Below, piece by piece: positions 1 through 64,000 of a stretch of DNA of 64,000 nucleotides (positions are counted from its first letter, which is position 1; the number at the start of each line of letters is the position of its first letter). Below the pieces are notes generated by a model. That model was not told the origin of the DNA. It did not search any database and saw only the letters and a list, made by a program, of their open reading frames with translations. Source of the stretch: Azolla caroliniana (taxonomy: Eukaryota; Plantae; Polypodiophyta); the NCBI GenBank assembly GCA_043228905.1, contig JBHGNT010000145.1, positions 1-64,000 of the forward strand. The letters are read 5' to 3'. The position numbers were made by a program, and so were the translations under genes.

Positions 1-3000
1 CTCTTCCCAACTCACTCCTGAAATTTGGTAATTTCGTCATGTCTCTCGACCTGAGTTTCAAAATCTTGATTTTTTAATTCCATTTCATAGCTAGCGTTGT
101 TAGCTTCGATTCGCATGTTTGAACACAAAAATCCGATATCACACGAGCCAGGTATGAACATTTTAATTTACTCAAGGCCTCCTCTGAACTCCCTCCTCAT
201 GTTTGCTAATTTCGTCATGTCTCTCGACCTGAGTTTCAAAAGCTTGATTTTTTAATTCCATATTATCGATAGCGTTGTTAGCTTCGATTCGCATGTTTGA
301 ACACAAAAATCCGATATCACACTCCAAGGGCTCCTCTCAACTCACTCCTCAAATTTGCTAATTTCGTCATTTCTCTCGACCTGAGTTTCAAAATCTTGAT
401 TTTTTAGTTCCATATCATAGCTAGCGTTGTTAGCTTCGATTCGCATGTTTGAACACAAAAATCCGATATCACACTCGCCAGGTATGAACATTTTAATTTA
501 CTCAAGGCCTCCTTTGAACTCCCTCCTCATGTTTGCTAATTTCATCATGTCTCTCGACCTGAGTTTCAAAATCTTGATTTTTTAATTCCATATTATCGAT
601 AGCGTTGTTAGCTTCGATTTGCATGTATGAACATAAAAATCTGATATCACACTCGCCAGGTATGAACATTTTAATTTACTCAAGGCCTCCTTTGAACTCC
701 CTCCTCATGTTTGCTAATTTCGTCATATCTCTCGACCTGAGTTTCAAAATCTTGATTTTTTAATTCCATATTATCGATAGCGTTGTTAGCTTCGATCCGC
801 ATGTTTGAACACAAAAATCCGATATCACACTCGCTAGGTATGAACATTTTAATTTACTCAAGGGCTCCTCTCAACTCACTCCTCAAATTTGGTAATTTCG
901 TCATTTCTCTCGACCTGAGTTTCAAAATCTTGATTTTTTAATTCCATATCATAGCTAGCGTTGTTAGCTTCGATTCGCATGTTTGAACACAAAAATCCGA
1001 TATCACACTCGCTAGGTATGAACATTTTAATTTACTCAAGGGCTCCTCTCAACTCACTCCTCATGTTTGCTAATTTTGTCATTTCTCTCGACCTGAGTTT
1101 CAAAATCTTGATTTTTTAACTCCATATCATAGCTAGCGTTGTTAGCTTCGATTCGCATGTTTGAACACAAAAATCCGATATCACACGAGCCAGGTATGAA
1201 CATTTTAATTTACTCAAGGCCTCCTTTGAACTCCCTCCTCATGTTTGCTAATTTCGTCATGTCTCTCGACCTGAGTTTCAAAATCTTGATTTTTTAATTC
1301 CATATCATAGCTAGCGTTGTTAGCTTCGATTCGCATGTTTGAACACAAAAATCCGATATCACACTCGCCAGGTATGAACATTTTAATTTACTCAAGGCCT
1401 CCTTTGAACTCTCTCCTCATGGTTGCTAATTTCGTCGTGTCTCTCGACCTGAGTTTCAAAATCTTGATTTTTTAATTCCATATTATCGATAGCGTTGTTA
1501 GCTTCGATTTGCATGTTTGAACACAAAAATCCGATATCACACGAGCCAGGTATGAACATTTTAATTTACTCAAGGCCTCCTTTGAACTCCCTCCTCATGT
1601 TTGCTAATTTCGTCGTGTCTCTCGACCTGAGTTTCAAAATCTTGATTTTTTAATTCCATATTATCGATAGCGTTGTTAGGTTCGATTCGCATGTTTGAAC
1701 ACAAAAATCCGATATCACACGAGCCAGGTATGAACTATTCAATTTACTCAAGGCCTCCTTTGAACTCCCTCCTCATGTTTGCTAATTTCGTCATATCTCT
1801 GGACCTGAGTTTCAAAATCTTGATTTTTTAACTCCATATCATAGCTAGCGTTGTAAGCTTCGATTCGAATGTTTGAACACAAAAATCCGATATCACACTC
1901 GCCAGGTATGAACATTTTAATTTACTCAAGGCCTCCTTTGAACTCTCTCCTCATGGTTGCTAATTTCGTCGTGTCTCTCGACCTGAGTTTCAAAATCTTG
2001 ATTTTTTAATTCCATATTATCGATAGCGTTGTTAGCTTCGATTTGCATGTTTGAACACAAAAATCCGATATCACACGAGCCAGGTATGAACATTTTAATT
2101 TACTCAAGGCCTCCTTTGAACTCCCTCCTCATGTTTGCTAATTTCGTCATGTCTCTCGACCTGAGTTTCAAAATCTTGATTTTTTAATTCCATATCATAG
2201 CTAGCGTTGTTAGCTTCGATTCGCATGTTTGAACACAAAAATCCGATATCACACTCGCCAGGTATGAACATTTTAATTTACTCAAGGCCTCCTCTGAACT
2301 CCCTCCTCATGGTTGCTAATTTCGTCGTGTCTCTCGACCTGAGTTTCATAATCTTGATTTTTTAATTCCATTTCATAGCTAGCATTGTTAGCTTCGATTC
2401 GCATGTTTGAACACAAAAATCCGATATCACACGAGCCAGGTATGAACATTTTAATTTACTCAAGGCCTCCTCTGAACTCCCTCCTCATGTTTGCTAATTT
2501 TGTCATGTCTCTCGACCTGAGTTTCAAAATCTTGATTTTTTAATTCCATATCATAGCTAGCGTTGTTAGCTTCGATTCGCATGTTTGAACACAAAAATCG
2601 GATATCACACGAGCCAGGTATGAACTATTTAATTTACTCAAGGCCTCCTTTGAACTCCCTCCTCATGTTTGCTAATTTCGTCATGTCTCTCGACCTGAGT
2701 TTCAAAATCTTGATTTTTTAATTCCATATCATAGCTAGCGTTGTTAGGTTCGATTCGCATGTTTGAACACAAAAATCCGATATCACACGAGCCAGATATG
2801 AACATTTTAATTTACCTACTAGCTCTTCCCAACTCACTCCTGAAATTTGGTAATTTCGTCATGTCTCTCGACCTGAGTTTCAAAATCTTGATTTTTTAAT
2901 TCCATTTCATAGCTAGCGTTGTTAGCTTCGATTCGCATGTTTGAACACAAAAATCCGATATCACACGAGCCAGGTATGAACATTTTAATTTACTCAAGGC

Positions 3001-5949
3001 CTCCTCTGAACTCCCTCCTCATGTTTGCTAATTTCGTCATGTCTCTCGACCTGAGTTTCAAAAGCTTGATTTTTTAATTCCATATTATCGATAGCGTTGT
3101 TAGCTTCGATTCGCATGTTTGAACACAAAAATCCGATATCACACTCGCTAGGTATGAACATTTTAATTTACTCAAGGGCTCCTCTCAACTCACTCCTCAA
3201 ATTTGCTAATTTCGTCATTTCTCTCGACCTGAGTTTCAAAATCTTGATTTTTTAGTTCCATATCATAGCTAGCGTTGTTAGCTTCGATTCGCATGTTTGA
3301 ACACAAAAATCCGATATCACACTCGCCAGGTATGAACATTTTAATTTACTCAAGGCCTCCTTTGAACTCCCTCCTCATGTTTGCTAATTTCATCATGTCT
3401 CTCGACCTGAGTTTCAAAATCTTGATTTTTTAATTCCATATTATCGATAGCGTTGTTAGCTTCGATTTGCATGTATGAACATAAAAATCTGATATCACAC
3501 TCGCCAGGTATGAACATTTTAATTTACTCAAGGCCTCCTTTGAACTCCCTCCTCATGTTTGCTAATTTCGTCATATCTCTCGACCTGAGTTTCAAAATCT
3601 TGATTTTTTAATTCCATATTATCGATAGCGTTGTTAGCTTCGATCCGCATGTTTGAACACAAAAATCCGATATCACACTCGCTAGGTATGAACATTTTAA
3701 TTTACTCAAGGGCTCCTCTCAACTCACTCCTCAAATTTGGTAATTTCGTCATTTCTCTCGACCTGAGTTTCAAAATCTTGATTTTTTAATTCCATATCAT
3801 AGCTAGCGTTGTTAGCTTCGATTCGCATGTTTGAACACAAAAATCCGATATCACACTCGCTAGGTATGAACATTTTAATTTACTCAAGGGCTCCTCTCAA
3901 CTCACTCCTCATGTTTGCTAATTTTGTCATTTCTCTCGACCTGAGTTTCAAAATCTTGATTTTTTAACTCCATATCATAGCTAGCGTTGTTAGCTTCGAT
4001 TCGCATGTTTGAACACAAAAATCCGATATCACACGAGCCAGGTATGAACATTTTAATTTACTCAAGGCCTCCTTTGAACTCCCTCCTCATGTTTGCTAAT
4101 TTCGTCATGTCTCTCGACCTGAGTTTCAAAATCTTGATTTTTTAATTCCATATCATAGCTAGCGTTGTTAGCTTCGATTCGCATGTTTGAACACAAAAAT
4201 CCGATATCACACTCGCCAGGTATGAACATTTTAATTTACTCAAGGCCTCCTTTGAACTCCCTCCTCATGGTTGCTAATTTCGTCGTGTCTCTCGACCTGA
4301 GTTTCAAAATCTTGATTTTTTAATTCCATATTATCGATAGCGTTGTTAGCTTCGATTTGCATGTTTGAACACAAAAATCCGATATCACACGAGCCAGGTA
4401 TGAACATTTTAATTTACTCAAGGCCTCCTTTGAACTCCCTCCTCATGTTTGCTAATTTCGTCGTGTCTCTCGAACTGAGTTTCAAAATCTTGATTTTTTA
4501 ATTCCATATTATCGATAGCGTTGTTAGCTTCGATTCGCATGTTTGAACACAAAAATCCGATATCACACTCGCCAGGTATGAACATTTTAATTTACTCAAG
4601 GCCTCCTTTGAACTCTCTCCTCATGGTTGCTAATTTCGTCGTGTCTCTCGACCTGAGTTTCAAAATCTTGATTTTTTAATTCCATATTATCGATAGCGTT
4701 GTTAGCTTCGATTGGCATGTTTGAACACAAAAATCCGATATCACACGAGCCAGGTATGAACATTTTAATTTACTCAAGGCCTCCTTTGAACTCCCTCCTC
4801 ATGTTTGCTAATTTCGTCGTGTCTCTCGAACTGAGTTTCAAAATCTTGATTTTTTAATTCCATATCATAGCTAGCGTTGTTAGCTTCGATTCGCATGTTT
4901 GAACACAAAAATCCGATATCACACGAGCCAGGTATGAACATTTTAATTTACTCAAGGCCTCCTCTGAACTCCCTCCTCATGGTTGCTAATTTCGTCGTGT
5001 CTCTCGACCTGAGTTTCAAAATCTTGATTTTTTAATTCCATATCATAGCTAGCGTTGTTAGGTTCGATTCGCATGTTTGAACACAAAAATCCGATATCAC
5101 ACGAGCCAGATATGAACATTTTAATTTACCTACTAGCTCTTCCCAACTCACTCCTGAAATTTGGTAATTTCGTCATGTCTCTCGACCTGAGTTTCAAAAT
5201 CTTGATTTTTTAATTCCATTTCATAGCTAGCGTTGTTAGCTTCGATTCGCATGTTTGAACACAAAAATCCGATATCACACGAGCCAGGTATGAACATTTT
5301 AATTTACTCAAGGCCTCCTCTGAACTCCCTCCTCATGTTTGCTAATTTCGTCATGTCTCTCGACCTGAGTTTCAAAAGCTTGATTTTTTAATTCCATATT
5401 ATCGATAGCGTTGTTAGCTTCGATTCGCATGTTTGAACACAAAAATCCGATATCACACTCGCTAGGTATGAACATTTTAATTTACTCAAGGGCTCCTCTC
5501 AACTCACTCCTCAAATTTGCTAATTTCGTCATTTCTCTCGACCTGAGTTTCAAAATCTTGATTTTTTAGTTCAATATCATAGCTAGCGTTGTTAGCTTCG
5601 ATTCGCATGTTTGAACACAAAAATCCGATATCACACTCGCCAGGTATGAACATTTTAATTTACTCAAGGCCTCCTTTGAACTCCCTCCTCATGTTTGCTA
5701 ATTTCATCATGTCTCTCGACCTGAGTTTCAAAATCTTGATTTTTTAATTCCATATTATCGATAGCGTTGTTAGCTTCGATTTGCATGTATGAACATAAAA
5801 ATCTGATATCACACTCGCCAGGTATGAACATTTTAATTTACTCAAGGCCTCCTTTGAACTCCCTCCTCATGTTTGCTAATTTCGTCATATCTCTCTACCT
5901 GAGTTTCAAAATCTTGATTTTTTAATTCCATATTATCGATAGCGTTGTT

Positions 5950-8900
5950 AGCTTCGATTCGCATGTTTGAACACAAAAATCCGATATCACACTTGCTAGG
6001 TATGAACATTTTAATTTACTCAAGGGCTCCTCTCAACTCACTCCTCAAATTTGGTAATTTCGTCATTTCTCTCGACCTGAGTTTCAAAATCTTGATTTTT
6101 TAATTCCATATCATAGCTAGCGTTGTTAGCTTCGATTCACATGTTTGAACACAAAAATCCGATATCACACTCGCTAGGTATGAACATTTTAATTTACTCA
6201 AGGGCTCCTCTCAACTCACTCCTCATGTTTGCTAATTTCGTCATTTCTCTCGACCTGAGTTTCAAAATCTTGATTTTTTAACTCCATATCATAGCTAGCG
6301 TTGTTAGCTTCGATTCGCATGTTTGAACACAAAAATCCGATATCACACGAGCCAGGTATGAACATTTTAATTTACTCAAGGCCTCCTTTGAACTCCCTCC
6401 TCATGTTTGCTAATTTCGTCATGTCTCTCGACCTGAGTTTCAAAATCTTGATTTTTTAATTCCATATCATAGCTAGCGTTGTTAGCTTCGATTCGCATGT
6501 TTGAACACAAAAATCCGATATCACACTCGCCAGGTATGAACATTTTAATTTACTCAAGGCCTCCTTTGAACTCTCTCCTCATGGTTGCTAATTTCGTCGT
6601 GTCTCTCGACCTGAGTTTCAAAATCTTGATTTTTTAATTCCATATTATCGATAGCGTTGTTAGCTTCGATTTGCATGTTTGAACACAAAAATCCGATATC
6701 ACACGAGCCAGGTATGAACATTTTAATTTACTCAAGGCCTCCTTTGAACTCCCTCCTCATGTTTGCTAATTTCGTCGTGTCTCTCGAACTGAGTTTCAAA
6801 ATCTTGATTTTTTAATTCCATATCATAGCTAGCGTTGTTAGCTTCGATTCGCATGTTTGAACACAAAAATCCGATATCACACGAGCCAGGTATGAACATT
6901 TTAATTTACTCAAGGCCTCCTCTGAACTCCCTCCTCATGGTTGCTAATTTCGTCGTGTCTCTCGACCTGAGTTTCATAATCTTTATTTTTTAATTCCATT
7001 TCATAGCTAGCATTGTTAGCTTCGATTCGCATGTTTGAACACAAAAATCCGATATCACACGAGCCAGGTATGAACTATTTAATTTACTCAAGGCCTCCTT
7101 TGAACTCCCTCCTCATGTTTGCTAATTTCGTCATGTCTCTCGACCTGAGTTTCAAAATCTTGATTTTTTAATTCCATATCATAGCTAGCGTTGTTAGCTT
7201 CGATTCGCATGTTTGAACACAAAAATCCGATATCACACGAGCCATGTATGAACATTTTAATTTACTCAAGGCCTCCTTTGAACTCCCTCCTCATGTTTGC
7301 TAATTTCGTCGTGTCTCTCGACCTGAGTTTCAAAATCTTGATTTTTTAATTCCATATCATAGCTAGCGTTGTTAGGTTCGATTCGCATGTTTGAACACAA
7401 AAATCCGATATCACACGAGCCAGATATGAACATTTTAATTTACCTACTAGCTCTTCCCAACTCACTCCTGAAATTTGGTAATTTCGTCATGTCTCTCGAC
7501 CTGAGTTTCAAAATCTTGATTTTTTAATTCCATTTCATAGCTAGCGTTGTTAGCTTCGATTCGCATGTTTGAACACAAAAATCCGATATCACACTCGCTA
7601 GGTATGAACATTTTAATTTACTCAAGGGCTCCTCTCAACTCACTCCTCATGTTTGCTAATTTCGTCATTTCTCTCGACCTGAGTTTCAAATTCTTGATTT
7701 TTTAACTCCATATCATAGCTAGCGTTGTTAGCTTCGATTCGCATGTTTGAACACAAAAATCCGATATCACACGAGCCAGGTATGAACATTTTAATTTACT
7801 CAAGGCCTCCTTTGAACTCCCTCCTCATGTTTGCTAATTTCGTCATGTCTCTCGACCTGAGTTTCAAAATCTTGATTTTTTAATTCCATATCATAGCTAG
7901 CGTTGTTAGCTTCGATTCGCATGTTTGAACACAAAAATCCGATATCACACTCGCCAGGTATGAACATTTTAATTTACTCAAGGCCTCCTTTGAACTCCCT
8001 CCTCATGGTTGCTAATTTCGTCGTGTCTCTCGACCTGAGTTTCAAAATCTGGATTTTTTAATTCCATATTATCGATAGCGTTGTTAGCTTCGATTTGCAT
8101 GTTTGAACACAAAAATCCGATATCACACGAGCCAGGTATGAACATTTTAATTTACTCAAGGCCTCCTTTGAACTCCCTCCTCATGTTTGCTAATTTCGTC
8201 GTGTCTCTCGAACTGAGTTTCAAAATCTTGATTTTTTAATTCCATATCATAGCTAGCGTTGTTAGCTTCGATTCGCATGTTTGAACACAAAAATCCGATA
8301 TCACACGAGCCAGGTATGAACATTTTAATTTACTCAAGGCCTCCTCTGAACTCCCTCCTCATGGTTGCTAATTTCGTCGTGTCTCTCGACCTGAGTTTCA
8401 TAATCTTTATTTTTTAATTCCATTTCATAGCTAGCATTGTTAGCTTCGATTCGCATGTTTGAACACAAAAATCCGATATCACACGAGCCAGGTATGAACT
8501 ATTTAATTTACTCAAGGCCTCCTTTGAACTCCCTCCTCATGTTTGCTAATTTCGTCATGTCTCTCGACCTGAGTTTCAAAATCTTGATTTTTTAATTCCA
8601 TATCATAGCTAGCGTTGTTAGCTTCGATTCGCATGTTTGAACACAAAAATCCGATATCACACGAGCCAAGTATGAACATTTTAATTTACTCAAGGCCTCC
8701 TTTGAACTCCCTCCTCATGTTTGCTAATTTCGTCGTGTCTCTCGACCTGAGTTTCAAAATCTTGATTTTTTAATTCCATATCATAGCTAGCGTTGTTAGG
8801 TTCGATTCGCATGTTTGAACACAAAAATCCGATATCACACGAGCCAGATATGAACATTTTAATTTACCTACTAGCTCTTCCCAACTCACTCCTGAAATTT

Positions 8901-11900
8901 GGTAATTTCGTCATGTCTCTCGACCTGAGTTTCAAAATCTTGATTTTTTAATTCCATATCATAGCTAGCGTTGTTAGCTTCGATTCGCATGTTTGAACAC
9001 AAAAATCCGATATCACACGAGCCAGGTATGAACATTTTAATTTACTCAAGGCCTCCTTTGAACTCCCTCCTCATGTTTGCTAATTTCGTCATGTCTCTCG
9101 ACCTGAGTTTCAAAATCTTGATTTTTTAATTCCATATCATAGCTAGCGTTGTTAGCTTCGATTCGCATGTTTGAACACAAAAATCCGATATCACACTCGC
9201 TAGGTATGAACATTTTAATTTACTCAAGGGCTCCTCTCAACTCACTCCTCATGTTTGCTAATTTCGTCATTTCTCTCGACCTGAGTTTCAAAATCTTGAT
9301 TTTTTAACTCCATATCATAGCTAGCGTTGTTAGCTTCGATTCGCATGTTTGAACACAAAAATCCGATATCACACGAGCCAGGTATGAACATTTTAATTTA
9401 CTCAAGGCCTCCTTTGAACTCCCTCCTCATGTTTGCTAATTTCGTCATGTCTCTCGACCTGAGTTTCAAAATCTTGATTTTTTAATTCCATATCATAGCT
9501 AGCGTTGTTAGCTTCGATTCGCATGTTTGAACACAAAAATCCGATATCACACTCGCCAGGTATGAACATTTTAATTTACTCAAGGCCTCCTTTGAACTCT
9601 CTCCTCATGGTTGCTAATTTCGTCGTGTCTCTCGACCTGAGTTTCAAAATCTTGATTTTTTAATTCCATATTATCGATAGCGTTGTTAGCTTCGATTTGC
9701 ATGTTTGAACACAAAAATCCGATATCACACGAGCGAGGTATGAACATTTTAATTTACTCAAGGCCTCCTTTGAACTCCCTCCTCATGTTTGCTAATTTCG
9801 TCGTGTCTCTCGAACTGAGTTTCAAAATCTTGATTTTTTAATTCCATATCATAGCTAGCGTTGTTAGCTTCGATTCGCATGTTTGAACACAAAAATCCGA
9901 TATCACACGAGCCAGGTATGAACATTTTAATTTACTCAAGGCCTCCTCTGAACTCCCTCCTCATGGTTGCTAATTTCGTCGTGTCTCTCGACCTGAGTTT
10001 CATAATCTTTATTTTTTAATTCCATTTCATAGCTAGCATTGTTAGCTTCGATTCGCATGTTTGAACACAAAAATCCGATATCACACGAGCCAGGTATGAA
10101 CTATTTAATTTACTCAAGGCCTCCTTTGAACTCCCTCCTCATGTTTGCTAATTTCGTCATGTCTCTCGACCTGAGTTTCAAAATCTTGATTTTTTAATTC
10201 CATATCATAGCTAGCGTTGTTAGCTTCGATTCGCATGTTTGAACACAAAAATCCGATATCACACGAGCCATGTATGAACATTTTAATTTACTCAAGGCCT
10301 CCTTTGAACTCCCTCCTCATGTTTGCTAATTTCGTCGTGTCTCTCGACCTGAGTTTCAAAATCTTGATTTTTTAATTCCATATCATAGCTAGCGTTGTTA
10401 GGTTCGATTCGCATGTTTGAACACAAAAATCCGATATCACACGAGCCAGATATGAACATTTTAATTTACCTACTAGCTCTTCCCAACTCACTCCTGAAAT
10501 TTGGTAATTTCGTCATGTCTCTCGACCTGAGTTTCAAAATCTTGATTTTTTAATTCCATTTCATAGCTAGCGTTGTTAGCTTCGATTCGCATGTTTGAAC
10601 ACAAAAATCCGATATCACACTCGCTAGGTATGAACATTTTAATTTACTCAAGGGCTCCTCTCAACTCACTCCTCATGTTTGCTAATTTCGTCATTTCTCT
10701 CGACCTGAGTTTCAAATTCTTGATTTTTTAACTCCATATCATAGCTAGCGTTGTTAGCTTCGATTCGCATGTTTGAACACAAAAATCCGATATCACACGA
10801 GCCAGGTATGAACATTTTAATTTACTCAAGGCCTCCTTTGAACTCCCTCCTCATGTTTGCTAATTTCGTCATGTCTCTCGACCTGAGTTTCAAAATCTTG
10901 ATTTTTTAATTCCATATCATAGCTAGCGTTGTTAGCTTCGATTCGCATGTTTGAACACAAAAATCCGATATCACACTCGCCAGGTATGAACATTTTAATT
11001 TACTCAAGGCCTCCTTTGAACTCCCTCCTCATGGTTGCTAATTTCGTCGTGTCTCTCGACCTGAGTTTCAAAATCTGGATTTTTTAATTCCATATTATCG
11101 ATAGCGTTGTTAGCTTCGATTTGCATGTTTGAACACAAAAATCCGATATCACACGAGCCAGGTATGAACATTTTAATTTACTCAAGGCCTCCTTTGAACT
11201 CCCTCCTCATGTTTGCTAATTTCGTCGTGTCTCTCGAACTGAGTTTCAAAATCTTGATTTTTTAATTCCATATCATAGCTAGCGTTGTTAGCTTCGATTC
11301 GCATGTTTGAACACAAAAATCCGATATCACACGAGCCAGGTATGAACATTTTAATTTACTCAAGGCCTCCTCTGAACTCCCTCCTCATGGTTGCTAATTT
11401 CGTCGTGTCTCTCGACCTGAGTTTCATAATCTTTATTTTTTAATTCCATTTCATAGCTAGCATTGTTAGCTTCGATTCGCATGTTTGAACACAAAAATCC
11501 GATATCACACGAGCCAGGTATGAACTATTTAATTTACTCAAGGCCTCCTTTGAACTCCCTCCTCATGTTTGCTAATTTCGTCATGTCTCTCGACCTGAGT
11601 TTCAAAATCTTGATTTTTTAATTCCATATCATAGCTAGCGTTGTTAGCTTCGATTCGCATGTTTGAACACAAAAATCCGATATCACACGAGCCAAGTATG
11701 AACATTTTAATTTACTCAAGGCCTCCTTTGAACTCCCTCCTCATGTTTGCTAATTTCGTCATGTCTCTCGACCTGAGTTTCAAAATCTTGATTTTTTAAT
11801 TCCATATTATCGATAGCGTTGTTAGCTTCGATTCGCATGTTTGAACACAAAAATCCGATATCACACTTGCTAGGTATGAACATTTTAATTTACTCAAGGG

Positions 11901-14900
11901 CTCCTCTCAACTCACTCCTCAAATTTGGTAATTTCGTCATTTCTCTCGACCTGAGTTTCAAAATCTTGATTTTTTAATTCCATATCATAGCTAGCGTTGT
12001 TAGCTTCGATTCACATGTTTGAACACAAAAATCCGATATCACACTCGCTAGGTATGAACATTTTAATTTACTCAAGGGCTCCTCTCAACTCACTCCTCAT
12101 GTTTGCTAATTTCGTCATTTCTCTCGACCTGAGTTTCAAAATCTTGATTTTTTAACTCCATATCATAGCTAGCGTTGTTAGCTTCGATTCGCATGTTTGA
12201 ACACAAAAATCCGATATCACACGAGCCAGGTATGAACATTTTAATTTACTCAAGGCCTCCTTTGAACTCCCTCCTCATGTTTGCTAATTTCGTCATGTCT
12301 CTCGACCTGAGTTTCAAAATCTTGATTTTTTAATTCCATATCATAGCTAGCGTTGTTAGCTTCGATTCGCATGTTTGAACACAAAAATCCGATATCACAC
12401 TCGCTAGGTATGAACATTTTAATTTACTCAAGGCCTCCTTTGAACTCTCTCCTCATGGTTGCTAATTTCGTCGTGTCTCTCGACCTGAGTTTCAAAATCT
12501 TGATTTTTTAATTCCATATTATCGATAGCGTTGTTAGCTTCGATTTGCATGTTTGAACACAAAAATCCGATATCACACGAGCCAGGTATGAACATTTTAA
12601 TTTACTCAAGGCCTCCTTTGAACTCCCTCCTCATGTTTGCTAATTTCGTCGTGTCTCTCGAACTGAGTTTCAAAATCTTGATTTTTTAATTCCATATCAT
12701 AGCTAGCGTTGTTAGCTTCGATTCGCATGTTTGAACACAAAAATCCGATATCACACGAGCCAGGTATGAACATTTTAATTTACTCAAGGCCTCCTCTGAA
12801 CTCCCTCCTCATGGTTGCTAATTTCGTCGTGTCTCTCGACCTGAGTTTCATAATCTTTATTTTTTAATTCCATTTCATAGCTAGCATTGTTAGCTTCGAT
12901 TCGCATGTTTGAACACAAAAATCCGATATCACACGAGCCAGGTATGAACTATTTAATTTACTCAAGGCCTCCTTTGAACTCCCTCCTCATGTTTGCTAAT
13001 TTCGTCATGTCTCTCGACCTGAGTTTCAAAATCTTGATTTTTTAATTCCATATCATAGCTAGCGTTGTTAGCTTCGATTCGCATGTTTGAACACAAAAAT
13101 CCGATATCACACGAGCCATGTATGAACATTTTAATTTACTCAAGGCCTCCTTTGAACTCCCTCCTCATGTTTGCTAATTTCGTCGTGTCTCTCGACCTGA
13201 GTTTCAAAATCTTGATTTTTTAATTCCATATCATAGCTAGCGTTGTTAGGTTCGATTCGCATGTTTGAACACAAAAATCCGATATCACACGAGCCAGATA
13301 TGAACATTTTAATTTACCTACTAGCTCTTCCCAACTCACTCCTGAAATTTGGTAATTTCGTCATGTCTCTCGACCTGAGTTTCAAAATCTTGATTTTTTA
13401 ATTCCATTTCATAGCTAGCGTTGTTAGCTTCGATTCGCATGTTTGAACACAAAAATCCGATATCACACTCGCTAGGTATGAACATTTTAATTTACTCAAG
13501 GGCTCCTCTCAACTCACTCCTCATGTTTGCTAATTTCGTCATTTCTCTCGACCTGAGTTTCAAATTCTTGATTTTTTAACTCCATATCATAGCTAGCGTT
13601 GTTAGCTTCGATTCGCATGTTTGAACACAAAAATCCGATATCACACGAGCCAGGTATGAACATTTTAATTTACTCAAGGCCTCCTTTGAACTCCCTCCTC
13701 ATGTTTGCTAATTTCGTCATGTCTCTCGACCTGAGTTTCAAAATCTTGATTTTTTAATTCCATATCATAGCTAGCGTTGTTAGCTTCGATTCGCATGTTT
13801 GAACACAAAAATCCGATATCACACTCGCCAGGTATGAACATTTTAATTTACTCAAGGCCTCCTTTGAACTCCCTCCTCATGGTTGCTAATTTCGTCGTGT
13901 CTCTCGACCTGAGTTTCAAAATCTGGATTTTTTAATTCCATATTATCGATAGCGTTGTTAGCTTCGATTTGCATGTTTGAACACAAAAATCCGATATCAC
14001 ACGAGCCAGGTATGAACATTTTAATTTACTCAAGGCCTCCTTTGAACTCCCTCCTCATGTTTGCTAATTTCGTCGTGTCTCTCGAACTGAGTTTCAAAAT
14101 CTTGATTTTTTAATTCCATATCATAGCTAGCGTTGTTAGCTTCGATTCGCATGTTTGAACACAAAAATCCGATATCACACGAGCCAGGTATGAACATTTT
14201 AATTTACTCAAGGCCTCCTCTGAACTCCCTCCTCATGGTTGCTAATTTCGTCGTGTCTCTCGACCTGAGTTTCATAATCTTTATTTTTTAATTCCATTTC
14301 ATAGCTAGCATTGTTAGCTTCGATTCGCATGTTTGAACACAAAAATCCGATATCACACGAGCCAGGTATGAACTATTTAATTTACTCAAGGCCTCCTTTG
14401 AACTCCCTCCTCATGTTTGCTAATTTCGTCATGTCTCTCGACCTGAGTTTCAAAATCTTGATTTTTTAATTCCATATCATAGCTAGCGTTGTTAGCTTCG
14501 ATTCGCATGTTTGAACACAAAAATCCGATATCACACGAGCCAAGTATGAACATTTTAATTTACTCAAGGCCTCCTTTGAACTCCCTCCTCATGTTTGCTA
14601 ATTTCGTCGTGTCTCTCGACCTGAGTTTCAAAATCTTGATTTTTTAATTCCATATTATCGATAGCGTTGTTAGCTTCGATTCGCATGTTTGAACACAAAA
14701 ATCCGATATCACACTTGCTAGGTATGAACATTTTAATTTACTCAAGGGCTCCTCTCAACTCACTCCTCAAATTTGGTAATTTCGTCATTTCTCTCGACCT
14801 GAGTTTCAAAATCTTGATTTTTTAATTCCATATCATAGCTAGCGTTGTTAGCTTCGATTCACATGTTTGAACACAAAAATCCGATATCACACTCGCTAGG

Positions 14901-17900
14901 TATGAACATTTTAATTTACTCAAGGGCTCCTCTCAACTCACTCCTCATGTTTGCTAATTTCGTCATTTCTCTCGACCTGAGTTTCAAAATCTTGATTTTT
15001 TAACTCCATATCATAGCTAGCGTTGTTAGCTTCGATTCGCATGTTTGAACACAAAAATCCGATATCACACGAGCCAGGTATGAACATTTTAATTTACTCA
15101 AGGCCTCCTTTGAACTCCCTCCTCATGTTTGCTAATTTCGTCATGTCTCTCGACCTGAGTTTCAAAATCTTGATTTTTTAATTCCATATCATAGCTAGCG
15201 TTGTTAGCTTCGATTCGCATGTTTGAACACAAAAATCCGATATCACACTCGCTAGGTATGAACATTTTAATTTACTCAAGGCCTCCTTTGAACTCTCTCC
15301 TCATGGTTGCTAATTTCGTCGTGTCTCTCGACCTGAGTTTCAAAATCTTGATTTTTTAATTCCATATTATCGATAGCGTTGTTAGCTTCGATTTGCATGT
15401 TTGAACACAAAAATCCGATATCACACGAGCCAGGTATGAACATTTTAATTTACTCAAGGCCTCCTTTGAACTCCCTCCTCATGTTTGCTAATTTCGTCGT
15501 GTCTCTCGAACTGAGTTTCAAAATCTTGATTTTTTAATTCCATATCATAGCTAGCGTTGTTAGCTTCGATTCGCATGTTTGAACACAAAAATCCGATATC
15601 ACACGAGCCAGGTATGAACATTTTAATTTACTCAAGGCCTCCTCTGAACTCCCTCCTCATGGTTGCTAATTTCGTCGTGTCTCTCGACCTGAGTTTCATA
15701 ATCTTTATTTTTTAATTCCATTTCATAGCTAGCATTGTTAGCTTCGATTCGCATGTTTGAACACAAAAATCCGATATCACACGAGCCAGGTATGAACTAT
15801 TTAATTTACTCAAGGCCTCCTTTGAACTCCCTCCTCATGTTTGCTAATTTCGTCATGTCTCTCGACCTGAGTTTCAAAATCTTGATTTTTTAATTCCATA
15901 TCATAGCTAGCGTTGTTAGCTTCGATTCGCATGTTTGAACACAAAAATCCGATATCACACGAGCCAAGTATGAACATTTTAATTTACTCAAGGCCTCCTT
16001 TGAACTCCCTCCTCATGTTTGCTAATTTCGTCGTGTCTCTCGACCTGAGTTTCAAAATCTTGATTTTTTAATTCCATATTATCGATAGCGTTGTTAGCTT
16101 CGATTCGCATGTTTGAACACAAAAATCCGATATCACACTTGCTAGGTATGAACATTTTAATTTACTCAAGGGCTCCTCTCAACTCACTCCTCAAATTTGG
16201 TAATTTCGTCATTTCTCTCGACCTGAGTTTCAAAATCTTGATTTTTTAATTCCATATCATAGCTAGCGTTGTTAGCTTCGATTCACATGTTTGAACACAA
16301 AAATCCGATATCACACTCGCTAGGTATGAACATTTTAATTTACTCAAGGGCTCCTCTCAACTCACTCCTCATGTTTGCTAATTTCGTCATTTCTCTCGAC
16401 CTGAGTTTCAAAATCTTGATTTTTTAACTCCATATCATAGCTAGCGTTGTTAGCTTCGATTCGCATGTTTGAACACAAAAATCCGATATCACACGAGCCA
16501 GGTATGAACATTTTAATTTACTCAAGGCCTCCTTTGAACTCCCTCCTCATGTTTGCTAATTTCGTCATGTCTCTCGACCTGAGTTTCAAAATCTTGATTT
16601 TTTAATTCCATATCATAGCTAGCGTTGTTAGCTTCGATTCGCATGTTTGAACACAAAAATCCGATATCACACTCGCTAGGTATGAACATTTTAATTTACT
16701 CAAGGCCTCCTTTGAACTCTCTCCTCATGGTTGCTAATTTCGTCGTGTCTCTCGACCTGAGTTTCAAAATCTTGATTTTTTAATTCCATATTATCGATAG
16801 CGTTGTTAGCTTCGATTTGCATGTTTGAACACAAAAATCCGATATCACACGAGCCAGGTATGAACATTTTAATTTACTCAAGGCCTCCTTTGAACTCCCT
16901 CCTCATGTTTGCTAATTTCGTCGTGTCTCTCGAACTGAGTTTCAAAATCTTGATTTTTTAATTCCATATCATAGCTAGCGTTGTTAGCTTCGATTCGCAT
17001 GTTTGAACACAAAAATCCGATATCACACGAGCCAGGTATGAACATTTTAATTTACTCAAGGCCTCCTCTGAACTCCCTCCTCATGGTTGCTAATTTCGTC
17101 GTGTCTCTCGACCTGAGTTTCATAATCTTTATTTTTTAATTCCATTTCATAGCTAGCATTGTTAGCTTCGATTCGCATGTTTGAACACAAAAATCCGATA
17201 TCACACGAGCCAGGTATGAACTATTTAATTTACTCAAGGCCTCCTTTGAACTCCCTCCTCATGTTTGCTAATTTCGTCATGTCTCTCGACCTGAGTTTCA
17301 AAATCTTGATTTTTTAATTCCATATCATAGCTAGCGTTGTTAGCTTCGATTCGCATGTTTGAACACAAAAATCCGATATCACACGAGCCATGTATGAACA
17401 TTTTAATTTACTCAAGGCCTCCTTTGAACTCCCTCCTCATGTTTGCTAATTTCGTCGTGTCTCTCGACCTGAGTTTCAAAATCTTGATTTTTTAATTCCA
17501 TATCATAGCTAGCGTTGTTAGGTTCGATTCGCATGTTTGAACACAAAAATCCGATATCACACGAGCCAGATATGAACATTTTAATTTACCTACTAGCTCT
17601 TCCCAACTCACTCCTGAAATTTGGTAATTTCGTCATGTCTCTCGACCTGAGTTTCAAAATCTTGATTTTTTAATTCCATTTCATAGCTAGCGTTGTTAGC
17701 TTCGATTCGCATGTTTGAACACAAAAATCCGATATCACACTCGCTAGGTATGAACATTTTAATTTACTCAAGGGCTCCTCTCAACTCACTCCTCATGTTT
17801 GCTAATTTCGTCATTTCTCTCGACCTGAGTTTCAAATTCTTGATTTTTTAACTCCATATCATAGCTAGCGTTGTTAGCTTCGATTCGCATGTTTGAACAC

Positions 17901-20900
17901 AAAAATCCGATATCACACGAGCCAGGTATGAACATTTTAATTTACTCAAGGCCTCCTTTGAACTCCCTCCTCATGTTTGCTAATTTCGTCATGTCTCTCG
18001 ACCTGAGTTTCAAAATCTTGATTTTTTAATTCCATATCATAGCTAGCGTTGTTAGCTTCGATTCGCATGTTTGAACACAAAAATCCGATATCACACTCGC
18101 CAGGTATGAACATTTTAATTTACTCAAGGCCTCCTTTGAACTCCCTCCTCATGGTTGCTAATTTCGTCGTGTCTCTCGACCTGAGTTTCAAAATCTGGAT
18201 TTTTTAATTCCATATTATCGATAGCGTTGTTAGCTTCGATTTGCATGTTTGAACACAAAAATCCGATATCACACGAGCCAGGTATGAACATTTTAATTTA
18301 CTCAAGGCCTCCTTTGAACTCCCTCCTCATGTTTGCTAATTTCGTCGTGTCTCTCGAACTGAGTTTCAAAATCTTGATTTTTTAATTCCATATCATAGCT
18401 AGCGTTGTTAGCTTCGATTCGCATGTTTGAACACAAAAATCCGATATCACACGAGCCAGGTATGAACATTTTAATTTACTCAAGGCCTCCTCTGAACTCC
18501 CTCCTCATGGTTGCTAATTTCGTCGTGTCTCTCGACCTGAGTTTCATAATCTTTATTTTTTAATTCCATTTCATAGCTAGCATTGTTAGCTTCGATTCGC
18601 ATGTTTGAACACAAAAATCCGATATCACACGAGCCAGGTATGAACTATTTAATTTACTCAAGGCCTCCTTTGAACTCCCTCCTCATGTTTGCTAATTTCG
18701 TCATGTCTCTCGACCTGAGTTTCAAAATCTTGATTTTTTAATTCCATATCATAGCTAGCGTTGTTAGCTTCGATTCGCATGTTTGAACACAAAAATCCGA
18801 TATCACACGAGCCATGTATGAACATTTTAATTTACTCAAGGCCTCCTTTGAACTCCCTCCTCATGTTTGCTAATTTCGTCGTGTCTCTCGACCTGAGTTT
18901 CAAAATCTTGATTTTTTAATTCCATATCATAGCTAGCGTTGTTAGGTTCGATTCGCATGTTTGAACACAAAAATCCGATATCACACGAGCCAGATATGAA
19001 CATTTTAATTTACCTACTAGCTCTTCCCAACTCACTCCTGAAATTTGGTAATTTCGTCATGTCTCTCGACCTGAGTTTCAAAATCTTGATTTTTTAATTC
19101 CATTTCATAGCTAGCGTTGTTAGCTTCGATTCGCATGTTTGAACACAAAAATCCGATATCACACTCGCTAGGTATGAACATTTTAATTTACTCAAGGGCT
19201 CCTCTCAACTCACTCCTCATGTTTGCTAATTTCGTCATTTCTCTCGACCTGAGTTTCAAATTCTTGATTTTTTAACTCCATATCATAGCTAGCGTTGTTA
19301 GCTTCGATTCGCATGTTTGAACACAAAAATCCGATATCACACGAGCCAGGTATGAACATTTTAATTTACTCAAGGCCTCCTTTGAACTCCCTCCTCATGT
19401 TTGCTAATTTCGTCATGTCTCTCGACCTGAGTTTCAAAATCTTGATTTTTTAATTCCATATCATAGCTAGCGTTGTTAGCTTCGATTCGCATGTTTGAAC
19501 ACAAAAATCCGATATCACACTCGCCAGGTATGAACATTTTAATTTACTCAAGGCCTCCTTTGAACTCCCTCCTCATGGTTGCTAATTTCGTCGTGTCTCT
19601 CGACCTGAGTTTCAAAATCTGGATTTTTTAATTCCATATTATCGATAGCGTTGTTAGCTTCGATTTGCATGTTTGAACACAAAAATCCGATATCACACGA
19701 GCCAGGTATGAACATTTTAATTTACTCAAGGCCTCCTTTGAACTCCCTCCTCATGTTTGCTAATTTCGTCGTGTCTCTCGAACTGAGTTTCAAAATCTTG
19801 ATTTTTTAATTCCATATCATAGCTAGCGTTGTTAGCTTCGATTCGCATGTTTGAACACAAAAATCCGATATCACACGAGCCAGGTATGAACATTTTAATT
19901 TACTCAAGGCCTCCTCTGAACTCCCTCCTCATGGTTGCTAATTTCGTCGTGTCTCTCGACCTGAGTTTCATAATCTTTATTTTTTAATTCCATTTCATAG
20001 CTAGCATTGTTAGCTTCGATTCGCATGTTTGAACACAAAAATCCGATATCACACGAGCCAGGTATGAACTATTTAATTTACTCAAGGCCTCCTTTGAACT
20101 CCCTCCTCATGTTTGCTAATTTCGTCATGTCTCTCGACCTGAGTTTCAAAATCTTGATTTTTTAATTCCATATCATAGCTAGCGTTGTTAGCTTCGATTC
20201 GCATGTTTGAACACAAAAATCCGATATCACACGAGCCATGTATGAACATTTTAATTTACTCAAGGCCTCCTTTGAACTCCCTCCTCATGTTTGCTAATTT
20301 CGTCGTGTCTCTCGACCTGAGTTTCAAAATCTTGATTTTTTAATTCCATATCATAGCTAGCGTTGTTAGGTTCGATTCGCATGTTTGAACACAAAAATCC
20401 GATATCACACGAGCCAGATATGAACATTTTAATTTACCTACTAGCTCTTCCCAACTCACTCCTGAAATTTGGTAATTTCGTCATGTCTCTCGACCTGAGT
20501 TTCAAAATCTTGATTTTTTAATTCCATTTCATAGCTAGCGTTGTTAGCTTCGATTCGCATGTTTGAACACAAAAATCCGATATCACACTCGCTAGGTATG
20601 AACATTTTAATTTACTCAAGGGCTCCTCTCAACTCACTCCTCATGTTTGCTAATTTCGTCATTTCTCTCGACCTGAGTTTCAAATTCTTGATTTTTTAAC
20701 TCCATATCATAGCTAGCGTTGTTAGCTTCGATTCGCATGTTTGAACACAAAAATCCGATATCACACGAGCCAGGTATGAACATTTTAATTTACTCAAGGC
20801 CTCCTTTGAACTCCCTCCTCATGTTTGCTAATTTCGTCATGTCTCTCGACCTGAGTTTCAAAATCTTGATTTTTTAATTCCATATCATAGCTAGCGTTGT

Positions 20901-23900
20901 TAGCTTCGATTCGCATGTTTGAACACAAAAATCCGATATCACACTCGCCAGGTATGAACATTTTAATTTACTCAAGGCCTCCTTTGAACTCCCTCCTCAT
21001 GGTTGCTAATTTCGTCGTGTCTCTCGACCTGAGTTTCAAAATCTGGATTTTTTAATTCCATATTATCGATAGCGTTGTTAGCTTCGATTTGCATGTTTGA
21101 ACACAAAAATCCGATATCACACGAGCCAGGTATGAACATTTTAATTTACTCAAGGCCTCCTTTGAACTCCCTCCTCATGTTTGCTAATTTCGTCGTGTCT
21201 CTCGAACTGAGTTTCAAAATCTTGATTTTTTAATTCCATATCATAGCTAGCGTTGTTAGCTTCGATTCGCATGTTTGAACACAAAAATCCGATATCACAC
21301 GAGCCAGGTATGAACATTTTAATTTACTCAAGGCCTCCTCTGAACTCCCTCCTCATGGTTGCTAATTTCGTCGTGTCTCTCGACCTGAGTTTCATAATCT
21401 TTATTTTTTAATTCCATTTCATAGCTAGCATTGTTAGCTTCGATTCGCATGTTTGAACACAAAAATCCGATATCACACGAGCCAGGTATGAACTATTTAA
21501 TTTACTCAAGGCCTCCTTTGAACTCCCTCCTCATGTTTGCTAATTTCGTCATGTCTCTCGACCTGAGTTTCAAAATCTTGATTTTTTAATTCCATATCAT
21601 AGCTAGCGTTGTTAGCTTCGATTCGCATGTTTGAACACAAAAATCCGATATCACACGAGCCAAGTATGAACATTTTAATTTACTCAAGGCCTCCTTTGAA
21701 CTCCCTCCTCATGTTTGCTAATTTCGTCATGTCTCTCGACCTGAGTTTCAAAATCTTGATTTTTTAATTCCATATTATCGATAGCGTTGTTAGCTTCAAT
21801 TCGCATGTTTGAACACAAAAATCCGATATCACACTTGCTAGGTATGAACATTTTAATTTACTCAAGGGCTCCTCTCAACTCACTCCTCAAATTTGGTAAT
21901 TTCGTCATTTCTCTCGACCTGAGTTTCAAAATCTTGATTTTTTAATTCCATATCATAGCTAGCGTTGTTAGCTTCGATTCACATGTTTGAACACAAAAAT
22001 CCGATATCACACTCGCTAGGTATGAACATTTTAATTTACTCAAGGGCTCCTCTCAACTCACTCCTCATGTTTGCTAATTTCGTCATTTCTCTCGACCTGA
22101 GTTTCAAAATCTTGATTTTTTAACTCCATATCATAGCTAGCGTTGTTAGCTTCGATTCGCATGTTTGAACACAAAAATCCGATATCACACGAGCCAGGTA
22201 TGAACATTTTAATTTACTCAAGGCCTCCTTTGAACTCCCTCCTCATGTTTGCTAATTTCGTCATGTCTCTCGACCTGAGTTTCAAAATCTTGATTTTTTA
22301 ATTCCATATCATAGCTAGCGTTGTTAGCTTCGATTCGCATGTTTGAACACAAAAATCCGATATCACACTCGCTAGGTATGAACATTTTAATTTACTCAAG
22401 GCCTCCTTTGAACTCTCTCCTCATGGTTGCTAATTTCGTCGTGTCTCTCGACCTGAGTTTCAAAATCTTGATTTTTTAATTCCATATTATCGATAGCGTT
22501 GTTAGCTTCGATTTGCATGTTTGAACACAAAAATCCGATATCACACGAGCCAGGTATGAACATTTTAATTTACTCAAGGCCTCCTTTGAACTCCCTCCTC
22601 ATGTTTGCTAATTTCGTCGTGTCTCTCGAACTGAGTTTCAAAATCTTGATTTTTTAATTCCATATCATAGCTAGCGTTGTTAGCTTCGATTCGCATGTTT
22701 GAACACAAAAATCCGATATCACACGAGCCAGGTATGAACATTTTAATTTACTCAAGGCCTCCTCTGAACTCCCTCCTCATGGTTGCTAATTTCGTCGTGT
22801 CTCTCGACCTGAGTTTCATAATCTTTATTTTTTAATTCCATTTCATAGCTAGCATTGTTAGCTTCGATTCGCATGTTTGAACACAAAAATCCGATATCAC
22901 ACGAGCCAGGTATGAACTATTTAATTTACTCAAGGCCTCCTTTGAACTCCCTCCTCATGTTTGCTAATTTCGTCATGTCTCTCGACCTGAGTTTCAAAAT
23001 CTTGATTTTTTAATTCCATATCATAGCTAGCGTTGTTAGCTTCGATTCGCATGTTTGAACACAAAAATCCGATATCACACGAGCCATGTATGAACATTTT
23101 AATTTACTCAAGGCCTCCTTTGAACTCCCTCCTCATGTTTGCTAATTTCGTCGTGTCTCTCGACCTGAGTTTCAAAATCTTGATTTTTTAATTCCATATC
23201 ATAGCTAGCGTTGTTAGGTTCGATTCGCATGTTTGAACACAAAAATCCGATATCACACGAGCCAGATATGAACATTTTAATTTACCTACTAGCTCTTCCC
23301 AACTCACTCCTGAAATTTGGTAATTTCGTCATGTCTCTCGACCTGAGTTTCAAAATCTTGATTTTTTAATTCCATTTCATAGCTAGCGTTGTTAGCTTCG
23401 ATTCGCATGTTTGAACACAAAAATCCGATATCACACTCGCTAGGTATGAACATTTTAATTTACTCAAGGGCTCCTCTCAACTCACTCCTCATGTTTGCTA
23501 ATTTCGTCATTTCTCTCGACCTGAGTTTCAAATTCTTGATTTTTTAACTCCATATCATAGCTAGCGTTGTTAGCTTCGATTCGCATGTTTGAACACAAAA
23601 ATCCGATATCACACGAGCCAGGTATGAACATTTTAATTTACTCAAGGCCTCCTTTGAACTCCCTCCTCATGTTTGCTAATTTCGTCATGTCTCTCGACCT
23701 GAGTTTCAAAATCTTGATTTTTTAATTCCATATCATAGCTAGCGTTGTTAGCTTCGATTCGCATGTTTGAACACAAAAATCCGATATCACACTCGCCAGG
23801 TATGAACATTTTAATTTACTCAAGGCCTCCTTTGAACTCCCTCCTCATGGTTGCTAATTTCGTCGTGTCTCTCGACCTGAGTTTCAAAATCTGGATTTTT

Positions 23901-25900
23901 TAATTCCATATTATCGATAGCGTTGTTAGCTTCGATTTGCATGTTTGAACACAAAAATCCGATATCACACGAGCCAGGTATGAACATTTTAATTTACTCA
24001 AGGCCTCCTTTGAACTCCCTCCTCATGTTTGCTAATTTCGTCGTGTCTCTCGAACTGAGTTTCAAAATCTTGATTTTTTAATTCCATATCATAGCTAGCG
24101 TTGTTAGCTTCGATTCGCATGTTTGAACACAAAAATCCGATATCACACGAGCCAGGTATGAACATTTTAATTTACTCAAGGCCTCCTCTGAACTCCCTCC
24201 TCATGGTTGCTAATTTCGTCGTGTCTCTCGACCTGAGTTTCATAATCTTTATTTTTTAATTCCATTTCATAGCTAGCATTGTTAGCTTCGATTCGCATGT
24301 TTGAACACAAAAATCCGATATCACACGAGCCAGGTATGAACTATTTAATTTACTCAAGGCCTCCTTTGAACTCCCTCCTCATGTTTGCTAATTTCGTCAT
24401 GTCTCTCGACCTGAGTTTCAAAATCTTGATTTTTTAATTCCATATCATAGCTAGCGTTGTTAGCTTCGATTCGCATGTTTGAACACAAAAATCCGATATC
24501 ACACGAGCCAAGTATGAACATTTTAATTTACTCAAGGCCTCCTTTGAACTCCCTCCTCATGTTTGCTAATTTCGTCATGTCTCTCGACCTGAGTTTCAAA
24601 ATCATGATTTTTTAATTCCATATTATCGATAGCGTTGTTAGCTTCGATTCGCATGTTTGAACACAAAAATCCGATATCACACTCGCTAGGTATGAACATT
24701 TTAATTTACTTAAGGGCTCCTCTCAACTCACTCCTCAAATTTGGTAATTTCGTCATTTCTCTCGACCTGAGTTTCAAAATCTTGATTTTTTAATTCCATA
24801 TCATAGCTAGCGTTGTTAGCTTCGATTCGCATGTTTGAACACAAAAATCCGATATCACACTCGCTAGGTATGAACATTTTAATTTACTCAAGGGCTCCTT
24901 TGAACTCCCTCCTCATGTTTGCTAATTTCGTCATGTCTCTCGACTTGAGTTTCAAATTCTTGATTTTTTAACTCCATATCATAGCTAGCGTTGTTAGCTT
25001 CGATTCGCATGTTTGAACACAAAAATCCGATATCACACGAGCCAGGTATGAACATTTTAATTTACTCAAGGCCTCCTTTGAACTCCCTCCTCATGTTTGC
25101 TAATTTCGTCCTGTCTCTCGACCTGAGTTTCAAAATCTTGATTTTTTAATTCCATATCATAGCTAGCGTTGTTAGCTTCGATTCGCATGTTTGAACACAA
25201 AAATCCGATATCACACTCGCCAGGTATGAACATTTTAATTTACTCAAGGCCTCCTTTGAACTCTCTCCTCATGGTTGCTAATTTCGTCGTGTCTCTCGAA
25301 CTGAGTTTCAAAATCTTGATTTTTTAATTCCATATTATCGATAGCGTTGTTAGCTTCGATTTGCATGTTTGAACACAAAAATCCGATATCACACGAGCCA
25401 GGTATGAACATTTTAATTTACTCAAGGCCTCCTTTGAACTCCCTCCTCATGTTTGCTAATTTCGTCGTGTCTCTCGAACTGAGTTTCAAAATCTTGATTT
25501 TTTAATTCCATATCATAGCTAGCGTTGTTAGCTTCGATTCGCATGTTTGAACACAAAAATCCGATATCACACGAGCCAGGTATGAACATTTTAATTTACT
25601 CAAGGCCTCCTCTGAACTCCCTCCTCATGGTTGCTAATTTCGTCGTGTCTCTCGACCTGAGTTTCATAATCTTTATTTTTTAATTCCATTTCATAGCTAG
25701 CATTGTTAGCTTCGATTCGCATGTTTGAACACAAAAATCCGATATCACACGAGCCAGGTATGAACTATTTAATTTACTCAAGGCCTCCTTTGAACTCCCT
25801 CCTCATGTTTGCTAATTTCGTCATGTCTCTCGACCTGAGTTTCAAAATCTTGATTTTTTAATTCCATATCATAGCTAGCGTTGTTAGCTTCGATTCGCAT
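5950..25900. repeat. 8-monomer (1424 bp) higher-order repeat domain
   Basis: Diagnostic variant CATAATCTTTATT recurs at about 6976, 8400, 10001, 11425, 12849, 14273, 15697, 17121, 18545, 19969, 21393, 22817, 24241 and 25665. The spacing is 1424 bp (8x178) except for one 1602-bp (9x178) step. Domain boundaries are approximate. Confidence 0.9.
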
Positions 25901-28900
25901 GTTTGAACACAAAGATCCGATATCACACGAGCCATGTATGAACATTTTAATTTACTCAAGGCCTCCTTTGAACTCCCTCCTCATGTTTGCTAATTTCGTC
26001 ATGTCTCTCGACCTGAGTTTCAAAATCATGATTTTTTAATTCCATATTATAGATAGCGTTGTTAGCTTCGATTCGCATGTTTGAACACAAAAATCCGATA
26101 TCACACGAGCCAGGTATGAACATTTTAATTTACTCAAGGCCTCCTTTGAACTCCCTCCTCAAATTTGTTAATTTCGTCATTTCTCTCGACCTGAGTTTCA
26201 AAATCTTGATTTTTTAACTCCATATCATAGCTAGCGTTGTTAGCTTCGATTCGCATGTTTGAACACAAAAATGCGATATCACACTCGCCAGGTATGAACA
26301 TTTTAATTTACTCAAGGCCTCCTTTGAACTCCCTCCTCATGTTTGCTAATTTCGTCATGTCTCTCGACCTGAGTTTCGAAATCTTGATTTTTTAATTCCA
26401 TATCATAGCTAGCGTTGTTAGGTTCGATTCGCATGTTTGAACACAAAAATCCGATATCACACGAGCCAGATATGAACATTTTAATTTACCTACTAGCTCT
26501 TCCCAACTCCCTCCTCATGTTCGCTAATTTCGTCATGTCTCTCGACCTGAGTTTCAAAATCTTGATTTTTTAATTCCATATCATAGCTAGCGTTGTTAGC
26601 TTCGATTCGCATGTTAGAACACAAAAATCCGATATCACACGAGCTAGGTATGAACATTTTAATTTACTCAAGGCCTCTTGTGAACTCCCTCCTCATGTTT
26701 GCTAATTTCGTCATGTCGCTCGACTTGAGTTTCAAAATATTGATTTTTTAATTTCATATCATAGCTAGCGTTGTTAACTTCGATTCGTATGTTTGTACAC
26801 AAAAATCCGATATCACACTAGCCAGATATGAACATTTTAAATTACCTACTAGCTCTTCGCAACTCACTCCTCAAACTTGGTAATTTCGTCATGTCTCTCG
26901 ACCTGAGTTTCAAAATCTTGATTTATTAACTCCATATCATAGCTAGCGTTGTTAGCTTCGATTCCCATGTTTGAACACAAAAATCCGATATCACACTCGC
27001 AAGGTATGAACATTTTAATTTACTCAAGGCCTCCTCTGAACTCCCTCCTCATGTTTGCAAATTTCGTCATGTCTCTCGACCTGAGTTTCAAAATCTTGAT
27101 TTTTTAAATCCATATCATAGCTAGCGTTGTTAGCTTGGATTCGCATGTTTGAACACAAAAATCCAATATCACACGAGCCAGATATGAACATTTTAATTTA
27201 CCTACTAGCTCTTCCCAACTCACTCCTCAAATTTGGTAATTTCGTCATGTCTCTCGACTTGAGTTTCAAAATCTTGATTTATTAACTCCATATCATAGCT
27301 AGCGTTGTTAGCTTCGATTCCCATGTTTGAACACAAAAATCCGATATCACACGAGCAAGGTATGAACATTTTAATTTACTCAAGGCCTCCTCTGAACTCC
27401 CTCCTCATGTTTGCAAATTTCGTGATGTCTCTCGACCTGAGTTTCAAAATCTTGATTTTTTAAATCCATATCATAGCTAGCGTTGTTAGCTTCGATTCGC
27501 ATGTTTGAACACAAAAATCCAATATCACACGAGCCAGATATGAACATTTTAATTTACCTACTAGCTCTTCCCAACTCACTCCTCAAATTTGGTAATTTCG
27601 TCATTTCTCTCGACCTGAGTTTCAAAATCTTGATTTTTTAACTCCATTTCATAGCTAGCGTTGTTAGCTAATTTACTCAAGGCCTCCTCTGAACTCCCTC
27701 CTCATGTTTGCTAATTTCGTCATGTCTCTCGACGTGAGTTTCAAAATCTTGATTTTTTAATTACATATTATCGATAGCGTTGTTAGCTTCGATTTGCATG
27801 TTTGAACACAAAAATCCGATATCACACGAGCCAGGTATGAACATTTTAATTTACTCAAGGCCTCCTTTGAACTCCCTCCTCATGTTTGCTAATTTCGTCA
27901 TGTCTCTCGACCTGAGTTTCAAAATCTTGATTTTTTAATTCCATATCATAGCTAGCGTTGTTAGCTTCGATTCGCATGTTTGAACACAAAAATCCGATAT
28001 CACACTCGCCAGGTATGAACATTTTAATTTACTCAAGGCCTCCTTTGAACTCCCTCCTCATGGTTGCTAATTTCGTCGTGTCTCTCGACCTGAGTTTCAA
28101 AATCTGGATTTTTTAATTCCATATTATCGATAGCGTTGTTAGCTTCGATTTGCATGTTTGAACACAAAAATCCGATATCACACGAGCCAGGTATGAACAT
28201 TTTAATTTACTCAAGGCCTCCTTTGAACTCCCTCCTCATGTTTGCTAATTTCGTCGTGTCTCTCGAACTGAGTTTCAAAATCTTGATTTTTTAATTCCAT
28301 ATCATAGCTAGCGTTGTTAGCTTCGATTCGCATGTTTGAACACAAAAATCCGATATCACACGAGCCAGGTATGAACATTTTAATTTACTCAAGGCCTCCT
28401 CTGAACTCCCTCCTCATGGTTGCTAATTTCGTCGTGTCTCTCGACCTGAGTTTCATAATCTTTATTTTTTAATTCCATTTCATAGCTAGCATTGTTAGCT
28501 TCGATTCGCATGTTTGAACACAAAAATCCGATATCACACGAGCCAGGTATGAACTATTTAATTTACTCAAGGCCTCCTTTGAACTCCCTCCTCATGTTTG
28601 CTAATTTCGTCATGTCTCTCGACCTGAGTTTCAAAATCTTGATTTTTTAATTCCATATCATAGCTAGCGTTGTTAGCTTCGATTCGCATGTTTGAACACA
28701 AAAATCCGATATCACACGAGCCAAGTATGAACATTTTAATTTACTCAAGGCCTCCTTTGAACTCCCTCCTCATGTTTGCTAATTTCGTCATGTCTCTCGA
28801 CCTGAGTTTCAAAATCATGATTTTTTAATTCCATATTATCGATAGCGTTGTTAGCTTCGATTCGCATGTTTGAACACAAAAATCCGATATCACACTCGCT

Positions 28901-31900
28901 AGGTATGAACATTTTAATTTACTTAAGGGCTCCTCTCAACTCACTCCTCAAATTTGGTAATTTCGTCATTTCTCTCGACCTGAGTTTCAAAATCTTGATT
29001 TTTTAATTCCATATCATAGCTAGCGTTGTTAGCTTCGATTCGCATGTTTGAACACAAAAATCCGATATCACACTCGCTAGGTATGAACATTTTAATTTAC
29101 TCAAGGGCTCCTTTGAACTCCCTCCTCATGTTTGCTAATTTCGTCATGTCTCTCGACTTGAGTTTCAAATTCTTGATTTTTTAACTCCATATCATAGCTA
29201 GCGTTGTTAGCTTCGATTCGCATGTTTGAACACAAAAATCCGATATCACACGAGCCAGGTATGAACATTTTAATTTACTCAAGGCCTCCTTTGAACTCCC
29301 TCCTCATGTTTGCTAATTTCGTCCTGTCTCTCGACCTGAGTTTCAAAATCTTGATTTTTTAATTCCATATCATAGCTAGCGTTGTTAGCTTCGATTCGCA
29401 TGTTTGAACACAAAAATCCGATATCACACTCGCCAGGTATGAACATTTTAATTTACTCAAGGCCTCCTTTGAACTCTCTCCTCATGGTTGCTAATTTCGT
29501 CGTGTCTCTCGAACTGAGTTTCAAAATCTTGATTTTTTAATTCCATATTATCGATAGCGTTGTTAGCTTCGATTTGCATGTTTGAACACAAAAATCCGAT
29601 ATCACACGAGCCAGGTATGAACATTTTAATTTACTCAAGGCCTCCTTTGAACTCCCTCCTCATGTTTGCTAATTTCGTCGTGTCTCTCGAACTGAGTTTC
29701 AAAATCTTGATTTTTTAATTCCATATCATAGCTAGCGTTGTTAGCTTCGATTCGCATGTTTGAACACAAAAATCCGATATCACACGAGCCAGGTATGAAC
29801 ATTTTAATTTACTCAAGGCCTCCTCTGAACTCCCTCCTCATGGTTGCTAATTTCGTCGTGTCTCTCGACCTGAGTTTCATAATCTTTATTTTTTAATTCC
29901 ATTTCATAGCTAGCATTGTTAGCTTCGATTCGCATGTTTGAACACAAAAATCCGATATCACACGAGCCAGGTATGAACTATTTAATTTACTCAAGGCCTC
30001 CTTTGAACTCCCTCCTCATGTTTGCTAATTTCGTCATGTCTCTCGACCTGAGTTTCAAAATCTTGATTTTTTAATTCCATATCATAGCTAGCGTTGTTAG
30101 CTTCGATTCGCATGTTTGAACACAAAGATCCGATATCACACGAGCCATGTATGAACATTTTAATTTACTCAAGGCCTCCTTTGAACTCCCTCCTCATGTT
30201 TGCTAATTTCGTCATGTCTCTCGACCTGAGTTTCAAAATCATGATTTTTTAATTCCATATTATAGATAGCGTTGTTAGCTTCGATTCGCATGTTTGAACA
30301 CAAAAATCCGATATCACACGAGCCAGGTATGAACATTTTAATTTACTCAAGGCCTCCTTTGAACTCCCTCCTCAAATTTGTTAATTTCGTCATTTCTCTC
30401 GACCTGAGTTTCAAAATCTTGATTTTTTAACTCCATATCATAGCTAGCGTTGTTAGCTTCGATTCGCATGTTTGAACACAAAAATGCGATATCACACTCG
30501 CCAGGTATGAACATTTTAATTTACTCAAGGCCTCCTTTGAACTCCCTCCTCATGTTTGCTAATTTCGTCATGTCTCTCGACCTGAGTTTCGAAATCTTGA
30601 TTTTTTAATTCCATATCATAGCTAGCGTTGTTAGGTTCGATTCGCATGTTTGAACACAAAAATCCGATATCACACGAGCCAGATATGAACATTTTAATTT
30701 ACCTACTAGCTCTTCCCAACTCCCTCCTCATGTTCGCTAATTTCGTCATGTCTCTCGACCTGAGTTTCAAAATCTTGATTTTTTAATTCCATATCATAGC
30801 TAGCGTTGTTAGCTTCGATTCGCATGTTAGAACACAAAAATCCGATATCACACGAGCTAGGTATGAACATTTTAATTTACTCAAGGCCTCTTGTGAACTC
30901 CCTCCTCATGTTTGCTAATTTCGTCATGTCGCTCGACTTGAGTTTCAAAATATTGATTTTTTAATTTCATATCATAGCTAGCGTTGTTAACTTCGATTCG
31001 TATGTTTGTACACAAAAATCCGATATCACACTAGCCAGATATGAACATTTTAAATTACCTACTAGCTCTTCGCAACTCACTCCTCAAACTTGGTAATTTC
31101 GTCATGTCTCTCGACCTGAGTTTCAAAATCTTGATTTATTAACTCCATATCATAGCTAGCGTTGTTAGCTTCGATTCCCATGTTTGAACACAAAAATCCG
31201 ATATCACACTCGCAAGGTATGAACATTTTAATTTACTCAAGGCCTCCTCTGAACTCCCTCCTCATGTTTGCAAATTTCGTCATGTCTCTCGACCTGAGTT
31301 TCAAAATCTTGATTTTTTAAATCCATATCATAGCTAGCGTTGTTAGCTTGGATTCGCATGTTTGAACACAAAAATCCAATATCACACGAGCCAGATATGA
31401 ACATTTTAATTTACCTACTAGCTCTTCCCAACTCACTCCTCAAATTTGGTAATTTCGTCATGTCTCTCGACTTGAGTTTCAAAATCTTGATTTATTAACT
31501 CCATATCATAGCTAGCGTTGTTAGCTTCGATTCCCATGTTTGAACACAAAAATCCGATATCACACGAGCAAGGTATGAACATTTTAATTTACTCAAGGCC
31601 TCCTCTGAACTCCCTCCTCATGTTTGCAAATTTCGTGATGTCTCTCGACCTGAGTTTCAAAATCTTGATTTTTTAAATCCATATCATAGCTAGCGTTGTT
31701 AGCTTCGATTCGCATGTTTGAACACAAAAATCCAATATCACACGAGCCAGATATGAACATTTTAATTTACCTACTAGCTCTTCCCAACTCACTCCTCAAA
31801 TTTGGTAATTTCGTCATTTCTCTCGACCTGAGTTTCAAAATCTTGATTTTTTAACTCCATTTCATAGCTAGCGTTGTTAGCTAATTTACTCAAGGCCTCC

Positions 31901-32000
31901 TCTGAACTCCCTCCTCATGTTTGCTAATTTCGTCATGTCTCTCGACGTGAGTTTCAAAATCTTGATTTTTTAATTACATATTATCGATAGCGTTGTTAGC
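23600..32000. repeat. Tandem duplication of a 24-monomer block (4213-bp period)
   Basis: Private markers recur 4213 bp apart: AAAGATCCGA at 25911/30124, TAAGGG at 24711/28924 and the 59-bp deletion junction TTGTTAGCTAATTTAC at 27661/31874. 24x178-59=4213. Boundaries are approximate. Confidence 0.88.
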
Positions 32001-34250
32001 TTCGATTTGCATGTTTGAACACAAAAATCCGATATCACACGAGCCAGGTATGAACTATTTAATTTACTCAAGGCCTCCTCTGAACTCCCTCCTCATGTTT
32101 GCTAATTTCGTCATGTCTCTCGACCTCAGTTTCAAAATCTTGATTTTTTAATTCCATATCATAGCTAGCGTTGTTAGCTTCGATTCGCATGTTTGAACAC
32201 AAAAATCCGATATCACACGAGCCAGGTATGAACTATTTAATTTACTCAAGGCCTCCTTTGAACTCCCTCCTCATGTTTGCTAATTTCGTCATGTCTCTCG
32301 ACCGGAGTTTCAAAATCTTGATTTTTTAATTCCATATCATAGCTAGCGTTGTTAGCTTCGATTCGCATGTTTGAACACAAAAATGCGATATCACACTCGC
32401 CAGGTATGAACATTTTAATTTACTCAAGGCCTCCTTTGAACTCCCTCCTCATGTTTGCTAATTTCGTCATGTCTCTCGACCTGAGTTTCAAAATCTTGAT
32501 TTTTTAATTCCATATCATAGCTAGCGTTGTTAGGTTCGATTCGCATGTTTGAACACAAAAATCCGATATCACACGAGCCAGATATGAACATTTTAATTTA
32601 CCTACTAGCTCTTCCCAACTCCCTCCTCATGTTCGCTAATTTCGTCATGTCTCTCGACCTGAGTTTCAAAATCTTGATTTTTTAATTCCATATCATAGCT
32701 AGCGTTGTTAGCTTCGATTCGCATGTTAGAACACAAAAATCCGATATCACACGAGCTAGGTATGAACATTTTAATTTACTCAAGGCCTCTTGTGAACTCC
32801 CTCCTCATGTTTGCTAATTTCGTCATGTCGCTCGACTTGAGTTTCAAAATATTGATTTTTTAATTTCATATCATAGCTAGCGTTGTTAACTTCGATTCGT
32901 ATGTTTGTACACAAAAATCCGATATCACACTAGCCAGATATGAACATTTTAAATTACCTACTAGCTCTTCGCAACTCACTCCTCAAACTTGGTAATTTCG
33001 TCATGTCTCTCGACCTGAGTTTTAAAATCTTGATTTATTAACTCCATATCATAGCTAGCGTTGTTAGCTTCGATTCCCATGTTTGAACACAAAAATCCGA
33101 TATCACACTCGCAAGGTATGAACATTTTAATTTACTCAAGGCCTCCTCTGAACTCCCTCCTCATGTTTGCAAATTTCGTCATGTCTCTCGACCTGAGTTT
33201 CAAAATCTTGATTTTTTAAATCCATATCATAGCTAGCGTTGTTAGCTTGGATTCGCATGTTTGAACACAAAAATCCAATATCACACGAGCCAGATATGAA
33301 CATTTTAATTTACCTACTAGCTCTTCCCAACTCACTCCTCAAATTTGGTAATTTCGTCATGTCTCTCGACTTGAGTTTCAAAATCTTGATTTATTAACTC
33401 CATATCATAGCTAGCGTTGTTAGCTTCGATTCCCATGTTTGAACACAAAAATCCGATATCACACGAGCAAGGTATGAACATTTTAATTTACTCAAGGCCT
33501 CCTCTGAACTCCCTCCTCATGTTTGCAAATTTCGTGATGTCTCTCGACCTGAGTTTCAAAATCTTGATTTTTTAAATCCATATCATAGCTAGCGTTGTTA
33601 GCTTCGATTCGCATGTTTGAACACAAAAATCCAATATCACACGAGCCAGATATGAACATTTTAATTTACCTACTAGCTCTTCCCAACTCACTCCTCAAAT
33701 TTGGTAATTTCGTCATTTCTCTCGACCTGAGTTTCAAAATCTTGATTTTTTAACTCCATTTCATAGCTAGCGTTGCTAGCTAATTTACTCAAGGCCTCCT
33801 CTGAACTCCCTCCTCATGTTTGCTAATTTCGTCATGTCTCTCGACGTGAGTTTCAAAATCTTGATTTTTTAATTACATATTATCGATAGCGTTGTTAGCT
33901 TCGATTTGCATGTTTGAACACAAAAATCCGATATCACACGAGCCAGGTATGAACTATTTAATTTACTCAAGGCCTCCTCTGAACTCCCTCCTCATGTTTG
34001 CTAATTTCGTCATGTCTCTCGACCTCAGTTTCAAAATCTTGATTTTTTAATTCCATATCATAGCTAGCGTTGTTAGCTTCGATTCGCATGTTTGAACACA
34101 AAAATCCGATATCACACGAGCCAGGTATGAACTATTTAATTTACTCAAGGCCTCCTTTGAACTCCCTCCTCATGTTTGCTAATTTCGTCATGTCTCTCGA
34201 CCGGAGTTTCAAAATCTTGATTTTTTAATTCCATATCATAGCTAGCGTTG
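30400..34250. repeat. Tandem duplication of an 11-monomer block (1899-bp period)
   Basis: The deletion junction at 31874/33773, ATGCGATA at 30484/32383 and GACCTCAG at 32122/34021 are all 1899 bp apart (11x178-59). Confidence 0.85.
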
Positions 34251-37200
34251 TTAGCTTCGATTCGCATGTTTGAACACAAAAATCCGATATCACACGAGCC
34301 AGGTATGAACATTTTAATTTACCTACTAGCTCTTCCCAACTCACTCCTGAAATTTGGTAATTTCGTCATGTCTCTCGACCTGAGTTTCAAAATCTTGATT
34401 TTTTAATTCCATATCATAGCTAGCGTTGCTATCTTCGATTCGCATGTTTGAACACAAAAATCCAATATCACACGAGCTAGGTATGAACATTTTAATTTAC
34501 TCAAGGCCTCCTCTGACCTCCCTCCTCATGTTTGCAAATTTCGTCATGTCTCTCGACCTGAGTTTCAAAATCTTGATTTTTTAATTCCATATCATAGCTA
34601 GCGTTGTTAGCTTCGATTCGCATGTTTGAACACAAAAATCCGATATCACACGAGCCAGGTATGAACTATTTAATTTACTCAAGGCCTCCTTTGAACTCCC
34701 TCCTCATGTTTGCTAATTTCGTCATGTCTCTCGACCGGAGTTTCAAAATCTTGATTTTTTAACTCCATATCATAGCTAGCGTTGTTAGGTTCGATTCGCA
34801 TGTTTGAACACAAAAATCCGATATCACACTCGCCAGATATGAACATTTTAATTTACTCAAGGCCTCCTCTGAACTCCCTCCTCATGGTTGCTAATTTCGT
34901 CGTGTCTCTCGACCTGAGTTTCATAATCTTGATTTTTTAATTCCATTTCATAGCTAGCGTTGTTAGCTTCGATTCGCATGTTTGAACACAAAAATCCGAT
35001 ATCACACGAGCCAGGTATGAACATTATAATTTACTCAAGGCCTCCTCTGAACTCCCTCCTCATGTTTGCTAATTTCGTCATGTCTCTCGACCTGAGTTTC
35101 AAAATCTTGATTTTTTAATTCCATATTATTGATAGCGTTGTTAGCTTCGATTCGCATGTTTGAACACAAAAATCCGATATCACACGAGCTAGGTATGAAC
35201 ATTTTAATTTACTCAAGTGCTCCTCTCAACTCACTCCTCAAATTTGCTAATTTCGTCATTTCTCTCGACCTGAGTTTCAAAATCTTGATTTTTTAACTCT
35301 AGATCATAGCTAGCGTTGTTAGCTTCGATTCGCATGTTTGAACACAAAAATCCGATATCACACTCGCCAGGTATGAACATTTTAATTTACTGAAGGCCTC
35401 CTCTGAACTCCCTCCTCATGGTTGCTAATTTCGTCGTGTCTCTCGACCTGAGTTTCATAATCTTGATTTTTTAATTCCATTTCATAGCTAGCGTTGTTAG
35501 CTTCGATTCGCATGTTTGAACACAAAAATCCGATATCACACGAGCCATGTATGAACATTTTAATTTAGTCAAGGCCTCCTTTGAACTCCCTCCTGAAATT
35601 TGGTAATTTCGTCATGTCTCTCGACCTGAGTTTCAAAATCTTGATTTTTTAATTCCATATTATCGATAGCGTTGTTAGCTTCGATTCGCATGTTTGAACA
35701 CAAAAATCCGATATCACACGAGCCAGGTATGAACTATTTAATTTACTCAAGACCTCCTTTGAACTCCCTCCTCACGTTTGCTAATTTCGTCATGTCTCTC
35801 GACCTGAGTTTCAAAATCTTGATTTTTTAATTCCATATCATACCTAACGTTGTTAGCTTCGATTCGCATGTTTGTACACAAAAATCCGATATCATACTCA
35901 CTAGGTATGAACATTTTAATTTACTCAAGGGCTCCTCTGAACTCCCTCCTCATGTTAGCTTCGATTCGCATGTTTGAACACAAAAATCCGATATCACACT
36001 CGCTAGGTATGAACATTTTAATTTACTCAAGGGCTCCTCTCAACTCACTCCTCAAATTTGCTAATTTCGTCATTTCTCTCGACCTGAGTTTCAAAATCTT
36101 GATTTTTTAATTCCATATCATAGCTAGCGTTGTTAGCTTCGATTCGCATGTTGGAACACAAAAATCCGATATCACACTCGCTAGGTATGAACATTTTAAT
36201 TTACTCAAGGCCTCCTGTGAACTCCCTCCTCATGTTTGCTAATGTCGTCATGTCTCTCGACTTGAGTTTCAAAATCTTGATTTTTTAATTTCATATCATA
36301 GCTAGCGTTGTTAATTTCGATTCGTATGTTTGTACACAAAAATCCGATATCACACTCGCTAGGTATGAACATTTTAATTTACTCAAGGGCTCCTCTCAAC
36401 TCACTCCTCAAATTTGCTAATTTCGTCATTTCTCTCGACCTGAGTTTCAAAATCTTGATTTTTTAACTCCATATCATAGCTAGCGTTGTTAGCTTCGATT
36501 CGCATGTTTGAACACAAAAATCCGATATCACACTCGCCAGGTATGAACATTTTAATTTACTCAAGGCCTCCTCTGAACTCCCTCCTCATGGTTGCTAATT
36601 TCGCCATGTCTCTCGACCTGAGTTTCAAAATCTTGATTTTTTAAATCCATATCATAGCTAGCGTTGTTAGCTTCGATTCGCATGTTTGAACACAAAAATC
36701 CAATATCACACGAGCCAGATATGAACATTTTAATTTACCTACTAGCTCTTCCCAACTCAGTCCTGAAATTTGGTAATTTCGTCATGTCTCTCGACCTGAG
36801 TTTCAAAATCTTGATTTTTTAATTCCATATCATAGCTAGCGTTGCTATCTTCGATTCGCATGTTTGAACACAAAAATCCAATATCACACGAGCTAGGTAT
36901 GAACATTTTAATTTACTCAAGGCCTCCTCTGAACTCCCTCCTCATGTTTGCAAATTTTGTCATGTCTCTCGACCTGAGTTTCAAAATCTTGATTTTTTAA
37001 TTCCATATCATAGCTAACGTTGTTAGCTTCGATTCGCATGTTTGAACACAAAAATCCGATATCACACGAGCCAGGTATGAACTATTTAATTTACTCAAGG
37101 CCTCCTTTGAACTCCCTCCTCATGTTTGCTAATTTCGTCATGTCTCTCGACCGGAGTTTCAAAATCTTGATTTTTTAATTCCATATCATAGCTAGCGTTG

Positions 37201-40200
37201 TTAGCTTCGATTCGCATGTTTGAACACAAAAATCCGATATCACACGAGCCAGGTATGAACATTTTAATTTACTCAAGGCCTCCTTTGAACTCCCTCCTCA
37301 TGTTTGCTAATTTCGTCGTGTCTCTCGAACTGAGTTTCAAAATCTTGATTTTTTAATTCCATATTATCGATAGCGTTGTTAGCTTCGATTCGCATGTTTG
37401 AACACAAAAATCCGATATCACACTCGCTAGGTATGAACTATTTAATTTACTCCAGGCCTCCTTTGAACTCCCTCCTCATGTTTGCTAATTTCGTCATGTC
37501 TCTCGACCTGAGTTTCAAAATCTTGATTTTTTAATTCCATATCATAGCTAGCGTTGTTAGCTTCGATTCGCATGTTTCAACACAAAAATCCGATATCACA
37601 CGAGCCAGGTATGAACTCTTTAATTTACTCAAGGCCTCCTTTGAACTCCCTCCTCATGTTTGCTAATTTCGTCATTTCTCTCGACCTGAGTTTCAAAATC
37701 TTGATTTTTTAACTCCATATCATAGCTAGCGTTGTTAGCTTCGATTCGCATGTTTGAACACAAAAATCCGATATCACACTCGCCAGGTATGAACATTTTA
37801 ATTTACTGAAGGCCTCCTCTGAACTCCCTCCTCATGGTTGCTAATTTCGTCGTGTCTCTCGACCTGAGTTTCATAATCTTGATTTTTTAATTCCATTTCA
37901 TAGCTAGCGTTGTTATCTTCGATTCGCATGTTTGAACACAAAAATCCGATATCACACGAGCCAGGTATGAACATTTTAATTTACTCAAGGCCTCCTCTGA
38001 ACTCCCTCCTCATGTTTGCTAATTTCGTCATGTCTCTCGACCTGAGTTTCAAAATCTTGATTTTTTAATTCCATATTATCGATAGCGTTGTTAGCTTCGA
38101 TTTGCATGTTTGAACACAAAAATCCGATATCACACGAGCCAGGTATGAACTATTTAATTTACTCAAGGCCTCCTTTGAACTCCCTCCTCATGTTTGCTAA
38201 TTTTGTCATGTCTCTCGACCTGAGTTTCGAAATCTTGATTTTTTAATTCCATATCATAGCTAGCGTTGTTAGCTTCGATTCGCATGTTTGAACACAAAAA
38301 TCCGATATCACACGAGCCAGCTATGAACATTTTAATTTACTTAAGGCCTCCTTTGAAGTCACTCCTCATGTTTGCTAATTTCGTCATGTCTCTCGACCTG
38401 AGTTTCAAAATCTTGATTTTTTAATTCCATATCATACCTAACGTTGTTAGCTTCGATTCGCATGTTTGTACACAAAAATCCGATATCATACTCGCTAGGT
38501 ATGAACATTTTAATTTACTCAAGGGCTCCTCTCAACTCACTCCTCAAATTTGCTAATTTCGTCATTTCTCTCGACCTGAGTTTCAAAATCTTGATTTTTT
38601 AACTCCATATCATAGCTAGCGTTGTTAGCTTCGATTCTCATGTTTGAACACAAAAATCCGATATCACACGAGCCAGACATGAACATTTTAATTTACCTAC
38701 TAGCTCTTCCCAACTCAGTCCTGAAATTTGGTAATTTCGTCATGTCTCTCGACCTGAGTTTCAAAATCTTGATTTTTTAATTCCATATCATAGCTAGCGT
38801 TGCTATCTTCGATTCGCATGTTTGAACACAAAAATCCAATATCACACGACCTAGGTATGAACATTTTAATTTACTCAAGGCCTCCTCTGAACTCCCTCCT
38901 TATGTTTGCTAATTTCGTCATGTCTCTCGACCTGAGTTTCAAAATCTTGATTTTTTAATTCCATATTATCGATAGCGTTGTTAGCTTCGATTCGCATGTT
39001 TGAACACAAAAATCCAATATCACACTCGCTAGGTATGAACATTTTAATTTACTCAAGGGCTCCTCTCAACTCACTCCTCAAATTTGGTAATTTCGTCATT
39101 TCTCTCGACCTGAGTTTCAAAATCTTGATTTTTTAATTCCATTTCATAGCTATCGTTGTTAGCTTCGATTCGCATGTTTGAACACAAAAATCCGATATCA
39201 CACGAGCCAGGTATGAACATTTTAATTTACTCAAGGCCTCCTTTGAACTCCCTCCTCATGTTTGCTAATTTCGTCATGTCTCTCGACCTGAGTTTCAAAA
39301 TCTTGATTTTTTAATTCCATATTATCGATAGCGTTGTAAGCTTCGATTGGCATGTTTGAACACAAAAATCCGATATCACACGAGCCAGGTATGAACTATT
39401 TAATTTACTCAAGGCCTCCTTTGAACTCCCTCCTCATGTTTGCGAATTTCGTCATGTCTCTCGACCTGAGTTTCAAAATCTTGATTTTTTAATTCCATAA
39501 CATAGCTAGCGTTGTTAGCTTCGATTCGCATGTTTGAACACAAAAATCCGATATCACACTCGCTAGGTATGAACATTTTAATTTACTCAAGACCTCCTCT
39601 GAACTCCCTCCTCATGTTTGCTAATTTCGTCCCTGAGTTTCAAAATCTTGATTTTTTAATTCCATATCATACCTAGCGTTGTTAGCTTCGATTCGCATGT
39701 TTGAACACAAAAATCCGATATCACACGAGCCAGGTATGAACATTTTAATTTACTCAAGGCCTCCTTTGAACTCCCTCCTGAAATTTGGTAATTTCGTCAT
39801 GTCTCTCGACCTGAGTTTCAAAATCTTGATTTTTTAATTCCATATTATCGATAGCGTTGTTAGCTTCGATTCGCATGGTTGAACACAAAAATCCGATATC
39901 ACACGAGCCAGGTATGAACTATTTAATTTACTCAAGACCTCCTTTGAACTCCCTCCTCATGTTTGCTAATTTCGTCATGTCTCTCGACCTGAGTTTCAAA
40001 ATCTTGATTTTTTAATTCCATTTCATAGCTAGCGTTGTTAGCTTCGATTCGCATGTTTGAACACAACAATCCGATATCACACGAGCCAGGTATGAACATT
40101 TTAATTTACTCAAGGCCTCCTCTGAACTCCCTCCTCATGGTTGCTAATTTCGTCGTGTCTCTCGACCTGAGTTTCATAATCTTGATTTTTTAATTCCATT

Positions 40201-43200
40201 TCATAGCTAGCGTTGTTAGCTTCGATTCGCATGTTTGAACACAAAAATCCGATATCACACGAGCCAGGTATGAACATTTTAATTTACTCAAGGGCTCCTC
40301 TCAACTCACTCCTCAAATTTGCTAATTTCGTCATTTTTCTCGACCTGAGATTCAAAATCTTGATTTTTTAACTCCATATCATCGCTAGCGTTGTTAGCTT
40401 CGATTCGCATGTTTGAACACAAAAATCCGATATCACACTCGCCAGGTATGAACATTTTAATTTACTCAAGGCCTCCTCTGAACTCCCTCCTCATGTTTGC
40501 TAATTTCGTCGTGTCTCTGGACCTGAGTTTCATAATCTTGATTTTTTAATTCCATTTCATAGCTAGCGTTGTTAGCTTCGATTCGCATGTTTGAACACAA
40601 AAATCCGATATCACACGAGCCAGGTATGAACATTTTAATTTACTCAAGGCCTCCTCTGAACTCCCTCCTCATGTTTGCTAATTTCGTCATGTCTCTCGAC
40701 CTGAGTTTCAAAATCTTGATTTTTTAATTCCATATTATCGATTGCGTTGTTAGCTTCGATTCACATGTTTGAACACAAAAATCCGATATCACACTCGCTA
40801 GGTATGAACATTTTAATTTACTCAAGGGCTTCTCTCAACTCACTCCTCAAATTTGCTAATTTCGTCATATCTCTGGACCTGAGTTTCAAAATCTTGATTT
40901 TTTAAATCCATATCATAGCTAGCGTTGTTAGCTTCGATTCGCATGTTTGAACACAAAAATCCAATATCACACGAGCCAGATATGAACTTTTGAATTTACC
41001 TACTAGCTCTTCCCAACTCACTCCTCAAATTTGGTAATTTCGTCATGTCTCTCGACTTGAGTTTCAAAATCATGATTTTTTAATTCCATATCATAGCTAG
41101 CGTTGTTAGCTTCGATTCGCATGTTTGAACACAAAAATCCGATATCACACGAGACAGATATGAACATTTTAATTTACCTACTAGCTCTTCCCAACTCACT
41201 CCTCAAATTTGGTAATTTCGTCCTGTCTCTCGACCTAGGTTTCAAAATCTTGATTTTTTAACTCCATATCATAGCTAGCGTTTTTAATTTCGATTCACAT
41301 GTTTGAACACAGAAATCCGATATCACACTCGCCAGGTATGAACATTTTAATTTACTCAAGGCCTCCTCTGAACTCCCTCCTCATGTTTGCAAATTTCGTC
41401 ATGTCTCTCTACTTGAGTTTCAAAATCATGATTTTTTAATTCCATATCATAGCTAGCGTTGTTAGGTTCGATTCGCATGTTTGAACACAAAAATCCGATA
41501 TCACACGAGCCAGATATGAACATTTTAATTTACCTACTAGCTCTTCCCAACTCACTCCTGAAATTTGGTAATTTCGTCATGTCTCTCGACCTGAGTTTCA
41601 AAATCTTGATTTTTTATTTCCATATCATAGCTAGCGTTGCTATCTTCGATTCGCATGTTTGAACACAGAAATCCAATATCACACGAGCTAGGTATGAACA
41701 TTTTAATTTACTCAAGGCCTCCTCTGAACTCCCTCCTTATGTTTGCTAATTTCGTCATGTCTCTCGACCTGAGTTTCAAAATCTTGATTTTTTAATTCCA
41801 TATTATCGATAGCGTTGTTAGCTTCGATTCACATGTTTGAACACAAAAATCCGATATCACACTCACTAGGTATGAACATTTTAATTTACTCAAGGGCTCC
41901 TCTCAACTCACTCCTCAAATTTGGTAATTTTGTCATTTCTCTCGACCTAAGTTTCAAAATCTTGATTTTTTAACTCCATATCATAGCTAGCGTTGTTAGC
42001 TTCGATTCGCATGTTTGAACACAAAAATCCGATATCACACTCGCCAGGTATGAACATTTTAATTTACTCAAGGCCTCCTCTGAACTCCCTCCTCATGGTT
42101 GCTAATTTCGTCGTGTCTCTCGACCTGAGTTTCATAATCTTGATTTTTTAATTCCATTTCATAGCTAGCGTTGTTAGCTTCGATTCGCATGTTTGAACAC
42201 AAAAATCCGATATCACACGAGCCAGGTATGAACATTTTAATTTACTCAAGGGCTCCTCTCAACTCACTCCTCAAATTTGCTAATTTCGTCATTTCTCTCG
42301 ACCTGAGTTTCAAAATCTTGATTTTTTAACTCCATATCATAGCTAGCGTTGTTAGCTTCGATTCGCATGTTTGAACACAAAAATCCGATATCACACTCGC
42401 CAGGTATGAACATTTTAATTTACTCAAGGCCTCCTCTGAAATCCCTCCTCATGGTTGCTAATTTCGTCGTGTCTCTGGACCTGAGTTTCATAATCTTGAT
42501 TTTTTAATTCCATTTCATAGCTAGCGTTGTTAGCTTCGATTCGCATGTTTGAACACAAAAATCCGATATCACACGAGCCAGGTATGAACATTTTAATTTA
42601 CTCAAGGCCTCCTCTGAACTCCCTCCTCATGTTTGCTAATTTCGTCATGTCTCTCGACGTGAGTTTCAAAATCTTGATTTTTTAATTCCATATTATCGAT
42701 AGCGTTGTTAGCTTCGATTTGCATGTTTGAACACAAAAATCCGATATCACACGAGCCAGGTATGAACTATTTAATTTACTCAAGGCCTCCTTTGAACTCC
42801 CTCCTCATGTTTGCTAATTTCGTCATGTCTCTCGACCTGAGTTTCAAAATCTTGATTTTTTAATTCCATATCATAGCTAGCGTTGTTAGCTTCGATTCGC
42901 ATGTTTGAACACAAAAATCCGATATCACACTCGCTAGGTATGAACATTTTAATTTACTCAAGACCTCCTCTGAACTCCCTCCTCATGTTTGCTAATTTCG
43001 TCCCTGAGTTTCAAAATCTTGATTTTTTAATTCCATATCATACCTAGCGTTGTTAGCTTCGATTCGCCTGTTTGAACACAAAAATCCGATATCACACGAG
43101 CCAGGTATGAACATTTTAATTTACTCAAGGCCTCCTTTGAACTCCCTCCTGAAATTTGGTAATTTCGTCATGTCTCTCGACCTGAGTTTCAAAATCTTGA

Positions 43201-46200
43201 TTTTTTAATTCCATATTATCGATAGCGTTGTTAGCTTCGATTCGCATGTTTGAACACAAAAATCCGATATCACACGAGCCAGGTATGAACTATTTAATTT
43301 ACTCAAGACCTCCTTTGAACTCCCTCCTCATGTTTGCTAATTTCGTCATGTCTCTCGACCTGAGTTTCAAAATCTTGATTTTTTAATTCCATTTCATAGC
43401 TAGCGTTGTTAGCTTCGATTCGCATGTTTGAACACAAAAATCCGATATCACACGAGCCAGGTATGAACATTTTAATTTACTCAAGGGCTCCTCTCAACTC
43501 ACTCCTCAAATTTGCTAATTTCGTCATTTCTCTCGACCTGAGTTTCAAAATCTTGATTTTTTAACTCCATATCATAGGTAGCGTTGTTAGCTTCGATTCG
43601 CATGTTTGAACACAAAAATCCGATATCACACTCGCCAGGTATGAACATTTTAATTTACTCAAGGCCTCCTCTGAACTCCCTCCTCATGGTTGCTAATTTC
43701 GTCGTGTCTCTGGACCTGAGTTTCATAATCTTGATTTTTTAATTCCATATCATAGCTAGCGTCGCTATCTTCGATTCGCATGTTTGAACACAAAAATCCA
43801 ATATCACACGAGCTAGGTATGAACATTTTAATTTACTCAAGGCCTCCTCTGAACTCCCTCCTTATGTTTGCTAATTTCGTCATGTCTCTCGACCTGAGTT
43901 TCAAAATCTTGATTTTTTAATTCCATATTATCGATAGCGTTGTTAGCTTCGATTCGCATGTTTGAACACAAAAATCCGATATCACACCCGCCAGGTATGA
44001 ACATTTTAATTTACTCAAGGGCTCCTCTCAACTCACTCCTCAAATTTGGTAATTTCGTCGTGTCTCTCGACCTGAGTTTCATAATCTTGATTTTTTAATT
44101 CCATATCATAGCTAGCGTTGTTAGCTTCGATTCGCATGTTTGAACACAAAAATCCGATATCACACGAGCCAGGTATGAACATTTTAATTTACTCAAGGGC
44201 TCCTCTCAACTCACTCCTCAAATTTGCTAATTTCGTCATTTCTCTCGACCTGAGTTTCAAAATCTTGATTTTTTAACTCCATATCATAGCTAGCGTTGTT
44301 AGCTTCGATTCGCATGTTTGAACACAAAAATCCGATATCACACTCGCCAGGTATGAACATTTTAATTTACTCAAGGCCTCCTCTGAACTCCCTCCTCATG
44401 GTTGCTAATTTCGTCGTGTCTCTGGACCTGAGTTTCATAATCTTGATTTTTTAATTCCATTTCATAGCTAGCGTTGTTAGCTTCGATTCGCATGTTTGAA
44501 CACAAAAATCCAATATCACACGAGACAGATATGAACATTTTAATTTACCTACTAGCTCTTCCCAACTCACTCCTCAAATTTGGTAATTTCGTCCTGTCTC
44601 TCGACCTAGGTTTCAAAATCTTGATTTTTTAACTCCATATCATAGCTAGCGTTTTTAATTTCGATTCACATGTTTGACCACAGAAATCCGATATCACACG
44701 AGCCAGGTATGAACATTTTAATTTACTCAAGGCCTCCTCTAAAGTCCCTCCTCATGGTTGCTAATTTCGCCATGTCTCTCGACCTGAGTTTCAAAATCTT
44801 GATTTTTTAAATCCATATCATAGCTAGCGTTGTTAGCTTCGATTCGCATGTTTGAACACAAAAATCCAATATCACACGAGCCAGATATGAACATTTTAAT
44901 TTACCTACTAGCTCTCCCCAACTCAGTCCTGAAATTTGGTAATTTCGTCATGTCTCTCGACCTGAGTTTCAAAATCTTGATTTTTTAATTCCATATCATA
45001 GCTAGCGTTGCTATCTTCGATTCGCATGTTTGAACACAAAAATCCATTATCACACGAGCTAGGTATGAACATTTTAATTTACTCAAGGCCTCCTCTGAAC
45101 TCCCTCCTTATGTTTGCTAATTTCGTCATGTCTCTCGACCTGAGTTTCAAAATCTTGATTTTTTAATTCCATATTATCGATAGCGTTGTTAGCTTCGATT
45201 CGCATGTTTGAACACAAAAATCCAATATCACACTCGCTAGGTATGAACATTTTAATTTACTCAAGGGCTCCTCTCAACTCACTCCTCAAATTTGGTAATT
45301 TCGTCATTTCTCTCGACCTGAGTTTCAAAATCCGATATCACACTCGCCAGGTATGAACATTTTAATTTACTCAAGGCCTCCTTTGAACTCTCTCCTCATG
45401 GTTGCTAATTTCGTCGTGTCTCTCGACCTGAGTTTCAAAATCTTGATTTTTTAATTCCATATTATCGATAGCGTTGTTAGCTTCGATTTGCATGTTTGAA
45501 CACAAAAATCCGATATCACACGAGCCAGGTATGAACATTTTAATTTACTCAAGGCCTCCTCTAAAGTCCCTCCTCATGTTTGCAAATTTCGTCATGTCTC
45601 TCTACTTGAGTTTCAAAATCATGATTTTTTAATTCCATATCATAGCTAGCGTTGTTAGGTTCGATTCGCATGATTGAACACAAAAATCCGATATCACACG
45701 AGCCAGATATGAACATTTTAATTTACCTACTAGCTCTTCCCAACTCACTCCTGAAATTTGGTAATTTCGTCATGTCTCTCGACCTGAGTTTCAAAATCTT
45801 GATTTTTTATTTCCATATCATAGCTAGCGTTGCTATCTTCGATTCGCATGTTTGAACACAAAAATCCAATATCACACGAGCTAGGTATGAACATTTTAAT
45901 TTACTCAAGGCCTCCTCTGAACTCCCTCCTTATGTTTGCTAATTTCGTCATGTCTCTCGACCTGAGTTTCAAAATCTTGATTTTTTAATTCCATATTATC
46001 GATAGCGTTGTTAGCTTCGATTCACATGTTTGAACACAAAAATCCGATATCACACTCGCTAGGTATGAACATTTTAATTTACTCAAGGGCTCCTCTCAAC
46101 TCACTCCTCAAATTTGGTAATTTTGTCATTTCTCTCGACCTAAGTTTCAAAATCTTGATTTTTTAACTCCATATCATAGCTAGCGTTGTTAGCTTCGATT

Positions 46201-49200
46201 CGCATGTTTGAACACAAAAATCCGATATCACACTCGCCAGGTATGAACATTTTAATTTACTCAAGGCCTCCTCTGAACTCCCTCCTCATGGTTGCTAATT
46301 TCGTCGTGTCTCTCGACCTGAGTTTCATAATCTTGATTTTTTAATTCCATTTCATAGCTAGCGTTGTTAGCTTCGATTCGCATGTTTGAACACAAAAATC
46401 CGATATCACACGAGCCAGGTATGAACATTTTAATTTACTCAAGGGCTCCTCTCAACTCACTCCTCAAATTTGCTAATTTCGTCATTTCTCTCGACCTGAG
46501 TTTCAAAATCTTGATTTTTTAACTCCATATCATAGCTAGCGTTGTTAGCTTCGATTCGCATGTTTGAACACAAAAATCCGATATCACACTCGCCAGGTAT
46601 GAACATTTTAATTTACTCAAGGCCTCCTCTGAACTCCCTCCTCATGGTTGCTAATTTCGTCGTGTCTCTAGACCTGAGTTTCATAATCTTGATTTTTTAA
46701 TTCCATTTCATAGCTAGCGTTGTTAGCTTCGATTCGCATGTTTGAACACAAAAATCCGATATCACACGAGCCAGGTATGAACATTTTAATTTACTCAAGG
46801 CCTCCTCTGAACTCCCTCCTCATGTTTGCTAATTTCGTCATGTCTCTCGACGTGAGTTTCAAAATCTTGATTTTTTAATTCCATATTATCGATAGCGTTG
46901 TTAGCTTCGATTTGCATGTTTGAACACAAAAATCCGATATCACACGAGCCAGGTATGAACTATTTAATTTACTCAAGGCCTCCTTTGAACTCCCTCCTCA
47001 TGTTTGCTAATTTCGTCATGTCTCTCGACCTGAGTTTCAAAATCTTGATTTTTTAATTCCATATCATAGCTAGCGTTGTTAGCTTCGATTCGCATGTTTG
47101 AACACAAAAATCCGATATCACACGAGCCAGGTATGAACTATTTAATTTACTCAAGGCCTCCTTTGAACTCCCTCCTCATGTTTGCTAATTTCGTCATGTC
47201 TCTCGACCTGAGTTTCAAAATCTTGATTTTTTAATTCCATATCATAGCTAGCGTTGTTAGCTTCGATTCGCATGTTTGAACACAAAAATCCGATATAACA
47301 CGAGCCAGGTATGAACTATTTAATTTACTCAAGGCCTCCTTTGAACTCCCTCCTCATGTTTGCTAATTTTGTCATGTCTCTCGACCTGAGTTTCAAAATC
47401 TTGATTTTTTAACTCCATATCATAGCTAGCGTTGTTAGCTTCGATTCCCATGTTTGAACACAAAAATCTGATATCACACTCGCTAGGTATGAACATTTTA
47501 ATTTACTCAAGGCCTCCTCTGAACTCCCTCCTCATGTTTGCTAATTTCGTCGTGTCTCTCGACCTGAGTTTCAAAATCTTGATTTTTTAATTCCATATCA
47601 TACCTAGCATTGTTAGCTTCAATTCGCATGTTTGAACACAAAAATCCGATATCACACGAGCCAGGTATGAACATTTTAATTTACTCAAGGCCTCCTTTGA
47701 ACTCCCTCCTCATGTTTGCTAATTTCGTCATGTCTCTCGACCTGAGTTTCAAAATCTTGATTTTTTAATTCCATATTATCGATAGCGTTGTTAGCTTCGA
47801 TTCGCATGTTTGAACACAAAAATCCGATATCACACTCGCTAGGTATGAACATTTTAATTTACTCAAGGGCTCCTCTCAACTCACTCCTCAAATTTGCTAA
47901 TTTCGTCATATCTCTGGACCTGAGTTTCAAAATCTTGATTTTTTAAATCCATATCATAGCTAGCGTTGTTAGCTTCGATTCGCATGTTTGAACACAAAAA
48001 TGCAATATCACACGAGCCAGATATGAACATTTTAATTTACCTACTAGCTCTTCCCAACTCACTCCTCAAATTTGGTAATTTCGTCATGTCTCTCGACTTG
48101 AGTTTCAAAATCATGATTTTTTAATTCCATATCATAGCTAGCGTTGTTAGCTTCGATTCGCATGTTTGAACACAAAAATCCGATATCAGACGAGACAGAT
48201 ATGAACATTTTAATTTACCTACTAGCTCTTCCCAACTCACTCCTCAAATTTGGTAATTTCGTCCTGTCTCTCGACCTAGGTTTCAAAATCTTGATTTTTT
48301 AACTCCATATCATAGCTAGCGTTTTTAATTTCGATTCACATGTTTGAACACAGAAATCCGATATCACACTCGCCAGGTATGAACATTTTAATTTACTCAA
48401 GGCCTCCTCTGAACTCCCTCCTCATGTTTGCAAATTTCGTCATGTCTCTCTACTTGAGTTTCAAAATCATGATTTTTTAATTCCATATTATAGCTAGCGT
48501 TGTTAGCTTCGATTCGCATGTTTGAACACAAAAATCCGATATCACACGAGCCAGATATGAACATTTTAATTTACTCAAGGGCTCCTCTCAACTCACTCCT
48601 CAAATTTGGTAATTTCGTCATTTCTCTCGACCTGAGTTTCAAAATCTTGATTTTTTAACTCCATATCATAGCTAGCGTTGTTAGCTTCGATTCGCATGTT
48701 TGAACACAAAAATCCGATATCACACTCGCCAGGTATGAACATTTTAATTTACTCAAGGCCTCCTCTGAACTCCCTCCGCATGGTTGCTAATTTCGTCGTG
48801 TCTCTCGACCTGAGTTTCATAATCTTGATTTTTTAATTCCATTTCATAGCTAGCGTTGTTAGCTTCGATTCGCATGTTTGAACACAAAAATCCGATATCA
48901 CACGAGCCAGATATGAACATTTTAATTTACCTACTAGCTCTTCCCAACTCAGTCCTGAAATTTGGTAATTTCGTCATGTCTCTCGACCTGAGTTTCAAAA
49001 TCTTGATTTTTTAATTCCATATCATAGCTAGCGTTGCTATCTTCGATTCGCATGTTTGAACACAAAAATCCAATATCACACGAGCTAGGTATGAACATTT
49101 TAATTTACTCAAGGCCTCCTCTGAACTCCCTCCTTATGTTTGCTAATTTCGTCATGTCTCTCGACCTGAGTTTCAAAATCTTGATTTTTTAATTCCATAT

Positions 49201-50699
49201 TATCGATTGCGTTGTTAGCTTCGATTCGCATGTTTGAACACAAAAATCCGATATCACACTCGCTAGGTATGAACATTTTAATTTACTCAAGGGCTCCTCT
49301 CAACTCACTCCTCAAATTTGGTAATTTCGTCATTTCTCTCGATCTGAGTTTCAAAATCTTGATTTTTTAATTCCATATCATAGCTAGCGTTGTTAGCTTC
49401 GATTCGCATGTTGGAACACAAAAATCCGATATCACACTCGCTAGGTATGAACATTTTAATTTACTCAAGGCCTCCTGTGAACTCCCTCCTCATGTTTGCT
49501 AATGTCGTCATGTCTCTCGACTTGAGTTTCAAAATCTTGATTTTTTAATTTCATATCATAGCTAGCGTTGTTAACTTCGATTCGTATGTTTGTACACAAA
49601 AATCCGATATCACACTCGCTAGGTATGAACATTTTAATTTACTCAAGGGCTCCTCTCAACTCACTCCTCAAATTTGCTAATTTCGTCATTTCTCTCGACC
49701 TGAGTTTCAAAATCTTGATTTTTTAACTCCATATCATAGCTAGTGTTGTTAGCTTCGATTCCCATGTTTGAACACAAAAATCCGATATCACACTCGCTAG
49801 GTATGAACATTTTAATTTACTCAAGACCTCCTCTGAACTCCCTCCTCATGTTTGCTAATTTCGTCCCTGAGTTTCAAAATCTTGATTTTTTAATTCCATA
49901 TCATACCTAGCGTTGTTAGCTTCGATTCGCCTGTTTGAACACAAAAATCCGATATCACACGAGCCAGGTATGAACATTTTAATTTACTCAAGGCCTCCTT
50001 TGAACTCCCTCCTCATGTTTGCTAATTTCGTCATGTCTCTCGACCTGAGTTTCAAAATCTTGATTTTTTAATTCCATATTATCGATAGCGTTGTTAGCTT
50101 CGATTCGCATGTTTGAACACAAAAATCCGATATCACACACGCTAGGTATGAACATTTTAATTTACTCAAGGGCTCCTGTGAACTCCCTCCTCATGTTTGC
50201 TAATTTCGTCATGTCTCTCGACCTGAGTTTCAAAATTTTGATTTTTTAACTCCATATCATAGCTAACGTTGTTAGCTTCGATTCGCATGTTTGAATACAA
50301 AAATCCGATATCACACTCGCTAGGTATGAACACTTTAATTTACTCAAGACCTCCTCTCAACTCCCTCCTCATGTTTGCTAATTGCGTTCCTGAGTTTCAA
50401 AATCTTGATTTTTTAATTCCATATCATAGCTAGGGTTGTTAGCTTCGATTCGCATGTTTGAACACAAAAATCCGATATCACACGAGCTAGGTATGAACAT
50501 TTTAATTTACTCAAGGCCTCTTGTGAACTCCCTCCTCATGTTTGCTAATTTGGTCATGTCTCTCGACTTGAGTTTAAAAATCTTGATTTTTTTAATTCCA
50601 TATCATACCTAGCGTTGTTAGCTTCAATTCGCATGTTTGTACACAAAAATCCGATATCACACTCGCTAGGTATGAACATTTTAATTTACTCAAGGGCTC

Positions 50700-50704
50700 C
50701 TCTC
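50700..50704 (+). other. 5' target-site duplication CTCTC
   Basis: The satellite motif CAAGGGCTC-CTCTC-AACTCACTCC is split. CTCTC lies immediately before TGTCA (50705) and again right after TGACA (56492-56496). Confidence 0.95.
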
Positions 50705-50775
50705 TGTCATAACTAGACTCGAACCCATAACCTTTTGTTACACGGGTCGAGACTTTACCATTAGGTTATGAGTTG
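50705..50775 (-). promoter_or_regulatory. tRNA-like Pol III type-2 promoter module (A box + B box), antisense, in 5' LTR U3
   Basis: Minus strand reads CAACTCA-TAACCTAATGG-TAAAGTCTCGACCCGTGTAACAAAAGGTTATG-GGTTCGAGTCT-AGTTATGACA. The A-box-like TAACCTAATGG (50768-50758) and B box GGTTCGAGTC (50725-50716) sit at standard tRNA spacing. Cloverleaf stems are degenerate, so this is not a functional tRNA. Confidence 0.55.
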
Positions 50776-50826
50776 TAATTTGAAGGATATTATTTTCATT
50801 TAGGTTTTATTAGGAAATTGATGTAT

Positions 50827-50876
50827 ATTCCAGATTTCTCTGGAACATTCTAGAAACTTCAGGAGTATTCCTGAAG
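50827..50876. promoter_or_regulatory. Heat-shock element array (10 in-phase alternating nGAAn/nTTCn pentamers)
   Basis: aTTCc aGAtt tcTCt gGAAc aTTCt aGAAa cTTCa gGAgt aTTCc tGAAg: 7 perfect and 3 one-mismatch units, ending 4 bp before the TATA box. Confidence 0.75.
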
Positions 50877-50880
50877 ACAC

Positions 50881-50887
50881 TATAAAA
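50881..50887 (+). promoter_or_regulatory. TATA box of LTR promoter
   Basis: CTATAAAAGG is a canonical TATAWAWR, 33 bp upstream of the predicted start site at 50914. The 3' LTR copy is at 56175. Confidence 0.75.
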
Positions 50888-50913
50888 GGAGGCGCAAGGC
50901 ATTAGTTCGAACC

Positions 50914-50925
50914 AAATCGGTTCAA
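50914..50925 (+). other. Predicted transcript 5' end / self-primer AAATCGGTTCAA
   Basis: Exact reverse complement of 51166-51177, and located at transcription-start distance from the TATA box. Confidence 0.7.
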
Positions 50926-50994
50926 CGCCAGTCTTAAGCCTTCTAACTACTGTTGTATATCTTCCGTCATATAATACATATATCTTTCGCATCA

Positions 50995-50998
<4 letters not shown>

Positions 50999-51034
<36 letters not shown>
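50999..51034 (+). repeat. (TC)18 microsatellite in 5' LTR
   Basis: Read directly from the sequence. Confidence 0.95.
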
Positions 51035-51037
<3 letters not shown>

Positions 51038-51064
51038 CCTTCTCTCAAAGTTCGACACCTCTCA

Positions 51065-51131
51065 TAGTACTAATCCTTCTCTGTCTTAGTACTATTCCCC
51101 AACAATAGTACTAATCCTTCTTTTAGTACTA
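51065..51131. repeat. Four TAGTACTA palindromes in degenerate 18-22 bp repeats at the 3' end of the LTR
   Basis: TAGTACTA at 51065, 51087, 51106 and 51124, mostly followed by A(T)TCC(TTCT). The same arrangement is present in the 3' LTR. Confidence 0.85.
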
Positions 51132-51165
51132 ATTCCTTCTCTGCCTGAATAGAGTTCCTGACAGT

Positions 51166-51177
51166 TTGAACCGATTT
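51166..51177 (+). other. Non-tRNA primer-binding site (self-priming type) TTGAACCGATTT
   Basis: Begins 2 nt (GT) after the LTR-terminal CA, lacks the TGG expected for tRNA-CCA priming, and is a 12/12 complement to 50914-50925. Confidence 0.75.
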
Positions 51178-51252
51178 TCTCCTACTAGTCTCCCTCTTCC
51201 TTCTGTCTCTCTCCTTTCCTACTAGTCTCTTATTTCCCTTTTCCTTCATCCC

Positions 51253-52422
51253 ATGGCCACCGTTAGCGCTGAAGAGTATCAATCCGTTTTCTCGGAATTT
51301 CAATGCTTGAAAGAGAAGTTTCATGCTTTGGAACAAGAAAATCAACGCTTGTTGGGGGATCTTCAGCAAATTTCCTTAGAAAAGCAGCAAACGCAACAAC
51401 AGCATGGGGAACTTGCGTTACGCGTGCAACAACTCGAAGCAACCATCGTAGCAATGCAACAACAAGGGCACGGAGCACAAGGGATTCATAAAGAACCCAA
51501 GATTGGCCTTCCCACGAAGTTCGATGGAACGCGATCGCAGTTTAGAGGGTTTCTTAACCAGGTACGGTTAGTTATTCAAATGCATCCATCCCGATATCCC
51601 ACCGATGCATCACGAGTGGGTTTAGTAGGCACGTTGTTAAATGGCTCAGCATTAGCATGGTTCGCTCCGCTACTAGAAAAGGAATCTCCAGTACTAAATA
51701 ATTTTGAAGAATTCATAAGTGAGTTTAAAGCATGTTTTGGAGATACTGACAGCATAAGGACTGCAATCAACAAAATCCGGCGATTACGCCAAGGTGACCG
51801 TCCAGCCTCCGCATATGCTGCAGATTTCCGCCTACTCGCCGCCGATATCCCCTGGGATGATCAAGCATTGATGGAGCAGTTCCGCTATGGTCTACGCAAC
51901 GATGTCAAGGATTTACTCTTGACTTTCCCTGAAGAGCCAAAATCATTAACAGAAGCAATCAGTCGAGCGGTCAGATGTGACAACCGCCTCTTCGAGCGAC
52001 GTTCGGAACGACAATTTCAGATGCCGAGGGCAAGATCCGAGCCTACCTATGCCTCAATGGTAGCGAAACCTTTTCAAAGGGAGTCACATAATGCGCCTCC
52101 AGTAAGTACTCCAACTCCAATGGAAATTGACACTACACGTCGTCGTGGGCCGCTATCGGAGGAGGAAAAGCAACGACGCCGAACAAACCGATTATGCCTT
52201 TATTGCGGTGGACCAGGGCATATCGCGATAAACTGTCCCCATAGACCAAGAAGGCAGGTAAACCAAGTCATTGTTAGTTCTGACTATACTAAACCCGAGT
52301 CTATGTCAGTAGGAATCTCTGATAATCCTCATAGTCATAATAGTCCTAATAGTACTAATAGTCCGAATCTCGCAAACAAATTTGATGTCCTTAGCCAATT
52401 AGAAGAAGAGTTAAACGACTAA
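51253..52422 (+). CDS. gag: Gag polyprotein (389 aa; coiled-coil N-terminus, retrotransposon capsid domain of the PEG10/RTL1/sushi type, CCHC zinc knuckle)
   Basis: ATG in good context (CCCATGG). Motifs include PTKFDGTRSQFRGFL, LRQG..ASAYAADFR, FRYGLRNDVKD, PTPMEID and CLYCGGPGHIAINC (CX2CX4HX4C, 52195-52236). Confidence 0.95.
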   Translation: MATVSAEEYQSVFSEFQCLKEKFHALEQENQRLLGDLQQISLEKQQTQQQHGELALRVQQLEATIVAMQQQGHGAQGIHKEPKIGLPTKFDGTRSQFRGFLNQVRLVIQMHPSRYPTDASRVGLVGTLLNGSALAWFAPLLEKESPVLNNFEEFISEFKACFGDTDSIRTAINKIRRLRQGDRPASAYAADFRLLAADIPWDDQALMEQFRYGLRNDVKDLLLTFPEEPKSLTEAISRAVRCDNRLFERRSERQFQMPRARSEPTYASMVAKPFQRESHNAPPVSTPTPMEIDTTRRRGPLSEEEKQRRRTNRLCLYCGGPGHIAINCPHRPRRQVNQVIVSSDYTKPESMSVGISDNPHSHNSPNSTNSPNLANKFDVLSQLEEELND

Positions 52423-55400
52423 GTCCAGCCAAAATAGGAGCCGTTTGGTTGGACAGCCCTAGATCTGTGCAGCCCATTAGTGGTTCCATTCCCTCTAAGC
52501 AAGTTAGTGATGTGTTCGTAGTCCAAGTAGCAGTTAGTACTAAAAGAACCCCTCCAGTACATACCTTAGCCCTTCTAGATTCCGGAGCTAATTCTTGCTT
52601 CATGGATAGGAATTTTGCCCGAGCTCATCAGATATCTCTCAGAAAGCTCCCATGTCCAGCCTCAGTAGTAGTCATTGATGGTCGTCCCATTGCTTCTGGT
52701 AATATCATAGAAGAGTCGGAACCCGTTAATATTGTCCTAGATAACTTAACATGTGTAGTATCATTTAATATTATTAGTATTCCAGAACATCCCATAGTTT
52801 TAGGATTACCATGGTTCGAGTTACATGACCCAGACATAGATTGGAGGACAAGGGAAATCCGGTTGCGACAAACCCAAGGATCTACCCAGAAGGTTGCAAC
52901 CATTTCGCTACGTCAGTTGCGTGAGGAAGGGCGCAAGGAGGAAATGTTTCTCTTTGCAATATCAGTACAACCCTCCAGCACCACCAAAGAGGAGTCCACC
53001 GTTCAACTTCCCGAGAAGTATCGTCAGTATGCTGATGTGTTCGATAAAGTACAAGCCAACACACTTCCTCATCATCGGCCGTACGACTGCGCCATCGACT
53101 TACAACCGGGAAAAGAGCCGCCATGGGGGCCGATCTACAATTTGTCACCAACCGAGCTAGAAGTCCTTCGAGCCTATATAGAGGAGAATTTGGAGAACGG
53201 TTTCATTCGGCATTCGAAATCTCCAGCCGGCGCACCCATTTTCTTCGTCAAGAAAAAAGATGGCTCGCTTCGACTCGTTGTAGATTACCGTGGCTTGAAT
53301 AAGGTCACAGTAAGAAATAGGTATGCTCTTCCCCTTATCTCAAGTCTTTTAGAACGGATCAACGGTGCCAGGTTCTTCACGAAGATCGACTTACGAGGAG
53401 CCTATAACCTCGTACGGATCCGACCAGGAGATGAATGGAAGACCGCGTTTCGCACCAGATATGGGCACTTCGAGTATACGGTCATGCCGTTCGGACTCAC
53501 TAATGCGCCGGCAGTCTTCCAGCACATGGCGAATGATATATTTCGAGACCTCTTGGATGATTTTTTGATCATCTATTTGGATGATCTACTGGTTTATTCA
53601 AAGACCCAAGAAGAACATGATTCTCATGTACTATTAGTACTAAAACGACTTCGAGAACATGGTCTGTATGCAAAGTTAGAGAAATGTAGTTTCGGGTGCA
53701 ACCAAGTGGAGTTTCTCGGCTATGTCATCTCCTCAGAAGGCATATCTATGGACCCAGCCAAGGTCAAAACGGTGATAGAATGGCACACTCCGCGTTCGGT
53801 GCGGGATGTGCAATGCTTCCTAGGCTTTGCAAATTTCTATCGGAAGTTCATACAAAATTACTCAAAAATTGTGCTGCCTCTCACACAGCTCACCAGGAAG
53901 GGACAATCATTCATTTGGTCTAAAGAGACGGACATGGCTTTCGAGAGTCTTAAGAAGGCGTTTACATCAGCTCCAATTTTAGGTCATGTGGATCCGGAAA
54001 AACCATTCATTATCGAAGCTGATGCATCGGATTTCGCATTGGGGAGCATTCTGTCACAACAGGGTAACGACGAGAAGCTACATCCTGTGGCTTTCCACTC
54101 CCGTAAGTTTGACGCCGCCGAAATCAACTACGAAATTCATGATAAAGAGCTATTAGCAATAGTTGATTCTTTTATGCAATGGAGGCATTTCCTGGAGGGA
54201 TCTCCTCATCAGGTCACTGTATTCAGTGACCACAAGAACCTTGCCTACTTTCAAGATGCTCGTGTACTGAATCGACGTCAAGCTCGGTGGGCCCATTTCC
54301 TCACACGCTTCGACTTCAAAATTACATATCGTCCGGGGAAGCACCAAGGGAAGGCAGATGCATTATCACGGCGCTCGTATCTAACACCACGTCCCGGTGA
54401 GCCAGCTTTCGATAACCAGAAGCAAGTAATCTTGGGTCCAGCACGACTGCAAGCAGCACAGATCTTTGACATGCCCGTGGATTCCGACATTACCAATACT
54501 ATACGTGAGGACTTGAAGACTGACGCTTTCGCCCAAGCTATACTAGCACAAATTGACCCCTCTCGAGCGTCATGTTCACAATCACAATCACCAGGTACGG
54601 ATTATCGGCAATTCAAATACTGTGATGGATTACTCTTCTTTAAAGAACTTTTGTATGTTCCTAATGGTTCTTGCCGCCTTCAAGTAGTACAAAACTGCCA
54701 TGACACATATACAGCAGGACATTTTGGTAGTACTAAAACATTAGATTTAGTACAACGATCATTCTGGTGGCCCCGTATGCGACAATTTGTCGAAGATTTT
54801 GTTCGGACTTGCGATACATGCTGCAGAGCGAAAATGCCAAGACATCATCCATATGGTTTATTAGAACCATTACCAATTCCAAGCAAGCCATGGCAATCCA
54901 TTGCTCTTGACTTCATTACAGATCTTCCAGTCTCTAAGGGATTCAGTGCGATTCTCACAGTGGTGGATCGATATACGAAGATGGCTCATTTCTTACCATG
55001 TACTAAAGAAATATCTAGTGAAGACACCGCCGAAATTGTCATGCGGGAAGTATGTCGGCATCATGGACTCCCTGATAATATCATCAGCGATCGTGGACCC
55101 CAGTTTGTGTCAAAATTCTGGAAGCACCTTTTTAAAATGCTGAAGGTCACTTGTAACCTCTCCTCCGGCTACCACCCACAAACCGACGGTCAAGCCGAAC
55201 GAACAAATCAAACACTGGAGCAGTATCTGCGGTGCTTTCTCAACTATCATCAGAATGACTGGGCAGATATTCTTCCGTTCGCCGAATTTGCCTATAATAA
55301 CGCTATCCACGCATCGACTAAAGTCACGCCATTCTACGCTTATACGGGATATCATCCCCGGTGGTGTGTCCTTGAAACCCCAGAAGTGTCCACAAATCCT

Positions 55401-56006
55401 TGCGCGGAGGATCGTTTGGAGCGGTTACGCAAGATACAAGCGGATTTATCTACTCAACTCCAGCAAGCTCAACAATCACACAAGGACTACGCAGATCGTC
55501 ATCGACTTCCATCCAGTTTTAACATTGGAGATCGGGTGTGGCTGCTACGACGACACATCAAGACTACTCGCCCATGTGAGAAGTTGGATTATCGACGATT
55601 AGGTCCTTTCCGTATTATCGGGAAGATTAATGATGTCGCTTTTCGTCTCGAGCTACCTCCGCAACTTCGGATACACCCGGTGTTTCATAGTTCTCTCCTC
55701 GAACCCTATCACGAGAGCACTATCCCAGGACGTACTATACAACCTCCACCTCCTATCGAGCTCGAAGATGGACCTGAGTATGAGGTCGCTGCCATCCTCG
55801 ATTCCAAGATTGTTCGCAACAAGCTCTACTATCTAGTCGATTGGCTAGGATATAGTCCCAGCGAGCGTACTTGGGAACCGATCGAGAATGTGACCAATGC
55901 TCGTGCTCTTCTAGAAGACTTCCATCGACGATATCCCGAGAAACCGGGTCCTCAATCCAAAACGACTCGTGAAACTCGTCGTTTTAAAGGGGGGATAGTG
56001 TCATAA
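52395..56006 (+). CDS. pol: Pol polyprotein: aspartic protease, reverse transcriptase, RNase H, integrase, chromodomain; expressed as Gag-Pol by -1 frameshift
   Basis: The ORF track gives 52449-56006 from a TTG, but the frame is open from 52395 and overlaps the gag end in the -1 frame. Motifs: ALLDSGA (D at 52578), MPFGLTNAPAVFQ, YLDD (53574-53585), EADASDFALG, NYEIHDKELLAIV, H..GHFG..C..C, DFITDLP, SDRGPQF, QTDGQAERTNQ, GPF and EYEV..ILD..YLVDWLGY..TWEP. Confidence 0.96.
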   Translation, partial: PIRRRVKRLSPAKIGAVWLDSPRSVQPISGSIPSKQVSDVFVVQVAVSTKRTPPVHTLALLDSGANSCFMDRNFARAHQISLRKLPCPASVVVIDGRPIASGNIIEESEPVNIVLDNLTCVVSFNIISIPEHPIVLGLPWFELHDPDIDWRTREIRLRQTQGSTQKVATISLRQLREEGRKEEMFLFAISVQPSSTTKEESTVQLPEKYRQYADVFDKVQANTLPHHRPYDCAIDLQPGKEPPWGPIYNLSPTELEVLRAYIEENLENGFIRHSKSPAGAPIFFVKKKDGSLRLVVDYRGLNKVTVRNRYALPLISSLLERINGARFFTKIDLRGAYNLVRIRPGDEWKTAFRTRYGHFEYTVMPFGLTNAPAVFQHMANDIFRDLLDDFLIIYLDDLLVYSKTQEEHDSHVLLVLKRLREHGLYAKLEKCSFGCNQVEFLGYVISSEGISMDPAKVKTVIEWHTPRSVRDVQCFLGFANFYRKFIQNYSKIVLPLTQLTRKGQSFIWSKETDMAFESLKKAFTSAPILGHVDPEKPFIIEADASDFALGSILSQQGNDEKLHPVAFHSRKFDAAEINYEIHDKELLAIVDSFMQWRHFLEGSPHQVTVFSDHKNLAYFQDARVLNRRQARWAHFLTRFDFKITYRPGKHQGKADALSRRSYLTPRPGEPAFDNQKQVILGPARLQAAQIFDMPVDSDITNTIREDLKTDAFAQAILAQIDPSRASCSQSQSPGTDYRQFKYCDGLLFFKELLYVPNGSCRLQVVQNCHDTYTAGHFGSTKTLDLVQRSFWWPRMRQFVEDFVRTCDTCCRAKMPRHHPYGLLEPLPIPSKPWQSIALDFITDLPVSKGFSAILTVVDRYTKMAHFLPCTKEISSEDTAEIVMREVCRHHGLPDNIISDRGPQFVSKFWKHLFKMLKVTCNLSSGYHPQTDGQAERTNQTLEQYLRCFLNYHQNDWADILPFAEFAYNNAIHASTKVTPFYAYTGYHPRWCVLETPEVSTNPCAEDRLERLRKIQADLSTQLQQAQQSHKDYADRHRLPSSFNIGDRVWLLRRHIKTTRPCEKLDYRRLGPFRIIGKINDVAFRLELPPQLRIHPVFHSSLLEPYHESTIPGRTIQPPPPIELEDGPEYEVAAILDSKIVRNKLYYLVDWLGYSPSERTWEPIENVTNARALLEDFHRRYPEKPGPQSKTTRETRRFKGGIVS
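52410..52461 (+). promoter_or_regulatory. -1 programmed ribosomal frameshift signal: G_UUA_AAC heptamer plus stem-loop/pseudoknot
   Basis: G TTA AAC at 52410-52416 in gag phase, then a 6-nt spacer. An 11-bp stem forms between GTCCAGCCAAA (52423-52433) and TTTGGTTGGAC (52444-52454; one G-U). Loop TAGG(A)GC can pair with GCCCTA (52456-52461). Confidence 0.8.
55776..55925 (+). other. Integrase C-terminal chromodomain (group I-like, aromatic cage residues retained)
   Basis: EYEVAAILDSKIVRNKLYYLVDWLGYSPSERTWEPIENVTNARALLEDFH matches the HP1-type chromodomain pattern (Y..; W.GY; TWEP). Confidence 0.9.
55986..55998 (+). other. Polypurine tract AAAGGGGGGATAG
   Basis: Purine run immediately 5' of the 3' LTR start TG (55999). 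Confidence 0.9.
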
Positions 56007-56288
56007 CTAGACTCGAACCCATAACCTTTTCTTACACGGGTCGAGACTTTACCATTAGGTTATGAGTTGTAATTTGAAGGATATTATTTTCATTTAGGTT
56101 TTATTAGGAAATTGATGTATATTCCAGATTTCTCTGGAACATTCTAGAAACTTCAGGAGTATTCCTGAAGACACTATAAAAGGAGGCGCAAGGCATTAGT
56201 TCGAACCAAATCGGTTCAACGCCAGTCTTAAGCCTTCTAACTACTGTTGTATATCTTCCGTCATATAATACATATATCTTTCGCATCA

Positions 56289-56358
<70 letters not shown>

Positions 56359-56491
56359 ACTCATTCCTTCTCTCAAAGTTCGACACCTCTCATAGTACTA
56401 ATCCTTCTCTGTCTTAGTACTATTCCCCAACAATAGTACTAATCCTTCTTTTAGTACTAATTCCTTCTCTGCCTGAATAGAGTTCCTGACA
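55999..56491 (+). repeat. 3' LTR (493 bp)
   Basis: TGTCATAACTAG...GTTCCTGACA. Carries second copies of the A/B-box module (55999-56069), HSE (56121-56170) and TATA (56175). Confidence 0.97.
56293..56362 (+). repeat. (TC)31(ACTC)2 microsatellite in 3' LTR
   Basis: Read directly; 34 bp longer than the 5' LTR copy, which accounts for the whole LTR length difference. Confidence 0.93.
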
Positions 56492-56496
56492 CTCTC
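56492..56496 (+). other. 3' target-site duplication CTCTC
   Basis: Follows TGACA and continues in satellite phase as AACTCACTCCTCAAATTTG. Confidence 0.95.
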
Positions 56497-59400
56497 AACT
56501 CACTCCTCAAATTTGCTAATTTCGTCATTTCTCTCGACCTGAGTTTCAAAATCTTGATTTTTTAACTCCATATCATAGCTAGCGTTTGAACACAAAAATC
56601 CGATATCACACTCGCCAGGTATGAACATTTTAATTTACTCAAGCCCTCCTCTGAACTCCCTCCTCATGGTTGCTAATTTCGTCGTGTCTCTCGACCTGAG
56701 TTTTATAATCTTGATTTTTTAATTCCATTTCATAGCTAGCGTTGTTAGCTTCGATTCGCATGTTTGAACACAAAAATCCGATATCACACGAGCCAGGTAT
56801 GAACATTTTAATTTACTCAAGGCCTCCTCTAAACTCCCTCCTCATGTTTGCTAATTTCGTCATGTCTCTCGACCTGAGTTTCAAAATCTTGATTTTTTAA
56901 TTCCATATCATAGCTAGCGTGGTTAGCTTCGATTCGCATGATTGAATACAAAAATCCGATATCACACGAGCTAGGTATGAACATTTTAATTTACTCAAGG
57001 CCTCCTGTGAACTCCCTCCTCATGTTTGCTAATTTGGTCATGTCTCTCGACTTGAGTTTCAAAATCTTGATTTTTTTAATTCCATATCATACCTAGCGTT
57101 GTTAGCTTCCATTCACATGTTTGTACACAAAAATCCGATATCACACTCGCTAGGTATGAACATTTTAATGTACTCAAGGGCTCCTCTCAACTCACTCCTC
57201 AAATTTGGTAATTTCGTCATTTCTCTCGACCTGAGTTTCAAAATCTTGAGTTTTTTAACTCCATATCATAGCTAGCGTTGTTAGCTTCGATTCGCATGTT
57301 TGAACACAAAAATCCGATATCACACTCGCCAGGTATGAACATTTTAATTTACTCAAGGCCTCCTCTGAACTCCCTCCTCATGGTTGCTAATTTCGTCGTG
57401 TCTCTCGACCTGAGTTTTATAATGTTGATTTTTTAATCCCATTTCATAGCTAGCGTTGTTAGCTTCGATTCGCATGTTTGAACACAAAAATCCGATATCA
57501 CACTCGCTAGGTATGAACCTTTTAATTTACTCAAGGCCTCCTCTGAACTCCCTCCTCATGTTTGCTAATTTCGTCATGTCTCTCGACCTGAGTTTCAAAA
57601 TCTTGATTTTTTAATTCCATATTATCGATAGCGTTGTTAGATTCGATTCGCATGTTTGAACACAAAAATCCGATATCACACGAGCCAGGTATGAACATTT
57701 TAATTTACTCAAGGCCTCCTTTGAACTCCCTCCTCATGTTTGCTAATTTCGTCATGTCTCTCGACCTGAGTTTCAAAATCTTGATTTTTTAATTCCATAT
57801 CATACCTAACGGTGTTAGCTTCGATTCGCGTGTTTGTACACAAAAATCCGATATCACACTCGCTAGGTATGAACATTTTAATTTACTCAAGGGCTCCTCT
57901 GAACTCCCTCCTCATGTTTGCTAATTTCGTCGTGTCTCTCGACCTGAGTTTCAAAATCTTGATTTTTTAAAAACATATCATAGCTAGCGTTGTTAGCTTC
58001 GATTCGCATGTTAGAACACAAAAATCCGATATCACCCGAGCTAGGTATGAACATTTTAATTTACTCAAGGCCTCTTGTGAACTCCCTCCTCATGGTTGCT
58101 AATTTCGTCGTGTCTCTCGACCTGAGTTTCATAATCTTGATTTTTTAATTCCATTTCATAGCTAGCGTTGTTAGCTTCGATTCGCATGTTTGAACACAAA
58201 AATCCGATATCACACGAGCCAGATATGAACATTTTAATTTACCTACTAGCTCTTCCCAACTCAGTCCTGAAATTTGGTAATTTCGTCATGTCTCTCGACC
58301 TGAGTTTCAAAATCTTGATTTTTTAATTCCATATCATAGCTAGCGTTGCTATCTTCGATTCGCATGTTTGAACACAAAAATCCAATATCACACGAGCTAG
58401 GTATGAACATTTTAATTTACTCAAGGCCTCCTCTGAACTCCCTCCTTATGTTTGCTAATTTCGTCATGTCTCTCGACCTGAGTTTCAAAATCTTGATTTT
58501 TTAATTCCATATTATCGATTGCGTTGTTAGCTTCGATTCGCATGTTTGAACACAAAAATCCGATATCACACTCGCTAGGTATGAACATTTTAATTTACTC
58601 AAGGGCTCCTCTCAACTCACTCCTCAAATTTGCTAATTTCGTCATTTCTCTCGACCTGAGTTTCAAAATCTTGATTTTTTAATTCCATATCATAGCTAGC
58701 GTTGTTAGCTTCGATTCGCATGTTGGAACACAAAAATCCGATATCACACTCGCTAGGTATGAACATTTTAATTTACTCAAGGCCTCCTGTGAACTCCCTC
58801 CTCATGTTTGCTAATGTCGTCATGTCTCTCGACTTGAGTTTCAAAATCTTGATTTTTTAATTTCATATCATAGCTAACGTTGTTAACTTCGATTCGTATG
58901 TTTGTACACAAAAATCCGATATCACACTCGCTAGGTATGAACATTTTAATTTACTCAAGGGCTCCTCTGAACTCCCTCCTCATGTTTGCTAATTTCGTCA
59001 TGTCTCTCGACCTGAGTTACAAAATCTTGATTTTTTAAAAACATATCATAGCTAGCGTTGTTAGCTTCGATTCGCATGTTAGAACACAAAAATCCGATAT
59101 CACCCGAGCTAGGTATGAACATTTTAATTTACTCAAGGCCTCTTGTGAACTCCCTCCTCATGGTTGCTAATTTCGTCGTGTCTCTCGACCTGAGTTTCAT
59201 AATCTTGATTTTTTAATTCCATTTCATAGCTAGCGTTGTTAGCTTCGATTCGCATGTTTGAACACAAAAATCCGATATCACACGAGCCAGATATGAACAT
59301 TTTAATTTACCTACTAGCTCTTCCCAACTCAGTCCTGAAATTTGGTAATTTCGTCATGTCTCTCCACCTGAGTTTCAAAATCTTGATCTTTTAATTCCAT

Positions 59401-62400
59401 ATCATAGCTAGCGTTGCTATCTTCGATTCGCATGTTTGAACACAAAAATCCAATATCACACGAGCTAGGTATGAACATTTTAATTTACTCAAGGCCTCCT
59501 CTGAACTCCCTCCTTATGTTTGCTAATTTCGTCATGTCTCTCGACCTGAGTTTCAAAATCTTGATTTTTTAATTCCATATTATCGATTGCGTTGTTAGCT
59601 TCGATTCGCATGTTTGAACACAAAAATCCGATATCACACTCGCTAGGTATGAACATTTTAATTTACTCAAGGGCTCCTCTCAACTCACTCCTCAAATTTG
59701 CTAATTTCGTCATTTCTCTCGACCTGAGTTTCAAAATCTTGATTTTTTAATTCCATATCATAGCTAGCGTTGTTAGCTTCGATTCGCATGTTGGAACACA
59801 AAAATCCGATATCACACTCGCTAGGTATGAACATTTTAATTTACTCAAGGCCTCCTGTGAACTCCCTCCTCATGTTTGCTAATGTCGTCATGTCTCTCGA
59901 CTTGAGTTTCAAAATCTTGATTTTTTAATTTCATATCATAGCTAACGTTGTTAACTTCGATTCGTATGTTTGTACACAAAAATCCGATATCACACTCGCT
60001 AGGTATGAACATTTTAATTTACTCAAGGGCTCCTCTCAACTCACTCCTCAAATTTGCTAATTTCGTCATTTCTCTCGACCTGAGTTTCAAAATCTTGATT
60101 TTTTAACTCCATATCATAGCTAGCGTTGTTAGCTTCGATTCCCATGTTTGAACACAAAAATCCGATATCACACTCGCTAGGTATGAACATTTTAATTTAC
60201 TCAAGACCTCCTCTGAACTCCCTCCTCATGTTTGCTAATTTCGTCCCTGAGTTTCAAAATCTTGATTTTTTAATTCCATATCATACCTAGCGTTGTTAGC
60301 TTCGATTCGCCTGTTTGAACACAAAAATCCGATATCACACGAGCCAGGTATGAACATTTTAATTTACTCAAGGCCTCCTTTGAACTCCCTCCTCATGTTT
60401 GCTAATTTCGTCATGTCTCTCGACCTGAGTTTCAAAATCTTGATTTTTTAATTCCATATTATCGATAGCGTTGTTAGCTTCGATTCGCATGTTTGAACAC
60501 AAAAATCCGATATCACACACGCTAGGTATGAACATTTTAATTTACTCAAGGGCTCCTCTGAACTCCCTCCTCATGTTTGCTAATTTCGTCATGTCTCTCG
60601 ACCTGAGTTTCAAAATTTTGATTTTTTAACTCCATATCATAGCTAACGTTGTTAGCTTCGATTCGCATGTTTGAATACAAAAATCCGATATCACACTCGC
60701 TAGGTATGAACACTTTAATTTACTCAAGACCTCCTCTCAACTCCCTCCTCATGTTTGCTATTTGCGTCCTTGAGTTTCAAAATCTTGATTTTTTAATTCC
60801 ATATCATAGCTAGGGTTGTTAGCTTCGATTCGCATGTTTGAACACAAAAATCCGATATCACACGAGCTAGGTATGAACATTTTAATTTACTCAAGGCCTC
60901 TTGTGAACTCCCTCCTCATGTTTGCTAATTTGGTCATGTCTCTCGACTTGAGTTTAAAAATCTTGATTTTTTTAATTCCATATCATACCTAGCGTTGTTA
61001 GCTTCAATTCGCATGTTTGTACACAAAAATCCGATATCACACTCGCTAGGTATGAACATTTTAATTTACTCAAGGGCTCCTCTCAACTCACTCCTCAAAT
61101 TTGCTAATTTCGTCATTTCTCTCGACCTGAGTTTCAAAATCTTGATTTTTTAACTCCATATCATAGCTAGCGTTGTTAGCTTCGATTCGCATGTTTGAAC
61201 ACAAAAATCCGATATCACACTCGCCAGGTATGAACATTTTAATTTACTCAAGGCCTCCTCTGAACTCCCTCCTCATGTTTGCTAATGTCGTCATGTCTCT
61301 CGACTTGAGTTTCAAAATCTTGATTTTTTAATTTCATATCATAGCTAACGTTGTTAACTTCGATTCGTATGTTTGTACACAAAAATCCGATATGACACTC
61401 GCTAGGTATGAACATTTTAATTTACTCAAGGGCTCCTCTCAACTCACTCCTCAAATTTGCTAATTTCGTCATTTCTCTCGACCTGAGTTTCAAAATCTTG
61501 ATTTTTTAACTCCATATCATAGCTAGCGTTGTTAGCTTCGATTCCCATGTTTGAACACAAAAATCCGATATCACACTCGCTAGGTATGAACATTTTAATT
61601 TACTCAAGACCTCCTCTGAACTCCCTCCTCATGTTTGCTAATTTCGTCCCTGAGTTTCAAAATCTTGATTTTTTAATTCCATATCATACCTAGCGTTGTT
61701 AGCTTCGATTCGCCTGTTTGAACACAAAAATCCGATATCACACGAGCCAGGTATGAACATTTTAATTTACTCAAGGCCTCCTTTGAACTCCCTCCTCATG
61801 TTTGCTAATTTCGTCATGTCTCTCGACCTGAGTTTCAAAATCTTGATTTTTTAATTCCATATTATCGATAGCGTTGTTAGCTTCGATTCGCATGTTTGAA
61901 CACAAAAATTCGATATCACACACGCTAGGTATGAACATTTTAATTTACTCAAGGGCTCCTCTGAACTCCCTCCTCATGTTTGCTAATTTCGTCATGTCTC
62001 TCGACCTGAGTTTCAAAATTTTGATTTTTTAACTCCATATCATAGCTAACGTTGTTAGCTTCGATTCGCATGTTTGAATACAAAAATCCGATATCACACT
62101 CGCTAGGTATGAACACTTTAATTTACTCAAGACCTCCTCTCAACTCCCTCCTCATGGTTGCTATTTTCGTCGTGTCTCTCGACCTGAGTTTCAAAATCTT
62201 GATTTTTTAATTCCATATCATAGCTAGGGTTGTTAGCTTCGATTCGCATGTTTGAACACAAAAATCCGATATCACACGAGCTAGGTATGAACATTTTAAT
62301 TTACTCAAGGCCTCTTGTGAACTCCCTCCTCATGTTTGCTAATTTGGTCATGTCTCTCGACTTGAGTTTAAAAATCTTGATTTTTTTAATTCCATATCAT

Positions 62401-64000
62401 ACCTAGCGTTGTTAGCTTCAATTCGAATGTTTGTACACAAAAATCCGATATCACACTCGCTAGGTATGAACATTTTAATTTACTCAAGGGCTCCTCTCAA
62501 CTCACTCCTCAAATTTGCTAATTTCGTCATTTCTCTCGACCTGAGTTTCAAAATCTTGATTTTTTAACTCCATATCATAGCTAGCGTTGTTAGCTTCGAT
62601 TCGCATGTTTGAACACAAAAATCCGATATCACACTCGCCAGGTATGAACATTTTAATTTACTCAAGGCCTCCTCTGAACTCCCTCCTCATGGTTGCTAAT
62701 TTCGTCGTGTCTCTCGACCTGAGTTTTATAATCTTGATTTTTTAATTCCATTTCATAGCTAGCGTTGTTAGCTTCGATTCACATGTTTGAACACAAAAAT
62801 CCGATATCACACGAGCCAGGTATGAACATATTAATTTACTCAAGGCCTCCTCTAAACTCCCTCCTCATGTTTGCTAATTTCGTCATGTCTCTCGACCTGA
62901 GTTTCAAAATCTTGATTTTTTAATTCCATATCACAGCTAGCGTGGTTAGCTTCGATTCGCATGATTGAATACAAAAATCCGATATCACACGAGCTAGGTA
63001 TGAACATTTTAATTTACTCAAGGCCTCCTGTGAACTCCCTCCTCATGTTTGCTAATTTGGTCATGTCTCTCGACTTGAGTTTCAAAATCTTGATTTTTTT
63101 AATTCCATATCATACCTAGCGTTGTTAGCTTCAATTCGCATGTTTGTACACAAAAATCCGATATCACACTCGGTAGGTATGAACATTTTAATGTACTCAA
63201 GGGCTCCTCTCAACTCACTCCTCAAATTTGGTAATTTCGTCATTTCTCTCGACCTGAGTTTCAAAATCTTGATTTTTTAACTCCATATCATAGCTAGCGT
63301 TGTTAGCTTCGATTCGCATGTTTGAACACAAAAATCCGATATCACACTCGCCAGGTATGAACATTTTAATTTACTCAAGGCCTCCTCTGAACTCCCTCCT
63401 CATGGTTGCTAATTTCGTCGTGTCTCTCGACCTGAGTTTTATAATCTTGATTTTTTAATCCCATTTCATGGCTAGCGTTGTTAGCTTCGATTCGCATGTT
63501 TGAACACAAAAATCCGATATCACACTCGCTAGGTATGAACCTTTTAATTTACTCAAGGCCTCCTCTGAACTCCCTCCTCATGTTTGCTAATTTCGTCATG
63601 TCTCTCGACCTGAGTTTCAAAATCTTGATTTTTTAATTCCATATTATCAATAGCGTTGTTAGCTTCGATTCGCATGTTTGAACACAAAAATCCGATATCA
63701 CACGAGCCAGGTATGAACATTTTAATTTACTCAAGGCCTCCTTTGAACTCCCTCCTCATGTTTGCTAATTTCGTCATGTCTCTCGACCTGAGTTTTAAAA
63801 TCTTGATTTTTTAATTCCATATCATACCTAACGTTGTTAGCTTCGATTCGCGTGTCTGTACACAAAAATCCGATATCACACTCGCTAGGTATGAACATTT
63901 TAATTTACTCAAGGGCTCCTCTGAACTCCCTCCTCATGTTTGCTAATTTCGTCATGTCTCTCGACCTGAGTTTCAAAATCTTGATTTTTTAAACACATAT
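56492..64000. repeat. 178-bp tandem satellite array, right arm (about 42 monomers), same orientation, more diverged
   Basis: Same monomer resumes in register after the TSD. Contains a local 6-mer duplication (AAAACATATC at about 57969/59037, 1068 bp) and an 8-mer duplication (GTTTAAAAA 1413 bp apart at about 60952/62365). Confidence 0.97.

What the first reader, a model, noticed from the sequence alone, without database searches (positions are those of the whole stretch)
50700..56496. Intact, very young chromovirus inserted directly in the satellite: candidate active centromere-targeting element
Seen: perfect TSD, intact ORFs and only one substitution between LTRs outside the microsatellite. 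Established: known satellite-centromere colonisers are CRM (CR motif), ATHILA and some Copia (ALE/Tal1); Tcn-type chromoviruses mark Cryptococcus centromeres; group I chromodomains can bind H3K9me. Inference: a Tcn1/Tf1-like element with a canonical chromodomain targeting satellite heterochromatin. Self-priming, an HSE array and an outward Pol III-like module together would make an unusual stress-inducible system.
Basis: partly seen in the sequence, partly recalled or inferred. Interest (0 to 1): 0.7.

Follow-up and report, generated by a model that had tools for sequence, protein, structure and literature searches.

The report
Fern retrotransposon with outward tRNA promoter
A very young, intact jumping gene sits inside a chromosome-end satellite of what is likely a fern, but its roughly 260 sister copies are scattered over all chromosomes with no clear excess in that satellite; its more unusual trait is a conserved, outward-facing tRNA-type promoter sequence at the tip of each terminal repeat, which likely shields or regulates a predicted heat-inducible promoter.

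Summary
In detail: a 5,787-bp intact chromovirus with a 5-bp target duplication and one LTR substitution sits in a 178-bp satellite. Centromere targeting is not supported. Ten of 255 family insertions (11 of 256 with one found separately) are satellite-flanked, while the satellite is 2.5-2.8% of the assembly: 1.3-1.7-fold, p 0.06-0.28. Other copies are equally young, and the satellite lies next to telomere repeats. Copies favour repeat-rich DNA in general. The element groups with fungal and vertebrate Tf1/Sushi elements (Tcn1 type), self-primes (compensatory changes in relatives), has a heat-shock-element array and a predicted -1 frameshift signal; the host is likely a fern. It beats every shuffle in 16 of 17 related LTRs, including families whose other U3 sequence barely aligns, and in 0 of 8 distant elements. 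Promoter letters are conserved, tRNA structure is not. I found such modules in print only for non-autonomous elements. Function is untested.

The parts
50700..50704 (+). Left target-site duplication (5 bp)
50705..51163 (+). 5' LTR (459 bp)
50711..50769 (-). tRNA-derived module, antisense and pointing out of the element: A box 50758-50768, variable-loop motif, B box 50716-50724, at tRNA spacing; anticodon and acceptor stems lost
   Evidence: ARAGORN and Rfam find no tRNA here
50828..50875 (+). Heat-shock-element array (alternating GAA/TTC units at 5-bp period)
   Evidence: heat response itself untested
50881..50887 (+). TATA box
   Evidence: lies 33 bases before the self-primer
50914..50925 (+). 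Self-primer (predicted 5' end of the transcript)
50999..51034 (+). (CT)n microsatellite in the 5' LTR
51166..51177 (+). Primer-binding site complementary to the self-primer, 2 bases from the LTR end
51253..52422 (+). gag, 389 aa, capsid domain and CCHC knuckle
52410..52454 (+). Predicted -1 frameshift signal: heptamer 52410-52416 and 11-bp stem-loop 52423-52454
   Evidence: the stem-loop and the last six letters of the heptamer are kept in 5 of 5 relatives; frameshifting untested
52395..56006 (+). pol in the -1 frame: protease, RT, RNase H, integrase, SH3, chromodomain; its stop codon lies in the first 8 bases of the 3' LTR
55779..55931 (+). Group I chromodomain with the three cage aromatics (Y1129, W1150, Y1153 of the pol frame)
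55986..55998 (+). Polypurine tract
55999..56491 (+). 3' LTR (493 bp)
56005..56063 (-). Second copy of the tRNA-derived module; read-through would cross the polypurine tract and meet a T4 run after about 107 nt
56492..56496 (+). Right target-site duplication
1..50704 (+). 178-bp satellite array, left of the element; telomere-adjacent on assembled chromosomes
56492..64000 (+). 178-bp satellite array, right of the element (continues to the contig end at 66,663)

Best explanation
This is a very young, intact copy of a dispersed family of Tf1/Sushi-group (likely Tcn1) chromoviruses in what is likely a fern, which landed in a telomere-adjacent satellite about as often as chance predicts and likely inserts into repeat-rich silent chromatin in general rather than into centromeres. 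Shown: structure, youth, dispersal, bias to repeat-rich flanks, and conservation of four cis signals among relatives. Inferred working cycle: heat-shock factor binds the HSE array and drives Pol II from the TATA box; the first 12 nt of the RNA fold back on the primer site and self-prime reverse transcription; Pol is made by a -1 frameshift; the cage-type chromodomain tethers integrase to methylated H3K9 chromatin (other retrotransposons, satellite). At the outer tip of each LTR a tRNA-derived A/B-box module points away from the element. It is kept as promoter letters, not as a tRNA fold, so it most likely acts as DNA that binds TFIIIC (with or without short Pol III transcripts) and buffers the heat-inducible promoter against the silent chromatin the element inserts into. 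That last step is the least certain (about even odds).
For: Dispersal: 274 exact PPT-LTR junctions; 269 outer ends listed, on all 22 chromosome-scale contigs. Satellite share: 73,276 motif hits at 0.89-1.0 hits per monomer (0.89 and 0.95 measured) gives 13.0-14.7 Mb, 2.5-2.8%; 10 of 255 insertions in satellite, ratio 1.4-1.6, p 0.11-0.18. Satellite insertions are at different monomer positions, 5 in one orientation and 6 in the other. LTR mismatches 0-5 in 9 satellite copies, 0-1 in 9 others. Flanks: 34 of 40 insertion flanks against 20 of 40 random stretches match another sampled stretch (54% against 25% of bases, p 1.5e-4; Fisher p 0.0016). Tree: 100/100 with fungal and vertebrate elements, apart from seed-plant and algal ones. 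Self-priming with compensatory changes in L096, L100, L103, L112. Module: profile from 11 tRNAs of this genome beats all 200 resamplings in 16 of 17 LTR starts on the minus strand, 0 of 8 distant elements; covariance model puts its best hit there (22.1 bits, E 5e-4, L096); 1,246 of 2,182 lineage PPT-LTR junctions in this genome carry the exact antisense B-box core within 45 bases; 46 of 47 sampled family LTRs keep both boxes.
Against: The point estimate of satellite enrichment is above 1 in every variant (1.3-1.7) and the interval reaches about 3. Retrotransposon domains in flanks are only suggestive: 17 of 40 against 9 of 40, p 0.09. Repeat-rich flanks can also come from selection against insertions in genes. 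In the window itself the tRNA model scores only 9.8 bits (E 1.6 over 64 kb). No covariation supports any fold of the module (424 of 500 shuffles as high). Several of the 17 LTRs are close relatives: about 7 families by eye. In L095, L098 and L105 the primer and primer site shown differ at one position (assembled from mixed copies). No named Tcn1 reference was in the tree. No binding, transcript or chromatin data exist here for the module, the HSE array or the chromodomain.
Confidence: 0.65

Rival explanations
1. The family is a centromere-seeking element: the satellite is the centromere of telocentric chromosomes and the chromodomain steers copies into it, with array homogenisation purging them.
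For: 11 independent satellite insertions; ratio 1.3-1.7; 178-bp monomer; satellite at the assembled start of 14 of 22 chromosomes and at the far end of only 3 of 19 examined.
Against: About 96% of copies lie outside the satellite; p 0.06-0.28; satellite copies are not younger; the satellite lies within about 0.5 kb of telomere arrays on 6 chromosomes and occurs on both ends of C8, C14 (mirror orientation) and C17; none of the 19 far ends examined reaches a telomere array, so one-endedness may be an assembly gap.
Confidence: 0.08
2. The module works as RNA, not as a boundary: either Pol III makes a short antisense RNA from the 3' LTR across the polypurine tract (self-limiting or small-RNA source), or the tRNA-complementary stretch in the sense U3 pairs with a host tRNA to help strand transfer or dimerisation.
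For: A T4 run ends the 3'-LTR read-through after about 107 nt and follows the B box directly in L121, L149 and L153. tRNA-complementary stretches in U3 are recalled for HIV-1 and Ty3 (from memory; the paper was not held).
Against: No covariation in either stem; the anticodon region is free to vary; the element self-primes and needs no tRNA primer; terminator position differs among families.
Confidence: 0.2
3. The module is a functionless relic of a tRNA or SINE head captured by the lineage's ancestor, kept by chance or by an overlapping end-of-LTR constraint such as integrase recognition or a hairpin.
For: It lies at the LTR tip, overlaps an imperfect hairpin in the window's family, is degenerate in L102 and L143, and 936 of 2,182 junctions lack the exact 7-letter core.
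Against: It persists in L099, L100, L101, L102, L103, L112 and L143, where the rest of U3 gives alignment scores of 17-47 against 15-25 for unrelated elements; its distance from the LTR end varies from 15 to 64 bases while box spacing is held.
Confidence: 0.25

Closest known systems
Tcn1 clade of chromoviruses, plant members of the Tf1/Sushi group (Neumann et al. 2019, PMC6317226, passages read; Novikova et al. 2010, PMC2864245, passages read; SM-Tcn1 of Selaginella)
   Same: Two ORFs, about 5.7 kb, LTRs of about 450 bp, 5-bp duplication, group I chromodomain with aromatic cage (95% of Tcn1), self-priming instead of a tRNA primer, grouping with fungal and vertebrate elements.
   Different: Host is likely a fern, whereas those papers report moss and club-moss hosts in the passages I read; none of those passages mentions a tRNA-derived module or an HSE array in the LTR; no named Tcn1 sequence was in my tree.
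Helenus, Cassandra and Ajax, the 'TRIMp3' elements (Kojima 2024, PMC10886601, abstract, passages and section 3.5 read)
   Same: Small-RNA-derived Pol III promoter in both LTRs; Helenus keeps A and B boxes of a tRNA while the tRNA is mostly non-functional.
   Different: Those are short and non-autonomous and the Pol III promoter is proposed to make the template RNA; here the element is autonomous, has a Pol II promoter, and the module faces outward. That paper expects autonomous partners to use Pol II and to share little LTR sequence with TRIMp3.
Centromere colonisers (CRM, ATHILA, Tal1/ALE; recalled, and CRM as described in PMC6317226)
   Same: Young intact LTR element inside a tandem array of nucleosome-sized monomers.
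   Different: No significant excess in the satellite, self-priming, cage-type chromodomain, and an array that adjoins telomeres.
HSE-bearing LTR retrotransposons (ONSEN; flatworm Ty3 families, PMC12801592, abstract read)
   Same: Array of alternating GAA/TTC units just upstream of the TATA box.
   Different: Different lineage; heat induction not tested here; the array is absent from some sister families (L101, L102, L103, L143).
MAGGY chromovirus (as reviewed in PMC3350952, passages read) and tRNA-derived B2 SINE boundaries (PMC8136502, abstract read)
   Same: MAGGY: group I chromodomain that binds H3K9me2/3 and targets heterochromatin. B2: a mobile tRNA-derived element acting as a chromatin boundary.
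   Different: Analogies for mechanism only; the B2 abstract credits CTCF, which is not a plant factor (recalled), and neither binding nor boundary activity was tested here.

Membership tests
Tf1/Sushi group (Tcn1 type) | Ty3/gypsy order PR-RT-RH-IN with C-terminal chromodomain | tested here: met
Tf1/Sushi group (Tcn1 type) | Group I chromodomain with aromatic cage | tested here: met
   aligns with HP1/SUV39H1 chromodomains, E 3e-9; Y, W, Y present
Tf1/Sushi group (Tcn1 type) | Self-priming site in place of a tRNA primer site | tested here: met
   12-bp pairing, compensatory changes in relatives
Tf1/Sushi group (Tcn1 type) | RT-RH groups with fungal and vertebrate elements, apart from seed-plant chromoviruses | tested here: met
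   100/100 in a 33-row tree, midpoint root, long branches present
Tcn1 clade in the strict sense | Clusters with named Tcn1 references (Cryptococcus Tcn1, Physcomitrium, SM-Tcn1) | not tested
   no named reference came up; REXdb supplements not read
Centromere-targeting elements (CRM, ATHILA, Tal1) | Strong enrichment of young copies in the satellite arrays | tested here: not met
   10 of 255 against 6.4-7.1 expected
Centromere-targeting elements (CRM, ATHILA, Tal1) | The host array carries CENH3 | not testable with these tools
   array is telomere-adjacent; no chromatin data
Helenus / TRIMp3 | tRNA-derived A and B boxes in both LTRs | tested here: met
Helenus / TRIMp3 | Short and non-autonomous | tested here: not met
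   5,787 bp with intact gag and pol
Functional tRNA gene | Cloverleaf with paired acceptor and anticodon stems | tested here: not met
   ARAGORN none; no Rfam tRNA match in the window; 12.6 bits against a cut-off of 29 in L096; no covariation
Heat-inducible LTR elements (ONSEN-like) | HSE array upstream of the TATA box | tested here: met
   24 of 27 letters, null maximum 18
Heat-inducible LTR elements (ONSEN-like) | Transcription rises on heat stress | not testable with these tools
   no suitable RNA reads on hand

The most novel reading that the evidence does not exclude
A whole lineage of autonomous fern chromoviruses carries its own tRNA-derived TFIIIC barrier at the outer tip of each LTR, so that it can insert into silent chromatin through its chromodomain and still fire a heat-shock promoter, seeding well over a thousand outward-facing Pol III promoter sites across the genome.
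Probability: 0.3. Interest if true: 0.7.

Novelty: new variant of a known kind. Interest (0 to 1): 0.42.

Why it matters
The centromere story does not stand, so this does not add a new centromere coloniser. What remains is an autonomous retrotransposon lineage with a conserved outward tRNA-type promoter in U3. If it binds TFIIIC it would show how a heterochromatin-seeking element keeps its promoter inducible, would offer a plant test case for tRNA-gene-type barriers, and would suggest a source for the tRNA-bearing LTRs of non-autonomous elements such as Helenus. It also extends Tcn1-type elements to a fern and marks a very recent burst of about 260 copies.

Tried and rejected
A first junction count with a 17-base LTR anchor found only the window's copy; it missed copies with an LTR variant and was replaced by the full listing. 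The first satellite estimate from an exact 24-mer (30,271 hits) would have given 1.3% and a false 3-fold enrichment; that motif hits only 0.29 of monomers in other arrays. One search listed duplicates and was replaced. The G-T partition is incomplete and missed a known satellite copy (C8, 257-263 kb), so results are given with and without it. Sphagnum was considered as host (PMC9946827, passages read) and dropped after LEAFY matched ferns at 91-93% and Sphagnum at 79-82%. One search used misplaced T-stem columns and was redone. Sequencing runs: no RNA holder listed. Contigs of four DNA runs laid on the left junction showed no listed piece bridging it and cannot give copy numbers, so insertion polymorphism is untested. 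Rfam miRNA and snoRNA hits are far below their cut-offs and were ignored. Paper searches for Azolla or fern centromeres and for fern Tcn1 gave nothing relevant.

Full report
1. The observation. The window is a 178-bp tandem array broken by one 5,787-bp element at 50705-56491. The LTRs are 459 and 493 bp and differ by one substitution and one 34-bp gap in a (CT)n tract. The 5-bp duplication is exact, and the empty site occurs 53 times in the array. gag and pol are open, and Pfam finds Gag, protease, RT, RNase H, integrase, SH3 and Chromo in Ty3/gypsy order. One change in 459 bases is about 0.1 million years at a generic plant rate of 1e-8 (rate recalled, not calibrated for this host).

2. Host and class. 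The genome is 523 Mb with 22 chromosome-scale contigs; the window is an unplaced 66.7-kb contig. Its LEAFY domain is 93% identical to Anemia and Ceratopteris and 79-82% to Sphagnum, so the host is likely a fern; Azolla fits the chromosome number and size (recalled, not tested). Two earlier notes on this genome also call it a fern; I reached that before reading them. RT-RNase H groups with fungal and vertebrate elements (100/100), apart from seed-plant and algal rows, in a tree of 33 rows (32 of the 120 hits, picked to span identity and names). The chromodomain matches HP1 and SUV39H1 types with the three cage aromatics. Neumann et al. (PMC6317226, passages) describe Tcn1 as the plant branch of Tf1/Sushi, mostly self-priming, with the cage in 95%. 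So it works like Tcn1 and is probably a member, but no named Tcn1 sequence was in the tree.

3. Is it satellite-targeted? There are 274 exact PPT-LTR junctions in the genome. I listed outer LTR ends with their flanks in seven partitions: 38, 63, 45, 17, 38, 41 and 27 places, 269 in all. I dropped 14 rows (4 nested in the family's own gag, 3 tandem duplicates, 1 5'-LTR variant, 4 of another family, 2 LTR-in-LTR junctions), leaving 255. Ten are satellite-flanked, picked by eye and confirmed by BLAST, as was an eleventh that the last partition missed. The satellite motif has 73,276 hits at up to two mismatches, control 0; at 0.89-1.0 hits per monomer this is 2.5-2.8% of the assembly. Expected 6.4-7.1, seen 10: ratio 1.4-1.6, 95% interval about 0.7-2.9, p 0.11-0.18; across all variants (with or without the window, the eleventh copy or the dropped rows) 1.3-1.7, p 0.06-0.28. 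Collapsed arrays would inflate this ratio, not hide it (inference). Satellite copies are no younger: 0-5 LTR mismatches in 9 measurable satellite copies, 0-1 in 9 of 12 sampled others (3 not measurable); full-length gag and pol in 7 of 9 and 6 of 9. The satellite lies beside telomere arrays on six chromosomes and on both ends of three, so it is more likely subtelomeric, though telocentric centromeres are not excluded.

4. What it does prefer. Forty insertion flanks (every third row and every second) were compared with 40 random 2-kb stretches. Flanks match other sampled stretches over 54% of bases against 25% (p 1.5e-4) and have higher GC. LTR-retrotransposon domains occur in 17 of 40 against 9 of 40 (p 0.09), and ordinary host-gene domains in 3 random stretches and no flank, leaving aside three ambiguous flank hits; only the one or two longest frames per stretch were scanned. 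This fits chromodomain tethering to H3K9-methylated chromatin, as reported for MAGGY (PMC3350952, passages), but selection against genic insertions gives the same pattern.

5. Replication signals. The 12 bases after the 5' LTR pair with 50914-50925, 33 bases after the TATA box. Both partners change together in L096 and in L100, L103 and L112; three other loci show a one-letter mismatch. gag and pol overlap in the -1 frame in 5 of 5 relatives that show both, with a slippery-type heptamer and an 11-bp stem-loop kept in all. The HSE array scores 24 of 27 (null maximum 18) and scores 21-25 in 10 of 14 relatives long enough to scan, including three whose U3 hardly aligns otherwise. HSE-bearing LTRs are known from ONSEN and flatworm Ty3 families (PMC12801592, abstract).

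6. The tRNA-derived module. Read on the minus strand, LTR bases 7-65 give an A box, the GG of the D loop, a variable-loop motif and a B box at tRNA spacing. ARAGORN and Rfam do not call it. A covariance model from 11 tRNAs of this genome ranks the two LTR copies first in the window, weakly (9.8 bits, E 1.6); over 22 loci its best hit is the homologous site in L096 (E 5e-4), and 8 of 18 listed hits fall on the homologous site, the rest elsewhere. From 79 metagenome loci I examined 36; 16 with 55-94% protein identity and 10 more distant ones showed an LTR start, 10 did not. A box-and-spacing profile beats all 200 first-order resamplings in the window and 15 of the 16 relatives (L143: 2 of 200), only on the minus strand, and in none of 8 distant elements tested. 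It persists where the rest of U3 has lost similarity, and its distance from the LTR end varies from 15 to 64 bases. In this genome 1,246 of 2,182 lineage junctions carry the exact 7-letter core within 45 bases, where about 0.5% is expected by my estimate. The D and T stems pair in 68% of cells but show no covariation, and anticodon and acceptor stems are lost. Promoter letters are therefore under constraint and the fold is not, which points to a DNA-level TFIIIC site. Its place, between the flank and the HSE-TATA promoter and facing out, suits a barrier; antisense Pol III RNA across the PPT and a tRNA-pairing role are the rivals.

7. Comparison with print. Kojima (PMC10886601; abstract, passages, section 3.5) describes tRNA-derived boxes in LTRs of Helenus, which is short and non-autonomous. 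Searches for the same in autonomous elements or chromoviruses and for fern Tcn1 returned no description; the library lacks most subscription papers, and I did not read the supplements of PMC6317226 or PMC10886601, which may list such LTRs. The scan's own index had no match by sequence or words.

8. Verdict. Observation confirmed; centromere targeting not supported (about 8%). The element is an ordinary young Tcn1-type chromovirus in most respects. The conserved outward tRNA-type promoter in an autonomous lineage is a new variant with untested function. Interest 0.42.

Noticed in passing
G000 chromosome starts and ends (L011-L049, L051-L053, L061): The 178-bp satellite sits at the assembled start of 14 of 22 chromosomes (15 with C7, where it begins at 7.9 kb), next to TTTAGGG arrays on six, and on both ends of C8, C14 and C17. 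It totals about 13-15 Mb. No far end examined (0 of 19) reaches a telomere array. Subtelomeric or telocentric-centromeric is open.
   Followed up: partly
G000 C1-C22: Family density differs tenfold among chromosomes (0.10-1.09 per Mb, chi-square p 8e-10), and two LEAFY loci lie about 0.6 Mb from the start of C1 and C21. Possible subgenome or repeat-density effect.
   Followed up: no
G000 C1:11-27 Mb: About 45 of 59 listed lineage junctions on C1 fall in the middle of the chromosome (counted by eye), a broad interstitial cluster that could mark pericentric heterochromatin away from the satellite.
   Followed up: no
G000 C12:18.91-18.93 Mb, C2:12.25-12.27 Mb, C2:7.91 Mb: Family LTR ends joined to the family's own gag, and tandem repeats of identical junctions: nested or locally amplified copies.
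   Followed up: no
G000 C19:16305723 and 16310316; C3:25915148 and 25919749: A different 4.6-kb element, with what looks like a tRNA-Met primer site (motif recalled), shares the last 13 bases of the LTR with this family.
   Followed up: no
L173-L181 (C5:17.99 Mb), L190 (C2:20.11 Mb): Tandem arrays of tRNA-Lys and tRNA-Ile genes with many variant copies.
   Followed up: no
window 27573-27788, 31786-32001, 33685-33900: Three copies of the same 119-bp deletion monomer, pointing to multi-kilobase duplications inside the array.
   Followed up: no
window 52322-52368: 9-bp tandem repeat (5.2 copies) encoding a Ser/Pro/Asn-rich linker at the end of Gag.
   Followed up: no

Follow-up and report, generated by a model that had tools for sequence, protein, structure and literature searches.

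The window analysed here, 64,000 nucleotides of an Azolla caroliniana contig, consists of a 178-bp satellite array with a single 5787-bp LTR-retrotransposon insertion. The body of the element and its surroundings are laid out as follows:

325..50703, + strand: 178-bp satellite array, left of the element (it resumes on the right, to 63992)
50700..50704, + strand: left target-site duplication, 5 bp (right copy at 56492-56496)
50705..51163, + strand: 5' LTR, 459 bp, TG...CA
51253..52422, + strand: gag ORF with retrotransposon gag, Ty3 capsid and CCHC matches (Pfam)
52395..56006, + strand: open pol frame with protease, RT, RNase H, integrase, SH3 and chromodomain (Pfam), overlapping gag in the -1 frame
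55985..55998, + strand: polypurine tract (PPT)
55999..56491, + strand: 3' LTR, 493 bp, with a longer TC microsatellite and containing the pol stop codon (56004-56006)

Outside the TC microsatellite the two LTRs differ at a single base, so this copy is young. The Pfam matches follow the Ty3/gypsy domain order with a C-terminal chromodomain, in whose translation we found Y, W and Y at what we take to be the aromatic-cage positions. Named protein matches were fungal, fish and algal Ty3/gypsy elements at 40-50%, as expected for the Tcn1/Tf1-Sushi group. The element is an intact autonomous self-priming chromovirus of Tcn1/Tf1 type, a class assigned by its features, the Pol tree described below holding no named Tcn1 reference. 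Its pol frame continues across the PPT and ends with its stop codon at LTR nt 6-8 (55985-56006), as it does in many relatives, so the LTR start is also under coding constraint. In the surrounding array, satellite deletion variants with periods of 102-119 bp recur at 27573-45442, three of them near-identical, which suggests higher-order duplication.

The LTR carries a predicted Pol II promoter and, at its outer edge on the opposite strand, a tRNA-derived module:

50705..50775, - strand: tRNA-derived module, 5' LTR nt 1-71, tRNA positions 72 to 1 (held-out profile, E 3.1e-10)
50758..50768, - strand: A box (T8 to G19)
50730..50733, - strand: variable-loop motif, tRNA positions 44-47 (88-100% conserved, 34 families)
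50716..50725, - strand: B box (G52 to C61)
50645..50649, - strand: first T5 downstream of the 5' LTR module, in the satellite
50843..50875, + strand: heat-shock-element (HSE)-like array, seven alternating GAA/TTC units, one imperfect
50881..50887, + strand: TATA box of the predicted Pol II promoter
50914..50925, + strand: predicted 5' end of the genomic RNA, the self-primer, about 33 nt below the TATA box
51166..51177, + strand: self-priming site, complementary to 50914-50925 (no tRNA PBS)
55999..56069, - strand: second module copy, 3' LTR (held-out profile, E 6.1e-10)
55959..55962, - strand: first T4 downstream of the 3' LTR module, at the pol end

Read from its outer end, the U3 thus comprises the att site, the antisense module (nt 1-71), about 65 nt of AT-rich DNA, the GAA/TTC array, the TATA box and the self-primer. 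The 50 nt upstream of the module, on the LTR-interior side, are 75-88% A+T. In 11 loci the LTR is followed by an exact 11-nt match to the self-primer, which occurs in several covarying versions, and a TGG-type PBS was found at 0 of 20 readable LTR ends (of 37 upstream regions). These covarying primer/target pairs in the clade support priming of the Tf1 type. The GAA/TTC array resembles the HSE consensus, and its place directly before the TATA box suggests that transposition may be heat-inducible. Among module-bearing LTRs whose sequence could be followed as far as the R motif, 18 of 23 have HSE triplets; of 22 LTRs that lack a full module, which represent few independent lineages, 2 have them. 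The array is absent from one module-bearing subclade (L017, L020, L031, L033). Since the triplets are missing in 5 of the 23, the link between module and HSE promoter is not obligatory. Among elements other than the present one, ONSEN is driven by heat-shock factor binding (PMC12786077), and the moss gypsy families RLG2 and RLG1 are described as heat-induced and repressed, respectively (PMC7466625).

On the minus strand, the A-box-like (50768-50758) and B-box-like (50725-50716) motifs reported in the initial annotation were present in both LTRs. In tRNA numbering, position 1 falls at 50775 and position 72 at 50705, the first LTR base, and G19 and G53 are 34 nt apart, which bears out the intronless-tRNA spacing already claimed. 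The longest T-run within positions 8-61 is 2, in agreement with the earlier statement that no internal T4 exists. The module holds 13 of 14 canonical tRNA positions, a score reached by 0 of 60 dinucleotide shuffles. With a strict A/B pattern, the two LTR copies were the sole matches in the 64 kb on both strands, where 0.005 matches are expected per shuffled 5.8-kb element. Having both boxes at tRNA spacing, the module has the sequence make-up of a type-2 Pol III promoter. The two copies differ by one substitution in the spacer (50737 G vs 56031 C, tRNA position 40). Within-genome variants (16 rows, 11 places, 50743-50770) numbered none in the B box and several in the A-box region, a pattern that edge effects render uninformative on constraint. 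Contigs covering the module, which are strandless and possibly DNA, were two in one run typed 'RNA?' and none in another. Each satellite monomer (e.g. 50442-50451) has a B-box-like stretch that lacks G53, at which the family profile gave no match.

A functional tRNA gene is excluded by the failed cloverleaf pairing and by the lack of Rfam or ARAGORN calls. The RF00005 covariance search gave no match to the window module at E up to 10, Rfam over 50400-51300 returned two chance matches and nothing else, and ARAGORN called no tRNA in the window. In the window copy, 2 of 7 acceptor, 3 of 4 D-stem, 1 of 5 anticodon and 4 of 5 T-stem pairs can form. Single-strand folds gave z values of -2.1 to -2.8 on both strands, due to a spacer/B-box hairpin and not to a cloverleaf. 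In the subclade of the window, the spacer carries an inverted copy of the B-box region (50716-50747), which gives a hairpin near the PPT on either strand. This hairpin is not conserved in far families.

The distribution of the module was followed in relatives collected with an alignment of nine Pol C-termini, from which we took the best 78 of at least 437 confirmed stretches, plus one genome-contig locus. Eight loci were left out (five with no LTR start found, three with less than 84 nt of LTR), leaving 71 loci and the window. The Pol tree of these 72 rows, a quick search and unrooted, so that gain and loss of the module cannot be told apart, comprised a group of 39 rows including the window, a 14-row clade, a pair and a 17-row clade. 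For the search we used a sequence-only profile of 25 modules, from which the window's own 14-row clade and all tRNAs had been left out. In this sample from the best 78 stretches plus one, the module was present at the LTR start in 43 of 71 related LTRs. By group, the profile (E up to 0.07) matched the LTR start in 34/39, 10/14 (L064 with the B half only), 0/2 and 0/17 rows; 25 of the 44 profile-positive rows, window included, are training rows. All 44 carry the module on the minus strand, antisense to the element. In the held-out clade of the window, the profile found the module in 11 of 14 rows, including the window copies at E 3e-10 and 6e-10.

The same profile also detected true tRNA genes, namely the Asn (E 0.001) and Thr (E 0.044) genes of L027, and since it contains no tRNA, this supports a tRNA origin of the module. 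These genes, Asn-GTT and Thr-AGT, lie convergently at L027:552-906, just upstream of a truncated pol fragment. They were the only tRNAs called by ARAGORN on 60 of the 79 loci. With RF00005, searched on 20 loci, L051 scored 27.8 bits, just below the cut-off of 29. The covariance-model signal proposed earlier as a check was therefore lacking in the window copy and appeared at the level of the family, in L051 and in the held-out profile matches. Over positions 8-64 the modules match the Asn tRNA at 24-35 and the Thr tRNA at 22-34 positions, a comparison with two true tRNAs only, which match each other at 34, so that no donor is named. In one family, a near-complete tRNA outline with an 11-bp inverted repeat was seen at L051:5023-5094, L055:790-861 and L032:135-205, with its pairing broken in sister copies; this is possibly a younger capture or a local inversion.

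Module carriers are autonomous elements: an open pol of at least 1000 codons was found in 19 of the 43 module-bearing loci, and most of the others are short or damaged contigs. Six profile-negative LTRs resemble damaged copies (L021, L030, L041, L057, L073, L074), and complete LTRs with no module exist (L036, L037, L039, and a 17-row clade). In the module-free clade (L052, L056, L059, L063, L065-L070, L075, L076, L078), the U3 opens with tandem repeats of about 37 bp, which re-use the LTR terminal motif. The module is still found at 57-60% Pol identity, a depth at which blastn gave no LTR match in 11 of 11 far families. In a sister subfamily, the contig ends beside the LTR start showed mixed, non-satellite flanks (agreement 0.63-0.77), so that the satellite-tied role envisaged in the initial annotation is not supported as a general feature. 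The viral contigs searched contained no match. The sole genome-contig locus, L079, has no LTR; it is a contig of an archaeal metagenome-assembled genome that encodes a chromovirus integrase end, probably eukaryotic contamination.

For the conservation analysis, 34 modules, about one per near-identical set, were numbered as tRNAs, the rows having been picked for carrying a module. Positions T8, A14, T16, G18, G19, T20, A44, G45, G46, T47, G52-C56, A58, T60 and C61 were 88-100% conserved; R57 was kept in 34/34 and C56 in 32/34 modules, and position 48 was a pyrimidine in 34/34. In yeast, mutation of C56 and R57 is described to lower TFIIIC binding 370-fold and 56-fold, respectively (PMC11811891). 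We compared divergence in 17 disjoint pairs from the 34 families, a few of which are not true sisters. Canonical box positions differed at 27 of 221 sites (about 12%) and the spacer at 122 of 321 (38%), so that the boxes-versus-spacer comparison set beforehand came out strongly in favour of the boxes. Positions unused in row selection (16, 20, 21, 44-47, 52, 60) showed 18/153 differences and the acceptor or flank 109/272. By parsimony on the Pol tree, box positions changed 0-7 times and spacer positions 5-13 times each, with zero changes at positions 47, 53 and 55. An unanchored alignment of 40 LTR starts chosen with no regard to score aligned the module almost gap-free, with the same conserved blocks. 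The distance between G19 and G53 was 33, 34 and 35 nt in 2, 12 and 20 of the 34 rows, where the scoring admitted 30-40 nt and the tRNA numbering only 33-35. In contrast to this spacing, the distance from the module to the LTR end ranged from 0 to 54 nt among the 34 families and was flush in 2; the flush end noted earlier for the window, where position 72 is 50705, is correct there and is a family quirk.

These data bear directly on whether the module might be a match by chance, or else the neutral remains of a tRNA or SINE that inserted long ago. Rfam and ARAGORN did miss the window copy, and weak tRNA- or SINE-like relics occur away from LTR starts in L008 (4955-4997), L069 (5071-5130) and L076 (12501-12559), as such a history would produce. 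Against it, divergence at the boxes was threefold lower, also at the positions unused for selection, the module was conserved where the remaining LTR is unalignable and was detected at a held-out E of 3e-10, and the unanchored alignment, the pairwise divergence and the Pol-tree parsimony all contradict it, which makes a relic highly improbable. Judged by its sequence, the module is a real feature under selection, with selectively conserved boxes, and the earlier proposal of a tRNA-derived type-2 Pol III promoter sequence is supported by the boxes, the spacing and the selective conservation. Its orientation and spacing are fixed, the cloverleaf is lost, and it lies at the outer U3 edge, upstream of the TATA box and facing away from it.

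The loss of the fold was quantified over the 34 modules. Acceptor pairs formed in 91/238 cases against 83.1 in shuffled columns (P 0.085), anticodon pairs in 66/170 against 65.2, and T-stem pairs in 120/170 against 119.6, the three inner ones being fixed by column make-up. The D stem was slightly above expectation (81/136 against 73.6, P 0.028). The true tRNAs of L027 formed 21 of 21 pairs each. RNAalifold on the modules found no consensus structure. The pair 11-24 was kept in 32/34 modules against 25.3 in shuffles, in the states C-G, T-G, T-A and A-T and never as C-A; it ranks 2nd of 2062 column pairs, although unrelated pairs reach a similar z, and a tree-aware sign test gave 4.2 to 0 of 6 pairs (p about 0.125). 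An oligo-T terminator common to the families at a set distance was not found from position 62 to 400 nt past position 72: the first T4 lay within about 60 nt of position 72 in 19 of the 34 families and at 109-329 nt in 3, and 12 had none within 400 nt. Between position 62 and the LTR start, a T4 was seen in 10/34 families against 5.9 in shuffles (P 0.04, relatedness ignored), and 3 of the 34 modules hold an internal T4.

An antisense Pol III RNA with a D-loop/T-loop elbow might be the selected product, tuning silencing or reverse transcription; it would run from the 5' LTR into the flank and from the 3' LTR over the PPT and the pol end. The pair 11-24 is relevant here, as it covaries via G-U intermediates that are workable only on the tRNA-sense strand. 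The residues 8, 14, 15, 18, 19, 46, 48 and 54-58, which we take to form the tRNA tertiary core, are kept, and the T-stem pairs 51-63, 52-62 and 53-61 are maintained (28, 30 and 34 of 34). The fixed spacing and the scarcity of internal T4 runs would also suit a transcript. Both boxes are retained and not the B box alone, where extra-TFIIIC sites of yeast and of humans are described as mostly box B only (PMC6950938), and the foamy virus U3 has working Pol III A/B cassettes (PMC3993851). Such an RNA would nevertheless have no conserved 3' end, given the scatter of T4 runs described above, and its transcribed tail would vary with family and insertion site. Its acceptor and anticodon stems pair no better than chance, the remaining three pairs of the D stem are near expected, and the sole perfect acceptor stem, that of L051, is broken and uncompensated in its sister L055. 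We consider a selected RNA product, the strongest of the alternatives, rather unlikely. The downstream T-runs at 50649-50645 and 55962-55959 had been located correctly, but the RNAs of 110-130 nt deduced from them do not hold as a general feature, the terminator positions being scattered and the flush module a family quirk.

The place of the module, 0-54 nt from the integrase attachment end, would suit a role of TFIIIC in integration or nuclear position and not in transcription: it might tether the cDNA ends or the new copy to clusters of Pol III or of centromeres, or offer tRNA-seeking elements a landing pad in the LTR. S. pombe tRNA genes cluster at centromeres, a behaviour that depends on TFIIIC (PMC6538654). 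However, 12 LTRs lacking a downstream R motif showed no insertion of LTR type placed at a constant distance upstream of the module, a weak comparison in collapsed-repeat contigs, and tethering does not need the kept A box or the AT-rich upstream DNA; we judge this role improbable. Still less likely is that host tRNAs anneal to the sense copy which the genomic RNA carries in its 3' U3, in the manner of the 3' half of the Ty3 bipartite PBS, and that this aids packaging or strand transfer. HIV-1 U3-R reportedly has a tRNA-Lys3-like antisense stretch, and the module has the same place and polarity as those segments of the Ty3 U3 to which tRNAiMet binds with its T and D arms (PMC5371799). But these self-primed elements have no tRNA primer to bridge, wobble-tolerated changes were not enriched (14/442 vs 6/170), the tolerated C-A was seen 0 times and the penalised T-G 7 times at 11-24, and isotype-specific stem positions vary freely.

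The module is best explained as a DNA site for TFIIIC, and probably TFIIIB, that would act as a barrier, or as an anchor of open chromatin, set between heterochromatin on the flank and the Pol II promoter of the element itself, and we hold this prediction with moderate confidence. The insulation from heterochromatin considered in the initial annotation fits this layout. A DNA site rather than a tRNA product is indicated by the stems at chance, the lack of a common structure and the lack of a fixed terminator, and since complete LTRs with no module exist, the module is dispensable, as would befit an accessory regulator. TauB recognises the B box and surrounds upstream DNA, while tauA and the A box recruit TFIIIB, and TFIIIC is described to act as an insulator at Pol III-free sites (PMC11811891). 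Pol III-free TFIIIC sites of C. elegans with both boxes lie on tRNA-pseudogene repeats near H3K9me3 borders (PMC6950938). In our elements, tauB would bind the B box and the DNA just upstream, positions 44-47 being part of the segment that the human structure resolves. Through the retained A box, TFIIIB would come to lie on the 50 AT-rich nt toward the LTR interior, with about 70 nt to the HSE-like array. At the 5' LTR, the TFIIIC/TFIIIB complex would then stand between flank and promoter: the chromodomain integrase would put the copy into silent chromatin, and the complex would keep its promoter accessible. Pol III traffic, if any, would head away from the Pol II start, and transcripts made by Pol III would be mere by-products, differing in length. 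Shielding is plausible as the selected benefit for an element whose chromodomain is expected to target heterochromatin.

Several observations count against this DNA-site reading. The retention of pair 11-24 hints at a folded RNA, and the LTR-internal T4 excess and the HSE gaps also weigh against it. The module spacing is narrow, 33-35 nt in 34/34, where TFIIIC tolerates A-B distances of 30-67 bp (PMC11811891). Pol II promoters can also be repressed by tRNA genes close by, and to our knowledge TFIIIC barrier activity is not established in plants.

Small-RNA-gene promoters in LTRs are known from other elements. In Helenus (TRIMp3; Kojima 2024, PMC10886601), a non-autonomous, tRNA-primed element of 311-1263 bp, both LTRs hold tRNA-derived sequence with A and B boxes kept and tRNA function mostly lost, as in our module, and its plant and fungal families share the 5-bp TSD with the present element. 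In the plant family of Helenus, the sense tRNA is proposed to transcribe the element (PMC10886601). Unlike Helenus, the present element is 5.8 kb long, with open gag and pol, a TATA promoter and a module pointing away. The plant family Helenus-1_SMo has its tRNA in sense and a TGG-type PBS (PMC10886601), whereas our module is antisense and the element autonomous and self-primed, so that the link to tRNA-LTR TRIMs suggested earlier was not upheld; membership in the Helenus TRIMs fails on autonomy, orientation and priming. According to the same source, 'not a few' Repbase LTRs hold tRNA-like pieces, of which only TRIMs under 1000 bp were kept (PMC10886601), and unnamed Repbase entries with such a module may exist. 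The Cassandra and Ajax TRIMs likewise captured a Pol III promoter, but theirs is of the 5S type (type 1), in non-autonomous elements, and drives the element's own RNA (PMC10886601, PMC12786077).

Tcn1/Tf1-Sushi chromoviruses resemble the present element in their two ORFs, aromatic-cage chromodomain and self-priming with no tRNA PBS, and in size, about 5.7 kb with LTRs near 450 bp (PMC6317226, PMC2864245). The available text of their descriptions mentions no tRNA-like LTR module (Neumann 2019, PMC6317226; Novikova 2010, PMC2864245); for SM-Tcn1, TATA and CAAT boxes are listed (Novikova 2010, PMC2864245). The tDNA barriers of S. pombe centromeres and CeRep3 of C. elegans are alike in having A/B boxes with no working tRNA beside heterochromatin (PMC6538654, PMC6950938). 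Those barriers and extra-TFIIIC sites belong to host loci or to dispersed repeats, whereas the present candidate site is a fixed part of an autonomous element's promoter. Simian foamy virus, likewise an autonomous LTR element, also has A/B-box promoters in its U3, but makes defined hairpin RNAs with terminators (PMC3993851), and our module has no conserved hairpin or terminator. Ty3, with its bipartite PBS, shares a tRNA-complementary U3 sequence, but binds its own primer tRNA (PMC5371799), which the present elements do not have. A full-text literature search, with most subscription journals outside its coverage, found no antisense tRNA-type promoter in chromovirus LTRs.

The capture of small-RNA genes now extends from non-autonomous TRIMs, in which the promoter makes the element RNA, to autonomous elements in which it cannot. 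More tentatively, heterochromatin-seeking chromoviruses might carry a portable barrier of the tDNA type, derived from one tRNA capture that predates the 57-60% Pol split and that fungal chromoviruses may share. To the question of how heterochromatin-targeting elements remain expressible at such places, an outer antisense Pol III promoter offers a concrete and mutable answer: a single base of the B box can be changed while the Pol II promoter and the coding region stay intact. If the predicted role is true, many mobile TFIIIC sites, unseen by tRNA finders, would be scattered in such genomes. Each new copy with such a portable barrier would plant a TFIIIC/TFIIIB site in satellite or other silent chromatin, shielding the promoter of the element and reshaping the centromeric domains of the host.

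What the first reader, a model, noticed from the sequence alone, without database searches (positions are those of the whole stretch)
50827..50887. Ten-unit heat-shock element abutting the TATA box: predicted heat-inducible Gypsy element
Seen: 50 bp of in-phase alternating pentamers (7 perfect, including the uninterrupted GAAcaTTCtaGAAacTTC) ending 4 bp from TATAAAA, in both LTRs. Established: HSF trimers bind three or more alternating nGAAn units, and HSE capture makes the Copia element ONSEN heat-activated. Inference: up to three HSF trimers could drive this element. The 3' LTR copy could also drive heat-induced read-through into the right-hand satellite, analogous to HSF1-driven satellite III transcription.
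Basis: partly seen in the sequence, partly recalled or inferred. Interest (0 to 1): 0.72.

Follow-up and report, generated by a model that had tools for sequence, protein, structure and literature searches.

The report
Heat-shock switch in moss-type chromovirus LTRs
A young, intact plant jumping gene carries a long run of heat-shock-factor-type binding motifs right in front of its promoter, as do several of its distant relatives, so it likely switches on under heat stress, a trick already proven for other jumping genes but not found described for this lineage.

Summary
Observation confirmed: ten in-phase alternating nGAAn/nTTCn units (7 perfect, 50827-50876) end 4 bp before TATAAAA, in both LTRs; 0 of 5,000 LTR shuffles reach 6. 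The element is an intact, self-priming Tcn1-type chromovirus of a land plant, likely a moss. Its self-primer fixes the transcription start at about 50914, so the TATA sits at -33. The cassette has 513 exact genomic copies from a recent burst. The array is not a one-off: the four-unit core persists in older copies, and 17 of 18 places examined with seven perfect units are LTRs of related families. Two sister families carry CATGC-rich repeats instead. HSF-driven heat induction is likely (about 0.7) but untested; no RNA data bear on it. Satellite read-through is unsupported, since the satellite insertion looks incidental. The mechanism is known from ONSEN and from flatworm Ty3 elements, so this is a new member of a known kind. 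The clade-wide persistence and motif swap are the new part. The scan's index showed no earlier report of it.

The parts
50705..51163 (+). 5' LTR (459 bp, TG...CA)
   Evidence: differs from the 3' LTR by 1 substitution and a (CT)n length change
50827..50876 (+). HSE-type array, 10 in-phase pentamers, 7 perfect
50843..50860 (+). perfect four-unit (4P) core GAAcaTTCtaGAAacTTC, free of CG and CHG
50881..50887 (+). TATA box, 33 bp upstream of the inferred start
   Evidence: -32 to -34 in 12 of 13 representative LTRs
50914..50925 (+). self-primer: predicted first 12 nt of the transcript, marks the transcription start (inferred)
51166..51177 (+). primer-binding site complementary to 50914-50925; sequence is hypervariable directly behind it
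51256..52422 (+). gag ORF (capsid, zinc knuckle)
52410..52454 (+). candidate -1 frameshift signal: G TTA AAC heptamer, 6-nt spacer, 11-bp hairpin
   Evidence: heptamer and hairpin also in L073 and L107
52395..56006 (+). pol frame (-1 to gag): protease, RT, RNase H, integrase, SH3, chromodomain
55986..55998 (+). polypurine tract
55999..56491 (+). 3' LTR (493 bp)
56121..56181 (+). second copy of HSE array plus TATA
50700..50704 (+). 5-bp target-site duplication CTCTC, left copy
56492..56496 (+). 5-bp target-site duplication CTCTC, right copy
173..50703 (.). 178-bp satellite array, left of the element (likely subtelomeric family)
56497..63992 (.). 178-bp satellite array, right of the element

Best explanation
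The 50-bp array is a heat-shock-element-type motif in the U3 promoter of an intact Tcn1-type chromovirus, and it likely lets host heat-shock factors switch the element on under heat or protein-damaging stress. Shown: ten in-phase units with a perfect four-unit core; a TATA 4 bp downstream; a 12-bp self-priming duplex that places the RNA start 33 bp after the TATA; plant-type HSF genes in the host; conservation of the core in older copies; similar arrays before the TATA in at least five related LTR groups. Inferred: two HSF trimers bind the core cooperatively, a third may use the flanking imperfect units, and the resulting full-length RNA is frameshifted, self-primed and integrated. The arrays likely arise and are renewed by tandem duplication of a 10-bp palindromic unit. 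The insertion into the satellite is likely incidental.
For: Far beyond chance. Start site: the PBS is invariant for 14 nt in 35 of 35 5' LTRs and hypervariable right after; the duplex is in both the MFE and the centroid fold, z -5.6, 0 of 200 shuffles as stable; primer and PBS change together in L071, L073 and L261; the TATA is at -32 to -34 in 12 of 13 LTRs. Host: 10 HSF DNA-binding matches; 8 of the 10 printed peptides end at the plant-type intron, one runs through it and one was printed out of frame. Among 30 of 33 HSP20 loci, the best upstream score was 6 of 10 (5 loci) and the longest perfect run 4 (4 loci); the LTR scores 7 and 4. In 57 older or variant insertions, units 4-7 are perfect in 57, 54, 55 and 46; core G/C vary less (0.045) than spacer G/C (0.18) or other LTR G/C (0.127). 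Of 47 genome-wide perfect 7-unit matches, 20 were fetched (18 places); 17 are LTRs of related families. Precedent: 4P elements go with up to 1,000-fold heat induction in Brassicaceae Copia (PMC5059998, Discussion and passages read); HSE mutation abolishes heat response of a flatworm Ty3 LTR (PMC12801592, Results read).
Against: No expression, binding or eccDNA data were obtained. The array holds 4 CHG sites and the U3 5 CG sites, whereas the ONSEN promoter has none (PMC3907296, passages), so methylation could block it. In the flatworm study 2 of 6 HSE-bearing families were not induced (PMC12801592). RLG1, the main chromodomain Gypsy of Physcomitrium, is repressed by heat (PMC7466625, passages; its LTR was not available to compare). 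A/T spacers are as conserved as A/T core positions (0.021 vs 0.043), the copies are related, and CHG decay explains part of the G/C pattern, so selection on the cores is only modestly shown. The HSE-less sister families also persist in the genome, so the array is not required for the lineage.
Confidence: 0.7

Rival explanations
1. The array binds HSFs, but the biological trigger is not heat: it gives basal, developmental, desiccation- or oxidation-linked expression, or is mostly held off by repressor-class HSFs or CHG methylation.
For: About 10 HSF genes in the host. 4 CHG sites in the array. The outgroup family L074 mixes HSE units with GCATG motifs. That plant HSFs answer several stresses and include repressors is recalled knowledge.
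Against: The layout copies that of the host's small-HSP promoters, with an HSE shortly before the TATA. In the published cases 4P elements track heat induction (PMC5059998).
Confidence: 0.17
2. The array is a neutral by-product: reverse-transcriptase slippage duplicates a 10-bp palindrome in an AT-rich U3, or another factor reads the TCTAGA palindromes.
For: The array has 10- and 20-bp self-similarity (20 of 40 and 19 of 30 matches). L071 is an almost pure 10-bp tandem. L079 has another periodic repeat at this place that is not an HSE.
Against: The GAA/TTC phase is kept in families with 58-72% integrase identity whose distal U3 no longer aligns. The position before the TATA is fixed. Spacer letters differ between families while cores do not.
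Confidence: 0.07
3. The point of this locus is heat-induced read-through from the 3' LTR into the satellite, like HSF1-driven satellite III RNA.
For: The 3' LTR has the full promoter and faces about 7.5 kb of satellite. One other copy also lies in this satellite (L242).
Against: Satellite flanks at 1 of 30 LTR loci and 0 of 18 full elements. The satellite has no 3-unit HSE. Any of roughly 250 copies would read into whatever lies downstream. Satellite III is itself HSF1-bound (recalled), which is not the case by motif here.
Confidence: 0.06

Closest known systems
ONSEN/COPIA78 and TERESTRA (Brassicaceae Ty1/Copia; PMC3907296 passages, PMC5059998 passages and Discussion)
   Same: 4P heat-shock element in the LTR promoter; origin by duplication of a half element; predicted HSF recruitment
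   Different: Ty3/Gypsy chromovirus in a seed-free-type plant; 10 units rather than 4-6; array has CHG sites; shared across many families rather than one family or species; induction untested here
HSE-bearing Ty3 families of Macrostomum lignano (Mag, CsRN1, Gmr1/Osvaldo; PMC12801592 abstract and Results)
   Same: Ty3 superfamily LTR with canonical HSEs upstream of the start
   Different: Those are scattered independent gains (6 of 137 families); here the array marks a large part of one chromovirus sub-clade
chromovirus|Tcn1 (Neumann et al. 2019, PMC6317226 passages and one supplement row; Novikova et al. 2010, PMC2864245 passages)
   Same: 5-bp TSD, size in range, self-priming, overlapping gag and pol, chromodomain with aromatic cage
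   Different: No heat-shock element was found described for the clade in my searches
Physcomitrium RLG1 and RLG2 (PMC7466625 passages)
   Same: Moss Gypsy families with measured heat response; RLG1 has a chromodomain
   Different: RLG1 is repressed by heat, RLG2 induced by heat and ABA; no promoter motif given in the passages seen; relation to this family not tested

Membership tests
Heat-shock element, 4P type | four or more adjacent alternating nGAAn units | tested here: met
   50843-50860; definition from PMC5059998
Heat-shock element, 4P type | lies in a promoter, upstream of TATA and start | tested here: met
   TATA at -33 from the start inferred from the self-primer
Heat-shock element, 4P type | bound by HSF | not testable with these tools
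   HSF genes exist in the host; binding not measured
Heat-activated LTR retrotransposons (ONSEN-like behaviour) | transcript rises on heat, dependent on the HSE | not testable with these tools
   no run on record as RNA was listed
Heat-activated LTR retrotransposons (ONSEN-like behaviour) | promoter free of CG and CHG (ONSEN trait) | tested here: not met
   U3 has 5 CG and 4 CHG; only the 18-bp core has none. Relatives L071, L253 and L256 have none in -140..-30
COPIA78/ONSEN family | Ty1/Copia domain order | tested here: not met
   protease-RT-RNase H-integrase-chromodomain
chromovirus|Tcn1 | C-terminal chromodomain with aromatic cage | tested here: met
   PF00385 E 2e-14; Tyr, Trp and Tyr present at the cage positions by eye (positions recalled)
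chromovirus|Tcn1 | self-priming instead of tRNA priming | tested here: met
   clade trait in PMC6317226
chromovirus|Tcn1 | 5-bp TSD, 5.5-9.4 kb, overlapping gag and pol | tested here: met
   CTCTC TSD, 5,787 bp, 28-bp overlap in -1 frame
chromovirus|Tcn1 | groups with reference Tcn1 elements in an RT-RH-INT tree | not tested
   no named reference sequences were available; trees held only unnamed relatives
chromovirus|Tcn1 | host is a moss or club-moss | tested here: inconclusive
   land-plant-type HSF and HSP20 genes, 523 Mb assembly; no named close relative returned

The most novel reading that the evidence does not exclude
Moss-type Tcn1 chromoviruses carry an old, exchangeable stress-enhancer slot just before the TATA. 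Most families keep rebuilding long HSE arrays there, longer than any host small-HSP promoter examined, while sister families replaced it with RY-like (CATGC) repeats and so would answer desiccation or ABA instead. Families in one genome would thus split stress niches, and thousands of LTRs would form the genome's largest pool of HSF sites, able to titrate HSF or make neighbouring genes heat-responsive.
Probability: 0.3. Interest if true: 0.65.

Novelty: new member of a known kind. Interest (0 to 1): 0.42.

Why it matters
If induction is confirmed, this adds a chromovirus of a seed-free-type plant to the short list of LTR elements with a direct HSF switch; PMC12801592 counts only ONSEN and the flatworm families as validated. 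It also offers a natural comparison inside one genome: close families with and without the array, and subfamilies with 5, 6 or 7 perfect units. That makes it testable whether HSE strength predicts induction and copy-number success. The variable bases behind the PBS give a genome-only way to map start sites of self-priming elements.

Tried and rejected
Expression: no RNA holder listed. Four runs laid (X7, X1, X9, X8) were all contigs, of uncertain type and mostly of diverged relatives; they say nothing on level, start or heat response. Satellite targeting: rejected. Integrase-independent insertion by PBS likeness at the second satellite copy: its 3' flank begins GTTTGAAC like the PBS, but a normal 5-bp TSD is present, so it was not pursued. 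Capture of the HSE from a host small-HSP promoter: best match 16 of 18 letters (L048, L051), mostly consensus positions, so convergence explains it; not excluded. Single origin of the array: the trees do not settle it. One search puts the HSE outgroup L074 outside an (HSE + RY-like) clade; needs 3 changes, at least 2 forced by well-supported branches. Stepwise gain of units 9 and 10 in the young clade is suggested, but the root and backbone of the LTR tree are weak. Host naming by protein search gave no named close relative. Literature searches that found no description of HSEs in Tcn1, chromovirus or bryophyte LTRs: (open-access library only; listings seen). (RY motif) was seen as a listing only, so the RY/ABI3 label is recalled. 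Supplements of bioRxiv preprints and of the Physcomitrium TE paper were not read and could hold LTR motif analyses. Earlier scan notes concerned another lineage and were not used.

Full report
Observation. From 50827 the window reads ten in-phase pentamers alternating nTTCn and nGAAn. Seven are perfect, and three match two of three letters and keep the key G or C. TATAAAA starts at 50881, 4 bp later. The 3' LTR holds the same cassette. These are the only 3- or 4-unit perfect HSEs in the window. Shuffles never reached 6 of 10 in 5,000 LTR trials, and a perfect 4-unit element appeared in 2 of 20,000. The contiguous perfect block is four units (50843-50860).

The element. It spans 50705-56491, with LTRs of 459 and 493 bp that differ by one substitution and a (CT)n length change, a CTCTC target-site duplication and a polypurine tract. 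It sits in a 178-bp satellite. gag (398 aa frame) overlaps pol (1,203 aa frame) in the -1 frame; Pfam finds capsid, zinc knuckle, protease, RT, RNase H, integrase, SH3 and chromodomain. TSD length, size, ORF layout, self-priming and chromodomain fit chromovirus|Tcn1 as tabulated by Neumann et al. (PMC6317226; passages; one supplement row), a clade that among plants occurs in mosses and club-mosses. A tree with named references was not possible. The host has 10 HSF DNA-binding matches with plant-type exon ends and 33 HSP20 matches, so it is a land plant; 'moss' is an inference.

Is the TATA real? The 12 bases at 51166-51177 are complementary to 50914-50925 in the LTR. This duplex forms in both the MFE and the centroid fold (z -5.6; 0 of 200 shuffles), and both sides change together in L071, L073 and L261. 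In 35 of 35 5' LTRs the first 14 bases after the LTR are invariant and the next ones vary freely (one of 36 rows was a satellite flank and is left out). In self-priming elements the primer is the RNA's 5' end (established for Tf1; mentioned in PMC2864245, passage), so the start is inferred at A50914. The TATA is then at -33 and the array at -87 to -38. The TATA lies at -32 to -34 in 12 of 13 representative LTRs. This supports the promoter layout independently of the HSE motif.

Comparison with host promoters. In 1,500 bp upstream of 30 of the 33 HSP20 matches, the best 10-unit score was 6 (5 loci) and the longest perfect run 4 (4 loci); the LTR scores 7 and 4. Several of these promoters have an HSE shortly before a TATA.

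Copies and age. The 64-bp cassette has 513 exact matches, with 0 for the reversed control. A motif at the start site, allowing one mismatch, has 4,139. Of 20 full elements fetched, 18 could be parsed: 8 substitutions in 8,282 paired LTR bases, both ORFs full length in 13 of 18, satellite flanks in 0 of 18. At a recalled moss rate of about 9e-9 per site per year this is roughly 50,000 years, biased young by the exact-match selection. Eight older LTR pairs of the family differ at 3-16 of about 285 bases (one truncated pair at 44 of 267, one young pair at 0).

Conservation inside the family. I fetched 72 LTRs from the first 100 hits that lacked the exact cassette. Four belong to HSE-less sister families. 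After dropping these, 9 second LTRs and 2 truncated copies, 57 remained. Units 4-7 are perfect in 57, 54, 55 and 46; unit 9 in 30; unit 10 in 7. Core G/C vary less (0.045) than spacer G/C (0.18) or other LTR G/C (0.127; p 0.003, copies not independent). A/T spacers are as constant as A/T cores, so the test is only modest. Both units 9 and 10 are perfect only in the young clade (support 100), but the backbone of that tree is weak.

Beyond the family. Of 79 metagenome loci, 49 with the 3' end of pol were scanned; 3 had a perfect HSE of three or more units downstream (L071, L092, L074), and L107 has a decayed one in its 5' LTR. All are among the closer relatives (54-78% identity), while the close relatives L072, L073 and L079 lack it. 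In the own genome 47 matches have seven perfect units in a row. The 20 fetched are 18 places: 17 are LTRs of related families and one lies beside a Copia-like ORF; 27 were not fetched. These families share 58-72% integrase identity with the window element, and their distal U3 does not align to it (local scores 12-19), yet the GAA/TTC phase and the place before the TATA are kept. L071 is nearly a pure 10-bp tandem, which suggests origin by duplication, as reported for ONSEN (PMC5059998, Discussion). Sister families carry CATGC-rich repeats in the same slot. The trees allow an ancestral array with losses, or two to three gains.

Mechanism. Most likely (0.7): host class A HSF trimers bind the 4P core, perhaps extended by the flanking units, and drive transcription from 50914 under heat. 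Motif, geometry, host factors and conservation are shown; binding and induction are inferred from ONSEN (PMC3907296, passages) and from flatworm Ty3 elements (PMC12801592, Results). Against: four CHG sites in the array, unlike ONSEN; 2 of 6 HSE-bearing flatworm families were not induced; Physcomitrium RLG1 is heat-repressed (PMC7466625, passages); and no usable RNA data were found.

Satellite read-through. It is possible for any 3' LTR, but nothing supports it here. Satellite flanks occur at 1 of 30 LTR loci and 0 of 18 elements, the satellite has no HSE, and it looks subtelomeric.

Novelty. HSE-driven LTR elements are known, including in the Ty3 superfamily. My searches found no description for Tcn1, chromoviruses or bryophytes, and the scan's index held none. 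Verdict: a real feature and a new member of a known kind. The added interest lies in the clade-wide persistence, the motif swap between sister families and the natural series of HSE strengths. Interest 0.42.

Noticed in passing
window 51178-51183 and 34 other 5' LTRs: Sequence is invariant through the PBS and then hypervariable, with small indels (position 15: T 15, C 15, G 5 of 35). This likely records non-templated or cap-templated bases added where the plus strand runs off the self-primer. Tf1 RT adds non-templated bases (PMC11042837, passage).
   Followed up: partly
window 52410-52454: G TTA AAC heptamer, 6-nt spacer and an 11-bp hairpin at the gag-pol overlap, present in all 21 young copies matched and kept in L073 and L107: candidate -1 ribosomal frameshift signal.
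   Followed up: partly
L172, L173, L195, L161 (own genome); L072, L073: Sister families have CATGC and CAA(A/G)TG(G/T)C repeats where the HSE array sits; L161 keeps one TTCnnGAA remnant upstream. The likeness to RY/ABI3 sites is recalled, not tested.
   Followed up: partly
window satellite; G000 C1:1067, C2:3835 onward, C8 near 0.26 Mb: The 178-bp satellite has 35,407 exact matches to a 19-mer and begins at the very start of C1 and C2, so it is likely subtelomeric.
   Followed up: partly
L251 (G000:C6:6858499): A perfect 7-unit HSE next to an ORF that looks like a Copia RNase H (motif recalled): possibly an independent HSE-bearing Copia family.
   Followed up: no
G000:C12:18510927 and 18516247: Two matches 5.3 kb apart read as both LTRs of one copy of this family in which unit 8 has become perfect, giving seven perfect units in a row (not fetched).
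   Followed up: no
G000:C2:12246775-12277654: Ten exact cassette copies within 31 kb, four of them 3,190 bp apart: a tandem or nested cluster.
   Followed up: no
G000:C9:17.9-18.3 Mb: Cluster of about 17 HSP20 genes, many with TATA-proximal HSEs.
   Followed up: partly

What the first reader, a model, noticed from the sequence alone, without database searches (positions are those of the whole stretch)
50914..51177. tRNA-independent self-priming: the PBS is complementary to the element's own predicted 5' end
Seen: after the 5' LTR comes GT-TTGAACCGATTT with no TGG. Its exact 12-nt complement AAATCGGTTCAA starts 33 bp downstream of the TATA box. Extension from that primer would leave a 2-nt GT beyond the terminal CA, matching integrase 3'-processing geometry. 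Established: S. pombe Tf1 primes minus-strand synthesis with the first 11 nt of its own mRNA, released by RNase H, and this has been proposed for the Tf1/sushi group. Inference: the same mechanism operates here, which predicts a TSS at about 50914. This is notable if the host is a plant, and notable alongside a tRNA-like module in the same LTR.
Basis: partly seen in the sequence, partly recalled or inferred. Interest (0 to 1): 0.78.

Follow-up and report, generated by a model that had tools for sequence, protein, structure and literature searches.

The report
Self-priming retrotransposon family in a fern
A young, intact jumping gene in a fern genome has no tRNA primer site and instead carries a 12-base site that matches the predicted start of its own RNA, so it likely primes its own copying as yeast Tf1 does; this trick was already predicted for moss relatives, and here it is backed by matched changes across sister families and by rearranged copies that likely record the priming step.

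Summary
Observation confirmed. The window holds an intact Ty3/gypsy chromovirus (LTRs 50705-51163, 55999-56491) in a 178-bp satellite. After CA-GT lies a 12-mer whose exact complement starts 33 bp after the TATA box (5 of 20,000 shuffles match this). Sister families (gag 62-77% identical) change both sides together and keep the geometry. Among 94 copies the PBS is invariant to its 12th base and hypervariable right after it, which likely marks the primer's 5' end at 50914. I also found integrated 'inverted R-U5' copies, joined exactly through the primer/PBS match; 10 of 30 mappable breakpoints fall at RNA nt 11-18 and none at 1-10, as expected if the primer is cut off near nt 12/13. No tRNA 3' end fits (incomplete tRNA set). 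No RNA start was measured. The mechanism is known (Tf1) and already predicted for plant Tcn1 elements (Neumann 2019); this scan noted the same layout in moss genomes before. New here: the host is a fern, where a 2010 survey found no such elements, and the genomic scars, which my searches did not find described.

The parts
50700..50704 (+). 5-bp target-site duplication, left copy (CTCTC)
   Evidence: identical to 56492-56496
50705..51163 (+). 5' LTR, 459 bp, TG...CA
   Evidence: aligns to the 3' LTR with one substitution plus a length change in and beside the CT microsatellite
50716..50763 (-). tRNA-like module in U3: B-box-like 50716-50725 and A-box-like 50753-50763, antisense; role untested
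   Evidence: B-box-like motif in 7 of 8 representatives of families A, A', B, C (box labels recalled); no tRNA call
50881..50888 (+). TATA box
   Evidence: sequence; 32-33 bp before the primer in 8 of 8 own-genome representatives
50914..50925 (+). predicted self-primer = first 12 nt of the RNA; predicted transcription start at 50914
   Evidence: exact complement of 51166-51177; 5' end inferred from the PBS hotspot
50926..50933 (+). conserved CRCCAGT after the primer; predicted to bulge C13 and pair with the GT spacer and the U5 end; predicted cut at about nt 12/13
   Evidence: same short extension predicted in 8 of 8 representatives; breakpoint pile-up
51164..51165 (+). GT spacer between LTR and PBS (predicted 2-nt integrase overhang)
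   Evidence: kept in families A, A', B, C and in metagenome locus L358
51166..51177 (+). primer-binding site, complementary to the element's own 5' end
51178..51182 (+). hypervariable junction right after the PBS
   Evidence: 30 variants among 59 copies of one UTR type, 17 among 35 of the other
51253..52422 (+). gag ORF (capsid, CCHC knuckle), 389 aa
52395..56006 (+). pol ORF in the -1 frame: PR-RT-RH-IN-chromodomain with aromatic cage
55987..55998 (+). polypurine tract
   Evidence: sequence
55999..56491 (+). 3' LTR, 493 bp
56492..56496 (+). target-site duplication, right copy

Best explanation
This is an intact Tf1/sushi-group chromovirus in a fern genome whose primer-binding site is the exact complement of a 12-mer 33 bp after its TATA box, and it likely starts reverse transcription from that 12-mer, the predicted 5' end of its own RNA, instead of from a tRNA. 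Shown: the anatomy, the match, the double-sided changes and the scars. Inferred steps: (1) Pol II starts at A50914. (2) nt 1-12 pair with the PBS 250 nt downstream; C13 bulges and nt 14-20 pair weakly with the GT spacer and U5 end. (3) RT's RNase H cuts near nt 12/13, as shown for Tf1 at 11/12. (4) The primer is extended by AC and U5, so the cDNA end carries GT beyond CA for integrase to trim. (5) The plus strand copies the primer and stops at its 5' end, where added bases and a mismatched second strand transfer make the hotspot; the PBS is thus rewritten from the LTR each cycle. (6) Now and then a growing minus strand jumps onto an unjumped strong-stop DNA, copies U5 and the primer, then pairs with the 12-mer of plus-strand LTR DNA and copies U3; integrase inserts the product as an 'inverted R-U5' element.
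For: Match and chance test. Four primer types in this genome (A 12 nt, A' 12, B 11, C 12; gag 62-77% identical to A) differ at primer positions 3, 5, 7, 8 or in length, each with a perfectly complementary PBS, TATA+32/33 and CA-GT; exact junction counts 266, 158 and 211 for A, B, C with 0 reversed-pattern controls. Two distant metagenome relatives (RT 53-56%) have quite different 12-mers in the same geometry. Hotspot: 6-nt haplotype diversity 0.93 versus at most 0.34 in 561 other windows outside the microsatellite, 57 copies; variation starts at +15 after the LTR in A (66 of 67 T at +14) and C (24 of 24), but at +14 in B with its 11-nt primer. Inverted copies: 35 exact junctions for A/A', 6 of 30 C and 5 of 29 B junctions sampled; 10 of 30 mappable breakpoints at nt 11-18, none at 1-10 (binomial p 2e-7 to 2e-6); 9 of 30 long stretches show an exact 5-bp duplication, 4 more 4 of 5. 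Best tRNA 3'-end match 2 nt. Two unrelated gag families in the same genome have ordinary TGG sites. RT-RH groups with fungal and vertebrate elements, apart from seed-plant and Closterium ones (SH-aLRT 99). Literature.
Against: No RNA start, cleavage or cDNA end was measured; the runs found were contigs. Of 20 gag-selected loci with both sites, only 9 pair perfectly; 11 have one or two mismatches or wobbles, many in copies with stops. The A-to-A' change sits in a CpG on both sides and could be decay. The extra helices are short, so the Tf1 three-helix 'pretzel' is only weakly matched. The tRNA set was incomplete (43 unique genes, 13 anticodons) and holds an 11-nt internal match. Search patterns fixed the first 11-13 PBS bases, so only the bases beyond test invariance; B's +14 variation partly follows subfamilies and C's hotspot is weak. 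The nt 11-18 window was chosen after seeing the data. Of 24 metagenome loci with repeats only 2 reached 12 nt, 6 reached 8-9, 16 had 7 or less (many truncated); in L327 the helix was not favoured (mean pairing 0.04).
Confidence: 0.92

Rival explanations
1. A tRNA fragment cut in the T-loop primes the element; the LTR 12-mer is a B-box-like leftover that happens to match.
For: Primers A, A' and B resemble a T-arm, and 50919-50929 reads like a B-box (consensus recalled). A tRNA-Gln(ttg) in a trnL-trnQ-trnH cluster matches 11 nt of PBS A and a tRNA-Thr(ggt) 11 nt of PBS A'. Half-tRNA priming exists in plant copia lineages.
Against: The invariant stretch runs two bases past the tRNA-Gln match and ends exactly where the self-match ends. 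Family C's best tRNA match is 8 nt in another register. Each family would need its own tRNA while its LTR 12-mer changed in step. Breakpoints stop short of nt 1-10. The tRNA-Gln gene looks organellar (inference from its repeated cluster).
Confidence: 0.04
2. Priming is by the element's own RNA but not from a cut 5' end: a separate small RNA from the LTR (or from the antisense U3 module) acts as primer, or the start lies upstream and two cuts free the primer.
For: Some copies extend the PBS by 1-3 bases matching U3 just upstream of the 12-mer (L041, L047, L053, L128, L146), so starts up to 3 nt upstream likely occur. The A/B-box module is conserved.
Against: TATA+32/33 spacing in 8 of 8 representatives; the hotspot sits at the predicted cap site; the U3 module is antisense and shares only about 7 pairs with the PBS (read from the sequence).
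Confidence: 0.03
3. For the inverted copies only: they arose after insertion, by genomic inversion between the two 12-nt inverted repeats plus deletion, and say nothing about priming.
For: A target duplication survives an internal rearrangement, so it does not separate the models. A clean inversion also puts one breakpoint at nt 13.
Against: None of the junctions read in detail shows the reciprocal join of a clean inversion; where mapped, the internal side resumes from just after the LTR to several kb inside while the R side loses a few bases; several carry further small internal inversions; they occur in copies 99% like the window's element and make up 5 of 29 and 6 of 30 sampled junctions in B and C, much for a 12-bp repeat.
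Confidence: 0.2

Closest known systems
Tf1/Tf2 of Schizosaccharomyces pombe (PMC7175516, PMC11042837, PMC5341516, bioRxiv 10.1101/2022.12.06.519325; passages seen)
   Same: Chromovirus; PBS complementary to the RNA's 5' end, not to tRNA; primer of 11-12 nt. Tf1's RNase H cuts at 11/12; its cDNA keeps PBS DNA at the 3' end and gets non-templated bases, which fits the hotspot here.
   Different: Fern host; separate gag and pol in -1 overlap (Tf1 has one ORF); a GT spacer (Tf1's PBS appears to abut the LTR, from a passage in PMC11042837); flanking helices are short; shown by experiment for Tf1, inferred here.
Plant Tcn1 clade of REXdb (Neumann et al. 2019, PMC6317226; passages and the supplement row for Tcn1 seen)
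   Same: 5-bp duplication, about 5.8 kb (range 5.5-9.4), overlapping gag and pol, caged chromodomain, no tRNA PBS; self-priming predicted for 83% of 1500 elements by a 10-bp match 0-5 bp after the LTR, which this element meets.
   Different: Reported only from moss and club-moss; the main text has no mention of ferns. The prediction rested on complementarity alone.
Tcn1-like survey of Novikova et al. 2010 (PMC2864245; passages and section 7 seen)
   Same: Fungal-type chromoviruses in non-seed plants.
   Different: PCR in 26 ferns and horsetails, Salvinia natans among them, found no Tcn1-like clone and judged them likely absent; no PBS or self-primer was seen in SM-Tcn1.
TAR copia lineage (Houba, Osr-1; PMC6317226 passages)
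   Same: Plant LTR elements predicted to self-prime.
   Different: Ty1/copia, no chromodomain, seed plants.

Membership tests
Ty3/gypsy chromovirus | LTRs with TG...CA, target duplication, PPT, gag then PR-RT-RH-IN, C-terminal chromodomain | tested here: met
Tf1/sushi group | RT-RH groups with fungal and vertebrate chromoviruses, not seed-plant ones | tested here: met
   quick ML tree of 38 rows, SH-aLRT 99; identity 47-58% to fungal/vertebrate, 43-49% to seed-plant and Closterium rows. No Tf1, sushi, Galadriel, Reina or CRM reference was in the tree.
Tf1/sushi group | PBS complementary to the LTR and not to a tRNA 3' end | tested here: met
   (tRNA set incomplete)
Tf1/sushi group | The complementary segment is the 5' end of the RNA | tested here: inconclusive
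   indirect only: TATA spacing and hotspot; no raw RNA reads
Tf1/sushi group | Three-helix 'pretzel' around the primer helix | tested here: inconclusive
   a 2+3 bp extension towards U5 is predicted in 8 of 8; no helix with the sequence 3' of the PBS in the window's fold
Tf1/sushi group | RNase H releases the primer | not testable with these tools
   breakpoints at nt 11-18 fit a cut near 12/13 but do not name the enzyme
Plant Tcn1 clade | Chromodomain with aromatic cage (Y24, W45, Y48) | tested here: met
   Y, W and Y present at the expected places in residues 1128-1167; residue numbers from PMC3350952
Plant Tcn1 clade | 5-bp duplication, 5.5-9.4 kb, overlapping gag and pol | tested here: met
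   5787 bp, -1 overlap of 28 nt
Plant Tcn1 clade | One clade with Cryptococcus Tcn1 and the moss and Selaginella elements | not testable with these tools
   no named reference among the hits; the nearest rows are unnamed; nearest named row is a basidiomycete
Plant Tcn1 clade | Host is a moss or club-moss (described range, not a defining trait) | tested here: not met
   plastid matK of this assembly: the best named hits are all ferns

The most novel reading that the evidence does not exclude
A fern carries a large, recently active radiation of fungal-type self-priming chromoviruses where they were thought absent, and self-priming leaves its own fossil record: a hypervariable seam at the primer's cap end and a frequent, undescribed class of integrated 'inverted R-U5' elements that preserve the primer-bearing strong-stop DNA. 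Together they let one map the RNA start and the cut site of self-primed elements from genome sequence alone, in any host.
Probability: 0.6. Interest if true: 0.6.

Novelty: new member of a known kind. Interest (0 to 1): 0.42.

Why it matters
Self-priming is proven only in fission yeast; for plants it was a prediction from a short match. Here the genome itself gives independent support: changes on both sides, a scar at the primer's 5' end and breakpoints at its 3' end. The same tests can be run on moss Tcn1, TAR copia and vertebrate sushi elements without bench work. A fern host widens the range of a lineage whose patchy spread has been read as horizontal transfer from fungi. The mechanism itself is not new.

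Tried and rejected
Expression: no RNA holder listed; four runs laid were contigs and show no starts. Host by rbcL was not decisive (93.9% to a moss, 93.3% to an angiosperm representative); my first guess of a moss was overturned by matK. Idea that the local hairpin across the U3/R border (50905-50926) shields the 3' copy of the primer: dropped, as families B and C lack it. Rfam and ARAGORN found no RNA family in the LTR. A T-arm pattern search mostly returned LTR copies (313 matches; 5 non-LTR-looking places fetched, 3 held tRNAs). The fuzzy pairing tally misplaced the primer in 7 of 20 rows; I used instead. Cluster look-up gave no organism names. The careful tree did not finish; the quick one is cited. 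Primary Tf1 papers and the Esnault and Levin review were not held, so Tf1 details come from secondary passages. Rows dropped: 4 of 39 inverted junctions with unreliable alignments and 5 that run through the primer were left out of the pile-up test; L272 was a normal copy; one stretch (L120) was cut short. Supplements: only the Tcn1 rows of 5 files of PMC6317226 were seen; the per-element table was not among them and fern genome supplements were not searched, so a prior listing of Tcn1 in ferns cannot be excluded.

Full report
Setting. The window is almost all a 178-bp satellite (323 copies in register) with one insertion. The insertion has LTRs at 50705-51163 and 55999-56491 that differ by one substitution and a length change at the CT microsatellite, a CTCTC duplication, a polypurine tract, a 389-aa gag and a 1203-aa pol frame in -1 overlap with PR, RT, RH, IN and a chromodomain. 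It is a young, intact Ty3/gypsy chromovirus.

Observation. All coordinates hold. A perfect complement of 12 nt or more arose in 5 of 20,000 shuffles of the LTR. The predicted RNA from 50914 folds with the 12-bp helix closing a 250-nt loop (z -4.9).

Host and lineage. G000 has 523 Mb in 1503 contigs. Its rbcL did not place it. Its plastid matK did: the best named hits are all ferns, led by tree ferns and Marsileaceae at 49-52%. The family sits on the large contigs in hundreds of copies, so it is no contaminant. In a quick tree of RT-RH (38 rows) the element falls with basidiomycete, ascomycete, fish and frog elements, apart from seed-plant and Closterium rows (SH-aLRT 99). No named Tcn1 or Galadriel reference was available, so Tf1/sushi membership is supported and the narrower Tcn1 label is likely but untested.

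Changes on both sides. A gag profile search gave 150 places, of which 30 were fetched. 20 of 30 had both sites; 9 of these pair perfectly over 11-15 nt and 11 have one or two mismatches or wobbles. They define four primer types. Against family A, A' changes position 5, B changes position 3 and is one base shorter, C changes positions 3, 7 and 8; each PBS follows. All 8 representatives keep TATA+32/33, CA-GT and a CRCCAGT after the primer, with mean pairing probability 0.90-0.95. Exact junction patterns occur 266 (A), 158 (B) and 211 (C) times, controls 0. Two other gag families in the sample carry a normal TGG site. Among 79 metagenome loci, 24 had a repeat pair; 2 show a 12-nt self-match of quite different sequence after TATA+33/34, 6 show 8-9 nt, 16 show 7 or less, many being truncated.

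The scar at the primer's 5' end. From 100 family-A loci I got 97 distinct sites; 94 are normal. All 94 share the 14 bases after the LTR (the first 11 were fixed by the pattern for 70 loci, and 30 loci were picked by similarity). The next few bases come in 30 forms among 59 copies of one UTR type and 17 among 35 of the other. Six-base haplotype diversity is 0.93 there and at most 0.34 in 561 other windows outside the microsatellite. The variation starts at +15 in A and C and at +14 in B, tracking primer length. The plus strand stops at the primer's 5' end, and Tf1 RT adds non-templated bases to cDNA ends (PMC11042837, passage). So the seam likely marks A50914 as the RNA's first base. A few copies extend the PBS by 1-3 bases that match U3, which suggests occasional starts just upstream.

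The scar at the primer's 3' end. Many junctions continue after the PBS into the reverse complement of U3 up to the LTR's first base: 6 of 30 in C, 5 of 29 in B, 1 of 91 in A, and 35 exact matches for A/A' genome-wide. Read in the element's sense they are U3, primer, AC, reversed U5-R, then internal sequence from a variable point on to a normal 3' LTR. Of 30 long stretches with such a copy, 9 have an exact 5-bp duplication and 4 match 4 of 5; in the rest the far end was outside the stretch or did not match. Of 39 distinct junctions, 5 run through the primer into U3, 4 aligned unreliably, and 30 were mapped: 10 start at RNA nt 11-18, none at 1-10, 20 spread over nt 25-208 (p 2e-7 to 2e-6, window chosen after the fact). 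A strong-stop DNA made on an RNA that has lost nt 1-12 ends at nt 13; with a tRNA primer it would end at nt 1. I read these as integrated reverse-transcription errors (about 0.8); inversion after insertion remains possible.

tRNA rival. 103 tRNA genes (43 unique, 13 anticodons) from 35 loci were tested. The best 3'-end match is 2 nt. The best internal match is 11 nt, to the T-arm of a tRNA-Gln(ttg); it stops two bases short of the invariant border, and family C reaches only 8 nt. The set is incomplete.

What is known. Tf1's first 11 bases pair with the PBS and RNase H cuts at 11/12 (PMC7175516, passage); a three-helix structure is required (bioRxiv 2022.12.06.519325, passage). Neumann et al. 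[quoted passage not shown] Novikova et al. 2010 found no Tcn1-like clones in 26 ferns and horsetails (section 7). Searches for Tcn1 with fern terms listed no paper placing it in ferns (passages). Searches for fold-back or inverted-LTR products of self-priming and for a tRNA-like LTR module listed nothing on point; I saw listings and abstract starts only, and most subscription papers are not held. This scan had noted the same layout in moss genomes.

Verdict. The mechanism is a known kind and was predicted for this group. The fern host and the two genomic scars lift it above routine. Interest 0.42.

Noticed in passing
window 50716-50763 (minus strand), and the same place in L036, L050, L133, L145, L161, L163: An antisense A-box/B-box-like pair at the U3 end is kept across families whose gag is 62-77% identical; it may recruit Pol III factors (boundary or antisense RNA). 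Not a full tRNA.
   Followed up: partly
L228, L249, L227, L131: Copies reading LTR-GT-PBS-reversed U3, as if plus-strand strong-stop DNA folded back on its own primer sequence; target duplications not established.
   Followed up: partly
L077, L183, L095: LTRs followed by GT and PBS and then by another LTR, host DNA or inverted internal sequence, like the PBS-retaining and tandem insertions described for Tf1.
   Followed up: no
L224, L236, L237: The same inverted copy, nested at the same base of another family member, occurs at three places on two contigs; it may have been carried along by its host element or duplicated.
   Followed up: no
window 1-50704 and 56492-64000: A 178-bp satellite array with strong strand skew; only the window's own locus among 160 loci of these families held the satellite, so the families do not seem to target it.
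   Followed up: partly
L062, L065 versus L001: Family A has two different 5' UTR types behind identical LTRs and PBS (59 and 35 copies), switching at the PBS seam.
   Followed up: no
L191, L198, L199, L208, L209, L210: Tandem tRNA gene arrays in the host: Lys(ttt)/Asn(gtt) at about 368-bp spacing, Ile(tat) and Arg(tct) clusters.
   Followed up: no
window 52395-52422: gag and pol overlap by 28 nt in the -1 frame, with a GTTAAAC just before the gag stop as a possible slip site.
   Followed up: no
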